Positions 1 through 64,000 of a DNA stretch of 64,000 nucleotides are shown here, one piece after another. Each line of letters opens with the position of its first letter. The stretch's first letter is position 1. The stretch is from Ylistrum balloti (lineage: Eukaryota), in contig NW_026782064.1 of assembly GCF_031769215.1 (NCBI RefSeq), positions 1,116,001 through 1,180,000 of the forward strand, read 5' to 3'. A program made the translations under genes and the position numbers. The notes below the pieces were generated by a model that was not told the origin of the DNA, ran no database searches, and saw only the letters and a program-made list of their open reading frames with translations.

Positions 1-1248
1 GAGATTGTTTCTTCCATAAAACAGCCAAATGGCGCGATGGAAACATGATTTTTTATTACAATCATGCCATGAATGTATTCTTTACGGTGACAATTATTTG
101 ATTAGATTTTCATTAATATTTTACATAACATGCACATTTTATCAACACTTAGATAGCTTCTGAAAGGTACAACTTTGAGGAGCCATAAAAAAACAAACCA
201 AGTGACCTAAATCTTTATACTTTATAGATTTGTGACCACAACGGCATGGGCAATGCACCACCAACAGGAAATTTGAATCAGAGAAGGGGCCGTTTTGGAA
301 ACCGGCCCTTTGTAAGAATTCACATGCTTTTTCACCGAATATATGTTTAAATAACGACATTCTCATAATAAATAAATAAATGGCATTTATCTACACATGT
401 CTGCGTGTCTTAGACAGATATGAATAAACTTGTTTTACTTACGTTTTTTCAGAAATATATCATACTTAATTTAGTTTTCTAAAAATATCGTATACCACAG
501 TTTCTTTCAACAGTCTTTCGGTTTGCTATCCTCTGAACTGGCGAAACTCAAAACGTCGAGTAAAATGTATGTTAAGCACGCTGAAAATTTCCGAGAATTG
601 ATATAAATAAAGACCGTACATTCGTGGAACTGGAAGGGAAAGTAAAAATCGGATTCCCTGAATTGAACTATGTCAAGTTGACCTACTTTCGGTTTATCAA
701 TGGACGTTACCCTCATGGTGATCAGTTGTGATTCTGATAGAAAATGATACCTGTATTATGTACAATCCATACTAACCGTTCGTATAACAAGAAGCCGCTT
801 TGCAGTCGACCTCATGTTGGCTAATACACGTAACGATTGCAATATATTCATACTAGCACAATTTGACAGCCGTCAGGCACGAAATGACCCATGATGTGAC
901 CCATTGATTGTGGTTTACGTCACATAAGATGTGTAAAAGCTTGTATCGTTGAAAAAAAAAACATGCAAATAATTACAATAAAAAGTAAGTAATTCTAGGG
1001 TTTTGCACTAAATTTAAATACATTGTAAATACTATCTTTTCTATCAATATTGTTCAGGGGATGATGTGTGAACTTTATTTTTTAATTATTTTCGCCTAAG
1101 CGACTGCTTTGTGACGTTTTTCACAGAGCAATGACATGCTAGAGAAAGTTTCATAATGTTGCTGTTGATATGCATAAAATGTGGTTAAACTTTTTTAGGT
1201 AAATGTGACAAGAAGGGGACGAAGCGGTAACAATTTTAGATAAAGAAT

Positions 1249-4200
1249 ATGTTTTTGGTACTTCCCCAGACTGTTCGATATGCGTTTGTACGATCGAGAC
1301 CAATATGTCCGCGGTGCCTTCAACTTCGGCAGCATGCATCATGGCCTTGGTGCGATACATCGAGAAAACGACCTAGTTGGAGCAAAGCCGTGTCGGACGC
1401 AGAAAAGATCGTGGGATATCCGACGTCGTTCATGAGCCTAAGGTGTCTGCTTAGCGATGAAATTTCCAATGTTGCGATGCTTATGAGGAAATTAGTTGGA
1501 ACAAGACATCCTCTCCTGAAAACTGCAAGGTGACATACATTTTGCTCAGTAATGCTAATTGTTAAATGTTTAACCGTGAATCTTTCTGGCTTTCTGGGGG
1601 CCTCTTAATTGGCGAATAAAATCTTAACTGTATTGTAATTGTGGTCTTCTTATAAACAGCTCGGGGACGGGGCATACATTTCCGTATGATACGCGAATTA
1701 GACTAGCCTTTTATACGAATAGGGGTATGTGTTTGCGGACAAAAAATTAAATTCGAGAGAGATAATCAGAATCCTTCAGACTACTTGGAAATGAGAAGGA
1801 TATTTGTCTGAATTTGTGATTCCACACTGGTCATTTGTTTTCCGTGTTTGCTGTGTCATGCTGGGTTTACCATCTGATAAACAGCAAGGGCCTTGATGAG
1901 ACGGTAGTAGCTGGTGACTACCACACTGAACAACATACACGAGGCTCATGACATGCAGTGTACGTGTAGTCGTGTACGGAACATTATTACGGAACTGGAT
2001 TGGTGTACTATTATAATAAACTGTATCGTATTTTCATTCCCAAATTCTTTGTTCTATATGTAACAAATCACAAATGTGATAACTAGTTCTGTTGTATTAT
2101 CTACTTCTAGAGGTCTTGTTGTGGATGGAAAATATAACATGCAGACCAGAGGACTCATTGTACTCCTTATATCTAAATCAGCAGGGGCTGTTCAGAGTGT
2201 GTTCCATAACTCATCAGATCCAGATATAGTTGATGGCATTCACAAAAGGTTTGTTTGCTACAAATGTTCACATTTTATATGCATACATACTTATGAATTA
2301 TTCACAAATTACATCCTCTATTGTACAATTGTATTATATGTGAATCTGTTGAAGAAACTGAAACATTATTGTGATTGTGATTTGATTATCAGATACAATG
2401 TTTTCATTTGCTGTATATTGTTATATCATTGTTACAATTTCCTTAGTACTGTAGGATTCAAATGACTGATTATTTAATGATGCAGGCCTCCAATTTAACA
2501 TTTTTTGTTACTTGCTGAAAACAGCAAGTGCCTTAAATTTGTACTTGCTAAAATGACTTTACTTGCTATTATCGCAAATCTCCATGTTCAAATAATTTGT
2601 TTTTTGTGATTTATAATGTATTATCTTGCTTCATCCAATACATATCAATATTATAGAAGGACTGCTTTGTCCCAATATTTACACTTTGAAAATAAAAACA
2701 ATTTAATTCTGTGAAATGTTAGGAATAGACAGGCACTCACAATTTGCATCTGATGAATCCACTTGCTGAAAAAAGCAAGTCATTATTTTTTTCTTCTTGC
2801 AATTCTTGGATTTTTGCTTGTAAATAGCCAGTAAAAAGCCTTAAATTTGATGCCTGTGATGAACACTCCAAGTCCATGATTTATTTAAACTTGGATTTAC
2901 ATGCATGGGTATATATCATCTCAACACGATTCTGTAGTACAAATTTATAAATGTTAAGAACAAGACAATTTTTACTGATTTTTTTTTTTGGACAACAATG
3001 TATGGGAATAGATTATATGCTTTCCCCATCATCATCCTATAACAATGGCCTCATGTACAATGTGTCATATTTGTATAATGTCTTTTCTCTCATCTTTGTA
3101 TTGGAATAGAAATATGTTTATACCCAGCCCCTAACTTTTACCCATTGATTCAACAGTCAGCGGACATTAGCAGAGATTACGGAGATGATCTACACAGCAA
3201 ACCTGATCCATAAAGGTGTGATCAACCTCTCGGCCCTCACACCAGAAGATGGCCCTGCTCAGGACATGGAGTTTGGAAACAAAATGGCAGTTCTTAGTGG
3301 AGACTTTCTATTGGCTAGTGCCTGTACAGGATTAGCAGAACTGAACAATACAAAGGTGAAGTGATAAAGTGCTCTCATTGAGTGCTATATATTTTGCAAC
3401 ATGATTATTTATACTTATATGAATTTTTATGTCATTCATTTAAGAAATATTGACTTAAGACACATAATAGAGCCAAATGAATTTTTATGTCATTCATTTA
3501 AGAAATATTGACTTAAGACACATAATAGAGCCAAATGAATTTTTATGTCATTTATTTAAGAAATATTGACTTAAGACACATAATAGAGCCATTTCATGAT
3601 GACAACAATTACATAAATGAAAACATTTTTATTTACTGGGATATATGGTATATAATTTAATGGTAATTGCAGATATTCTAGTCTTTTCTTATGTCTCTAT
3701 TTTTCTTATGTCTCTATTACATCTTTAATTTGAATAAAGATATCCTCTGGCTGTTCATTTTCAATTGCTTGCTCAACACCAATTTTTTTCAGTTAAAGAG
3801 GAACATATTTTTAATACTAATTTATATGTCCTGTTCAGGTTGTTGAAAACATATCCTTGGCCATTGGTAATCTGATGGAATCCGAATTCACTGACCTGCG
3901 AGATAAGGATGGAAAACCAGTACTGCCAACAAGTATTAGGTTTGATGATTGGATGCAACAGACATTCCTGGCATCCGGAAGCTTACTGGCCAGAAGTTGT
4001 CAGTCAGCCATGGAACTTTGTAATCATGACAAACAGGTCTTACACGCTGCCTTTACCTTTGGGGAAAACATGGCATATGCACACCAGGTAGATTATTGTT
4101 TTATGTTAAGGGAGCTATTTAAACAGTAGAACCAGGTAGATTATTGTTTTATGTTAAGGGAGCTATTTAAACAGTAGAACCAGGTAGATTATTGTTTTAT

Positions 4201-5271
4201 GTTAAGGGAGCTATTTAAACAGTAGAACCAGGTAGATTATTGTTTTATGTTAAGGGAGCTATTTAAACAGTAGAACCAGGTAGATTATTGTTTTATGTTA
4301 AGGAAGCTATTTAAACAGTAGAACCATAGAGCGCTATTTATTTACATTTAAGTATAAATGGAGGTTACAAGCAGAATAGTTAATACTGCTATACAATATA
4401 TAAGGTATCTCAAAATATTTTCTGCTGACTAGTAGTATATGTTTCATAGATGTTCTTAAAACACAACATACGAGTATCTAATTGGTTGTGATATATGAAA
4501 GTCTATTTGCTATGCAATGTGATTGTTATTGAAGAAGTATATGCTCTGTTCCAAAGTAGATTGTTATTGAAGAAGTATATGCTCTGTTCCAAAGTAGAAT
4601 TTGAAATTCAAGAGTTTTTCCTCTTGAAAGCATTGCATTTTGGAATGCAAGTCTGATATAAGTTTTACATAGATATACAATTTTAAGTATATATATCATT
4701 TCTCTTGGACACTCGTCGAAAACCACCAATGCTTATGGGTATGATTTGTACTGTGTCAGATGCAGGAGGATCTGAAACCATTCCTGAATCCACAAGATCA
4801 TTTACCTGAATTAACCCTGACTTCTGCTCCTGTCATCAAATATCTAGAACACAGTCAAACGCCAATAGACACCTTTAACTTTAAAAAGGTAGGATACCAG
4901 AGTCTGATGTGTATTAGTTGTGTGAATCCTTTACATAAGTATGTTCATTCATCTGCCAGCAGGAATGTGTTTTAGAAATATTTATTAATTGAAGCCTTGT
5001 TTAACAAAAGGTTGCAAATAATTAACCTTTTTAAATCTATAATTATAGTTAAATATTCTCTTTTCATCAAATTCCTCTGAAAAACTAACATTTGTTATTT
5101 TTCATTCTATTTCAGATTGTGTCACTAGTGAAGGAGAGCAAGGCAGTAGAGGAATGTGAACAGCTTTGTTTAGAGTATGGAGAGAAAGCTAAGGCAGCTT
5201 TGAATGTGTTTCCAAAATCAGACGCTCATAATGCATTAATAAATATAGTGAATGCTACTGCTGTCTCGTAA
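1249..5271 (+). CDS. PDSS2: Decaprenyl-diphosphate synthase subunit 2 (PDSS2/DLP1), 6 coding exons, 383 aa
   Basis: Exons 1249-1529, 2111-2248, 3157-3355, 3839-4087, 4760-4888, 5116-5271, all with GT-AG introns and compatible phases (2,2,0,0,0), total 1152 nt. The translation contains [118 protein letters not shown] and [14 protein letters not shown], which match recalled PDSS2 motifs. HKGVIN replaces the first DDxxD motif, as is typical of the non-catalytic subunit 2. Confidence 0.96.
2483..2856. mobile_element. MITE-like non-autonomous DNA transposon (hAT-like ends) in PDSS2 intron 2
   Basis: Imperfect 15-bp terminal inverted repeats: caggcctccaattta versus caggcatcaaattta (reverse complement of the right end). 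TGATG flanks both sides. Repeated subterminal acttgct motifs include acttgct-gaaaac-agcaagt hairpins at about 2510 and 2761. Confidence 0.55.
3419..3592. repeat. 58-bp tandem repeat x3 in PDSS2 intron 3
   Basis: gaatttttatgtcattcatttaagaaatattgacttaagacacataatagagccaaat repeated with period 58. Confidence 0.92.
4083..4325. repeat. 48-bp tandem repeat x5 that includes the PDSS2 exon-4 splice donor
   Basis: accaggtagattattgttttatgttaagggagctatttaaacagtaga repeated with period 48; the first copy overlaps the exon 4/intron 4 boundary (cag|gtagat at 4087/4088). Confidence 0.93.
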
Positions 5272-5876
5272 CCAGTGTTCTGTGTGAGTGCGTGTGTGGA
5301 CAAATGTTTAAGGCTTTCATTCGGTGTTGTAGAGATGACGTTTATCACTAACTGTTTTGATTGTGATTCATTTGTGATGATTATCGGGTATACTGTTTTC
5401 CCAAAGGAGAATGGTTCTATTTCATGTTGCTCTGGACGTAATTGTCAGAACAGAAATCTTTAACTTAGTTAAGAACATGTTATTTTTGTATATGAGTTGA
5501 ATGATCCAGAGAACAAAATTGCATAGATAATATGTTGTAACTAAGTTATTGTATCAGATATCACTAAACAACTTTGGTAAATGTTAACTGTAACTTGTTT
5601 TTGCAATATAATTTTCAGATTACATTTGGATTTTGTCATTTTGTACACAGTCATATTACTGGATTTCTTGATGAACAATCAACTATCATTGGGCTTAGAT
5701 ATATAGGTAAGGTAGAGAAACAATGTTTTTTTTTTGAAAAAAATACCATTCCACAATTCTGAGATTAAGAATACATGACCTGAGAAGCTAAAGTTGGAAG
5801 TTTTGTGTTTAGCTCAATTTCTCATCGAGCACTTAAATGTGTATTCCAAAATGCAATATACTTACCAGTAATGTAA

Positions 5877-8612
5877 TGTATACTGTAGTTTTACATACTG
5901 TATACTGTAGTTATACATGTTGTATACTGTAGTTATACATACTGTATACTGTAATTATACATGCTGTATACTGTAGTTATACATACTGTAGTTATACATG
6001 CTGTATACTGTAGTTATACATACTGTATACTGTAGTTATACATACTGTAGTTATACATGTTGTATACTGTAGTTATACATACTGTATACTGTAATTATAC
6101 ATGCTGTATACTGTAGTTATACATACTGTGTACTGTAGTTATACATACTGCAGTTATACATGCTCTGTAGTTATACATACTGTATACTGTAGTTATACAT
6201 GCTGTATACTGTAGTTATACATACGGTAGTTATACATACTGTATACTGTAGTTATACATACTGTAGTTATGCATACTGTATACTGTAGTTATACATACTG
6301 TATACTGTAGATATACATGCTGTATACTGTAGTTATACATACTGTAGTTATACATGCTCTTTACTGCAGTTATACATACTGTATACTGTAATTATACATG
6401 CTGTATACTGTAGTTATACATACTGTAGTTATACATACTGTAGTTATACATGCTGTATACTGTAGTTATACATACTGTATACTGTAATTATACATGCTGT
6501 ATACTGTAGTTATACATACTGTAGTTATACATACTGTAGTTATACATGCTGTATACTGTAGTTATACATACTGTAGTTATACATGCTGTATACTGTAGTT
6601 ATACATACTGCAGTTATACATGCTGTATACTGTAATTATACATGCTGTATACAGTAGTTATACATACTGTAGTTATACATGCTGTATACTGTAGTTATAC
6701 ATACTGTAGTTATACATACTGTATACTGTAGTTATACATACTGTATACTGTAGTTAGCTGTATACTGTAGTTATACATACTGTATACTGTAATTATACAT
6801 GCTGTATACTGTAGTTATACATACTGTAGTTATGCATACTGTAGTTATACATACTGTATACTGTAGTTATACATGCTGTATACTGTAGTTATACATACTG
6901 TAGTTATACATGCTATATACTGTAGTTATACATACTGTAGTTATACATACTGTAGTTATACATGCTGTATACTGTAGTTATACATACTGCAGTTATACAT
7001 GCTCTGTAGTAATACATACTGTATACTATAGTTATACATGCTGTATACTGTAGTTATACATACTGTAGTTATACATGCTGTATACTGTAGTTATACATAC
7101 TGTAGTTATACATACTGTATACTGTAGTTATACATACTGTATACTGTAGTTATACATGCTGTATACTGTAGTTATACATGCTGTATACTGTAGTTATACA
7201 TACTGTAGTTATACATACTGTATACTGTAATTATACATACTGTAGTTATACATACTGTAGTTATACATGCTGTATACTGTATTTATACATACTGTATACT
7301 GTAGTTATACATACTGTAGTTATACATGCTGTATACTGTAGTTATACATACTGTAGTTATACATGCTGTATACTGTAGTTATACATACTGTAGTTATACA
7401 TACTGTAGTTATACATGCTGTATACTGTAGTTATACATACTGTAGTTATACATGCTGTATACTGTAGTAATACTTGCTGTATACTGTAGTTATACATGCT
7501 GTAGTTATACATACTGTAGTTATACATGCTGTATACTGTAGTTATACATACTGTATACTGTAGTTATACATACTGTAGTCATGCATGCTGTATACTGTAG
7601 TTATACATTCTGTATACTGTAGTTATACATACTGTAGTTATACATGCTGTATACTGTAGTTATACATACTGTATACTGTAGTTATACATGCTGTATACTG
7701 TAGTTATACATACTGTATACTGTAGTTATACATGCTGTATACTGTAGTTATACATGCTGTATACTGTAGTTATACATGCTGTATACTGTAGTTATACATG
7801 CTGTATACTGTAGTTATACATGCTGTTAACTGTAGTTATACATGCTGTAGTTATACATACTGTATACTGTAGTTATACATGCTGTATACTGTAGTTATAC
7901 ATACTGTAGTTATACATGCTGTATACTGTAGTTATACATGCTGTTAACTGTAATTATACATGCTGTATACTGTAGTTATACATACTGTAGTTATACATGC
8001 TGTATACTGTAGTTAAACATGCTCTGTAGTTATACATACTGTAGTTATACATGCTGTATACTGTAGTAATACTTGCTGTATACTGTAGTTATACATGCTG
8101 TAGTTATACATACTGTAGTTATACATGCTGTATACTGTAGTTATACATACTGTATACTGTAGTTATACATACTGTATACTGTAGTTATACATACTGTAGT
8201 CATGCATGCTGTATACTGTAGTTATACATTCTGTAGTTATACATACTGTATACAGTAGTTATACATGCTGTATACTGTAGTTATACATACTGTATACTGT
8301 AGTTATACATGCTGTATACTGTAGTTATACATACTGTAGTTATACATGCTGTATACTGTAGTTATGCATACTGTATACTGTAGTTATACATGCTGTATAC
8401 TGTAGTTATACATACTGTATACAGTAGTTATACATGCTGTATACTGTAGTTATACATACTGTAGTTATACATGCTGTATACTGTAGTTATACATGCTGTA
8501 TACTGTAGTTATACATACTGTAGTTATACATGCTGTTAACTGTAGTTATACATGCTGTATACTGTAGTTATACATGCTGTAGTTATACATACTGTATACT
8601 GTAGTTATACAT
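5877..8612. repeat. Compound 15/22-bp AT-rich minisatellite (modules TACTGTA/TGCTGTA and GTTATACA), about 2.7 kb
   Basis: Continuous array of tactgtagttataca and tactgtagttatacatgctgta variants directly downstream of the PDSS2 stop codon. Confidence 0.97.
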
Positions 8613-9188
8613 AATTTATGTTGTAGTATGGGCATCTGAACCTATCAAAAATAGTACACGAATTAAAATATTTTGTGTTTTGAAAGCAAAATTATTAGAC
8701 TCAGAGATCCTGATTCACATCAGATGCAATTTTTAGTTATATTGAAACAAATAATGTAAAGAATTGGACAAGTTTTCCTGGTTATGAAGGGTGGTAGATT
8801 TTTGGTGAAACTGCCACCTCTGAATAAATTTCCAGAGAATGCAAGATTTGTAAAATGTTCTATTCGTGTTTTACAATGCATCAGTATTTAATTTACTTTG
8901 TGTGTTTTTAATCTGATCAGTTACACAAGTATAATGATTCTAAGATTTATCGATAGAATCACATTCTTGACTCTCTGTCATAAGTGTAATTATAAATATA
9001 TATCAATGTAAGCATAAGGAAATACATACTCCACCATAAGTATGGGGAAATATTTCCAATGTAAATGTGGTCACAGACGCAAGTAGAGGGACAGTCATAT
9101 TTCCATCAAGTACATGGGGAAATTTATATTTCAACTTTGAATATAGCAAAATTTATACCACCATCAGTAGGTTAACAAAAGGGTAATT

Positions 9189-10354
9189 TATATCTCAACC
9201 TTAAATAAAGGGAAATTATATCTCAACCTTAAATAAAGGGAAATTATATCTCAACCTTAAATAAAGGGAAATCATATCTCAACCTTAAATAAAGGGAAAT
9301 TATATCTCAACCTTAAATAAAGGGAAATTATATCTCAACCTTAAATAAAGGGAAATCATATCTCAACCTTAAATAAAGGGAAATCATATCTCAACCTTAA
9401 ATAAAGGGAAAGCATATCTCAACCTTAAATAAAGGGAAATTATATCTCAACCTTAAATAAAGGGAAATCATATCTCAACCTTAAATAAAGGGAAATCATA
9501 TCTCAACCTTAAATAAAGGGAAATCATATCTCAACCTTAAATAAAGGGAAAATCTCAATAAATGAACCTTAAATAAAGGGAAATTATATCTCAACCTTAA
9601 ATAAAGGGAAATCATATCTCAACCTTAAATAAAGGGAAATCATATCTCAACCTTAAATAAAGGGAAATCATATCACAACATTAAATTAAGGGAAATCATA
9701 TCTCAACATTAAATAAATGGAAATCATATCTCAACCTTAAATAAAGGGAAATTATATCTCAACCTTAAATAAAGGGAAATCATATCTCGACCTTAAATAA
9801 AGGGAAATCATATCTCAACCTTAAATAAAGGGAAATCATATCTCAACCTTAAATAAAGGGAAATTATATCTCAACCTTAAATAAAGGGAAATCATATCTC
9901 AACCTTAAATAAAGGGAAATCATATCTCAACCTTAAATAAAGGGAAAGCATATCTCAACCTTAAATAAAGGGAAATTATATCTCAACCTTAAATAAAGGG
10001 AAATATATCTCAACCTTAAATAAAGGGAAATCATATCTCAACCTTAAATAAAGGGAAATCATATCTCAACCTTAAATAAAGGGAAATCATATCTCAACCT
10101 TAAATAAAGGGAAATCATATCTCAACCTTAAATAAAGGGAAATCATATCTCAACCTTAAATAAAGGGAAAGCATATCTCAACCTTAAATAAAGGGAAATT
10201 ATATCTCAACCTTAAATAAAGGGAAATCATATCTCAACCTTAAATAAAGGGAAATCATATCTCAACCTTAAATAAAGGGAAATCATATCTCAACCTTAAA
10301 TAAAGGGAAATCATATCTCAACCTTAAATAAAGGGAAATTATATCTCAACCTTA
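9189..10354. repeat. 28-bp minisatellite (atatctcaaccttaaataaagggaaatc), about 41 copies
   Basis: Period 28 read directly from the sequence; decayed units lie to the left from about 9045. Confidence 0.97.
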
Positions 10355-10509
10355 GATAGATAATGTGTAAGAATAAGATCAGAACAGAAGCAGTTTATGC
10401 CACGAAATGGTCACAAAGATAATATATGGTTGTTAAACGAGTAGGTCAAAGAATTGTTCTCAAGATAAGCGAAGAACCTCAAATTCAGTTTTTGATACAG
10501 TATATAGCC

Positions 10510-11541
10510 GTACAATGACGAAAACGGTAGGATACAGTTTCTTCGACCTTCTAAGGCTCGCTAGTCATACAGCCGTTTCGTCCTTCCGAGACTGATGACG
10601 ATACAGCTGTTTCGTCCTTCAGTGACTCGATAGTGGTACAGCTGTTTCGTCCTTCTTAGACTCGATAGTGTTACAGCTGTTTCGTACTTCAGTGACTCGA
10701 TAGTGATAGCTGTTTCGTCCTTCAGTGACTCGATAGTGATAGCTGTTTCGTCCTTCTGAGACTCGATAGTGTTAGCTGTTTCGTCCTTCTGAGACTCGAT
10801 AGTGCTAGCTGTTTCGTCCTTCTGAGACTCGTTAATATTACAGCTGTTTCGTCCTTCTGAGACTCGATAGTGTTAGCTGTTTCGTCCTTCTGAGACTCGT
10901 TAGTATTACAGCTGTTTCGTCCTTCAGTGACTCGATAATGGTACAGCTGTTTCGTCCTTCTGAGACTCGTTAATATTACAGCTATTTCGTCCTTCTGAGA
11001 CTCGATGGTGTTAGCTGTTTCGTCCTTCTGAGACTCGTTAGTATTACAGCTGTTTCGTCCTTCAGTGACTCGATAGTGGTACAGCTGTTTCGTCCTTCAG
11101 TGACTCGATAGTGATACAGCTGTTTCGTCCTTCAGTGACTCGATAGTGTTAGCTGTTTCGTCCTTCAGTGACTCGATAGTGGTACAGCTGTTTCGTCCTT
11201 CAGTGACTCGATAGTGATAGCTGTTTCTTCCTTCAGTGACTCGATAGTGATAGCTGTTTCGTCCTTCAGTGACTCGATAGTGATAGCTGTTTCGTCCTTC
11301 AGTGACTCGATAGTAATACAGCTGTTTCGTCCTTCAGTGACTCGATAGTGATACAGCTGTTTCGTCCTTCAGTGACTCGATAGTGATAGCTGTTTCGTCC
11401 TTCAGTGACTCGATAGTGATAGCTGTTTCGTCCTTCAGTGACTCGATAGTGATAGCTGTTTCGTCCTTCAGTGACTCGATAGTTTACAGCTGTTTCGTCC
11501 TCCAGTGACTCGATAGTGATAGCTGTTTCGTCCCTCTGAGA
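10510..11541 (-). repeat. 33/35-bp minisatellite, about 29 copies; the - strand unit resembles a hammerhead ribozyme core
   Basis: + strand unit gactcgatagtgatacagctgtttcgtccttcagt (35 bp) and a 33-bp variant lacking AC. Reverse complement: TCA-CTATCGA-GTC-actgaag-GAC-GAAAC-AGCT-GTA. Confidence 0.95.
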
Positions 11542-13259
11542 CATTATACATTTGATGTTCTTTTGAAATGATCCTATGATGAAAACTTTCAAAATATATG
11601 AATTCAAACTTAATGCATCGACCCATAGATATCCGACATTCATTTCGACCAAGTTTGTTTTTCAGTTTACGTCGCCTACTTTGTATAAAGATTTCAGTCC
11701 CCAAATCTCACTGGCGATTTAGTCGTTCAAATCTGCGATCACTTTGTCGATACTATTTAAGAAATACAAATATGCTGCTGGGAGAGGTAATTAAAATGCA
11801 TCTTAATGCGTATATGGTAAAGTTAATTTGGGTAATAACAATTATAGATCTACATGTTTTGGTACAATTGTGGTAGAATTGTAAATCCGTTCACGATATG
11901 TATGTCTCGTTACTGGTCATATTACTGGAAAAGAACTCCAGAGTGTACCTGTTTTTAACACGTCTGATAAGTCTCGACGTGATGAGATCCGCTCAAGACT
12001 TTGACCTTTCTGTGTTGTAGCCGCGATAACACACATGCTCTTCTTGTAGTACATTTAAATATGATGCAAGTATAAGTAGGAGATTGCTTGTATATGTACA
12101 TCGTATCGCCTCGGCGCTAGATTCACTCAAAAGATTGTTGTAAAAATTAGAATAAGATACAGTAGAGCTAACTAATTAATTAAAACAGCACCATACACAG
12201 AACACATAAGCGAGTATAGCTGAACAACTTCTTCAGTGATACTAGAGACCAAATGTGAGGTAAAGGAGAAAAATTCAGATTGACCGAAACAAATGTTAGA
12301 TAAATGAGGTGACTTACTGCTGGTCTATGAACCTCCACAGGAAGAGTTGGTCGACTGTGCTGTGTTAATTACAGTGGGATATATGCTTAATTTTTGTGCT
12401 GCTATGTAAATGTTTTGTCTCCTTAAAATGTATAATCTACACGAATTTAATACTCTGACCTCTGACCTACTGAAACTGAATTGCGCAATAATGTTAATGG
12501 TAAATATATATAGAGATGTATGGGTTATGCCGTAACGTCATGCCATGTAAACGAAAGACTTCCGCCGACAGGATATGCTGTATGAACGACACGCTCTTCA
12601 GAATTGTTTTGTAATACTTTATTAGACTAAAGGGACGTCAATGTACACATGTACGTTGAAGTTTAACTATGTCAGAAAGGCAATATTATAAAGGTTACCA
12701 TGTCTTCATAGTATACCGGGTACGTTTAGGTAGTCTCGTGTCCTTGGTCAACTAGATAATTCCAAGCAAACAGAAGTGATTAGGATGTTGCAAGATAGCA
12801 CAGACTTTATAACTGTTTAACCATAGGTATCCGTATCAATAATAAGCAAGTACAAACATGTATACATTTATATATACTGCATATATGATTACAGCAATTT
12901 ATGGTACATATTTGATTCTGCGCATCAGATATTTTAAAATTCAAGTTTGAAACATCTATTTTTTATTTTTCCCCATCCTGTTATTTGTAAGGATACCGTG
13001 GAACTTTGAAATGATATTGTATACATGAAATGTAATAAGATATTTTAAAATGTGGTCATACATAATAACCATCTCTACTTTAATATCAAAAGAGCATGGA
13101 CTCGAAGCTTGAGAAAGCGGTCACAGGAACTTGTCTACCAAGTACACAGAATAAAACAGGCAGATAATTTCAAGGTAGATTATAAGCAACTTATACAAAG
13201 AAATTTAAAAACAAAATTGTAATAAATTAATTGCTGATGGTTTGAAGGTCAAGTTATAC

Positions 13260-13322
13260 TACAGTCGAACTCCGTATAACTCGAAGGCCTCGTTCACTTC
13301 GAAACATTTCGTCGGTCCCTGC
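13260..13322 (+). mobile_element. Possible Tc1/mariner-pogo-type terminal inverted repeat remnant
   Basis: TA followed by CAGTCGAACTCCGTATAACTCGAA resembles recalled TA-flanked mariner/pogo MITE termini; no partner terminus was found. Confidence 0.3.
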
Positions 13323-14023
13323 GTTTTCTTTTGTTTGTTTGTATTTTTTCATTCTACATTAACGGAATAAAACTCTTGTGAAGAAATATGATCAATATTG
13401 CCCTGACTAGCAATATAGACTATCCAAACTAAAAATATAACTAAAGTTACACCTTGTACATTCTTGATTGTCATTCAGTAATATATTTATTAACGAAAGA
13501 TATGTAAGTTGGACTGTGAGATAAGTACACCTTCTCTGATATTATAATGTTTTTTGAGCGATTTGGATTTTCCAAAATTTCCATCCTAGTATTACTGAAG
13601 AGACACAGAAAGAACAAAATGGTTGTATTGTCCAATTCAATGCATTATAAGGCACACCTGTTGATAGATTCCCATTTTGTTGTATTTTTCGTTTATGAGG
13701 TAATATCGGAAAAACAGGTTAGGAAATTGGCCAGTTTCGATTTTCACCATCTCCCTGCTTGTTTTCCACACTTTCGGCCACCAGTACCATTGCAGAGTCC
13801 AAGGAAGATGATGGGCGTAGTATTCATTGATCACTCGTCATATATTTTGCCCATCATTAACAGGATAATTTACATGTTAATTGGATTGATTTACACTGAT
13901 ACTTTTTCATCACAAATCATTTGTTTTATTAGCTTTATTACAAATAACAAACATTGAACTACAAAAAGCGATATATTGACAAGATGCTGGTAATGGAACA
14001 ATATTATTGTGTAGCTGTGTTGT

Positions 14024-17006
14024 TCATGATTTCATTGCAAGGTACACGAAGAGGAAGTAGGTGGCGCTGTCAATGAAGGTTCTGAACATGTGACGATAAT
14101 TCCATCGATCAATGGCACCACGGACCCAAGTTTCACCTGTAAAATAAAGACATGCAAAATTGATACATCAACCATTTTTCAGTGTTACACAAATTTCTTG
14201 TACATAGATCCTACCTGTTTGAACAAGGAAAATGGTTTTTCGTTTTCGGGGAAAAAATCCTATATTTTTTCAAAGTAAAAGGTGTTAAAACATATCACAA
14301 ATCGACGAAGGCCGGAATAATATGTTTTATCAATGTCTACTTCGAATTATAGCTCAGAAATGATCTTTTGTAACACTGAGATGGACTGTTTGGTCGATGT
14401 TTTAATTTTCGTATGCTTTTCAATATAAGTGGTTATTACACATATAACTGTGCTAGACTGTAAGGAATATTAAAGGTATACATTGATACCTTTCTTTTCG
14501 ACCACTCCTTCGTCCAGTAGGATGTTGATCTCCGGGAGCATCATTACTACCGTGTAGACACCTCCAAGTACAAACTGGACGGGTCCAACCAGCCAGTGGT
14601 ACTTGTACTCGGAATCGTCAAGGAAAAACAGGGCCGTCGAACATCCAAATCCTATCAGGCCGATCGACGGCTACACAAGAAAAAGTTGAAACATGTACAG
14701 GCACATATACATACAATTACCCATAATACCTGTATCTTAACGCATAGAACCAACAGGAAAACAGTAATGCTTTATAAATACAATTATTGTGTTTTGATAA
14801 AGAAATCGTAGGATTTAGTGGAACCTGTCTGAATAATGAAGTTACCCCTATATATATAATTAAATAAGATATAATTTCACAGGGTTTCTTTCCTGTTTCA
14901 GTGTTTTGAAGTTCAAATGTACAACAGGTGTTGTTGCCAACTCCTAAAATCATTTATATATGGACTGTCTCTATCTTAGCATACTTTGTTAGTTATTGTA
15001 TTTTTTATTGTCTGTCAATCTTAGCTCACAATTAATTCAAGCACAAAGTATTTTATTAGAATACAATTTGTAAACACACAAAGTTTGTACTAGAAGTTGG
15101 AACCACGTGTAAGAGTGGAATAGTTAACAATATATTATTTCTTTATTGGTGCTATATTTAATCATTATCCCTGGTACATGTACCTGTGTCTTTAATTATC
15201 TACATTTTAATGAAATTGAAATCAAATTTGCGAGTAAGGTAGATAATCAGGTAACATTGCTGATTTACTTATAAATTAATTATCAAGTATTTCTCGGCGT
15301 TGTTTGTAGGGCAGTTAATCCCCTGATAACCACGGATAAGTTATTTAAAAGATAAACTACTAAATATTATGATTATTTCTATCAATTTTAGGTTGTCACG
15401 ATTAAACAACTACGTGTAACCCGCACATGTAAATGTTTTGTATAGTAAGTTGTATTACGTAATTTACACACACCGCTAACAAGAAAAACAGCCGGTTTCG
15501 TGGAACCTGACATTACATCCTGGAATTTTATAACGAAATAACAAGAATTCTGTGTAATTACTTAATAGATGTTTACATTAACGATCAATTGATGACAGTT
15601 AAAACATCCTGGATAAAACCCGTTCAGAACTTACTACGTTTCCATTTTTAGCGAGGGAAGTTTTCTCGTTATAGCTATTAATATGGTAAGGACACTTGTA
15701 CATGACTAAGTTTTCGAGGAAATGATCATCCCTCCATCGCTTTCCCTGTAAAGCCATCGTCACACATCCTTATCGGATGGTTAATGTTAATCAGGAAATC
15801 TTCACTTTAATACGTTTTTCTCTTTTTTTTTTTTTAATTTTTTTTTGAAAGCCGAGTCACATACACAAGTATTTGCTCAAGAATGAATACAACGATCTTG
15901 AACATAAGTTTAGCTGCGATTTGATTACGTATGAAAATGTTTTTTTACTTGAAATAGATTGTCAGACGATAGCACACTGTATTTTTTAGCTGATAGATGA
16001 TATGTACAATGTAGTGTGTGTGTAAGACATCCAATTAATTTTGTATTTGAATACAGAGGGCACAGTCATGTGACTAGATATCTCAATACGTTATCTTTAA
16101 TCTGTAGTGGCAAAAATGATTTGAAGATGACAGACTATGACCGATATAAAGCGATCTGTTATATCCTGGTCCAGAGAAACTTAGAAATCACCTTTACACT
16201 GAAAGCACTTGACAATAGCTCACGGAACAAAAATAAGAAAACCAATAAGATTAAGTGTGGTTTTTATTTTAAGGAATTTGCACCGTGTAACAGTTTTCTT
16301 TCTATCAACGTACATCGACAAAATATCTTTAAAAATATCTAAACTTCGATGATAAAATGTAAAAAGCATGCTACAATTTTAACATTTATTCGTCATTAAA
16401 TAGGGAACGTTTTGGCACTGGGAACAGAAACACATTCATATCCAACATACATGTATTTAGCAAAAACAGATATTTTTATATAATGTATAATTAGAATAGA
16501 ACGAATTGACTTGAGCAAGTCTATACACTATACATAACTTTACAACACGCTATATTGTAACAGAAATACACAGATGGTATGTGCAGGTGTTATACTTTGC
16601 TTGACTTGTTTTAGCGGATTAAAACCTTGACCTTTACTTCTGCTACAATGAATCCGTGGCTACAGATTCCCGATAACACAATTTATAAAATTATATGCCA
16701 GCCCGTGCTCAACATACTACCTTCCCTATGGTTCTTGTCAATATGAAATGGATCATTTTCGGTAACGCAGGGTTTTATATGCAATATCCATGATGTATGT
16801 ATACATGAAACTAATTTCTACATTTGCCTCCTTACCAGGAACTTTTTAGCAATATTAAAGCTGTTGGCCCACTGTTCTCTCTGAGCCTTCACTGGAAGCG
16901 GTCGGCGACTGTAATGCTCCACTCCATTAATATATAATGCTCCACCTGAAAACAGCCCCATCGCAGTCGCTGCTCCAAACTTTAAGCCTTCCACTAAGGT
17001 AAACAT
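14024..17006 (-). CDS. DUF1772 / anthrone-oxygenase-like membrane protein, paralog A, 3 exons, 154 aa
   Basis: Exons 17006-16836, 14670-14490 and 14136-14024 (GT-AG, phases 0 and 1). Protein: MFTLVEGLKFGAATAMGLFSGGALYINGVEHYSRRPLPVKAQREQWANSFNIAKKFL-PSIGLIGFGCSTALFFLDDSEYKYHWLVGPVQFVLGGVYTVVMMLPEINILLDEGVVEKK-GETWVRGAIDRWNYRHMFRTFIDSATYFLFVYLAMKS. It carries the recalled family motifs GLFxGxALYINxVEH, MMLPxNxxL and RWxxxHxxR. Confidence 0.88.
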
Positions 17007-17715
17007 ATTTATGTATCGTTTAAGTTCTGATTTATACTGATCCTGCTGCACTTTTTTGGCGTACGTGAGTGAACACAGCAAACCACAAGTCTCGGTAGTC
17101 TGAATTACGGCAGCGAGTCAATGTAAGTTCGGTAGGCAGAGTGTACCTTTGTAGGCCATTTAACAAATAGTTCTTTCACCGACACAATCTGCTGCACTAA
17201 ATAAACACCAAGGTTTCTTTCCTAATACAAGAATTGTGTGGAGCGTCAAGTTCACAAAAAGGGTAGATTTTATATCAAAGTAGGTCAAGCTTAGAGCTCT
17301 CACCGTGTGCACACTTCACTCTCCTTTGGTTGCCCTTACCTGTCATCGTCATTACCTCGTGAATGATTTGAAATATGAAGGTCATTGTCAACTCTCCCTG
17401 TTTATTTTTGATTACATTCTCATATCATGTCAAGACGTAAGGCTAGTTCCCTTTACAGGAACTTGTCATTCCTCACTGTTGCTCTTACAATACAATGTAC
17501 GTCGTCCTCTTTTCTAACGTACCATCGTCACTCTCCTCGTACATTTTGTACCCGTGATATTGTTATATTTATATTACAACAAAATTATATAATATGTTTA
17601 TAAGAATACATGAAATATATAGTTAACCTAATTACTTATACATCAATATCTTTGCTGTTGCTGATGTGAAGGGAGACTCAAATGTATTATTCATTTCCGA
17701 CATAATTATAATCTT

Positions 17716-19373
17716 TCACCAAGCTGATATTCTAAACAGAATGTCTGATAACTCCATTGATGTTGACGATTGCGTTCCACACTTTGAAACAGCAAGAAAA
17801 CAATACAGCACAACCGTCGTTACGTCTAGAACTCGTTTGATTGTTTGGCGGGAATCCCAGCGATCCATTACAGCACGTGTCAATATGACACCTGTAAAAA
17901 TTGGAATGGAAGTGAGTGACTTATTGGTAAGGGGCAGAAACCAAGGCTCTTCAGCCGTGAAAGCATCATAAAAAATAGTTAATTAATCAATTAATATGTA
18001 CATGTTGATATCTATATATGTTACCAATAGGTTTAACTTTAATTAGACCACCGTGATTGATGGCTAATTGAAGTTGGATGGTGGTTTGACTCCGCTTTCC
18101 TGAAATTTCAAAAGTTATAGTTGACGTTTATTGCCATTCATGTTAATTTTACCATTTTTCCTTATCATGTCATTGTGCATTGGGAGCGATGTCTTTTTCA
18201 GTTTCGTCAAGGCGTACCCGACAACGTAAAGGACGGGCCCGGCTAACCAGCTGTACCGTAATGTATTATCAGCAGCCTCAGCAAAGAACAAAATGATGCT
18301 TCCGGTAACGGGGATGATTTGGAACCACTTAAAATAAAAGCATTCATTCTTGTACAAGTAACCTTCAAAAACAAAAACAAGAACAAAAACAAAACAAATA
18401 ATCAAACAAAAAAGAAAATGATATCTAATCTGTAGTAAAAAAAATTGTGTTTTCTACTATACCATCTGATGGCGCAACAAGTATCAAACGGACGCCTACA
18501 TGTAGCTATATTCCATGATTAGCCATTCTGCTATCCCAGAGTTACTTCCCTTCGTTTCACCCTGTCAAATGCAACAAGCTTAACATCCGATGGGGTCGAG
18601 AATGATGACAAGTGGGCGAGGTTTGCTCTCTGCCCCTACATTGTGTACACTCCGGACGATGTTTACTCTCTATTCCTGAGTTTCTCTTGATATGCATTGA
18701 TGTGTTTGGGCAACAGCACAACATTTGTTTTCTGTGGTCGGAAATCATTCTCATTTGGGTAGAAAATGACAGGTATCGTATTGTGTTATTTTGAAGACAT
18801 TCAAGCTTTACCTCGAGTTAAATGGAGTTAAATGTTAACTTTGTATCAATGACTGACTAGTGGATTAAAGCAACAAAAAACATGAGGCTCGCTATGGGTG
18901 ATAAACCCGGTTTCTCAGTTCATTGGTAACCAAAGTCAACTGATGACAAGTTCGATCTTACACGGGTTTGTTACCAAATGGAGTAGTCTTTTAACATATT
19001 CAATTCTGAAGCAAAATTATAAGCAATCTAACAGCAATGGAAGTATACAATAGAAGGTGTTATACGTCACTAAAAGGAGTTTACTGCATAAGATAGTTCA
19101 GTTATAATTCTTTTGTAGGCCCAAATACCAGTGATTTGTTTTTCAAAGTATATATGTAATTTAAAAAACCCACTTATTTACAGTACTCAAAGGTATCAAT
19201 CCGGCATGTCTTACCAGAAACACACTGCTATAGCGCCAGCGTTTTTTCCATCTCTTTCTCTGTTCATCCAATGGAATTGTCCGTAAATTCCTGTCACTGG
19301 TGTATCTTACCAACCCACCTACACAAAGTATCATCGAAAACGCCGTAGTATACCTTAGTAAAGTCATCAACAT
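17716..19373 (-). CDS. Diverged DUF1772-like paralog B, 3 exons, about 169 aa (start codon uncertain)
   Basis: Exons 19373-19215, 18327-18153 and 17891-17716, with the same intron positions and phases (0,1) as paralog A. Aligned anchors: EQRKRW vs AQREQW, FL|gtaag donor, WLAGPVLYV vs WLVGPVQFV, and DRWDSRQTIKRVLD vs DRWNYRHMFRTFID. The reading frame is intact. Confidence 0.8.
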
Positions 19374-19716
19374 TATGAACACTTTAAACACCAGGGAATT
19401 ATACCGTTGTCACTGTGTAATGGTGGTGTATTCAAGTACGGGGGTCTACACAGGCCGGACAATAGTATCACGTGAATACCGACCATGGCCCATTGATATC
19501 AATGGTGATTATATACCAGAATGCTTCATTAAAAGACATACAAGATTTCAGATGAGATTAGTTCACAATCAATGGTGAAACGACGTGTATGTTGCACATA
19601 TTGAGATTTCAGAATGTAGTGATTCAATTAAGGGAGATCTAATGGAATCCTACCATACTATTACCGAGAGTAAGCCTCGACTTGCCAAATAAGTCGAACA
19701 AAATGGTGTAGCTGAG

Positions 19717-22656
19717 ATGGACGAAAGGAAATACCGATGGTGTGTGGTCAACTTGCTGTTACTTCTTGCGGTTGATGGTGAGTGATTGGAAGTTGTGTAA
19801 TATAACACTGAAAAATACTTCAGTATCATCTCGTCATACTGGAACCCTTAATATTCAATACTTCCGCTTATAATGATAAGAATATTCAGAAACCTTGTCT
19901 TTACTATTCCACATTACCAATGGTATAAGATTATTGTTTAATCATGATTAGATCGAACTGTTTTTTTCTGCTTTTTTCAGGTATTGTTTGTGGAAATTCA
20001 ACAGAAGATTCTACGGTAACGTGTGTCTTAGATTTATGTATATTCCTATCTATTACATCTATATAATCTGGTTTAATGTCCTGTTCCTCTATCAGGAACA
20101 CATCTTTCACAAAATTATAATTATTGTAATTACTTTATGTAAGGTTTGTGTCGGTACGTTGTATGTTTACCGGTATAAAAATAGATTTTAAGTATCAAAT
20201 AAACGTTTGATTAAGGACCGATACCACCAATCCGTGTGTAATTTAATTTATATTCTGTAGCGATACACAGTGTTAGTCCATGATAATATCGTACTTGTAT
20301 GACAAGTTACAATTAGTACCAGTTTCATACTAAAATTATAAAATTCAATGTGTGTCGCCATGCATAACTATTATTTTAATCTGCAAATGTATATGACAAC
20401 ATATTAGTTGTTATAAATATGTCAGCACATGGTGTCTAATGAACGCGAGGAGTTGTATATTTTCCTGTACAGCTCAGAATTAATTTTAAACTATTGTATT
20501 GAACAGATAATTTTGTTTAACAAAGGTCGTTATGTCTAGATTTAACCTTTCCGTCAGACGACGAATAAAAAACGACCCATTAAAACATGTAGGTTTGAAT
20601 TAAATGTCAGTCTTTCTTATAACACGATGGAAGATACTGACTGAAAATATAATGATTTGACTCATACAGTAGTGCAGAGTGATGAATATTACTTAGATTC
20701 ACTTGTGTGGGTAAGGAGTCAAATGTCGTCCAAAGTGCATTGTGTAAACTCCTATTTTCTCCATGGGTTATAATATTCGGGGTATCTATTACAGTAAGCA
20801 CATTTTAAGCTGTGAGGAGATAGCACAAAGCAAGTGATTAGCACCTTTATATACAAATTTAGAAGGATTTTTATTAGAACCAGTTATACATAAAATTCAT
20901 TGGATTTTCGTGCACCTGTCTATCTGGTTTTTAACTTGGTTTGGACTCGTTTGGATTTTACTCGGTTGCCTCCTAGGTTTCCATACTTTTGACCCTTACT
21001 ATCACTGACGAAGCCTAGAACAACGAAACAGAGGTATGATGCATTATAATTCATAAATAAATACATGTATGCCATATCTGTATTTAAACATATTATTGTG
21101 CACGTCTGTTTTACAATCTTTGAATGAACTAATTACGAACAAGCCTGATAGCAAGAATGAAATAAAAAAAGATAGAATGAAGGAGTCACGAATCAGGGTA
21201 CAAATAACTGTGTTACAGTCAATGAGATAGGGAATCTGTTTAGGTAGCAGTTTATTTGCATTTTGCCTGAAATTATGAGATATTCAGGTATAGCAGATAG
21301 GTTAGGAAATCTACACCCTTACATGTATATAAATTTATTACATTGATGATAGAGAAATAAAAATGGTGTAAGTCGAAAATTTCCCCTGATTTCTGACATG
21401 TGATTGCCATAGCTACCTACTCAAAAAATGCAAAAAATGTCCTAAAATAATAATAATGATAAAAAAAACCTCCTACTAATTCCAGCATTACACTACAACT
21501 TTATAGAAGGAATTTATTTCTGAACATCTGTCTTAAAATTAAAATCGTACAACACAGTCATGGTAACCCATTACTTACATTTCTGCCAATTCTAACTCGG
21601 AAATCACAACATGACCACAGGTAAACACTATGAAAATTTCACTTCCTGTAAAGCTAGTTTTTGGTGTGTAGACACAGATTTGAGACTGCCCAAATAATAA
21701 TCTCCAACCCGATGCAAAAATATCCTGAAAATATGAAACCCATGTTGTCCACTTTAACATGAAAAGACCAATATTAGCAATGAGTCATTTTTAAAGTTTT
21801 AAATATAACATTTATAATGTTGTAATCTAACAAAGAAACAAAAATTACCCATGGCCACACCTATTAAATGTGTACTGCTACAGAGTAAACAAACCTGCCA
21901 TCAGCTGCTAACGGATATCTGGTGTTATCTGTCGTCGTATGATAAAAGTCTGTTTTGGAGAACTACTCATACGGTACAAAGATTTCAATGACAGATTAAA
22001 GATGACTGCGCCATCTTGATAATTTTACCCTCATCATTGGATGAATCTTGCTTTAAACTATTCTGAATCAAACAAAATACAAATGTGATAGTTCCCTGTA
22101 TGTTTAAAGTTCAAAATACCTATATGATACAATAGGTATGGATTTACAGTGTATTTCCATGTTGATACTTAGATAATTAGATACAACACGTGTGTATTTA
22201 TATATGAATTAAGTAATTGATAAGATTTTAAATATAAAACCGCGTTATTCCTCTGTATCACTCTTCTATAGCTGCAGTGTAGGAAATACAGAAATAAAGT
22301 TAATGAAGTTGAAATCGGATGGTAAAGTGGTTTTTTACTCGTGCGCCGACAACTTTCAAGCGTGTGTTATTTCTTTTTAGATACAAATGAACACCCCTAA
22401 CAAAGGCTGAATAAAAGATATCAATTAGTGATAATATTACGATGTCAATATCAGTCTTTGTGTTCTGCAGGAAAGCTTCTTCACCAGCAACCGATTCATT
22501 GGTATCACCGCCGGACTGGGCACTTTTCTGTTTATCGGTATATATCTATACACATTATGGAAGTGTACATGTGGCAGTCCTGATGATGAAACAGTCGACA
22601 AAAGGAACCAAGTAGGTAGACATCAACAGAACCAGATAGAAGAAACTAGAACATGA
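19717..22656 (+). CDS. Uncharacterised 93-aa type-I single-pass membrane microprotein (signal peptide plus TM), 3 exons
   Basis: Exons 19717-19777 (donor G|gtgagt), 19981-20015 (acceptor tttttttcag, donor gtaacg) and 22471-22656 (acceptor tgttctgcag); phases 1 and 0 join in frame. Protein: MDERKYRWCVVNLLLLLAVDGIVCGNSTEDSTESFFTSNRFIGITAGLGTFLFIGIYLYTLWKCTCGSPDDETVDKRNQVGRHQQNQIEETRT. Confidence 0.78.
21000..21041 (+). ncRNA. Degenerate minimal type-I hammerhead ribozyme motif (Penelope/retrozyme type)
   Basis: atca-CTGACGA-agcctagaacaac-GAAAC-agag-GTA-tgat. The core boxes are intact, atca/tgat can form stem I, stem III is a single C-G pair, and stem II is disrupted. Confidence 0.55.
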
Positions 22657-25064
22657 CCAACAACAAATGTCAGGCATGGTATCGAATATGTACCGTGAAG
22701 ATATTCCAAACACAATCAGATTATTTGGAACATATATACGATATATCCAAGAAATGGTCACATCAACTTGTACATGTACGGTTAAAGTATCACAGGTGTA
22801 CTGGTACGCCTTAAAATGACACCATTATATGATCGTCATTTGTTATAATACTCTAATATTCTAAAAACGAGCAAATTAATAGGTACCATTTGAATTTGCG
22901 ACAATATCCGGCTTTCATAACACAGTCAGATGGACGGGTACCGTTTACTATTCTACATAAAGCTGAGGAATTACGAACATGTTGTAAACCATTTCAATAC
23001 AATGTATTGCTATGCCACTAGTGGTTTATTAAGTATCTTTTTTCCTATGCCCTGTAAAGAATGGAAGATAACAACACGTTTATGTGAAGTAAAGAGAAGC
23101 GACCTCAGGATTCGAGGACTTTTCCAGTATATCTTAATAGAGTGTTTATTTCGGTGATACCTTATATTGATCTGTATGCGGTACATCTCTTATTTGTTTT
23201 AATATTCACTTGTTAAAGTTAGTTAGTTAATTTTAGATATTGTGTTGAATTTGTAATAAAAGTTGTTATAATGCAAACAGATTTCTCTTTATTCTGTAGG
23301 GTGCCCTTTAAATATCTACATTTTCAAGACATCAAATTGGAATGTACCAATCATACCATGCAAAAATATTTGAAATAAAGGGGATATTTAACTGTTATAT
23401 TTTATAAAATATTCGTTGCAGGCGAAATTCTGCTGTCATTTATATATGACCTTGTACCATATTTCTCATATGTATATAGTAACAAAGGGATATGTCTTAG
23501 AAGTTGGAATCCAAAATGTAATGCCTACGGAAACCTATTAAACCATTCCGGGTTTGTTAATAACCTTTTTCCAATCAAAATAATAGTAATAAAAGGACAT
23601 ATGAAACAGGTAAGGATGATAGGATGTCACCTAAGGCAGTATAGGCCTGCCTATTTCGTGAATAGGAATAACCGAGTTGTCTCCCTTATGCTTCTTTCAT
23701 TTCAAATATTGTGTTTGCTAAAATATGCCATGTTTGATGTCTAGTTACAAAAGGAAAATTAATTAAATAATATGTGAATATCACTTCAATCAAACCGTTG
23801 TAGGTTTTAATCACATGAGACACATTATTTTAATTCATGGAAGCAGCATGCCAGTAAATACTTCATTTTGTTTCGATACCTTATTCGTATAAATGTATTT
23901 CGTTTAATCTTGACGTTTCAGATTTAGTGTGGATTCGTGTTCTTTGATTCAATTTTGAGATTTATTTGGTGGTCTTTTTTAAATGGAGCTGTTATCTTGA
24001 ATTTTCATGTGCGTTTTTTAGTGTGGTAATCAGCTCTTGATTTAGGAGGTGTGGAAAGGGCTTTTCTCTATTTATATTCTGTAGCGTGTGTTTTGCAGTT
24101 TTCTTTAGAATGTTGATTTTATGTTGTTTTGAACTGATGTTTGGTTTCCTCTTGGATTTGGATGTGTATTGTCTGGTGTATTATAAGTATACCTGCACCT
24201 TAGAATTTCTATTGAAGCAATAGCAATATGGTACAAGCACATGTATCAACCTTGCTAACCGACGCATACAACCTTATATTTTTCAAATAATAACATGAAT
24301 AATCTTGTCAGGACAACTGTCTGATTAACAACCACAAAATATTAAATAAACAACAATGATAATAGATGTGTGTTTAATACTGAAATATTGAACGTATAAC
24401 AGATACAGCATATATATTTTAATCACGAAATGATGATGGTTTAACGACAATAAGTTCATTAATTCATTACATAAAGAAAACAAAACGTTGAATGTATATT
24501 TTTGGAATTTACTTTAGGTGGACGAGAAAGTTATAAACAACTGTTAATTGTAATTTCATTGTACCTATGTTGAAATGTCGAGGATTTGAACCCACCACAC
24601 ATGTAAAGCGCATACTTTCACAGATCGTGTCGATGTTCCTCAGGATAAATTTCAGACCATATGAATGGCGCGGCTTTTCCATTTCAGTAGTAAGACTTTG
24701 AAGCACTTATGGCAGAATTCGTTTACGTTTCACATGTTCAAACCAGAAATCATCACGGAGTAACATTGAATTAATGAATTAAAATCTGAGGGGTCTTAGT
24801 GAATAGAACTACCAGAAAAATAAAGTCAAACACTTTCAATACTATTACAAGGGGAACCATATACTTTCATTAATTTCTAAAATATTATTAAATGATGTCA
24901 TAAACATACTGAGTATGACATCAAAGGATTTTTCATTTGGAAAAATGGTTCTATAAAGTTTTATATTTGTGACTTATCACTCTATTTATTTCGTATTTAA
25001 AATGATTGTTCTTACTGTACATGAACAGACAAGTACCTAACCCCAACACTTTTAAACAAATTTA

Positions 25065-26462
25065 CTACGTAGTAATCTTATTAATAATTCCCACTTCATT
25101 GATATCGTTACCAGCCCAATGTGACTCCTCTTCCAGCTCTTCTAAATATCTTTTGCCACTCTTCCCCCGATGTGACTTCACGGGTGAGTCTCTGGTGGAA
25201 GAAGGTGGCGTACGCACAACCATGTATTCGTCTAAATCTCTGTGAAGAGCGATGTCCGAGTATTTTCCACTGACATGTGACCTACGGGTCTTTTGCCCGT
25301 TAGATTCAAACATCATTTCTAAAAGGAGTTGCTCCGATGATGCACCTCGCGGCAAATTTTCAAGGACTTTCTCTGAATCAGACATGGTCTCATTTGACAT
25401 ATTTGCTATTTTCTGAACTGATTTCATATCTAAATTTTGTGTTCTGACAGCGACCTGTCTTTCCCTGTGTTTCAGGAGTCTATAGGGGTTATTGAAGTAA
25501 CGTATTCCTTTCTTAGCAAACGATTTATTGTTTTTAGGGAAGTCACTACCGTTATCTGCAGCAATTGTTACCTCCTGGGGGTCATTATTGATATGTAAGA
25601 AAGCTGACCCGCTTTGATTAGGTTGGCTTGTTTGATTAGGAGTGGAAGACGTTCCATCAGTTTCCCTCTTGTCTTCTTTCGACATTCTTGAATTATTCTT
25701 CGAAATTACGAAATCTCCACTGACGGTGGAAGAAAGGCCAAGACTTAGGCCGTTGACAGGTTTGAAACTTCTTCCTTTTAATTCAAAAGAAGATTTCGAT
25801 TTATCCACTGTGGACGGTCTCATGGCCGGAAGTGTTACGCTCTCACTAGCAGAGGAGGGAACGGAAATGAAAGATGATGAATGTATACTTCTGGTGTCTT
25901 TGAAATCAGTTTTTGCAGACGAATTGTCACCATTTTGTTTTTCTGTTGTTTTCCATGTAGGTTCACTACGAGCTCTGGTTCTAATATTATGGCGCGCCCG
26001 ATATATCTCATGCGCCGATGTTTTAAAGCTCCCCACTCGTTGGTCACTAAAGTACTTAACGAATGACTTTGGGGAATAACCATTTAGCGGCTGTCCACAA
26101 AGAACAAATTTAGGTCGGTCGTCAACAACGGTCCCTTCACTAGTTATATATGGAGAATCCATTGTTGATATTCCAAAATTGGCGTGCTGAATTCTGTTTA
26201 GGAAGTCCATACGTCTGGTGATATGACTAGGTCCGGCTGGCATCTGCTCCAACGCTTTCCTGTTCGCCTTGCGCAAGATAAACTCATACGACCTGTCAAC
26301 AGCTGCCACAGTTGGATTTGTCGCTCTGTTTGCTTTTGACATTGACAACAACGGTGACGTCGGTGTGTTCCGGGGAGCTGGAGTCCCCTTCACTTTCAAT
26401 CTATCAACCGTGCCTTGTTTCTTCATCTTTCTGTCTGGTTGCATGCCTAAGTAAATTGTCAT
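25065..26462 (-). CDS. Uncharacterised 465-aa Ser/Lys/Arg-rich protein, single coding exon
   Basis: 1.4-kb open frame in AT-rich DNA. An in-frame TAG lies immediately before the ATG, a splice acceptor (tacattacag) lies about 20 nt upstream, and AATAAA on the - strand is at 24985-24990. No recognisable domain. Confidence 0.8.
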   Translation of the reverse strand: MTIYLGMQPDRKMKKQGTVDRLKVKGTPAPRNTPTSPLLSMSKANRATNPTVAAVDRSYEFILRKANRKALEQMPAGPSHITRRMDFLNRIQHANFGISTMDSPYITSEGTVVDDRPKFVLCGQPLNGYSPKSFVKYFSDQRVGSFKTSAHEIYRARHNIRTRARSEPTWKTTEKQNGDNSSAKTDFKDTRSIHSSSFISVPSSASESVTLPAMRPSTVDKSKSSFELKGRSFKPVNGLSLGLSSTVSGDFVISKNNSRMSKEDKRETDGTSSTPNQTSQPNQSGSAFLHINNDPQEVTIAADNGSDFPKNNKSFAKKGIRYFNNPYRLLKHRERQVAVRTQNLDMKSVQKIANMSNETMSDSEKVLENLPRGASSEQLLLEMMFESNGQKTRRSHVSGKYSDIALHRDLDEYMVVRTPPSSTRDSPVKSHRGKSGKRYLEELEEESHWAGNDINEVGIINKITT

Positions 26463-29400
26463 CTACCGTAACTCTGCCTGTAATGTACAATTACACAATA
26501 ACTTCAAAAGAAGAAACTATTCCAAATAATATCGCGAAAAGATCTATTAATTACTTTTGAATAGTCTTTATAGTTTACCGAATATCAAAATTTATAATCA
26601 TAATCCGATGATACAAAATTTTATGAATGATAAAAATACATTTGGTTGATCATAAGTATACCGATAGGCGTGGTTGAAAGTATCGTTTTGCCTGTAATCA
26701 GTTTCTTTCGAATAAAACATCACACAATTGAAAAACACCCTTAGTCAACACATATAGCATGTGAAAATATCAAAAGATGACTTCACTCGAAGAAATGATG
26801 CTTTGTCAACATTTTTTTTATGACAGACAATGCGAAGTTAAATCACCAGGCAGACTGTTGGATTTCCTTCCAGAACTTGAGAGAATGTTGTATTTCTGCA
26901 TGTGTCTTCCCGTTAACTTCTATGAAGCTAATTTAGAATTTACATAAAAGAAGCACTGAATATTCTATTTGTAATAGTGAGGAAACTCACTCTTACGTCA
27001 GCCCACAGATCTTGTACATTGAGGCGTTCCCATACAGCACAACAGTCATTTACATATTAAATCTGGTGCAGCGAGATCCATTAAAATCAGATGGGGTCAA
27101 CGGAGGTGCAGGTGTATGAATTATACTGGTTAAATAAGAGAGTAGAATGAACAGGTATTAAAGTGAAATTAAAACCTGTATATTAATCCAATAAATGTAA
27201 TAAAACTGTATCGATTTCCTTTGTAGATATCAATCTTTGATAGCTAGAAGCCCCGTATATTGTATATACAATTCTTAATCCAGTAAATCTCTCGTTCGGC
27301 TTCCCAAACTGATGATCTGCAAGTGTTAACTTGGCGAGTAACGAAACCATTCTTTTAACACTAAAATATTCTTTGGACTTGATTTCCTCATAAATGTAAA
27401 TAAATTGAAGGGATTTCTGTAAACAGGTTTCTACTATTATACGATATGTCAACAAATCGTAAGATATATGATCTGTTTTAGAGAAGATTAAGTTGACGGC
27501 AGTGTTTGATCCACGGTAGGTACTACACCCAGTACAAGCCTATACGTTTGTTATTGCCGCCCATAACGACCGACATTATAATCAGGTTGCTTTAATTCAA
27601 TTTCTAAACGGTAAGTACTCTCCGACACAATGCCAATGTTTATTGTGCATAACAGCTAACGTATATGTGTAGCATGACACTCTGTTAAACAGTATAAAAC
27701 TCTTGTAATGATATCAATACCATTACTGGAAACCATAGCATCTATCTCATCATCTCATAGTGGGATATTTATGTTCAATATTTGCAAGTGGCGTTTGAAC
27801 CCGAACGAGCTTAGACGACAATAGTTTCAATTTGTCTAACTATAGCATATTGACATGTACAAGGAATATCTATCCAAGGATTTACGAGGAAAGTTTATTT
27901 TCAACAGTGAAATGTCAGAAATTTTCAATTTACAACAGAAAAAGGTACCATATTGCCTGAAACATTTATTTTATAAACCATACTAGGTTGTCAAGTTATA
28001 GAAGGATCCAGTTGTTTACCATTAAAGATCCTCGCAACATGTTTTTTTACAATTTAAAGTTGAGTAGGCTCAATAAGATTTCAATGAAAATATCTTTAAA
28101 ATCTTTAACTCGTATAGCAATGATCATAATCAAAATAGTTTTCACATGTTTCAAACTTAAAACTAGTTTACAGTTTCGAAAGGTAATTGTTGACGGACCA
28201 TTTAAAACGTCTGAAAGATCTCGCTGTTGATATGAACAGAATTGCTGACAGAAACAGTCAAAGTTTCTGTTTTATATAAACGTGTGCAATGTCTCTCTTC
28301 TGTTTTCATCAACAACTGACCAATTTGATTTGAAAATGAACTATTTCTTTTATCAACGCATCAGGTTTTGTAAACAAATGAAGTTTAATTAGGTACAATG
28401 TGCATTTGTAAATGAAACATCAACATTCGCTTAAAGGAAATAAATATGGGGCCTTACTAAGAGTTTGCACAGTTAACGGAGTAACCAGACGTGTGTATGT
28501 TATGTTTCAGTCTCAGAAGACTTAAACTCGAAAGAATGAAAATGGTCCTGAAATGCTAGTCGCTGCTTTCGAAGGTTGCATATGTTTATCTATTAGTATG
28601 ATGTAAATAAAAGCAATCAATCAATTACGCTAGTCTTATAACTATATTGAAATATATCATAATTGTTAAAGCCTGCAGACCGCCCCTACCCTTCCCAAAG
28701 CTCTCTCCACCAACCCGTCCTTCGTCACCATCACTTGCAGGAAGATGCTCAGTTAGTTGGTTATACATTTAAAGGGTGTTATGATCTGTACACAAAGAGT
28801 ACACATGTAGACGTATCATACCATTTTAAACATACCAAAAACAAAACATTTGCGTCAGTTGTAATATGATAGTGCTGTCATACATACGTTTATCGACATA
28901 GGCGTTGAATTACAAACAAAACTTATTTTGTTTATCCTCTACTGTGTTGTTCCATATTATATCTTTTCTTCAGCATGCTCTTCTCCGCTCGTTCGTAACA
29001 ATAGTGCTATCATGTGTGTTTGGATACAGTTTTATACCTATTTGTTTATTATTTGTAATATCCCTATCCCTGTAATGGTCTGCAAGTCAAAGGATTGCAG
29101 TCAAAGACACAGGCGTCAAGTCTGTAATAAAAGTAAGTCCGTACACCGATATAAAGTTAATGGATAGTTTAAATGGTAACTTAACTGCATATAAGTACCA
29201 ACTCAATATATAATTGAAAATGCATTCTTTCAAAATTAGCATACATATTGATATAGCGATTTATTGTGAAGTGTTTTAAAACTAGGAAGTAATGCAGATT
29301 AGCCAATGGAATACAATAGCAAAGTCATATACCTCGCCAGGCCAGAAATTTGCTGGGAACAAATGATGAGTGTGAAACAAACGAATCGGAAAGTGACACA

Positions 29401-30744
29401 TTCCATATCAAGGTTTTTTTAGGACAAAGTAATAATGTTATCGTAAATTACAGGTCATGACCAAAGTGATGTTGCACCAATCCTTGTTGTGCTATGACCT
29501 CCTGATGTATTGTACAATGTAATATTTTTAATAACATCGACAGTTTGGGTTTCCAGCAAAACGATAGTAAACACTCTCCTTAGAGGGACTATTTGGTTAG
29601 ATATTCATGTCATAACATTTAAATATCTATTTAAAATTGTATGTTTTCTGTTAATTAAGATATTTTAAAGTTTCCACAACTATTTTATTAACAACGTCAA
29701 AAAAATTAAAATAAAATAGGAGCGACCCAACACTAATTCATATCATTATCGTTCGGAGAATGTAAACAATGTCTTTGCGCATGCAAATTTAGATTCAGAT
29801 TAATTCAGATACATTCATTTCGCTCTGCCAAGCGTAAAGCATGAAACAAGTAAGAATCGAAATATGGCTGGCAAATTATGTTTTGACTAATTACATAATT
29901 ATACATAGTAAGAATTAATATTAAAACGGGGAGTTAAAACGAGGCTCCTAAAGGTCATATAAATGAACTCTCGATCAAATCAGCAATGGATGGCAGACAC
30001 AACAGCGAGTGTCGACTAGCGTTAGTTTGAAGCTGATAATCGTTATCAATTTTTCTCAGAGTGTGTTATAATTTTGTTAAGAGACTAATTTTAAGTATTA
30101 CAATGCTTGCCCAAAATTCAAACGCATAGGGAAAAATAAAAAATCTAACCTTTTAGTCCCTTTAACACTGTTACAGATATACAAAAAACTAAGCTGGAAA
30201 CCCGAATTTATGGCGACAAAACAACACAATCTCGGCTTTATAGAATAGCCGTCCTGCATTTTTAAAGCCCCAAGAACGCTCCAAGGGAGAGGCTTAGTAT
30301 AGACAGAGCCTGTTGCCTAATTTCCGTTTAATCGTATGATTAAATGTAAGATTTTGAATTAAGACGAAATGCACGATTCTACTTTACATTTTTTGTTTCA
30401 TCTGACTATGAATGACCCCGAGTTGGCGTGTCATATCTTTATGTTCCAATTGATTAAGCAGAACGATGAACCAAAAGTCTATATAAAAGGGTCAAATGCC
30501 GATAAGAAACAGCAGAACACATACACGAAACAAGCGGAAACAAACAGGGTGAAGGTCATACACGATTATAATGGAGAAGCGTGAAGCTTGTATAAACCAT
30601 CTAGGTAACGCCTTATATGGTATAGCACGAAGCTGAACTCATCGAAGAACTTGTCAAAACAGGTCATAAAGACAAGAGAACCAACCTTCCATAAACCAGT
30701 AAATAAAGGTTCAAAACTGATTTCTATTTTCCGATTGTGATCAT

Positions 30745-31040
30745 AATCATAATCCAAACTCAAATTCAATCAAACTGGGGAAAGTATGAACAGAAAAAAC
30801 GACAGGCTCCTGAAAATGTACAAGGAAAAAGAGATCATGTGCTCCGGAAGAGTAAGCGTCTTCTGCTTAATCGATGAACCCAGCCATGTAAACTTTGGCC
30901 AATCGAAGTAAGTAGCGTCATGTTATTAAATGAGAACAAGGTGTACAACAACGGAACCAGCAGGCAAACTAACGAACATCTCACAGGTTGAGATTCATAC
31001 CGAACAACGAAATAAAAACAAAATCGAAATGAGAAACGTC
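30745..31040 (-). mobile_element. Dispersed repeat, probable Penelope-like element terminal region (copy 1)
   Basis: ctcaaattcaat...gatcatgtgctccggaagagtaagcgtcttctgc is shared with copies at about 36025, 36860, 38980 and 39085. The - strand reads acgcttactcttccggagcac, a recalled terminal motif of mollusc Penelope-like repeats. Confidence 0.5.
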
Positions 31041-32292
31041 CCAATAAATTTGCCCCTTTAAAACCCTATGATACGATTTTGTCCTTCAGTTAACGATATC
31101 TTGCATGAAAATTGTGATAATGGGAACATTCTCTTAAACATCGAATCAGTTGCGAAATCATAACGTTTAGCATACAGCTTGGTGGAAAATTATCTTTGCT
31201 GGTTTCGTTGTAGGAAAAGTTAGTAGCTGATATCCTTCGAAAGATGTCGGCAGTTGACTGATTTATAATACCCTCATGTTACGTCATCTAATTACATGTG
31301 TACCATTCATCCATGCTATGTGTCATTGTGTCAAAATAGTTAGTTGGAAACAATTTGTTACCCTGTTATAATAGCATATTTTCTACCCTCCTGATAGTGT
31401 AATCTGCGTATCAGTTAAAACGATTGAGAAACTGAGTATATAAGTGAGTTTTAAAAAACGGAAAAGGTTTTGAATTTCGATCTGATTTAATATCAAGAAT
31501 AAAGAAAGGCATTTAAGTAATTAATGTGAGCCTATCTTCTTGTCATGTATTATGTAACAATATAGATATCTTTTAAATTGAATGATAGCGATCTTACGTA
31601 ATACCGGGTAACTTCTTGTCAAACAGTGTCGTGACGAATAGAATCAAATAAATCTTATCATTTACCTTTACGTTAGAATCAGAATCAATCAATTCCTATA
31701 TATGAAGTTAAAAATCACTATCAGAACACACTTTGTTTGATATTTATAAATATAGATGAAATTGTGTGCTCCTACAAACATTTCACGTGACGACTGACTA
31801 GAGCAAGAGGTATGTTGTTATATATGTTACGTTGTACTTTATGGTGACCGTCACCGTGTTTATTGATCGATAATTGATCGACCCCATTGTGTCAGGGTGG
31901 TGATGAGCGCACGCCACCCCGATAACATAAAGCCTGTATCTGTGGTATCTGAGCCGTGAGGGCGTGTGGCTACATTAGCGACCACAGTGTAGAGGTCCAA
32001 CACACCGTTTACCTTAGGTCATGGTCACTTACAGACGCTAACTACATACACTAAATGTCTTACCAACCTATTAGAATAAGTGCGAGCAATTTCTGGATCA
32101 AAGCTTAGCATTAGTTAACATGCCGGTAAATTTTCAAAGGCAATCTAGGTCTGATTCCGAAAAATTGTCAAAAGATATACGCACTGATGTGTTTCTACAA
32201 ATGTAGCTAAATATACATTAGCTTTAAGTAGATACTGCGGAACTGCTACCAAATTCTAGTTCTAGTGACACGGTCCTATAAAAACTAAAATA

Positions 32293-33712
32293 AGTATGTT
32301 CCAGTACCTAGATGACACAATCTTGTGGTTACTATCAGGAACTACTGGTATGTTCCAGTACCTAGATGACACAATCTTGTGGTTACTATGAGGAACCTAC
32401 TAGTATGTTCCAGTACCTAGATGACACAATCTTGTGGAAACAATCAGGAACTACTAGTATGTTCCAGTCCCTAGATGACACAATCTTGATCTGAGGTTAC
32501 TATCAGGAACTACTAGTATGTTCCAGTACCTAGATGACACAATCTTGTGGTTACTATAAGGAACTACTAGTATGCTCCAGTACCTAGATAACACAATCTT
32601 GTGGTTACTATAAGGAACTACTAGTATGTTCCAGTACTTAGATGACACAATCTTGTGGTTACTATGAGGAACTACTAGTATGTTCCAGTACCTAGATGAC
32701 ACAATATTGTGGTTACTATCAGGAACTACTAGTATGTTCCAGTACCTAGATGACACAATCTTGTGGAAACAATCACGGACTACTAGTATGTTCCAGTACC
32801 TAGATGACACAATATTGTGGTTACTATGAGGAACTACTAGTATGTTCCAGTACCTAGATGACACAATCTTGTGGTTACTATCAGGAACTACTAGTATGTT
32901 CCAGTACCTAGATGCAACAATCTTGTGGTTACTATGAGGAACTACTAGTATGTTCCAGTGCCTAGATGACACAATCTTGTGGTTACTATCAGGAACTACT
33001 GGTATGTTCCAGTACCTAGATGACACAATCTTGATCTGAGGTTACTATCAGGAACTATTAGTATGTTCCAGTACCTAGATGCAACAATCTTGTGGTTACT
33101 ATGAGGAACTACTAGTATGTTCCAGTGCCTAGATGACACAATCTTGTGGTTACTATGAGTAACCTACTAGTATGTTCCAGTACCTAGATGACACAATCTT
33201 GATCTGAGGTTACTATCAGGAACTACTAGTATGTTCCAGTTCCTAGATCACACAATCCTGTGGTTACTATGAGGAACTACTAGTATGTTCCAGTCCCTAG
33301 ATGACACAATCTTGTGGTTACTATAAGGAACTACTAGTATGTTCCAGTTCCTAGATCACACAATCTTGTGGTTACTATAAGGAACCTACTAGTATGTTCC
33401 AGTCCCTAGATGACACAATCTTGTGGTTACTATAAGGAACTACTAGTATGCTCCAGTACCTAGATGACAATCTTGTGGTTACTATAAGGAACTACTAGTA
33501 TGCTCCAGTACCTAGATGACACAGTACTGTGGTAACTTTCAGGAACTACTAGTATGCTCCAGTACCTAGATGACACAATCTTGTGGTTGCTATCAGGAAC
33601 TACTAGTATGCTCCAGTACCTAGATCACACAGACTTGTGGTTACTATAAGGAACTACTAGTATGCTCCAGTACCTAGATAACACAGTACTGTGGTAACTT
33701 TCAGGAACTACT
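32293..33712. repeat. 54-bp minisatellite, about 26 copies, with decayed flanking units extending to about 34140
   Basis: Unit gaactactagtatgttccagtacctagatgacacaatcttgtggttactatcag; it generates the 18-aa-periodic ORF at 32454-33026. Confidence 0.96.
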
Positions 33713-36024
33713 ATCAATTTATAGTGTTTATATCACACGGCCCTAACTTAAATGTTAGAGTCCGCTATCAATTTCTAGTTTATTGATGACACTATGCGGT
33801 GGTAAGTTTTAGAAGCTGCTAGCATGTTCCTCCACTTAGATTTCTAGCATACAGATGACAGTTTTGTGGTAGCTATCAGAAACTACCAATACTTAGATGA
33901 CAGGGTCCTGTATTAAGTATCAAGAACTACTGACATTATAATTTTTAATATTACTATTACTCGGTCTGGTGGTTACTATCAGAAACTGCCATCAAGACCT
34001 AGTGTACTGCTACCAACTTCAAGCAGATAGATAGCACGGTTCTGTGGTAACTTTCTGAAAATTCTGTTCTATCAAGATCTTTTATCTAATTGACAGGGTT
34101 ATGTGAAAACTATCAGGCAGTACTATGAAACTTTGGTATTTAGATGGAACCGGCCTGTGCTACTTACCTTCATTAGCATAAGATACCCCATATCAGCAGC
34201 AGTGAAGTAGCACACTCCAGATGGGTATAGTAGAACTTGATATCAGTGTGGGAAGGTTGCTGAAACGGGTCTGAGTCCCGAGACTGTTTCTTTGGCTACT
34301 TTGAATGCTTAGCTATCCTGTGGTAAATAGTTAGTTGAGTGAACTCCATTCATAAAATCCCATTCCAAATTCGATCTACCGATCATGGCCGTATTAATAA
34401 GCCGTTTACGGTCTGTATTCCTCTCGTCTAAACATGGGTGTTTTTAGTCAGCGCTCTTTGCAACAAAATGTGTTACATGTTGATAACCAAGTATTTGCCT
34501 AGTCGTAAGAACCATTGCTTAACTACTCCATGACAAAATACTGTCGATTTAAAGCCTGTTACCATCGGACTTGTAGGGTATAGCAATACCTGCTTCTAAT
34601 ACACAGGACCTGTTAAGTCAAGTCACTCATGTGTGGCCGGATTATGGTGGAACGACTAATTCGTTATTAAAGCAGATAGCTTTACCAGTATAGTTAAATC
34701 AGATTTAATGAATCACACCGAACAATGACCAATACACATGCATATGTATATAAAATATTAAAGGATCATATGTTCTTATGAATTTCCTTACACTATAAGC
34801 CATCTACAAGATAGGGAAATATAAAATCCGAACTTAAAACTTCAAAATTATTATAAATGCTTACTTTATCAATTAGATTATATTCTATTGTAGACAACTA
34901 CACGTCAATCATGTTACTTTTAGAAACAATGTACACTTTGTACTGAATTAAATGTTCATTTGTTACTTTGTTTATTGTCCTTAACACTTTAAATACAAGC
35001 GTTTGTTCCATCCGATTACCCACAATGCTCTTTATAACATACCCACTGGAGTGCTGTATATTTCTAAATATGGTTTGTTTTTCTTGAATATACTGATAAA
35101 CATCTGCCATTTTATAAATGGTATATGCCCTTGTTTGAAGTAAACACATTTGGTCCTTTCGAATTAAGGTTTATATCAAATTTACGTACATAATTCATGC
35201 TTTAGTTTTGTTGTAACGATCGAAAAGTAATATTTACATAAGTTAGAATTCAGTTAATAAATGGCATAACGTTCACGAATTTTATCACAAATCAAAGTCA
35301 AATTCTATTATACAACGTTATGTACAGAAGGATATATATTAGTACACAAACTAGTGTGCATGTATAATCTTCATTCGTCTGGGTGTATTGAATTACATTT
35401 TATATATGTACCACATACAAAGTGTTCAATATAATTATAAGGTGTTGTCAGGTAAGGCATTAAGCCTGTTGTGATTTATAGGATACCTTAGTCGTCAGCA
35501 CTAAGGCAGATCTAGCTGTATATAATGGAGTTCGTCATACATTACAATGCAGGATTTATCTTTAAGCTTGATAGATCAGCTGCTTCTCGATTTTACTGAC
35601 TGTAAACCCGAATCGACTGCAGTATATTGTTACAATTTTGTGTATTGTTTTCTACCTTTTTTCTGTTTACCATCTTGTCACACTATTTTCGACCTTATTG
35701 TACACAGAATTATAGCACAGCCGGAAAAGTTGGACAATTTATTACCATCTCGCGCACTACGTACGTATGTCATCGAAACATTATATTTTATTGTAAAATT
35801 ACCAACCTGACAGAAATATTTCAAACCAAAAGAAAATAGCCTCTTCCGACGTCAATTTCATGTGACATTTGTCTCATTAAACAATTACTACATCATCAGT
35901 AGTATAGACATTCATCCTCTGGTTGTCCTTAACCTGATTACCATAAAAGGATTGGAAAGCCTGCTGCAGCAATGACTGTTGTATTTATCGTTACCAATGA
36001 AACACAAGAAAGTAACCGCATTTC

Positions 36025-37060
36025 ACCATAATCATAACTCAAATTCAATAAGACTGTGGCGACATATGAACGAAAGAAAGATTTACACGGAGACTCCAAG
36101 AAAACTACAAGAAGAATAAAATAAGGTGTTCTGGAAGAGTATGCGCCATCTGCGTCATGGACGAAACCCGCCATGTAATCCATTGCCAACAATTAGTAAA
36201 ACAATTATCCAATTACTCACAATTGATATACAATTGCTTAGGATTTAATATTCGATCATTGAAAATATCACCTTATATTTGAGATGTCCTTAATCGTTTA
36301 CAACATATTATCAAGCACTCACAATATGGCTATATGTTAATCACTAAACGTATGTTTTCAATAAATCACAAGATATCTTAATTTGCTTATAATACGTTTT
36401 CTACCGCTTTTGTTGTGCCTTCAGTCATTAACGATGTGGGATCACGCCATTACAAGATCTATATTTGACATAAGAAAGACACGAGGATATTAACATGTTC
36501 AATGTAATACAAAGTAAAAATCGATATAACGAGGGAAAAATAGAAACAAAAGGAAGACTAACGCGGAGGGAGCATATTAGTAACAATAAAAACATTACCA
36601 CATGGAAAGATTTCCCAATGAAATATGTCCATAAAGCTGGAAATAACCCTGTAACATCGAATGAAGTGCGACATATTAAAGCACAAAATACTTGGGTAGT
36701 AGGGTTGTTCAAACAACACAAAGAAAACAGATGTACTATGAAATATACTTAAAGTACAGAGCATTTTGATATGGTAAACTGGTAAATGAATATATCGTAA
36801 TATGGATGAACATAGAAGAACATCTATTTCATAAAACATCAAGAAAATATCAACATGTCAACATACTCATAATTCAAATTCAATAAAACTAAGGCAAAAT
36901 ACGAAACAAAGAAAGATTTACACAGAGACTCCTAAAACAAAACAAGGAGAAAAAGACCAGGTATTCCGCAAGAGTAGGCGTCTTACATATAAAACAACGG
37001 AACCAACAGGCAAACTAACGAGCGTCAAACACGTCCAGCTTCATATCGCATAAAATAAAT
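36025..37060 (-). mobile_element. Two further degenerate copies of the Penelope-like terminal repeat (about 36025-36190 and 36860-37060)
   Basis: Shared ctcaaattcaata...gaaagatttacac.gagactcc...ggtrttcygsaagagta blocks. The second copy also shares acaacggaacca.caggcaaactaacga with copy 1. Confidence 0.5.
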
Positions 37061-37729
37061 CGAATATTTGTCAACGAGATCACAATGACGACCATTTAAT
37101 TTCCCCATTATTTTTGTCAACCTGCAATTTATTAAGCTGATATTGCGTAAATCCTATGATTGATTTTTTTTCAAGAAAAAGCATTTACTGTTTTGGTTAC
37201 AACTACGCATATTCTGATGATAGGATGTAATATTTGCTAACGATGTCTTGGGATAGCAATATTACTAAGGTATTACATTTTGGTTTGATAACAGTTATTA
37301 CGATTTTCTCTATACCGGATGTTTTCTTATCATCTCTATAAACGGATTTATTCAAGATATTTTCATACTGTTTATATCTTTACAATCAGGTACAAGGCCT
37401 ATAGTAAAACTACGAACTAACTGTAATACAGCGGAGGACAAGACGATTTCTATATCTGATTTGGTCTATAGATTGTCACATCGTGTCAGTGTTTGAGTCT
37501 TGACATCTGTTAATATCAACTGATTTTGAATCTGCCAGTACCTCCCTTTTCCTTGCCTTTCATATCAATTAATTTAATTGATAAGAGTTTTGTAAATGAC
37601 TCTTGGTATATTGTTGATCAACATATGAATTTGAGTGATCTCCCTTTACCTATCAGGAGAACACATGCAAAAAATTTCATCATCGTGATAGAAATAAACA
37701 AGGAAACACACACAAAAAAAACATGATGA

Positions 37730-38700
37730 CAATTTTATCGGAACTGGTCTACAGAGAAATTTGAAGGGTGGGTTAGAAAACCATACAGAATCGTCAACAC
37801 AAATACAGATCAGATATCAGATTCGAAAGTTTTCTTTTCTTATCCAGATGGATAAACTTGTTGATACGGTGATTAATTTGTTTTAAAGTATCATTGATTA
37901 TTGTTGGTCCGTTAGGACAGGAATGAGTAATTTTCTTCCTGATGGGAAATCTGGGTTAAGATTACCTATGATTGCTTCTGGTGATAAGGTAATATATTAG
38001 TAAGTTAAATAACATCTTTATTTGGTAGAAACTCCTATTTAGATAATTCAACGATAAACTATGACCAAAGGTTGTTTGTAAACAGAACTGAGCTAAGGTT
38101 ATCAACAGATTCAAGTCATTAAAATCACAAGAATAACGATATTTGGGGACAGGAATTTACAAATACTGTATCCTCGAGGTAGATTGATTACAAAAAGATA
38201 TCCCGGTAAGATCTTAGACAGATTTAAACTGCACTACATTGTCTTCCTATGGCTTTAACGCAGACAAATAGTGCAATATGGTGTTAAGCCCTGTAAATCT
38301 ATGATCATATATCTTCCTGGTTTATATATTGGCATTGCCGTGCAAATGTAAATAAATCAAAATTTAGTTGAGCCTTTAAACATTCCACCCATTGTTGAAT
38401 GCAATCTTCTACATCGATGAATATAACCTTTAAGAAAGTTTCATTTACACCCAGTCGTATCAATAAGATATGAATCACTGGTGAACTTATTCTTGAGCTG
38501 CTTACATGTACTTATCTAGCAATATCAACATCAATTTCACAATGAAGTTTAAAGAAAATTGAAGTGAACCACTTGATAATGTGTTGCCTGATAACAATCT
38601 GAACCTGACGTTAGAGGACTTTACATTGTTACATTTTCGTAATCACATACAGTTTCATGATATTTTGATAAATCACAGACATCAGGAAATATAACCTTAT
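37730..38700 (-). mobile_element. Highly degraded non-LTR retrotransposon reverse transcriptase relic
   Basis: Fragmentary - strand peptides occur in RT order: SPVIHI (about 38480), FNNGW, AMPIYKPGR (38313-38339, compare IPIYKPGK) and CVDDSVWFS (about 37780-37800, compare the YADD/FVDD motif). Many stops and frameshifts. Confidence 0.42.
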
Positions 38701-39084
38701 TAAACCTGTTTAGATCGAGATGATTTAACATAAGTCTGATATGGCCTACATTCAAACACAGTGTTGAAAACTAGATACATTTTCATGTGAACTTTATATA
38801 CAACTAGTATACAGAAGGAGGAAACCAAAAATAAAAATGCATTTATATATGAGGGACAAAGACTGAATTTACCATCGATATATCAAAATTAGAAAAAAAA
38901 CCCTCAAAAATGGATTGAACGAGGACAAGATATAATCAAGGACAATTAAATACATACCTAGGAAAAAGTACAAAGAAAATAAGACATGGTATTCTGGAAG
39001 GATAAGTGTCTTGTACTTCTTCACTACTGGTTATACTTAAAGGCAATCTTTAAAAACAATTTAAACACACAAACATGTCAACAT

Positions 39085-39650
39085 AATAATAATTCATACT
39101 CAAATTCAATACAATTAGGGCAAAATATGAACAACGGAAAACCTTACACACGAAAGCTCATGAAAAAGTAATATGAGAATAGGACCAGATGTTCCGGAAG
39201 AGTATGCTTCTTCTGTTTTATCAACGACACCCGCCAGGTAAATGTTTGTCAATTCAAGTAAGAAATGCCATGTTTTCAAATGAGTACCGGTAATATTACA
39301 ACACAACCACCATGTTTACTATCGAGTGTCGAACAAGCCTAACCCAAACAGTAATATAACTGTTTGGTGGTAATCACTTATGTCTATTATGTCTAAAGTC
39401 AAGGAAATCATTGAGCAAGAAATCGTGAAAATGTTTGAGTTACTGGTTGACAATATCTTTCAGATCTTCTAACTATACGACCAAAGTGTGCTCCTCTTTT
39501 CTCTTGGATGATAAATGTTTATTTTCATACCAGGCTGTTTGAAAACTGCTATCCAGATTTAGATTCAAGGACACGACATGGTTCCTACATCAATGAGGAA
39601 GACAATGGGAAATCTTTATGGTTACCACCATGATCTCATTGGCTAATATT
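39085..39650 (+). mobile_element. Penelope-like element relic: RT fragments preceded by an oppositely oriented terminal repeat
   Basis: + strand EIVKMFELLVDNIF (39419-39460), CAPL (39487) and LYGYHHDLI (about 39615-39642) match recalled mollusc PLE RT motifs (MLEFLIDNIFV, NCAPLLADL, YGRHHDLV). A terminal-repeat copy lies at 39085-39250. Confidence 0.6.
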
Positions 39651-42600
39651 CTATTGCGATATGATGTTAAATGTGTTCGCTGCTCGTTCACATGTCTGGT
39701 TTTTCGTTGTTGGTAACCTTTTTGTCATTTTGGAACGTGAAATTACTTCATGGAATTCACCATGATATTTTAGCGTGTCAATTGTGTTCAGATTTAGAAA
39801 AGAATATTTCCCCATTACATCCTTATGGCGAGCATAAAACGAAAAGTTTAACAGATCAATGTGATTTCAATCAAACTAGATCACTTATCAGGACTTCATT
39901 GTAAATTTTAGTAATGCGCTCTTCCTTACAGAATTGTTTGCTTTATTACCTGAACTTTATGCAATTTAATGTAAGGTGTAGTGATATGTTGAATAGAATG
40001 CAGGAAATAATGATAGCACTTAGCCGAGAAACCACATTAAAGAAGATGATGATTAAATTTTACTATCAGGTTAAGGGCCAAATGAGTGTTGCTGATGACG
40101 CCTTCCAATGATAAATTCATCATGCAGTCTTATGTTTTATTCAAGGAAGCATGTAGGTCACCGGGAACCACATCATATATGGTCACCTGGTCTTAACGAC
40201 GACATCAGTGTAGATTACTGGTAATGTCTAAAAGGTTACGAATCACCACAGACAAAGTTTTATCTTCAATTTACTGCAGTTGATTCAGTTGTCCTTCATG
40301 CATATGGTAGATATTAATGCATTTCACACAGATATATCAAGAATTTGTGACACTGTGCGCAGGTGTACCAGACAGAGAATTACTGATATGCTGAGGTCGT
40401 TTATAGCCTATGCACTTGTGATAAAAGTTACGAACGTGACATTGAATTGTTGAGGACAAACATTGTACAGAATACAACAAGATAATCTAGATTACAAATT
40501 TATGTTATCGAAATAAGAGGTTTAAAGTCGTTCTCTTTTTACTCATAATCACACACTTATTTATGGCTAAGTTTTGCAAAACTAACTGTTCATTATATAT
40601 TACAGTAATAGCGATCTCAATACCGAATAAATATCACCCATCAAATCAATGCTGAGTATTGACACCGTTATTGAATTTATTTGGTCATTTAATACCTTAA
40701 AATGATAAGATAGATAGCTTAATGACCTTCACTTGAAAATACAGTTATACCTTAAGAAGATTGTTCTTTTTGGCATGTTGCTGAAACCGAAGGTACGTTT
40801 AGTCTAAGGTAAATTCGGTTCGTTCAGTGAGCGTTATCAAGCAGAGTGTTTCCTGTCTGTTTCTACCTGTTAGATCTACCAGCCGTGTGTTCTACCTGTG
40901 GTCCGAAGACAAATATTGGCGTGTGAACAGTAATTGTTTCTTTATAATCAAACTGTTATCGACTTTCTGATGGATGTGGGACCCTATATAGGGCACTAAT
41001 TACCATTGTGACAGAGACACGTCCACGTAATTACTGAATGTAACGAACAACGAGGCAGATTTATAGTCAGTACCCGGGCGCACAATACACGCGGACACAC
41101 GGCAGGATGTGAGCGTCCATGTGACCATTTCCATTAGGTTATTGAACACTGAGTTCAAACGTTTTCTTTACGTGGGTAGTTGGCGAATTGGACTGTCTGC
41201 GTGAAGAGGCGTAAAGGTAAATTTTGGTTCTGTTTGTTGTAATGATGCACATTTGGATGTTATTGTGATATGAAATGTACTGTTAATGTACGTGAATATA
41301 TATGTAGTTTCCCTGGTACTTAATGGCCGTAGTTTTCGCTGACCGGCTATTATGCAATATTTATGTTTAAATACATTGTCAGAAAGTTGGCTGCTTTGGT
41401 GAGTTGTATGTACCTGGTATTCTGAAGTTAATCCCTTACTACTTTGTTTGTTTGTCGCGCCGGTATTTAATTCTGGTTCGTATAGCAATATACGCATGTT
41501 CTCAGGAGTCTACCTTGTTTGCTTCTCTAGCTGGTTGTAGTTAATGACATTTTTGTTTAATTCATCTAGTTACCTCAGTCCTTTCTTATCTATCATTCAT
41601 ATTTATATATATATATATTGTTACATCGTATATTTTTGCTGTTTATTGAGTGACCTATCTTTTTAGTTATCTCTTTCCATCGTGTTTTTCTGAGCTATAC
41701 TTCAGATGTTTCTTTCCCTTTTGTAACTTTAGTTTTATTTACCTTTTCTGTTAGTTATACACGGCCTTTAGCTTTTGCTGTCTCTTTCTTGTATGTTAAG
41801 TGACCTCTATTTTCAGGAATCTCTTCTCTTCGCTTTCTTTGACCTACATTTTTCTGAGATATTTTGTACTTGAGTATTTAATAACAAATACTGATAGTTA
41901 TTCCTGTTTTAAAATTGTTGGTTCAATCAGAAATGTAATATTGATAGTAATAACAGACAACATTAGCTTGAACTGTACTACTTCATTGTTTGTTAACATG
42001 TATGTATATTTTACCTGTTATGCTGTCATTTGACCTTGATTTTGAATCATATGTATAAAAACCTTGCACTACCCTCTATCAATTATTCCGTTTCATGCAA
42101 CCTACACCTCCTTATATCTCACGCTTATGTTAACAAGTCTGCACCCAATGACACCTGTAAACAGCATACCTTGGACGGTCCATTTTCTCCTTGTAAAAGT
42201 ACATTTATGCTAATGTGAACATAAAGGCCTAAGAGGGAGATGTTTAGATGTATTACCCCAGTGAAACATCTGTACAGTGTACTAAGGTGTTACGCCTTAG
42301 CTAAAACAGATTAGGTAAGATAAGTATTGTCTCCTGATCGTTATACACGTTATTCTCCTACTTAGATCTGTATCGACAAGATTGCATATCCGATGAGACA
42401 ATAGATAAACATGACTTGTATAGACACAGCTATGTCTGCTGTTTCTATCAGGTTAATATAATATGCTTGAAAATATCGGACAATGAATAACCACATAACA
42501 ATCAACATAAAAGTTTTGCACCTGTTCATAAATCGTATTAATTATATAAGTGACATATCCGTAATACCATTCTACTGGTGAATATAGATGGCACGACAGG

Positions 42601-44243
42601 CCTTTGGGGTGACGGGTTAGTTCTAAAGTAATGTGCTCTCTACGAAATTGGCCTAATTTTGCAGCATGGTATAGTAGACCCTGTGTTTCATGGCCAAGTG
42701 GTGTACAAAGTTCAGTGTTGGCTTTCCAGCACGTTTATTTGTATATGGATGAAACAAAAGCTCATTATGAATCAGATCATATTGATCATTACCTGACAAA
42801 ATACGCTATATTGTGTGTGGATATATGATTTAATTCACCAAAAGATTGTTACATCTCACGTAACTCAGGTAAGTATCGACTTCTACTTAACTAAGACAAC
42901 GTATACCTGATACCTATCATATAGTTTATCAATGGATGAATATCTATCATATAAACGATTAAATCAAAAATTGTTGGAAAGTAGAAGGTTTATTTAAATA
43001 TCTACTAAACATATGTTTATTAAGTATCGGAGTTTAATGCGCGATCAAAAAATACAGAAGTGTGGCGAGAAAATGTTCACTTTTCATTTTCTTTCAGGAA
43101 ACATGAGGCACCATAGCTTGTTCGAACAGTTTTGAACCTATTTTAAAGTAATTTTGTGTTTTCTGACGATTTCTGAGATTACGTGTCATTACTACGTGTC
43201 CAGCCTATGACAGTTCAGTGGTATACCTCTTTAATATGGTCTTTGATTGGTATCTGCAATAATGCATCATAAAAAGTTGACGATGACCAGTATAAAAAGT
43301 TTAGTCATAGTCCGAAAACGATATAAGAATGCATACGACATTGACAATACATGCATCACATGACTGTCATACTCCATCAAACACTAGAATCAAGACACTG
43401 GAAGAAATTTCTAACTTCCGGGACACATTAAAATTCGTGTTGTAGTTGTGATATAACGTGCATTGGCGCTTAGATCACTGAGACCTTGAAAACTGCAGTT
43501 CCAGTAGGTCTTAACTTTGTCTCAGTGTCTGGCGCATGTAAGAAGTGTTTAAACGTAGTGATACCTCATACTGTGGAATGCATCAATCCTGATCCCTGTC
43601 GATATTTGGAGCCTTTTTTAGATGCCTCTCATTACAGCCTACCAACTTATGCATGTTTTACCTTGGAACAAATGCTCTGTATATGTTGTTTTGTTCAATA
43701 ATCCAAGAATTGATGATGATCAGGAAAAATGTTCTTATAATAACAGGCATATTTAATGATATATTGCTGGGCATAGGATGTGTCCTTACAGTGATACTAA
43801 CATTGGCGGTGTTTCTCCTTAAAACATCAGATAAACGAGCTATCGTCAATACATACGTTCAAGGAGACACAAAAAGATTCAAGACAAGAACTATATCCAG
43901 TTTAATTCTAAATCGTTATTCTCAATTTATTAACAACGCCATGTCGATGCCACGTGACTAATGGTTGAAGGTATTGTGTAAAATTGTTAACGGTAAATCA
44001 AATAAGACCAATGTTTTATATCATTCTCCTTAGTAACAGCAATTCGTTTCTATTTTATCAGTTATAGATTTTCATTAAAACATTTTAGAATACGATGTTG
44101 ATAAATGTCTTAAAATATTTCCTATCCTAGTTTCAGAGAGAAAAAAAGCACACAAATCTTAGTTTAACAATGAGTAACACGTATAACACCACATGTTCTA
44201 AATTATGAATAACTATAGCTAACGGCGTAAATTTACTGTAAGA

Positions 44244-44446
44244 GACAGGGGGAGATGAGGAGGAGGAGGAGGAGGAGGAGGAGAGAGAGGGGGGAGAAAG
44301 AGAGATGAGGAGGAGTAGGAGAAAAAAAAGAGAGAGAGAGACAGCGAGATGAGGAGGAGAGAGAGGGGGGATATAAGGAGGAGGAGATAGAGAGAGGAAG
44401 AGAGAGAGAGATAAAGGGATGGGGAGGGGAAAGAGAGAGGAAGAGT
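44244..44446. repeat. Polypurine (GGA)n/(GA)n compound microsatellite
   Basis: About 200 bp of almost pure G/A with (gga)n and (ga)n runs. Confidence 0.95.
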
Positions 44447-47339
44447 GTGCAAAATCTCATCGGTTGATCAGATGTACACTATATATGTAAATCTCTCGTG
44501 ATTTGTGAAGCGACGCCTTCCCTTGCCAGGTTGAGCATATCATATTATATCTTTAATTGTTTATTAATCAATTTGTCACTCCAGCAGTTCAAAACAGTAG
44601 GTGTTTAAAATGATTAAACTGTCTGTTTTTTATGTTTCATGACGTTATAAATTCACCTAATATATAGTTCACTTGCCTCTGTTTCATCTCGTACTATTAT
44701 TAGAATTTCATTCTCAAATTACCGTTCCATTCTACCGAATTAAACGAAATGCAAGTCAAAGATAAATGTCGAGGTAAGACAGGAATGGTTTGAATCATAT
44801 TGTTACTGTTTATTGACCAGCTGATTTGGTTTTTTTTATTATTATTATTTATGACATCTAGGTCGTCAAAGGTAACACTTCAGAAACGTTTGTCACTTAT
44901 TTGTGTTTGGCTAGTATATGTATCCGGAAAGAATCAACAACTTCTATATAAAATATACATTATAGTTCAGGATGTAGAGCTTTCCTGAGTTCTATTTCAT
45001 AACACAGATAAATTGTAAAGCTCGTGTTTAACATATGATTTACCACACTTAATATCGAGTATAAGCTGTAATGCATACAAGCAATTGTATTCTCTGTGTC
45101 TCGTGTTATACCATTTCTGTCCATTTGTGAAAAAATACCATTGTTTATCGGTAGGAAAACATAAAATAAATTCTTCTTGGTGGTAATTGTTCACGAAAGT
45201 TTTATTTACTGGTTGGTCAGGTAGCTTTATTTTGTTTGATTAACTGACCACTGAGTGACCAGACATATTTGAAGTACCCGGTTGTACATATTGACATACC
45301 TGATTGTACAACACCTGTTTGCCAGCGCTACTAGATATATCCTCGTGGTATCATAATATTATATTTGTATTGAATTACTATTTAGTTGTTGAAGTTAAGG
45401 ATAAGCTTTCAAATATAAATTAAAATTTTGTTTTTAAAGTCATACGTGTTGTTTGTTTAATGTTATTCATCTACATTGTTTGTCTACCGTATATGTTCAA
45501 CAAACTACTCTCTCAATTTACAACATAAAGGCCGTTTGAACGGATTGTCCAAAATATAAATAGGATTACAATAGATGAAATGCAATTCTTAGCATTCATA
45601 CAATATAATGAAAGAGTATGTGTATCAGAGTGTAAGTTATGTCGGAAATCGAATGCAATCAGCAAGTAAGAATATCGACACAAATAGAGGAAGTAATTAA
45701 TCAAATGATGATAACACATTCGATTTTTTAGTCCTCTCGCCATAAAAACTTATTTATTCTGTCTTTTAAGACACGATTTACTGTAGACGATTATTTTTTA
45801 CTTGTAAACGTTTATTGAACTCCCAGCTTACAGGTGTAAAGCAAAACATAGCTATATCGTCGTAAACCTATTATGGGGAAGAATACGGTAAAAGAAATAT
45901 TTCCTATAAAAATATAGCACCGTGGCTGAGACGTTAGTTTGTTTTACAGCTTAAGATAATAAATTACAGATTCCTTTGTAACTCATTCACGCAAAAATCA
46001 ATAGCCCCTTTTTCTGAACTTTGTGACTGCATTGGTCTAGTCTGACAGTTGGACACATTTTCTACCGGCTTGTATCAACATACAAGTTGACGTGTGTAAT
46101 GAATGTATTTTAGGCTTAATTCCAAGTCCTCTACACCACTTCTCGCGTCAAATTAACGTGAATGTAATTTAGATTTAAAACTTCAATTAATATCAGACCA
46201 TAGTCATTGAACATGTTTTAAAGACAAGTCTTTGTGATCGCGGTAAACAAATTACCGTGTGACGATATTTGTCACGAAAGCACCTGTTTAAAGCTGTCGT
46301 TAGTTTGATGGGAACTGCTATTCTAAAGCCATATACCCTTGAGGATCAAAACAGACAATTATCCTGACTATATCCCAATTTAATCAGACAAGGTTACCCG
46401 GCGGAATCAGGACTTTCTACACCCTCCACCGGTCTTAGATCTGTCGGTCGTTGTCACACCTTTAATAATAACTGTTTGTGTATTGGTTTTTTAGCTGGAT
46501 AGTCGGCACATCTATAACAGGAAGGGCGAATTTTAAATATCGACATTTGTATAACATTTGAAAAGATGATTCGTGGAATTGGATAAGAATGGAAGTGTTG
46601 ACAGAAGTCTCCTTCGTGCTTGACCCAATCTTGTAGCTGGTAATAGTGTTTATCTAAGAGTGCTCCTCAAGTGGTCAACCCTTACCAGTGAATCTCGAAC
46701 TGACAGGGAATACTTAGCATTACTAAAAGGGACAGTTTTTACCTGACAGGTGAGATAAACATGAACACTAACATTATGATTCTTAACAGTCATTCAGCAG
46801 TAATAAACTGTGTGATTTTACATAAGTTATGCTTGCACACTCCGTGGCATTTATTGTCTGTTTCTATGTCAATGTTTGGAGATATTTTACACACCAGACA
46901 TATACATCAATAGCTATTTGCAAATGTTTTCTCCCTGTTGTGTGCCATGCCATGAAACATTAATAGGCTTTCTTTTACAACAACAAGCTTGTAGGAGATG
47001 AAATACTGCCTTGAGAGACGTGCAAGTTATTTCACATCAATCATTTACAAAATACTTCTCGTTATTGATAGAAAATGTATCACAGAACGTGTTTGATGTA
47101 CATATTGATTCATCTCCAAGTCGAACGTTCAAGCGGTGTCTTCATAAAGTTTTTTTTATTTGAGCTTTATGTGTGGTTTAAAGTGACGTGTATACCTTGT
47201 GTGTCATTTATAAAATATAAATAGTGATACACATATACTCAAACGAACATGTTTTATATATAATGGCATTTAACGACATCCATCGGCTGTATATATATAA
47301 TGGTTTTTAACGACCTCCATCGCCTGTTTTATATATAGA

Positions 47340-47447
47340 GAATACATTGTCAGTGTCTTGAAATATAAGCTGTATTCTGGTGAGGGTGAAGGTTTCTGTT
47401 CCGAGCCAAAATACGACTTATATATTTAAGACACTGGCCAGGTATTC
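47340..47447. mobile_element. Short foldback (MITE-like) element
   Basis: Arms gaatacattgtcagtgtcttgaaatataag and cttatatatttaagacactggccaggtattc are imperfect reverse complements about 30 bp long. Confidence 0.55.
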
Positions 47448-49158
47448 TATTTATCCTGTGATATTGATTGAAAATCAGACAATCGAAACTGCAGTAATTT
47501 TGTTGTTCATTCTTTGTTGACCTGTCAGTGACGTTTCGCTGAATTTTTTGCCTGATTACGGTTTCTTACGTAGGCCAAGATTATTGCTCCGCGCAGAAAT
47601 GTAGTTCCAAACTTCAATTAACATGACAACTATCTGGAAAATCTTTTTAAATAATTTGTACAAAACAGCATATAAAATCTCTTATTTCAACAGTTATCTT
47701 TACTGCTGAAAGTTGTTTTGATAGAATGATTATCATAGCTGTTTTCCTACTGTGAAATCACCTTATCTGTGTCAGCAGAATAGACTTAGAATCTGGGATA
47801 TGTAAATATGTTTAGTGTTGTGACCTTAAAATCGATTGTAGTTTTGATAGAATGATTATCATATTCTATGTGAAATCACCTTTCTGTGTGGCTGAACTTC
47901 GTACCCTACATAATCATACCATCAGCTGTCGAAATGTATTGCGTATAGGAAACAAAAACATGACGTGTAGATTTCAACAGTTGTCCTTGGAAGCCATTTC
48001 TTTTACGAAGAAAAAAATTAGTTGACATTTTCTTCTCTTTCCGTTGACGAAACTCGTGAAGATTTGTGCTTGTTGGCTGAAAAAGAGACTAACTAAAATG
48101 GAAAATAATATTCGTAGACGATTTTATCAACTTGAAAATGAATACAATATCTTTTAAAAATGGATATCAATAGTTTTATCTGATAGACATATTTGATGAC
48201 TTGTTAAACGTTTTTACATACCAATATTTATCCTAATAATGTGGAGAGGTCAGCCTGTGTTATACATCTGTCAATAGTCAACAAAGGGAGAAAATAACAT
48301 GGATTTTTGTACTGCAAAGTCTATTGATCGATAAGATTTTATCACCTAAATCCCTACCATTCATTTAGTTGTGTCAGGTTTAGGTTCGCTATAAACATGT
48401 CACAGAGGATACATTAGGTTTACGTTAGGTCTACCCAACACACGTGCTGCCGGCGTTGATATATAATATACCTAGATGTCATAATATTCCACTACTACTC
48501 ACACACAACAATGCACACCTGACAAACCTAATAATACGAGTCTAGTACATTACACCCTATAAATGATCGAACTTCTTCAATTATAATTAATTTGAAGTGA
48601 TCAACAAGTCCACGCCATTAGCGGAGTGGAGTTCTGTACACATAACATACAAAGGCGTCAGCCCGTAGCTACACCAGACATATATATACAGCGAGTTTAT
48701 TTACCCCGGCACTGCATTGTAAATCGGCTTTTTACATATAAATTCAGGTAGATGTATTTATTTAATAGAATCTTTTCACTTTTGTTAAATACCCAGTACG
48801 AATTTGAATGCCCTTTGCCCACATAATAAGTTGTTATAATCGGATAGGTTTAGTAAGGCTTTCTACCGGGGATTTACCTGTTGATTAACCTAACGAAATG
48901 TAACTGTATACTTCCATTCCTTCTTTCAGGAGTGTGCGCTGGACAGGTGAGGGGAAGTTTGTTTCCACTTCAGCCAAGATTCTACGTCACAACCGGCCAT
49001 CCTAGTGTTCCAAATTCCACCACGGACATTCCTCTTTCCGTGGACACATGTGTTACGGGATCTGTGTACCATGAATTTTGATTTTCGAATCGGATACCAT
49101 AAGCTAGTGTATAAACTGACACAAAAGGACGACAACGGAGTAAACTTAAAACGACAAA

Positions 49159-50535
49159 ATGTCTGTTCAAATGGAGAACAATCCCCCTCCGCCTAAGCGT
49201 CGTCTAGATTTCTTTCTGACGGAGAAAACTCCAGCAAGACGATTCGAACCCAGAGCGTCGATAGATAAACGTCAGCAGGAGAAAGCTATAATAGAGAACA
49301 TTTCACGGCGTATGTTCCCTGTTGGTGTTCGCGCTCCACTTTTAACAGATATACCCGATAATCGTGGAGACACTAACTTCCGGTTCGATGTTATAAGCCC
49401 CAAACGAATACCCCGCCCGATGAAAGAACAATTATCTTCTTCGTTCAGTCCACGCAAGCAGACACCGAACAACAGGTCACAGAATTCTTCTAAAACGCCA
49501 TCTGTAATTTCCCCAAGAGCGTTCAAATTTCTGCTTTCGGACGGATCTTATAAGGATACTAAGACGACCGACGATACAATTAAGCAACCAGATGCTTGGG
49601 AGCAGTGGAAGGAAAATATTGCGCGTGCCAAAGATGCACGTGACCGGATGTACCGGAATACATATTGTTTATCTAAGGACAAGTTGCGATACCATGTGTG
49701 CACGCTTCCTCGAATCGTTAACGACAGACCATGGACGGTCGGTGATATTCCCGTTGACAATAGTAGAAAAAACATGGTGTTAGAGCGACAGGTTAAAGAT
49801 GCGGTCCTATCAAACAGGATGATAGTACCACAACCGGAAAAGAAACGAGTAGAATCAATTCAGGTAAAGGGACTTCAAAAACAAAACACAATGGACTCTG
49901 TCACGAGCGAAAATTGTTTTGAAGTTCGAAGAATTGAAGCAAGCACTGAATTCTTGAAGGAAAATGCGGGACAGTTAACAACCGTAGTTAGACAACCAAG
50001 TGACATGGGGCGAATTTATGAACACGCTTCATCCAAAACGAGGAAAATCGATCGTCCATTAAAACATGAATATATGAAATACCGACCAGCGCAGTGGGGA
50101 ATTAAAGTTCCATTACGCCTGAGGAAAAACTCCAACCAAGGAATTACAGACAGAGACTATAAATCTGTGGAGGCATACAAGGAGTATGTGGAGTTGATGC
50201 AACAGCGGGGAGTGGAAGGGAAGAGCAATGACCATAGGTCAGCAGATAGGGAAAGTAGTTTGGTGTCACATTATGGGTACGAAAATAGGGTTCTTCAATC
50301 TGTGATTGACGTCAACCAGCCCAATCCTGCTACCGGTGCGGACGGTAGGTCTGGTAACCATGCCAACTCCATTGTGATTGAAATAAAGCCCACATGGGAT
50401 GAACACGAGAGTAGGAAAAGTGAAAAACAGGCGCCTTCTGACGAAGGCAGAACGTGCCCAGTAAACTCTCCATTACTGGGAACCCACCAAGAAAAGGTTG
50501 AACTTCTAGAGGAGGTTGACCATCAACCAGAGTGA
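49159..50535 (+). CDS. Uncharacterised 458-aa basic protein, single coding exon
   Basis: 1.38-kb open frame with in-frame stops just upstream of aaaATG. A probable 5'UTR intron spans 48748-48929 (cag|gtagat ... ccttctttcag). No recognisable domain. Confidence 0.82.
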   Translation: MSVQMENNPPPPKRRLDFFLTEKTPARRFEPRASIDKRQQEKAIIENISRRMFPVGVRAPLLTDIPDNRGDTNFRFDVISPKRIPRPMKEQLSSSFSPRKQTPNNRSQNSSKTPSVISPRAFKFLLSDGSYKDTKTTDDTIKQPDAWEQWKENIARAKDARDRMYRNTYCLSKDKLRYHVCTLPRIVNDRPWTVGDIPVDNSRKNMVLERQVKDAVLSNRMIVPQPEKKRVESIQVKGLQKQNTMDSVTSENCFEVRRIEASTEFLKENAGQLTTVVRQPSDMGRIYEHASSKTRKIDRPLKHEYMKYRPAQWGIKVPLRLRKNSNQGITDRDYKSVEAYKEYVELMQQRGVEGKSNDHRSADRESSLVSHYGYENRVLQSVIDVNQPNPATGADGRSGNHANSIVIEIKPTWDEHESRKSEKQAPSDEGRTCPVNSPLLGTHQEKVELLEEVDHQPE

Positions 50536-52411
50536 ATGATATTTGAGTAATCGAATAGTTATCTTTGTGTATCGACAATCGGTACCATTCGTGGAATTTT
50601 GGGTCATTGTGGAATAACACGACAATGTGCATTGACTATTTAATTAATCAATGATTGGCCTTGACATTACTGTATCCTCATTAGGGAGCCTAATAGCTCA
50701 CGTGCCGGTTGGTTAGTTTTGAAGAATACCAATAATCATACAGCATCATGTGACACCCATGTGACATAGCTTATCTTTTGTTATATAACATAATAAGTCC
50801 TAAAAACAAATTGAAATATGAAAAATGATACGAATCACTTACGTATTTACAACTCTGTTAATCTATAACACGTGAACCCTTTATGTTGTCTTATTGTTAA
50901 GAGGAAAGCAGCTTGTACAGTACTGTATATTGAATTGTACAAACAAAGTATTTGTTGATGTAAACGTAATACCTACGTATAATCAAAGGCAAAACAATGC
51001 TAACTCATAACTGTCAATCTCAGATTCCCACGTATACTCTCAATGTCAATACGTGTAATTTGCATGTTGATTTAACATTTAAACATATCCATTAGAAAAT
51101 AAAAGAAATACGAAATCATGCTAAAATTCTCACTTTATATTTACAAGGTAATAGTTTTTAGTACCAGTGCCAATAGCTATCACCATCAACTTTTATATAC
51201 ATAACAGTTAAACCAGAATAGTTTGAAAAGCGTGTTTTTCTTGAAAGCAGTGTGAGGTTCCATGGTACTATTTTATGAGAATTTTGATATCAAACTGTAC
51301 TCTTTTATTTGGATTAACGATTTTTTTCTACTTAGATAACGAAGCTCTATCTAATCATTTTATTCAGAATGCTTTCAGCACTGATTAATCCAGTCAACAA
51401 GGTATCGACAAGGTATCTCCGCTGTTTATCCGGATGAATTATATAGTGTTTTGTTCGGACCAACAAACTGTCGGATTGTCGAGGAACTGTTTTACTTGAA
51501 ATGACAGTTTTACTATGTTTACGATTACTGAGGATTATCTAAACCGAGGCAGGTCTCGTTACATTACTGTTCTGCACATATAATTTATATATCCGTACCG
51601 GGAGACAACACAATGTGACTGTCTTAAGCATTCAATCTTGCTCGTGCCGATTTAAGTTGATCTTGGGACAAATTTAATGCGAGGCAGTTCATGTGGAATT
51701 TGTCTGAAGACCAACCCAATTTACCACCACATGCCATCGACAAACGCAAGATTCATTGCTTATATTTCTGGTGGTTTGTTTTCAACATTTTGAACGAATC
51801 GTAGTCTACAGTTACTTGTGCGAGTCTAATGGATTGCGTTTTAAGATAAAGTCCGACATTTTAAATTAGAGGACGATCAAACAGTATTACAAAGGCAAAA
51901 TATAATTATGCGACACGTTAGAAAAACAATAGGAAACAACATAATCAAACTGTAATTATTGATTTTGTCAATTTATTTTAGAAATGATGAAAATTGCCCG
52001 ACAGCTACGCGAAAGAATAATGTTTATACTGCGTTCTCCGGTCGTCTCCCACGTCGCTTCCAACTGGGCGGCAGCCATTTTAAATTGTCGCGGAGTGTGA
52101 TTTGTTTGAATCTTTCTCAGTAGCCTTAAGTATCCCTGGCATCAAGAACTTAGTCGGAAAGCAGTGACCTATCAAAGGCGCTCAGTGGACGTTCTTGACC
52201 TTGATGGAAATCGTCATTTTCCTGCAGTGAATGATTTATAAATTTTGTAGCAGACTAAAACATTTGAAAAGTCTTAAGCAGTTATCAAAACATGGAAAAC
52301 CGACGCAACTCTGCTCAAATTAACATAACGTAATATTTTGATTAATCTAATACTTGTACATATTATTTGTCTTTATAAATTCACATTCTGGAACTTCAAT
52401 ACTTTTATTAA

Positions 52412-52630
52412 AAGGTGAAGATACGGGGTGTGCGATTTGATCCCTACTCGGGCGGTTTGTGTTTCTCAGGTGAAGATCTTAGGTGTGTGATCCGATCCCT
52501 ACTCGGGCGGTTTGCGTTTCTCAGGTGAAGATCTTAATTGTGTGATTTGATCCCTACTAGGCCGGTTTGTATTTCTCAGGTGAAGATCTCAGTTTTTCGG
52601 CTCGATCCCTATACTCGGGCGGTTTGTGTT
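52412..52630. repeat. 55-bp tandem repeat x4
   Basis: aggtgaagatcttaggtgtgtgatccgatccctactcgggcggtttgcgtttctc with period 55; it contains a B-box-like gatccgatccc/gctcgatccc. Confidence 0.88.
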
Positions 52631-52689
52631 ATGAAGCTGAGATCACCGACTATCCTGTACTGAAGCGATTCTGTCATGAGAAGAGAATT

Positions 52690-53400
52690 TTACTCTGATT
52701 ACTTTGGATAACAAGCTATGGACCTCCCGCATGTTGGTCAGTAACCAGTTACCAGCTACTGTAGCTACCACTTTAAAATGAGTTGGTGTTATGAGGTGAT
52801 AGCTGGTGGCTATCTGACGGGCAGTCATCGACGAGAACAAACAAACGCCATATGAATGGGAGATAACAGCACATGTTAACCAGTGTGGCGATTTAAGTCT
52901 CATGGGGTTTGAAACATTTCAATGTTCTGGCTTGCTTTCCCTTTCATCATATAGTTATTTTGAGGTTCTCGCGGAATATGTACGGTTGACATGCTCCGTT
53001 CATCTGAATTCAGCTTTTAGGATCATGGCGTCGACAATTCTGGTTTGATTGTGGTCCAGGACTTCAATGTCTGTGATCCTCTGGTGCCATTTGATGTGAA
53101 AAAGTGGAGGCAAACTGAGCTGTTTGATGTCAGTCCTCCATTCAGGTCCAGGTCTCGCCTCCAAGAAGAAGGCTACATGTAGTGATGGCAGTTGTCTTGT
53201 AGACGTTCAGGTTGATGGAAATAAGTAGTGATACACCAGGGGATCAAATGATGTTATAAGATCGAATGATTTACATATCATAAAACGTTGAATTAGTTGC
53301 ACTTGAAAAATAACTAACTCGTGAAAAGCTTTCTCTGCTATCCGGCATACTACTCGATCCCTACTGACAGAGACAAGCTTTGCGATCACTGAGGATTTTC
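52690..53400 (-). mobile_element. RTE-clade (BovB-like) LINE 3' relic
   Basis: - strand translation gives LNVYKTTAITT..LLLGGETWT, IKQL and FHIKWHQRITDIEVLDHNQTRIVDAMILKAEFR*TEHVNR, matching the recalled RTE C-terminus (LLYGSETWT; HIKWQDRITNVEVL..SIEAMLLKSQLRWAGHV). Contains stops. Confidence 0.75.
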
Positions 53401-53426
53401 ATTAAATCGTAAGAGAACAATCTTCG

Positions 53427-54990
53427 CACTGGCGGCGGACATGGTGTGGTGTTCTCTGTCAGGCGGCGGACAGGATGTGGTGTTCTCTGTCAGGAGGCGG
53501 ACATGGTGTGGTGTTCTCTGTAAGGCGGCGGACAGGGTGTGGTGATCTCTGTCAGGCGGCGGACAGTGTGTGGTGTTCTCTGTCAGGCGGCGGACAGGGT
53601 GTGATGTTCTCTGTCAGGCGGCGGACAGGTTGTGGTGTACTCTGTAAGGCGGCGTACAGGGTGTGGTTTCTCTGTCAGGCGGCGGACAGGGTGTGGTGTT
53701 CTCTGTCAGGCGGCAGACAGGATGTGGTGTTCTCTGTCAGGCGACGGACAGGGTGTGGTGTTCTCTGTCAGGCGGCGGACAGGATGTGGTGTTCTCTGTC
53801 AGGCGGCAGACAGGATGTGGTGTTCTCTGTCAGGCGACGGACAGAAGTGGTGTTCTCTGTCAGGCAGCGGACAGGATGTGGTGTTCTCTGTCAGGCACCG
53901 GACAGGGTGTGATGTTCTCTGTCAGGCGGCGGACAGGGTGTGGTGTTCTCTGTCAGGCGGTGGGCAGTGTGTGTTGTTATCTGTCAGGCGGCGGACAGGG
54001 TGTGATGTTCTCTGTCAGGCGGCGGACAGAATGTGGTGTTCTCTGTCAGGCGACGGACAGGAAGTGGTGTTCTCTGTCAGGCGGCGGACAGGGTGGGGTG
54101 TTCTCTGTCAGGTCGCGGGCAGTGTGTGTTGTTATCTGTCAAGCGGCGGACTGGTTGTGGTGTTCTCTGTAAGGCGGCGGACAGGGTGTGGTTTCTCTGT
54201 CAGGCGGCGGACAGGGTGTGATGTTTTCTTTCAGGCGGCGGACATGGTGTGGTGTTCTCTTTCAGGCGGCGGACAAGGTGTGGTGTTCTCTGTCAGGCGG
54301 CGGACAGGGTGTGGTGTTCTCTGTAAGGTGGCGGACAGGGTGTGGTCTCTCTGTCAGGCGGCGGACAGGGTGTGGTGTTTTCTGTCAGGCGGCGGACAGG
54401 GTGTGGTGTTCTCTGTAAGGTGGCGGACAGGGTGTGGTCTCTCTGTCAGGCGGCGGACAGGGTGTGGTGTTTTCTGTCAGGCGGCGGACATGATGTGTTG
54501 TTCTCTGTCAGGCGGCGGACTGGTTGTGGTTTCTCTGTCAGGTGGCGGACAGTGAGTGGTGTTCTTTGTCAGGCGGTGGACAGGGTGTGGTGTTCTCTGT
54601 AAGGCGGCGGACAGGGTGTGGTTTCTCTGTCAGGCGGCGGACAGGGTGTGGTGTTCTCTGTCAGGCGGCGGACAGGGTGTGATGTTATCTGTCAGGCGGC
54701 GGACAGGGTGTGGTGTTCTCTATCAGGCGGCGGACAAGGTGTGGTGTTCTCTGTCAGACGGCGGTCAAGGTGTGGTGTTCTCTGTCAGGCGGCGGACAAG
54801 GTGTGGTGTTCTCTGTCAGACGGCGGTCAAGGTGTGGTGTTCTCTGTCAGGCGGTGGACAGGTTGTAGTGTTCTCTGTCAGGCGGCGGACATGGTGTGGT
54901 GTTCTCTGTCAGGCGGCGGACAGGGTGTGGTGTTCTCTGTCAGGCGGCGGACAGGGTGTGATGTTCTCTGTCAGGCGAAGGACAAGGTGT
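53427..54990. repeat. 31-bp GC-rich, strand-asymmetric minisatellite, about 50 copies
   Basis: Unit ggcggcggacagggtgtggtgttctctgtca; it produces the overlapping SVRRRTGCGVLCQAADRVWCSLSGGGQGVVF ORFs. Confidence 0.97.
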
Positions 54991-55979
54991 TGTGTCCTCA
55001 ATCCTGGTTTAGATTGGTAATTTTTACATAAAGATGTAGAATAAATGAGTAGGATAACCCCAGAAGAGAAGAAAGGACAATATGGGACTTAATATTATAT
55101 TCTATGTATATAACAAACACATAATTATTATTATTTCAAACAAGATATCAATCAATCCTTTCTGATTGTTCTGCGTAGTATTTCTGACTCCGTGATCATT
55201 TTCAGTTACTTATATTTACAGATACAAATGAGTTTATGTTTGCAGTGAGAAATCAATCGAGCTCCTACATGTACATAGGACGGGAGTATGTACCATTTTA
55301 AGTCTTTTTATAGTCCATAATCTTTCGATTAGTGTAAGATTAAGTACGTTTTACCTGTATAAAGTGAAGCCTAATTATTTCCCTACACGAGCATATTGAC
55401 AAGGTATTACGTACTGGACATATTATTTAAATATATGTAAAACTTTAAAGCTTCTCACCTACTCAGGTACGTTCTAAAAGGAAACGTAGTCATTATTTTT
55501 TCTTTTTGTAAGAAAAAGGAATATTAAAATGCATTTAACTTCAAGTCTTCCAACTTTCAAAGTCCATACAGGAATAATGAACTCCCATACCAAACACCTA
55601 AATACATTTATACGCTCTCCAAACGTCTGGTTTTATTTTGAAAACTGGTTATATTTGGAAAGGACAGTAACAACCATAACTGTGTGAACGTGGCTACCTG
55701 AAAACCATTTGTACATATTAGATGTGTCTTATCTGTATACTCTGAACATACACGTATGTGTGAGTATGGAGATGGGATTTACTTGTCCACAAACATAATT
55801 ATATAGAAGCCGTTCACCTATACACAAACTTTGTATATTAAGCAGATTAGTTTTACTTGTTGACAAACTTTGTACAAAATTATGGTGACGTGGGCAAACT
55901 TAGTACATACCATTATTAGATGATATGACGCAGTTTAACTGTCTACAAACTTTTCTTAAGTGAGATAAAATACCACGTT

Positions 55980-58580
55980 TGGCTAGTTATGCTAACCGTC
56001 TTTCGCGCTCTGGTTAGTTATGCTGAAGCGCGGTCCTACTGACCATACTTCGCGCTCTGGTTTTTATTCTGAAGCGCGGTCCTACTGACCATACTTCGCG
56101 CTCTGGTTTTTATGCTGAAGCGCGGTCCTACTGACCATACTTCGCGCTCTGGTTAGTTATGCTGAAGCGCGGTCCTACTGACCATACTTCGCGCTCTGGT
56201 TTTTATGCTGAAGCGCGGTCCTACTGACCATACTTCGCGCTCTGGTTAGTTATGCTGAAGCGAGGTCCTACTGACCATACCTCGCGCTCTGGTTAGTTAT
56301 GCTGAAGCGCGGTCCTACTGACCATACTTCGCGCTCTGGTTTTTCTGCTAAAGCGCGGTCCTACTGACCATACTTCGCGCTTTGGTTAGTTATGCTGAAG
56401 CGCGGTCCTACTGACCATACTTCGCGCTCTGGTTTTTATGCTAAAGTGCGGTCCTACTGACCATACTTCGCGCTCTGGTTTTTCTGCTAAAGCGCGGTCC
56501 TACTGACCATACTTCGCGCTCTGGTTTTTCTGCTAAAGCGCGGTCCTACTGACCATACTTCGCGCTTTGGTTAGTTATGCTGAAGCGCGGTCCTACTGAC
56601 CATACTTCGCGCTCTGGTTTTTATGCTAAAGTGCGGTCCTACTGACCATAATTCGCGTTCTGGTTAGTTATGCTGAAGCGCGGTCCTAATGACCATACTT
56701 CGCGCTCTGGTTTTTATGCTAAAGTGCGGTCCTACTGACCATACTTCGCGTTCTGGTTAGTTATGCTGAAGCGCGGTCCTAATGACCATACTTCGCGCTC
56801 TGGTTTTTCTGCTAAAGCGCGGTCCTACTGACCATACTTCGCGCTCTGGTTTTTATGCTAAAGTGCGGTCCTACTGACCATAATTCGCGTTCTGGTTAGT
56901 GCTGAAGCGCGGTCCTAATGACCATATGCTGAAGCGCGGTCCTGACCATACTTCGCGCTCTGGTTAGTTATGCTGAAGCGCGGTCCTACTGACCATACTT
57001 CGCGCTCTGGTTAGTTATGCTGAAGCGCGGTCCTACTGACCATACTTCGCGCTCTGGTTAGTTATGCTAAAGCGCGGTCCTACTGACCATACTTCGCGCT
57101 CTGGTTAGTTATGCTGAAATGTGGTCCTACTGACCATACTTCGCGCTCTGGTTAGTTATGCTGAAGCGCGGTCCTACTGACCATACTTCGCGCTCTGGTT
57201 TTTATGCTGAAGCGCGGTCCTACTGACCATACTTCGCGCTCTGGTTTTTATGCTGAAGCGCGGTCCTACTGACCATACTTCGCGCTCTGGTTAGTTATGC
57301 TGAAGCGAGGTCCTACTGACCATACCTCGCGCTCTGGTTAGTTATGCTGAAGCGCGGTCCTACTGACCATACTTCGCGCTCTGGTTTTTCTGCTAAAGCG
57401 CGGTCCTACTGACCATACTTCGCGCTTTGGTTAGTTATGCTGAAGCGCGGTCCTACTGACCATACTTCGCGCTCTGGTTTTTATGCTAAAGTGCGGTCCT
57501 ACTGACCATAATTCGCGTTCTGGTTAGTTATGCTGAAGCGCGGTCCTAATGACCATACTTCGCGCTCTGGTTAGTTATGCTGAAGCGCGGTCCTACTGAC
57601 CATACTTCGCGCTCTGCTTAGTTATGCTGAAGCGCGGTCCTACTGACCATACTTCGCCCTCTGGTTAGTTATGCTGAAGCGCGGTCCTACTGACCATACT
57701 TCGCGCTTTGGTTAGTTATGCTAAAGCGCGGTCCTAATGACCATACTTCGCGCTCTGGTTTTTATGCTGAAGTGTGGTCCTACTGACCATACTTCGCGCT
57801 CTGGTTAGTTATGCTGAAGCGCGGTCCTACTGACCATACTTCGCGCTCTGGTTAGTTATGCTGAAGCGCGGTCCTATTGACCATACTTCGCGCTCTGGTT
57901 TTTATGCTGAAGCGCGGTCCTACTGACCATACTTCGCGCTCTGGTTTTTATGCTGAAGCGCGGTCCTACTGACCATACTTTGCGCTCTGGTTAGTTATGC
58001 TGAAGCGCGGTCCTACTGACCATACTTCGCGCTCTGGTTAGTTATGCTGAAGCGCGGTCCTGCTGACCATACTTCGCGCTCTGGTTAGTTATGCCAAAGT
58101 TCAGGCTTGCTGACTGTACTTCGCGTCGTGATTAATCAAACTGTAGCGCACTTGATATTCATGCTACATTGCGATCCTTCCGCCTGTACTGGTTAGTTAT
58201 ACTGAAACAAAATCCTAGTGACAATTCTTCGCTCTTTTGGTTAGTTATGTTGTAGCGCGGTCCTCCCTGACGGTTAGTTATGGCGAAGCGCAACCCTGCT
58301 GACTATTCTTTCCGCGATAGTTAGTTATGTTGAGGTGCGGTCCTCCCTGACTGTACTTCGCGCCGCAGTTAGTTATGGCGAAGCGCAACCCTGCTGACTA
58401 TTCTTTCCGCGACAGTTAGTTATGTTGAGGCGCGGTCCTCCCTGACTGTACTTCGCGCCGCAGTTAGTTATGGCGAAGCGCAACCCTGCTGACTATTCTT
58501 TCCGCGACAGTTAGTTATGTTGAGGCGCGGTCATCCCTGACTGTACTTCGCGCTGCGGTTAGTTATGGCGAAGCGTGGTC
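55980..58580. repeat. 46/47-bp CpG-rich minisatellite (about 45 homogeneous units to about 58095, then a diverged dimeric tail)
   Basis: Unit gcgctctggttagttatgctgaagcgcggtcctactgaccatacttc (47 bp) and a 46-bp ttttt variant. Confidence 0.97.
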
Positions 58581-59084
58581 TTGCCAAACCAGATCGTGTT
58601 TATCCTATGATTGATTAGCAGTAGAAATCCACAGCTTACCGAAATACAATATGACACAGCAGTGTTCGATATCGGCGTTTATCTCTGTCAAACAAAACCA
58701 AATAATTCAATCTCGTCAATAAGTAAAACACGGATTTACGTGAGTATTATAAGATTGGAAATGAGTATCATATTTATTGAAACTTGTAGGATATAATTCT
58801 TGTTCAAAAATGTCAAAAATACAGTTTTAGGCGTACCGGTACTATTCATCACACAAATATCTGAACAATTACATTAAATTACGGTGTTAAACCTCCCGTA
58901 ATGCATATCATGACTTTAGGTGTAGTTCTGTAAAAGATCAGAAATTTTATTTGATGTGTTTCCATAAGCAGATAACAAAAATATGTATATCACACGATTG
59001 ATGTTGTTCTATAAGCAGTTTTTCAAAACATGATTTAGAAATTCCGAACGAAACGCTGGCAAATGTGTGCATTTGGCCTACTAT

Positions 59085-59160
59085 CTGCTGTGACGCCGTC
59101 TTCATTGTGACGTGGCACTATTGTGACGTCATGGGTTGTTGTCAGGCGGGGCTGATCACC
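59085..59160 (+). promoter_or_regulatory. Putative promoter: CRE cluster and GC box
   Basis: tgacgcc (about 59092), tgacgtgg (59108), perfect TGACGTCA (59124-59131) and ggcggggc lie directly upstream of aaaATG at 59164. Confidence 0.55.
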
Positions 59161-59163
59161 AAA

Positions 59164-62100
59164 ATGTCGGCAATTTACGGACAGGATCCTCTATCGCCGT
59201 TTGCAAGGTAAGACTAAGGTCACATCTACGTCATAAGTATATCGTAGGGTGCAGTCTTTATAGAATGATTTCATGACTGTCCCTACGTTATAAACAATAT
59301 GAAGGATCATGTGTCAGACATGTGTTAGTTAGGTGAGGACAGGGATGTATGTACACTTAATCAAATATCGGTCACTTCATATTGAGATGGTGTATTTCAA
59401 TCATATTTACATTTTGTATATCGTTAAAATCTACCAGTTTTCGTCAATCAATAATGACATGTACATTGACGGGTATTTTGGAAGTTTTAAGAAAATCATT
59501 ATTCTTCTAATATCAAACTACATGTAGCATGACAAAATTATGAACAGTAACCAGCCTATGTACCAACATCAGCCACGTCCTCCGGACCGGTGATTTCCAG
59601 AGGACCATGTCAGCTTACAGACACATAAAACAATCGTTTATACCATGTTTCTGATCAATTTTCACAGTTATTATCGACGTAATGGCATAATTCCCCCGAT
59701 TATGGATTTAAACAGACCTCCGGGGTACGTCCGTATTTGTTATGTAGAACGCCGTTTGATCAGTAGATCTTATGGCGTTACAGCCTTACTGCTTGTTTAG
59801 CAATCTATTTTCAGTGGTAACTATATGTAAATATACGTTGTACGAAATGGCGGAACGTTCTGTACTTGTACGATCAGTATGCACGGTACTGTCAGGCTCC
59901 CAATGTTTCACAGTGTTAATGAAGAAGGAATATTTGTATGGAGAGGTTTTTGGTATTTTTTGACTGTATTCGATATAACTGTGAACTGTCTTAATCTAAT
60001 GTTTGAATAGGAAGAGTTGAATTTACGGGGAAGGTAATTTGTTTGGCTCCAGTGTTTCTATCTTCAGGCTGTTTCTCATCGTAGTCATTGACCCTGGATA
60101 TCTGCTGTTATACACGTAGTTATCCTTTACGAACCGTACATACATATTTACATACCGTTTTGAAATCTTTTAAGTTTATCAAAATAACCCTGTATATATT
60201 CATTCCAAATCCTAGCCACGTATTTTATCATAGAACTGACCAGGGTTAGGAATGTAGTTTTACCGTAAGGAAAGCTTAGGGTGGTGTTTTCTTACACTAT
60301 AGATATAATTTATTTATATGCTATATTTGAGATCCTTTTATTCTTCGTTTGTTGATGAAAGGTTCATAGAATTTTGAAGATTGCTGGTGCATTGGTAGGA
60401 TATAGCATTTTCGGACGTTAAATTGAATTTTTGTTTTCAAAAAGTATTTAAGTCTGTCTAGAGGATGTCACGGTCTTGTTCTTTGTTGACGTAAAAATGT
60501 TTATATGGTATAAATGTTAGAAGTAGATCTGATATGTAAGTGTACGCTTTTTCACAAAATTATTGAAGGTTTATTTCCGTTTTTTGTGCTTCAACGTTAC
60601 CATTTAGACTCGGTATATGTAAGATGAAGTTGAAGTCATCATGCCTCTGACTGCTGTTAAACAAAAGTTTTTAAAACATTTAGAAATGATGTAAAACTGT
60701 TACAGGCCCCCTGGTACTGTCGACAACCAATTGTGGTCGCCCCGGTTAAAGCCACGCTGGGGGGAATATGACGTCATCAGTAAAGATGGGCGTGACTGTC
60801 GGGTGTCAGATGGTCTATCGAGATTGTGAGTAAGATAGCAGACAGACTGCAGCAATATCTCAATTTATTAATAACTTAGATATACTTACATAGAGGCTGT
60901 AAAATTATAAAGATGTTAAAACGAAATTGAGATGAAACTATCGTTAAAATTATAATCAAGCTTCATACAATGTGCATTAGTTACCAATCAATAACAAAAA
61001 CTCCAGTGTAAAGGTTTTTGTTTGGAATGAGTTGGACTTTTCAACTGTTCACATGAACGGTATTGCCCGATGCTCAGTGACTTGTTTATATGATTTGTAT
61101 GTACGAAGAAATGCCATAGCTATGATGATGATTATAATTGGTAATAGTTTAATTAACATGTGGTTAACTCTTTAATTAAACAGAATTTAATGGTTGATCC
61201 AGTGATTATTAAAGCGCTGATACGCCTTCTGGGCGGCTGATGTGTTCTGAACTTGTTAACAAATGGTAAAGACATTGTTGTAACCTGGTCTTATTAATGT
61301 ATATTGACAGTCGCAGTAATTTTGACTGTTGTCATCAAGCTGAAGTCGTCGGAAGCCATGATCCAATCGATACCTTCGGCTGTCATAGGTAAGTTCTTGT
61401 CTTGTAATCCTTTCGGAGTTACCTCCCTTCGCCCTGCTCAACGCTATGCTGAAGCGTAAGGTAAGCGTAGAAAATACGAAAGATTGTGAAAAAAAGACTG
61501 GAAATTTACACCATAATCATGCCCATGGTCTCCGGACAAGTCCGAGTCCATTACACCAGACTGGAGATTTAGACAAAATGCAAAGCCTTCGGTCTTCGTA
61601 TAAATCACAATCCATCATTACCAGATTGGAGATTTAGAGCCGCCATTACTAAGACTTCAGTCTCTAGTCCGAATCCATCATAATACACTGGCGATTTACA
61701 CCAATGTCAGGCCTATGGTTTCGAGACAAGCCCGAATCTATCCTAACAGACTGGAGATTTACACCCTTATCAGGCCTACCGTGTCCGGACAATACCAAAT
61801 CCTTAATGTCAGACTGGATATTTAGACCTTGCCAGGCCTACTGTGGCTGGATAACACCGAATCCATGATAACAGACTTGAGATTTAGACCTTGCTAGGCC
61901 TACTGTGACTGGATAACACCGAATCCATGATAACAGACTTGAGATTTAGACCTTGTCAGGCCTACTGTGGCTGGATAACACCGAATTCATGATAACAGAC
62001 TGGAGATTTAGACCTTGTCAGGCCTACTGTGACTGGATAACACCGAATCCATGATAATAGACTTGAGATTTAGACCTTGTCACGCCTACTGTGGCTGGAT

Positions 62101-63271
62101 AACACCGAATTCATGATAACAGACTTCAGATTTAGACCTTGTCAGGCCTACTGTGGCTGGATAACACCGAATCCATCATAACAGACTTGAGATTTAGACC
62201 TTGTCAGGCCTACTGTGGCTGGATAACACCGAATCCATGATAAAAGACTTGAGATTTAGACCTTGCTAGGCCTACTGTGGCTGGATAACACCGAATTCAT
62301 GATAACAGAAATAGAGATTTAGACCTTGCTAGGCCTATACTGTGGCTGGATAACACCGAATCCATCATAGCAGATTGGAGATTTAGACCTTGCTAATCCA
62401 TGATAACAGACTTGAGATTTAGACCTTGTCAGGCCTACTGTGGCTGGATAACACCGAATTCATGATAACAGACTTGAGATTTAGACCTTGCCAGGCCTAC
62501 TGTGGCTGGATAACACCGAATCCATGATAACAGATTGGAGATTTATTTTATCTCCATTCTGCTGCGCTTTAGTGTATCCATCTGCGTTTTAAAACACACG
62601 AGTTTGTAGATAGTTTTGGGGTGAAGCATTTTTTAGCGTTGGTAATAAGAATACTATGTGTTTGGGATTTTAAACTTTAACTTTAAGTTTCACGGAAAAA
62701 GAAAAAAAAGAAATATTTCAGTTGTTTCTCTGTCGAAAACCTTTTTAAAGGAGGTGGGTTTAAAATGGACCCATGATTGCGTGAAAATCCTCGTGTGTAG
62801 CCCATGATTTAAGATCCTTTTACTCTCCCAAAATTGGTGAAAAGTTCGATTTTTGAAAGCACAGAATTACTGATGCACATTATAATAAGTTTATTGTAAT
62901 GATTTTTGTGGAGGATCATCCACTTTGTCGTTTCATGGTGATATAAATCATTTTTATTTATGACATCATCACATTTTGTTACCTTTAATGCCTACCTTAA
63001 TCGTTAAATTATTGACACCTTGACCAATTGGACATTGACCAGTTTGACCTTGATCACTCCGACATTGACTAGTTTGACCGAGATCAGTTCGACCTTGACC
63101 AGTTTGACCTTGATCACTTCGACAAGTCTGACCTTGCCTAGTCGCATTATTAATTATTAAGAATGATTATAAAATGTGTTATATGAAACCAAGGTTGTTT
63201 AGTTTAGAATACTGATATTGTTTTTACGTCTTACATTTCAGATTACCGAAGCCTCTAGAAGCAGATCACAG
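59164..63271 (+). CDS. 5' part of an unidentified spliced gene (continues beyond the last exon seen)
   Basis: First coding exon 59164-59207 (caccaaaATG...GCAAG|gtaaga, phase 2) joins in frame to a 30-nt exon at 63242-63271 (acatttcag|...cacag|gtatac), giving MSAIYGQDPLSPFARLPKPLEADH. Protein not recognised. Confidence 0.55.
61497..62545. repeat. 62-bp minisatellite, about 17 units, decayed at the left and homogeneous from about 61815
   Basis: Unit gagatttagaccttgtcaggcctactgtggctggataacaccgaatccatgataacagactt. Confidence 0.95.
63016..63140. repeat. Short degenerate 15-bp repeat (gaccttgaccagttt-like)
   Basis: Repeated ttgaccagtttgaccttgatcacttcgac motifs. Confidence 0.75.
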
Positions 63272-63401
63272 GTATACCTTAAACAATATAAAATATTTCC
63301 ATCATTGTAAAGGGTCATCATGTTTTAGACCGTCAATATGTAGTCATATGTCCTTAACTGCTGTGGATGCTACTGTATGAATACAGAATGATGAAGTTGA
63401 A

Positions 63402-63895
63402 AAATCACAACTCACAATTAAACTTACACGGTCGTCTTAGAACTCACAATTAAACGTACACTATCGTCTCAGAACTTACAGTTCAATTTACACGGTCGTC
63501 TTAGAACTCACAACTCAACTTACACGGTCGTCTTAGAACTCACAGTTCAACTTACACGGTCGTCTTAGAACTCACAACTCAACTTACACGGTCGTCTTAG
63601 AACTCACAGTTCAACTTACACGGTCGTCTTAGAACTCACAATTAAACTTACACTATCGTCTCAGAACTTACAGTTCAATTTACACGGTCGTCTTAGAACT
63701 CACAACTCAGCTTACACGGTCGTCTTAGAACTCACAACTCAACTTACATGGTCGTCTCAGAGCTCACAGCTCAACTTACACGGTCGTCTCGGAACTCACA
63801 GTTCAACTTACACGATCGTCTCGGAACTCACAACTCAACTTACACGGTCGTCTCAGAACCCACAACTCCACTTACAAGATCGTCTTTGAACTCAC
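63402..63895. repeat. 32-bp minisatellite, about 15 copies
   Basis: Unit agaactcacaactcaacttacacggtcgtctt. Confidence 0.95.
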
Positions 63896-64000
63896 GAACT
63901 AATTTACATTGTATTTGGTCGTTTTAGCGCTCAGCGTTGTAAGTTGCCTTTTATGTTTGAATTTAAGGTATCAAGTTTTGGTTCAAAAAGAAGGATACGT

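What the first reader, a model, noticed from the sequence alone, without database searches (positions are those of the whole stretch)
10510..11541. Minisatellite whose unit is a hammerhead ribozyme core, amplified about 29 times in a disabled form
Seen: on the - strand the 35-bp unit parses completely as TCA + CTATCGA + GTC-actgaag-GAC (stem II) + GAAAC + AGCT + GTA. Some units read CTAACGA (+ strand tcgttag at 10897-10903 and 11035-11041), one base from CTGACGA, and the terminal unit has an extended stem GTCTC-aga-GGGAC. Established: minimal type-I hammerheads of Penelope-like elements and retrozymes have CUGANGA, stem II, GAAA, a single C-G pair closing a palindromic tetraloop (here AGCT) and a GUH cleavage triplet; G5-to-A is the classic inactivating change. 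Hammerhead satellites are known (newt, schistosome, cave cricket) but with monomers of hundreds of bp. Inference: slippage between gtat at the 5' stem-I arm and at the cleavage site duplicated only the catalytic core. Every unit I checked lacks G5, and the 33-bp units also lose the GU of the triplet, so only non-cleaving copies seem to have been amplified, 2.5 kb downstream of (and co-oriented with) DUF1772 paralog A. A ribozyme-derived minisatellite of this size would be an unusual origin story.
Basis: partly seen in the sequence, partly recalled or inferred. Interest (0 to 1): 0.8.

Follow-up and report, generated by a model that had tools for sequence, protein, structure and literature searches.

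The report
Decayed hammerhead-ribozyme minisatellite, helix I lost
A 1-kb run of about 30 head-to-tail 33/35-base units is a dead, shortened local offshoot of a 45-base self-cutting-RNA (hammerhead) repeat found thousands of times in this animal genome, and its growth despite being dead suggests such arrays expand by ordinary DNA copying slips, not by ribozyme activity.

Summary
TRF finds a 33/35-bp array (68-bp higher-order period) at 10557-11533. On the - strand I parse 29 units plus a leading unit.

- **Dead core:** no unit has CTGANGA (21 CTATCGA, 2 CTAACGA). Only 15 of 29 keep the GTA triplet.
- **Parent family:** the hammerhead origin rests on homology. The same genome holds 8,577 exact copies of GGACGAAACAGCTGTA, mostly 45 bp apart. 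Of these, 4,188 carry an intact CTGANGA and helix II. Sampled units pass Rfam Hammerhead_1 (up to 41.6 bits, cut-off 34).
- **What was lost:** each window unit equals a 45-bp family unit minus the 10-nt helix-I hairpin (12 nt in the 33-mers), with G5-to-A and mostly A6-to-T changes.
- **Local origin:** the array still abuts the 3' tail of the dispersed element that carries these ribozymes. The 35-bp junction occurs nowhere else in the genome.

My reading is an old insertion with an already dead unit, expanded locally by slippage or unequal exchange. No RNA data exist.

This scan had already noted the 45-nt parent satellite elsewhere in this genome (s1-249757, s1-234339, s1-244081).

The parts
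10536..11520 (-). Array of 29 units of 33/34/35 bp. Each is a family hammerhead unit without the helix-I hairpin and with a mutated CUGANGA box.
   Evidence: TRF. Unit parse. Alignment A1 to 45-bp family units shows a 10- or 12-column gap at TGATGTAGCA. Rfam gives only sub-threshold Hammerhead_3 (21.5 bits) and Hammerhead_1 (17.7 bits) matches.
11521..11560 (-). Leading (5'-most) unit. It keeps CATCA, the family's 5' helix-I arm. The core box has decayed to aatgtataat, and helix II is extended (GTCTC-aga-GGGAC).
   Evidence: Sequence. Alignment with family 5' flanks. Homology of the flank further upstream is weak and not significant.
11048..11520 (-). Block of the most derived units (helix II GTCACTGAAGGAC, box CTATCGA). 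The 33-mers and 35-mers are mixed, and six 33-mers are identical.
   Evidence: table.
10741..11047 (-). Block closer to the family consensus (helix II GTCTCAGAAGGAC). 35-mers with CTAACGA or TTAACGA alternate with 33-mers with CTATCGA, giving the 68-bp higher-order period.
   Evidence: table. TRF period 68. Both Hammerhead_3 sub-threshold hits lie here.
10536..10604 (-). Two diverged edge units. The last reads CTAGCGA-GCCTTAGAAGGTC-GAAGA-AACT-GTA and leads into TCCTAC, the decayed 3' helix-I arm.
   Evidence: It shares GCCTTAGAAGGTCGAA with only one other genomic locus, C411.
10410..10535 (-). 3' tail of the dispersed hammerhead-bearing element (tcattgt..ggct.tactgtatc..aattt..cttgagaacaattcttt).
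   Evidence: MAFFT alignment with 15 family loci. Genome BLAST hit to C411 at 78% over 76 nt, E 2.3e-7. The tail profile hits 10518-10481 (E 0.53 over 64 kb, but exactly at the expected position).
12130..12300 (-). A second, decayed single-unit copy of the same dispersed element, co-oriented, about 600 bp upstream of the array.
   Evidence: Tail profile hit 12183-12143, E 2e-4. Sequence.
20890..21130 (+). A third copy of the element with one hammerhead. CTGACGA is intact, helix II has decayed (AGCC/CAAC), and GAAAC-AGAG-GTA-TGATGC follows.
   Evidence: 5'-flank profile hit 20907-20988, E 1.1e-5. Pattern hit 21005-21029. Sequence.

Best explanation
The array is a non-catalytic DNA fossil. A short dispersed non-autonomous element carries a minimal type-I hammerhead, often expanded into 45-bp arrays. 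One copy inserted here long ago (inferred). Its hammerhead unit had already lost G5, and it lost the 10-nt helix-I hairpin (TGATG-TAG-CATCA reduced to TCA). That loss came either by excision of the hairpin between AT microhomologies or by duplication of the 35-nt internal segment. This 35-bp unit then multiplied locally by replication slippage or unequal exchange. Along the way it picked up A6-to-T, helix-II changes and a 2-bp loss of the GU of the cleavage triplet (the 33-mers), and it formed a 68-bp higher-order repeat. Its RNA, if any is made, cannot fold into or act as a hammerhead. Shown: the homology, the deletion, the core changes and the restriction to one locus. Inferred: the order of events and the DNA-level mechanism.
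For: **Parent family.** There are 8,577 exact GGACGAAACAGCTGTA sites, spaced mostly 45 bp apart (reversed-pattern control 0). Of these, 4,188 have CTGANGA plus helix II. Sampled units score up to 41.6 bits against RF00163, cut-off 34. The 45-bp consensus is CATCA-CTGACGA-GTCC..GGAC-GAAAC-AGCT-GTA-TGATG-TAG.

**Deletion.** Alignment A1 shows window units co-linear with family units apart from a 10- or 12-column gap over the helix-I hairpin.

**Shared flank.** The family's 3' tail follows the last window unit.

**Local origin.** The 35-type junction occurs only at this locus (9 hits, all C207). No 35-type unit with an intact core exists anywhere.

**Dead founder.** All 29 units, including the diverged edge units, have A at core position 5.

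**DNA-level growth.**
- Variants cluster in blocks and form a 68-bp higher-order repeat.
- The window is packed with unrelated minisatellites.
- The neighbouring 28-bp array is also locus-specific.
- Family arrays with dead cores (CTGCCGA) and a 37-bp helix-II-deleted array exist too.

**No structure.** A window trimer folds no better than shuffles (z +0.19). A family trimer does (z -2.73).
Against: - No RNA data exist for this organism in the run index, so transcription and any RNA role are untested.
- Homology of the 5' flank to the element is weak, so the insertion may be 5'-truncated, or I may have its left boundary wrong.
- The order 'dead first, amplified later' is inferred from shared states. 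Homogenisation could in principle have spread A5 across all units later, though the diverged edge units make that less likely.
- Copy number rests on a single assembly.
Confidence: 0.85

Rival explanations
1. RNA-mediated origin. The array was made by rolling-circle reverse transcription of a tiny self-cleaved or circular hammerhead RNA, as proposed for retrozymes, rather than by DNA slippage.
For: The parent belongs to the class of hammerhead tandem repeats for which circRNA intermediates are proposed (PMC7229834). Tandem head-to-tail units are the expected product.
Against: Every unit lacks G5, most lack A6, half lack the GU triplet and all lack helix I. No unit-length RNA could therefore be released by self-cleavage. 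The unit type occurs at one locus only. Variants lie in blocks with a higher-order period, which is typical of unequal exchange.
Confidence: 0.05
2. The dead array is kept for a function. One example is an uncleavable multimeric transcript that pairs with, or competes against, the live 45-nt hammerhead RNAs through the shared GAAAC-AGCU palindrome. Another is a protein-binding or regulatory minisatellite near the neighbouring gene.
For: GAAAC-AGCT is kept in 27 of 29 units, and helix II is largely maintained. The array is present in all four individuals laid.
Against: Conservation among units is what recent amplification alone would give. The fold is no better than shuffles. No RNA evidence exists. 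The region holds three unrelated locus-specific minisatellites within 5.7 kb, which points to a mutational hot spot rather than selection.
Confidence: 0.07
3. Chance resemblance: an ordinary minisatellite whose unit merely happens to look like a hammerhead core.
For: Rfam scores are below the gathering thresholds (17.7-21.5 bits against 34 and 48.5).
Against: The units are 86% identical over all 35 aligned positions to a family of thousands of bona fide hammerhead units (my count on the unit and family consensus sequences; the layout is). They share its flanking tail. The relaxed descriptor gives 10 hits against 0 in shuffles.
Confidence: 0.01

Closest known systems
45-bp hammerhead minisatellite family of this same genome
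   Same: The box, helix II, GAAAC, AGCT loop and GTA run in the same order and are 86% identical. The 3' tail of the carrier element is the same. Both are organised in tandem.
   Different: The period is 33/35 bp, not 45 bp. The helix-I hairpin is deleted. G5 (and mostly A6) is mutated, and half the units lack the GU of the triplet. The unit type is confined to one locus.
Metazoan non-LTR retrozymes and hammerhead satellites (newt satellite 2; coral, mussel and axolotl repeats; PMC7229834)
   Same: Type-I hammerhead with a 1-2-bp helix III capped by a palindromic tetraloop, repeated head to tail.
   Different: [quoted passage not shown] Here the monomer is less than a whole ribozyme, it is dead, and its expression is unknown.
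Minimal hammerheads of Penelope-like elements (PMC4209133; PMC8557442)
   Same: Small type-I or min-HHR motifs near the 3' end of a retroelement-like unit. They are massively dispersed, mostly as truncated copies, and are thought to act as dimers.
   Different: No RT/GIY-YIG ORF lies within about 1.5 kb of the roughly 40 sampled family loci scanned. The carrier looks like a non-autonomous element about 300-350 bp long. Arrays of the bare ribozyme are not described for these elements.
Sm-alpha SINE-like element of schistosomes (from my own knowledge; cited as Ferbeyre et al. 1998 within PMC4209133)
   Same: A short dispersed non-autonomous element that carries a hammerhead.
   Different: ARAGORN detects no tRNA-like head in the scallop element. 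The scallop ribozyme is prone to expand into minisatellites.

Membership tests
Hammerhead ribozyme (Rfam CL00010: RF00163, RF00008) | Conserved core box C3-U4-G5-A6-N7-G8-A9 | tested here: not met
   0 of 29 units (21 CTATCGA, 2 CTAACGA, 2 TTAACGA, others).
Hammerhead ribozyme (Rfam CL00010: RF00163, RF00008) | G12-A13-A14 plus A15.1 (GAAA) after helix II | tested here: met
   GAAAC in 27 of 29 units.
Hammerhead ribozyme (Rfam CL00010: RF00163, RF00008) | NUH cleavage triplet closing helix III | tested here: inconclusive
   GTA is present in 15 of 29 units. The fourteen 33-bp units lack the GT.
Hammerhead ribozyme (Rfam CL00010: RF00163, RF00008) | Helix I flanking the core | tested here: not met
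   The 13-nt hairpin TGATG-TAG-CATCA of the family is reduced to 3 nt. The residual arms give A-U, C/C, U-A, A/C, read directly from the sequence.
Hammerhead ribozyme (Rfam CL00010: RF00163, RF00008) | Score at or above the Rfam gathering threshold | tested here: not met
   No hit at gathering. The best scores are 21.5 bits (cut-off 48.5) and 17.7 bits (cut-off 34). Family units elsewhere reach 41.6 bits.
Hammerhead ribozyme (Rfam CL00010: RF00163, RF00008) | Self-cleavage | not testable with these tools
   This needs in vitro transcription. I predict none, because established mutagenesis shows G5 and A6 to be essential (my own knowledge).
45-bp hammerhead minisatellite family of this genome | Sequence homology of the unit and of the carrier element's tail | tested here: met
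   Alignment A1, tail alignment, and the BLAST hit to C411 at E 2.3e-7.
45-bp hammerhead minisatellite family of this genome | 45-bp period with one complete ribozyme per unit | tested here: not met
   Period 33/35 bp. In 19 sampled family loci, 192 anchor-to-anchor spacings (by far the commonest value) are 45 bp.
Metazoan non-LTR retrozyme | Tandem monomers of about 150-450 bp, each with an active type-I hammerhead | tested here: not met
   The monomer is 33-35 bp with a dead core. Size range is from PMC7229834.
Metazoan non-LTR retrozyme | Expression as linear and circular monomer RNAs | not testable with these tools
   No RNA run holds the stretch.
Penelope-like element pLTR hammerhead | Location in the terminal repeat of an element that encodes RT and a GIY-YIG endonuclease | tested here: inconclusive
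   No non-repeat ORF suggestive of RT lies within about 1.5 kb of the sampled family loci. The window flanks are single-copy. Trans-mobilisation by such elements was not tested.
Minisatellite | Tandem array of 10-100-bp units spanning about 1 kb | tested here: met
   TRF: 28.8 copies, 977 bp.

The most novel reading that the evidence does not exclude
The 45-nt parent family may be an undescribed class of ribozyme-only 'micro-retrozyme' satellites. They would be transcribed and self-processed into about 45-nt RNAs. This helix-I-less dead array would then be a natural control showing that array growth is uncoupled from catalysis. A less likely version is that the dead array is retained as an uncleavable partner or competitor RNA of the live family.
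Probability: 0.2. Interest if true: 0.7.

Novelty: new variant of a known kind. Interest (0 to 1): 0.45.

Why it matters
Hammerhead-bearing tandem repeats in animals are thought to spread through self-cleaved, circularised RNAs, with monomers of 150-450 bp. This genome holds thousands of repeats whose monomer is only the ribozyme. At this locus a version that cannot cleave, having no G5, no helix I and often no cleavage triplet, still grew to about 30 copies. That is a natural control. It suggests that, at least here, array expansion is a DNA-level process that does not depend on ribozyme activity. This bears on how to read copy numbers of genomic hammerheads. In itself the array is a decayed repeat with no evidence of function.

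Tried and rejected
- **Rfam at gathering thresholds** on the whole window: nothing. Only sub-threshold hammerhead hits appear with the E-value mode.
- **35-bp units with an intact core** elsewhere in the genome: none.
- **A larger multi-copy element around the array.** The 11530-12100 flank is single-copy, and 10359-10560 has one partial relative.
- **The 5' flank of the element at the array's upstream side:** not significant.
- **Penelope-like ORFs next to family loci:** none. The long ORFs found are repeat artefacts.
- **A tRNA-like head in the carrier element:** ARAGORN finds none.
- **RNA evidence:** no RNA run on record. I laid DNA contigs instead. The 'joints' skipping 316-577 bp are most likely repeat-collapse artefacts of short contigs, so I do not read them as copy-number alleles.
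- **The GCCTTAGAAGGTC variant as a subfamily marker:** only two genomic copies.
- **DUF1772 neighbour:** not detected by Pfam on single ORFs or by a genome-wide PF08592 search. Left open.
- **Literature:** no paper in the held library describes 45-nt or 35-nt hammerhead minisatellites or bivalve hammerhead satellites. Subscription journals are not covered.
- **Organism:** other notes of this scan call it a scallop. I did not test that.

Full report
**1. The observation**

Tandem Repeats Finder reports one array at 10557-11533. Its period is 33 (35-bp consensus) and 68, with 28.8 copies and 88-89% matches.

Read on the - strand and cut after each AGCT, it gives 29 units between 11520 and 10536. 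There are 14 units of 33 bp, 13 of 35 bp and 2 of 34 bp. A leading unit lies at 11560-11521.

- a prefix, GTA+TCA (or variants) in the long units and ATCA/AACA in the short ones
- a heptamer
- a 13-nt helix-II hairpin
- GAAAC
- AGCT

The heptamer counts are:

| Heptamer | Units |
|---|---|
| CTATCGA | 21 |
| TTAACGA | 2 |
| other variants | 1 each |
| CTGANGA | 0 |

Fifteen units keep GTA, and the fourteen 33-mers lack the GT. The 5'-most unit has the extended stem GTCTC-aga-GGGAC. One correction applies: CTATCGA differs from CUGANGA at two invariant positions (G5 and A6), not one.

A descriptor relaxed at positions 5 and 6 hits 10 times in the window. It hits 0 times in 100 dinucleotide-preserving shuffles.

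**2. Is it hammerhead-derived?**

Rfam finds nothing at gathering thresholds. With permissive settings it gives Hammerhead_3 at 21.5 bits (cut-off 48.5) and Hammerhead_1 at 17.7 bits (cut-off 34) on the CTAACGA/TTAACGA units. In the Hammerhead_3 alignment the model's hairpin positions are deleted.

The decisive evidence comes from the rest of the genome (648 Mb; the window is C207:1116001-1180000):
- RF00163 gives matches above its cut-off at 27 listed places, many exactly 45 bp apart.
- The 16-mer GGACGAAACAGCTGTA occurs 8,577 times, against 0 for the reversed control, mostly at 45-bp spacing.
- TRF on sampled loci gives 45-bp arrays with the consensus CATCA-CTGACGA-GTCC-TAGAA-GGAC-GAAAC-AGCT-GTA-TGATG-TAG. 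This is a complete minimal type-I hammerhead. Its helix I closes across the unit junction (TGATG-TAG-CATCA).
- Of 5,611 units matching GAGTC-N3-9-GACGAAACAGCTGTA, 4,188 (75%) have CTGAN in front.

That criterion clearly fails to refute the idea.

**3. Relation of the window unit to the family unit**

In alignment A1 two consecutive window units are co-linear with two consecutive 45-bp units. The exception is a 10-column gap (12 columns in the 33-mers) that removes TGATGTAGCA. That is the 3' arm, the loop and part of the 5' arm of helix I.

By my count on the two consensus units, 30 of the 35 remaining positions are identical (86%).

The residual arms cannot pair (A-U, C/C, U-A, A/C, read directly from the sequence). 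The three nucleotides between GTA and the core box would also have to serve two adjacent units at once.

A trimer of window units folds no better than shuffled sequence (z +0.19). A trimer of family units does fold better (z -2.73).

**4. Genomic setting**

The family hammerhead, single or expanded, sits in a short dispersed element with conserved flanks. About 100-200 bp lie upstream, ending in ..cctcagtcgcctcctaggcttcaacatttaggcccttag. A tail of about 90-125 bp lies downstream, tttaattcattgtttggctctactgtatctaactctaaatt...

No RT-like ORF lies within about 1.5 kb of the sampled loci. ARAGORN sees no tRNA-like head. The carrier therefore looks non-autonomous. Its relation to Penelope-like elements, which carry such ribozymes near their 3' ends (PMC4209133, PMC8557442), is plausible but untested.

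In the window, the last diverged unit and the following about 125 bp (10535-10410, - strand) align with this tail. A genome BLAST of 10359-10560 finds one relative, on C411, at E 2.3e-7. Upstream homology is weak.

Two more copies of the element lie in the window:
- a decayed one at about 12300-12130 (-)
- a single-hammerhead copy at about 20890-21130 (+)

**5. Local origin**

The junction type GAAACAGCTRTA-NNN-CTAWCGAGTC occurs nine times in the genome, all in this array. No 35-type junction with CTGANGA occurs anywhere. The immediate flanks are single-copy.

Contigs from four samples of two studies reach into the array from both sides with few differences. They also contain array-internal pieces identical to the window. 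The array is therefore real and shared between individuals. Copy number cannot be judged from such contigs.

**6. History and mechanism (inferred)**

All units carry A at core position 5, including the diverged edge units (CTAGCGA; helix II GCCTTAGAAGGTC). All have the short period. The founder was therefore most likely already dead and already hairpin-less.

From the low-coordinate edge inward, helix II runs GCCTTAGAAGGTC, GTCTCGGAAGGAC, GTCTAAGAAGGAC/GTCTCAGAAGGAC (near the family's GTCTTAGAAGGAC) and then GTCACTGAAGGAC. The box runs from CTAACGA to CTATCGA.

Variants lie in blocks. A 35+33 pair forms the 68-bp higher-order repeat, and six 33-mers are identical. These are the usual marks of slippage and unequal exchange.

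The family hairpin is flanked by AT..AT (GTAT|GATGTAGCAT|CA). The data do not separate them.

The setting supports a DNA-level process:
- The window holds at least eight other minisatellite arrays.
- Three locus-specific arrays lie within 5.7 kb here. They have 22/37/59-bp, 28-bp and 33/35-bp units. Only the 28-bp and 33/35-bp arrays were checked for locus-specificity.
- Within the family, dead-core 45-bp arrays (CTGCCGA) and a 37-bp helix-II-deleted array also exist.

Amplification thus does not track catalytic competence.

**7. Known relatives and novelty**

[quoted passage not shown] Minimal hammerheads of Penelope-like elements are described as mostly single, dispersed motifs (PMC4209133).

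I found nothing on ribozyme-sized (45-nt) or sub-ribozyme (33/35-nt) hammerhead minisatellites in the searchable library. That library omits most subscription journals.

Earlier notes of this scan report the 45-nt satellite elsewhere in this genome (s1-249757, s1-234339, s1-244081). I had reached the family independently, and my tests agree with those notes.

The present array is a degenerate variant of that family. Its value is as a natural control showing that expansion does not need catalysis.

**8. Limits**

- No RNA run is on record, so transcription is unknown.
- Self-cleavage was not tested.
This is inconclusive for short exons and does not bear on the finding.
- The organism (a scallop according to other notes) was not verified here.

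Noticed in passing
window 9178-10358: A 28-bp minisatellite of 42 copies at 95% matches lies 200 bp from the hammerhead array. Its unit occurs only at this locus in the genome (21 exact 20-mer hits, all C207).
   Followed up: partly
window 5877-8627: A 2.7-kb degenerate array with 15/22/37/59-bp periods (TGTATACTGTAGTTATACATAC). It is the third minisatellite within 5.7 kb. The window also holds arrays at 32293-33713, 53431-54999, 56002-58094, 61669-62545 and 63409-63895.
   Followed up: no
window 20890-21130 (+) and 12130-12300 (-): Two further copies of the dispersed hammerhead-bearing element. One has a single hammerhead with intact CTGACGA but a decayed helix II. The other is heavily decayed.
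   Followed up: partly
L050:20-514 (G000:C4, about 392.4 kb): A 37-bp array (13 copies) whose unit is the family hammerhead with most of helix II deleted (CATCACTGACGAG-GGACGATACCGCTGT..). It lies beside 45-bp arrays whose units read CTGCCGA (A6 changed). These are other disabled variants that were also amplified.
   Followed up: partly
L009:1-921 and L071:1700-2300 (- strand): Unrelated minisatellites (42-bp, and roughly 36-37-bp by eye in L071) lie directly beside hammerhead elements at other loci. The element may tend to sit in, or to seed, minisatellite-prone DNA.
   Followed up: no
L011, L013, L028, L041 (about 150-230 bp upstream of the hammerhead): A conserved head motif of the carrier element (..ttcattcgaatagtggcayggttcagaa..) loosely recalls Pol III A and B boxes set very close together. 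ARAGORN finds no tRNA.
   Followed up: partly

What the first reader, a model, noticed from the sequence alone, without database searches (positions are those of the whole stretch)
19717..22656. Hidden 93-aa type-I membrane microprotein sharing a short bidirectional promoter with DUF1772 paralog B
Seen: three small exons with strong splice sites join in frame to give a signal peptide (..VVNLLLLLAVDGIVCG), a roughly 15-aa ectodomain with an NST sequon, a TM helix containing a GxxxG motif (GITAG), juxtamembrane KCTC and a polar tail. Its ATG is only 343 bp from the divergent ATG of paralog B, and it is absent from the ORF track. Established: GxxxG promotes TM dimerisation and juxtamembrane cysteines are typical palmitoylation sites. 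Inference: an unannotated small membrane regulator, possibly a co-expressed partner of the diverged DUF1772 protein, making a three-gene membrane module.
Basis: partly seen in the sequence, partly recalled or inferred. Interest (0 to 1): 0.7.

Follow-up and report, generated by a model that had tools for sequence, protein, structure and literature searches.

The report
Conserved scallop single-pass membrane microprotein gene
The three small exons are a real, strongly conserved scallop gene for a roughly 90-residue single-pass membrane protein that gene annotations mostly miss, but nothing ties it to the neighbouring DUF1772 copy B.

Summary
Exons 19717-19777, 19981-20015 and 22471-22656 (+) have GT-AG borders and join in frame to 93 codons.

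The window comes from a scallop (Pectinidae). The same three-exon gene lies at the syntenic place in Pecten maximus, Argopecten irradians and Mizuhopecten yessoensis. Splice sites, intron positions and phases are the same, and the products are 87-89 aa. Over 50 ungapped codons dN/dS is 0.04-0.10 at dS 0.7-1.5. Changes fall mainly on third codon positions, and the introns cannot be aligned. It is therefore a real protein-coding gene.

In M. yessoensis it is annotated as hypothetical protein KP79_PYT07908, with what looks like a wrong first exon. In A. irradians no gene is called there.

The invariant parts are an NST sequon, a 22-residue glycine-rich membrane helix and the juxtamembrane stretch LWKCTCGSPDD. 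No Pfam, PDB or FXYD match was found. A weak likeness exists to the last exons of a few larger bivalve membrane proteins.

The link to DUF1772 copy B is not supported. Copy B is absent in A. irradians and only a broken remnant in P. maximus, yet the microprotein gene is conserved in both.

Function is inferred only: most likely a small accessory membrane subunit. The gene is a new member of a known kind and of moderate interest. The joined protein was never searched or folded.

The parts
19374..19716 (.). Intergenic region of 343 bp between the two divergent ATGs. It is the candidate shared promoter and also holds the 5' UTR of the microprotein gene.
   Evidence: Conserved blocks stand out in the four-species alignment. 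blastn aligns 19408-19622 to M. yessoensis and 19555-19649 to P. maximus, while the introns do not align.
19490..19505 (.). Perfect 16-bp palindrome CCATTGATATCAATGG in the intergenic region. A TATA-like TATATA follows at 19511-19516.
   Evidence: Read directly. The core ATTGATATCAAT and the following TTTATACC block are kept, with variations, in the other three scallops. Its function is not tested.
19703..19711 (+). Minimal upstream ORF (ATG-GTG-TAG), 14 nt before the main ATG.
   Evidence: The upstream ATG lies at the same place in all four species. ATG-NNN-TAG is kept in three of them. In A. irradians the stop is lost and the uORF runs into the main ATG.
19717..19777 (+). Exon 1: start codon plus a signal-peptide-like segment, ending in phase 1 with donor GTGAGT.
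   Evidence: Equivalent exons of 61-67 nt exist in the three other scallops, each with an ATG, a 10-12 residue uncharged hydrophobic core, a (V/F)D-G end and a GT donor in the same phase. The sequence diverges quickly, as signal peptides do.
19778..19980 (+). Intron 1 (203 nt, GT..AG).
   Evidence: It cannot be aligned between species except next to exon 2.
19981..20015 (+). Exon 2 (35 nt): the end of the signal-peptide-like segment (I-x-C-G) and the invariant NST sequon.
   Evidence: It is 35 nt in all four species with 73-82% amino-acid identity. The same exon with the same borders is used in the M. yessoensis annotation, P0011.
20016..22470 (+). Intron 2 (2455 nt, GT..AG).
   Evidence: There is no alignable sequence between species. 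Its length varies from about 570 to 1700 nt in the other scallops.
22471..22656 (+). Exon 3 (terminal, phase 0): S/T-rich stalk, 22-residue membrane helix rich in small residues, invariant LWKCTCGSPDD, variable polar tail, and the TGA stop.
   Evidence: Amino-acid identity is 81-85% and 34 columns are invariant. dN/dS is 0.04-0.10 and differences by codon position run about 4/3/20. The exon is single copy in its own genome.
19215..19373 (-). Neighbour: first exon of DUF1772-like copy B, divergent from the microprotein gene. It is context, not part of the gene.
   Evidence: Identity to the M. yessoensis counterpart is 52%. The exon is absent in A. irradians and a broken remnant in P. maximus.

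Best explanation
This is a genuine three-exon protein-coding gene that is conserved in scallops (Pectinidae). It encodes an 87-93 residue type I single-pass membrane protein.

Shown:
- The gene structure and its conservation.
- Strong purifying selection on the reading frame.
- Invariance of the NST sequon, of the small-residue face of the membrane helix (G11, A14, G15, G17, G23 of exon 3) and of the juxtamembrane LWKCTCGSPDD.

Inferred:
- The N-terminal 24-28 residues act as a cleaved signal peptide.
- A stalk of about 16-20 residues, N-glycosylated and rich in Ser/Thr, faces the lumen or the outside.
- The two juxtamembrane cysteines are acylated.
- The Ser-Pro plus acidic cluster is a phosphorylation or sorting site.

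Most likely mode of action, also inferred: a small accessory or regulatory subunit that packs its glycine-rich helix against the membrane helices of a larger protein, in the manner of FXYD- or KCNE-type subunits. The partner is unknown.

The terminal exon appears to be a membrane-helix plus juxtamembrane module shared with a few larger bivalve type I membrane proteins. The gene would then be a minimal derivative of such a receptor.

Its position next to a DUF1772 gene is a matter of local gene order and does not indicate an obligate partnership with copy B.

My odds: real coding gene 0.95; type I topology with a cleaved signal 0.75; accessory-subunit role 0.35.
For: - Exons and splice sites were verified in the window.
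- The window is pectinid. Orthologues of the neighbouring 465-aa gene gave syntenic loci in three genera.
- All three exons are present there on the expected strand, with identical phases, GT-AG borders and intact frames of 87-89 codons.
- Nei-Gojobori dN/dS is 0.04-0.10 at dS 0.7-1.5. Third-position changes dominate, for example 4/3/20.
- Only the exons and promoter blocks align at DNA level.
- An independent annotation in M. yessoensis (P0011) uses the same exon 2 and exon 3 borders.
- The hydrophobic core of exon 1 is only 10-12 residues long and its sequence is poorly conserved, as expected for a signal peptide. Exon 3 has a 22-residue uncharged helix.
- 34 columns of exon 3 are invariant, including the TM glycines and LWKCTCGSPDD.
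- Module idea: a Mytilus galloprovincialis 214-aa protein with a partial C-type lectin domain shares IG.xAG.G...LWKC.CGS.DD.
- Module idea: two further terminal exons in the same genome, on C765 and C506, share the design.
- Module idea: the Mytilus and C765 exons both start in phase 0, 10-11 codons before the helix. The start of the C506 exon was not fixed.
Against: - No transcript, ribosome or peptide evidence could be reached.
- No spliced product from public run assemblies turned up in the word search.
- The signal peptide and topology rest on hand rules. SignalP or DeepTMHMM on the joined protein was not run.
- The cleavage site is ambiguous: after VDG, IxC or CG.
- The M. yessoensis annotation uses a different first exon that lacks a signal peptide.
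- No family match of any kind supports an accessory-subunit role.
- The likeness to the larger proteins is short (E 6e-4 over the library, 2.8e-6 and 2.4e-3 in the own genome). It could be convergence on a common membrane-helix and cysteine design.
Confidence: 0.6

Rival explanations
1. One reading: the microprotein is a co-expressed partner or regulator of DUF1772-like copy B (or of the DUF1772 pair). It would be driven by a shared bidirectional promoter and form a three-gene membrane module.
For: The head-to-head arrangement with copy B exists at 343 bp here and at about 595 bp in M. yessoensis. Intergenic blocks, including a central palindrome, are conserved. In A. irradians the gene is still head to head with a DUF1772 gene, copy A, which carries PF08592.
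Against: Copy B is absent in A. irradians and reduced to an indel-ridden remnant in P. maximus. No DUF1772 exon lies within 4 kb in P. maximus. The microprotein is under equally strong constraint in both species. No binding test was possible because the full DUF1772 proteins are spliced models without a reference. Adjacent position alone is weak evidence.
Confidence: 0.1
2. Exons 2 and 3 belong to a different or longer transcript, as in the M. yessoensis model KP79_PYT07908 (122 aa). That model's first exon lies further upstream, antisense to copy B's first exon. The product would then have no cleavable signal peptide, and the proposed exon 1 would be 5' UTR or unused.
For: The only existing annotation, P0011, has this structure.
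Against: The 57-residue N-terminus of P0011 is the antisense reading of the DUF1772-B first exon (17484-17645 against 17635-17466 in L006). In contrast, exon 1 as proposed has a conserved ATG, a conserved upstream context with a mini-uORF, the same phase and a GT donor in all four species.
Confidence: 0.1
3. It is not a protein-coding gene. It would be a chance ORF over conserved non-coding sequence, or exons of a non-coding RNA.
For: No expression data are available. It is absent from the A. irradians annotation. Within 40-128 aa, no P. maximus protein was found by the word search.
Against: Differences between species fall about five to one on third codon positions. dN/dS is 0.04-0.10 with near-saturated dS. 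The frames are intact and the splice phases identical in four genera.
Confidence: 0.03

Closest known systems
Mizuhopecten yessoensis hypothetical protein KP79_PYT07908 (P0011, 122 aa)
   Same: It is the orthologue. It lies at the syntenic position between the 465-aa gene and DUF1772-like copy B. Exons 2 and 3 have identical borders, and exon 3 is 81% identical.
   Different: The annotated first exon is another one, antisense to the DUF1772-B first exon. The conserved exon 1 with the signal-peptide-like segment is present in that genome but is not used in the model. The protein has no name, no domain and no paper.
FXYD family (PF02038), small type I regulators of the Na,K-ATPase
   Same: The architecture only. 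From my own knowledge of the family: a protein under 100 aa with a signal peptide, a short ectodomain, one membrane helix with conserved glycines, and juxtamembrane cysteines in a C-x-C arrangement that are palmitoylated in FXYD1.
   Different: The defining F-x-Y-D motif is absent (the stalk reads FFTSN). PF02038 never matched any of the four orthologues even at E 10. No FXYD chain appeared in the PDB profile search. This is not a member; at most it works in a similar way.
Larger bivalve type I membrane proteins with the same terminal-exon design: a Mytilus galloprovincialis 214-aa lectin-like protein (P0015), and terminal exons at G000:C765:47010-47186 and C506:945060-945203
   Same: A terminal exon that encodes IG.xxG.G in the helix and then LW(K/N)C.CGS(K/P)DD or W.C.CCGS. 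The Mytilus and C765 exons start in phase 0, 10-11 codons before the helix.
   Different: They have large ectodomains or long cytoplasmic tails. Identity is only about 30% over 50 residues and the E-values are modest. Homology rather than convergence is not proven.
Generic vertebrate small integral membrane proteins (SMIM3, SMIM5/18/22, TMEM52, stannin)
   Same: These are the nearest clusters by language-model features (scores 0.85-0.90). They are short single-pass proteins.
   Different: The scores lie in the range that shuffled sequences also reach. No Pfam model of these families matches the scallop proteins.

Membership tests
Pectinid orthologue group of KP79_PYT07908 | Syntenic position, on the opposite strand downstream of the conserved 465-aa single-exon gene | tested here: met
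   found in all three other scallop genomes.
Pectinid orthologue group of KP79_PYT07908 | Same three-exon structure, phases (1, 0) and GT-AG borders, with an intact frame | tested here: met
Pectinid orthologue group of KP79_PYT07908 | Significant sequence similarity under purifying selection | tested here: met
   Exon 3 gives E about 1e-25 and 81-85% identity. dN/dS is 0.04-0.10.
Type I single-pass membrane protein with cleavable signal peptide | N-terminal charged region, a hydrophobic core too short to span the membrane, and small residues at -3/-1 | tested here: inconclusive
   The cores are 10-12 residues long in all four species and are followed by D-G-I-x-C-G. Only hand rules were applied. 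No SignalP was run and the joined protein was not analysed.
Type I single-pass membrane protein with cleavable signal peptide | One membrane-spanning helix of about 20 residues downstream | tested here: met
   A 22-residue stretch without charged or amide residues, with Kyte-Doolittle 19-residue mean 1.8-1.9.
FXYD (PF02038) | F-x-Y-D motif just before the helix | tested here: not met
   The stalk reads E-(S/N)-(F/L)-F-T-S-N in all four species.
FXYD (PF02038) | Match to the family profile | tested here: not met
   No PF02038 hit at E up to 10. No FXYD chain in the PDB search.
FXYD (PF02038) | Association with Na,K-ATPase | not testable with these tools
   Needs co-purification.
TMEM52 (PF14979) | Match to the family profile | tested here: not met
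   No hit for the four scallop exon-3 products. Only the Mytilus look-alike P0015 gives a sub-threshold 14.6 bits.
Bidirectional (divergent) promoter pair | Head-to-head genes with starts less than 1 kb apart | tested here: met
   343 bp between the ATGs here and about 595 bp in M. yessoensis. The transcription start sites are unknown.
Bidirectional (divergent) promoter pair | The pairing with the same partner gene is conserved, and the two genes are co-expressed | tested here: not met
   The partner is copy A at 1.3 kb in A. irradians. In P. maximus only a remnant of copy B is left. Co-expression is not testable here.

The most novel reading that the evidence does not exclude
A scallop-lineage microprotein that arose by cutting the membrane-helix and juxtamembrane terminal exon of a lectin-type receptor down to a signal peptide plus a stalk. 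It would now act as an FXYD-like, palmitoylated regulatory subunit of a membrane transporter or receptor, possibly the ancestral DUF1772 neighbour. That would be an invertebrate counterpart of vertebrate single-pass regulators, with a traceable origin.
Probability: 0.12. Interest if true: 0.6.

Novelty: new member of a known kind. Interest (0 to 1): 0.35.

Why it matters
Small multi-exon membrane proteins are systematically missed by gene finders. This one is missing or mis-modelled in at least two of the four scallop genomes examined, although it is among the most constrained sequences in its neighbourhood. It gives a clean, testable example of a lineage-restricted microprotein with an invariant membrane helix and juxtamembrane motif. 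It corrects one public gene model. It also shows that the neighbouring DUF1772 copy B is dispensable in some scallops. It does not open a new kind of biology unless a partner is found.

Tried and rejected
1. The word search with the 61-aa exon 3 gave nothing. The cause was the length window, because the same search with the 73-codon open frame found P0011.
2. Pfam on exon 3, on all four orthologues and on P0011 gave no family. Only noise-level Tweety, Pox_A14 and Coa3 hits appeared.
3. The PDB profile search gave only chance helix matches at E above 0.7.
4. The ESM Atlas look-alikes were generic small membrane proteins and viroporins at 0.85-0.90, a range that shuffled sequences also reach. 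The structure rows were meaningless for a single helix.
5. The whole-library profile search gave one orthologue, repeat proteins (P0012-P0014, rejected as low-complexity repeats) and the Mytilus protein P0015.
6. The syntenic loci in Pinctada imbricata and Saccostrea echinata have no exon-3 relative within 10 kb. Synteny may simply not extend that far.
7. Looking up the window's own locus in the annotated collection found nothing on record.
8. PF08592 was not detected in the window by the six-frame genome search. The 'DUF1772' label of the neighbours therefore rests on the A. irradians orthologue of copy A.
9. The homodimer prediction for exon 3 gave no verdict (score 0.02). It is evidence neither for nor against.
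10. A literature search for the locus tag found no paper.
11. Everything was done exon by exon.
12. A complex test with the DUF1772 protein was not possible, because that protein has no unspliced reference.
Full report
**1. The observation**

- Exon 1 is 19717-19777 (61 nt). The ATG sits in a G..ATGG context and the donor is GTGAGT.
- Exon 2 is 19981-20015 (35 nt), after a pyrimidine-rich tract and AG, with donor GTAACG.
- Exon 3 is 22471-22656, after tctgcag, and ends in TGA.
- 61 + 35 = 96 nt, so exon 3 begins in phase 0 and the model has 93 codons.
- The exon-3 frame has no listed ORF, so it is indeed invisible to a mechanical ORF track.
- The divergent neighbour starts at 19373 on the minus strand. 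That leaves 343 bp between the two ATGs.

**2. Where the window comes from, and the comparative loci**

The long single-exon ORF at 25065-26462 (-) has orthologues at 88% in Pecten maximus, 85% in Argopecten irradians and 84% in Mizuhopecten yessoensis. Pearl oyster and rock oyster orthologues are at about 40%. The window is therefore from a scallop that differs from those three. The genome is 648 Mb and the window is G000:C207:1116001-1180000.

Looking up those proteins fetched the syntenic loci with 10-kb flanks: L004 for P. maximus, L005 for A. irradians and L006 for M. yessoensis.

**3. The gene is conserved**

tblastn with each exon separately finds exon 3 in all three loci. Identity is 81-85% over 47-48 residues at E about 1e-25, on the expected strand and side of the anchor gene. 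Exon 2 is found in all three at 73-82%.

Reading the loci and extracting the borders shows an equivalent exon 1 in each species.
- Each has an ATG and is 61 or 67 nt long.
- Each ends ...(V/F)-D-G in phase 1 with a GT donor.
- Exon 2 is always 35 nt.
- Exon 3 always starts in phase 0 after AG.
- The frames are intact and give 87, 88 and 89 codons.

Over the 50 codons that align without gaps (exon 2 plus the first 39 codons of exon 3), Nei-Gojobori dN/dS is 0.04-0.10. Synonymous divergence is 0.7-1.5. Differences by codon position are, for example, 4/3/20. At DNA level only the exons, blocks of the intergenic region and the DUF1772 exons align; the introns do not. The exon is single copy in its genome. 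This is the signature of a translated exon set, so chance or a purely non-coding element can be set aside.

**4. State of annotation**

M. yessoensis carries an annotated 122-aa gene at the same place, retrieved as P0011, 'hypothetical protein KP79_PYT07908'. It uses exactly the same exon 2 and exon 3.

Its first 57 residues, however, come from an upstream exon that is the antisense reading of the first exon of the DUF1772-like neighbour. The conserved exon 1 is skipped. I take that first exon to be a modelling error, but an alternative start cannot be excluded without transcripts.

In the A. irradians annotation no gene is called there. The word search found no P. maximus protein of 40-128 aa with this exon. 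No paper mentions the locus tag.

**5. Anatomy of the product**

This was read exon by exon.

- Exon 1 diverges fast in sequence. It always has a charged start and an uncharged hydrophobic core of 10-12 residues, too short for a membrane span. D-G-I-x-C-G follows. This fits a cleavable signal peptide. The cleavage point is ambiguous (after VDG, I-x-C or C-G).
- Next comes the invariant N-S-T sequon in an acidic stalk rich in Ser/Thr.
- Then comes a 22-residue helix (F/I-G-I-T-A-G-L-G-T-F-L...I-G-I-Y-L-Y) in which G11, A14, G15, G17 and G23 are invariant.
- The invariant L-W-K-C-T-C-G-S-P-D-D follows, and then a variable polar tail of 24-31 residues.
- 34 of about 55 exon-3 columns are identical in four genera. 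The strongest constraint lies on the helix face and on the first ten cytoplasmic residues.
- It follows from general knowledge, not from a test here, that juxtamembrane cysteines are common S-acylation sites, that small-xxx-small faces mediate helix packing, and that Ser-Pro with an acidic cluster is a plausible phosphorylation or sorting site.

**6. Relatives and families**

Pfam finds nothing for exon 3, for the four orthologues or for P0011. A profile search of PDB sequences gives only chance helix matches. Atlas look-alikes are generic small single-pass proteins at scores that shuffled sequences also reach.

The exhaustive profile search of 1.84 billion representatives returns the M. yessoensis orthologue (4.6e-33) and three repeat proteins that I reject. 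It also returns one weak but interesting hit, P0015 (6e-4). This is a 214-aa Mytilus galloprovincialis protein with a partial C-type lectin domain. Its helix and juxtamembrane stretch read IG-L-S-A-G-F-G ... L-W-K-C-L-C-G-S-K-D-D.

In the scallop's own genome the back-translated motif W-(K/N)-C-x-C-G-S-x-D-D occurs exactly twice: here and at C765:47097. The reversed-pattern control gives 0. A wider profile adds C506:945060 at 2.8e-6.

These extra cases read as terminal exons, each running to a stop codon. The Mytilus and C765 exons start in phase 0, 10-11 codons before the helix, against 9 in the microprotein. The start of the C506 exon was not fixed.

I read this as a shared membrane-helix and juxtamembrane terminal-exon module of larger bivalve type I proteins, with the microprotein as a minimal carrier. 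The evidence is modest and convergence is possible. Near the orthologues of the anchor gene in Pinctada and Saccostrea there is no relative of exon 3. As far as can be seen, the gene itself is restricted to scallops.

**7. The neighbour and the 'module'**

In M. yessoensis the first exon of DUF1772-like copy B lies about 595 bp from the ATG, head to head as in this window.

In A. irradians there is no trace of copy B. The gene faces copy A at 1.3 kb. Copy A is 78% identical in its first exon, and its annotated product carries PF08592.

In P. maximus only a remnant of copy B's first exon remains. It has several indels and no donor site. No DUF1772 exon lies within the 4 kb available.

The microprotein is equally constrained in all four species. 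An obligate partnership with copy B is therefore not supported. A looser link with the DUF1772 locus, seen in three of four species, remains possible but is only positional.

The intergenic region holds conserved blocks. Among them are a perfect 16-bp palindrome at 19490-19505, a TATA-like element next to it, and a conserved mini-uORF (ATG-NNN-TAG) 14 nt before the main ATG. These argue that the region is a real promoter and 5' UTR. Whether it fires in both directions was not tested.

**8. What was tried without result**

A homodimer prediction for exon 3 gave no verdict and is evidence neither way. A complex test with the DUF1772 protein could not be set up, because that protein exists here only as a spliced model without a reference.

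**9. Verdict**

The gene is real and conserved (0.95). It most likely encodes a type I, glycosylated single-pass microprotein (0.75). The functional reading as a small accessory subunit acting through its invariant helix and acylated juxtamembrane stretch is an inference (0.35). The proposed partnership with DUF1772 copy B is unlikely (0.1). This is a new, mostly unannotated member of the known class of small single-pass membrane proteins. It has no detectable family and is restricted to scallops as far as can be seen. Interest is moderate.

Noticed in passing
L006:17466-17635 (-) against L006:17484-17645 (+): The first exon of the M. yessoensis gene model KP79_PYT07908 is the antisense reading of the first exon of the DUF1772-like neighbour. 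The conserved exon 1 at L006:16888-16822 is skipped. This is probably a mis-modelled public gene.
   Followed up: partly
window 19703-19711: A minimal upstream ORF (ATG-GTG-TAG) lies 14 nt before the main ATG. The upstream ATG is conserved in all four scallops. In A. irradians the stop is lost and the uORF overlaps the main start.
   Followed up: partly
window 19490-19517: A perfect 16-bp palindrome CCATTGATATCAATGG lies near the middle of the divergent intergenic region, followed by a TATA-like element. On the opposite strand that element reads TATAAAA or TATATAA. Both are conserved between genera.
   Followed up: partly
L005:24566-25865; L004:17700-17900: DUF1772-like copy B is absent in A. 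irradians. In P. maximus it is reduced to a remnant of its first exon with indels and no donor site. The copy seems dispensable or recently arisen within scallops.
   Followed up: partly
window 25065-26462 (-): A single-exon ORF of 465 aa without any Pfam domain is conserved at 84-88% among scallops and at about 40% in pearl oysters and rock oysters. It is annotated everywhere as uncharacterised (LOC117327937 in P. maximus).
   Followed up: no
G000:C765:47010-47186 and G000:C506:945060-945203: Two further terminal exons in the same genome have the same glycine-rich helix and cysteine-rich juxtamembrane design, followed by long Ser/Pro-rich tails. The genes they belong to were not worked out.
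   Followed up: partly
L004:15960-16220 and L006:17290-17530: There are species-specific tandem repeats. P. maximus has a unit of about 30 bp in intron 2. M. yessoensis has a unit of about 60 bp between copy B's first exon and the conserved promoter blocks, which explains its longer intergenic distance.
   Followed up: no
window 52001-58000: G+C rises to 0.46-0.51 with strong GC and AT skew, against about 0.33-0.38 elsewhere in the window.
   Followed up: no
window 14000-19400: The Pfam model PF08592 did not pick up either DUF1772-like copy of this window in the six-frame search of the genome. Only two weak exon hits appeared, on contig C639. The family label of the neighbours rests on the A. 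irradians orthologue of copy A.
   Followed up: partly
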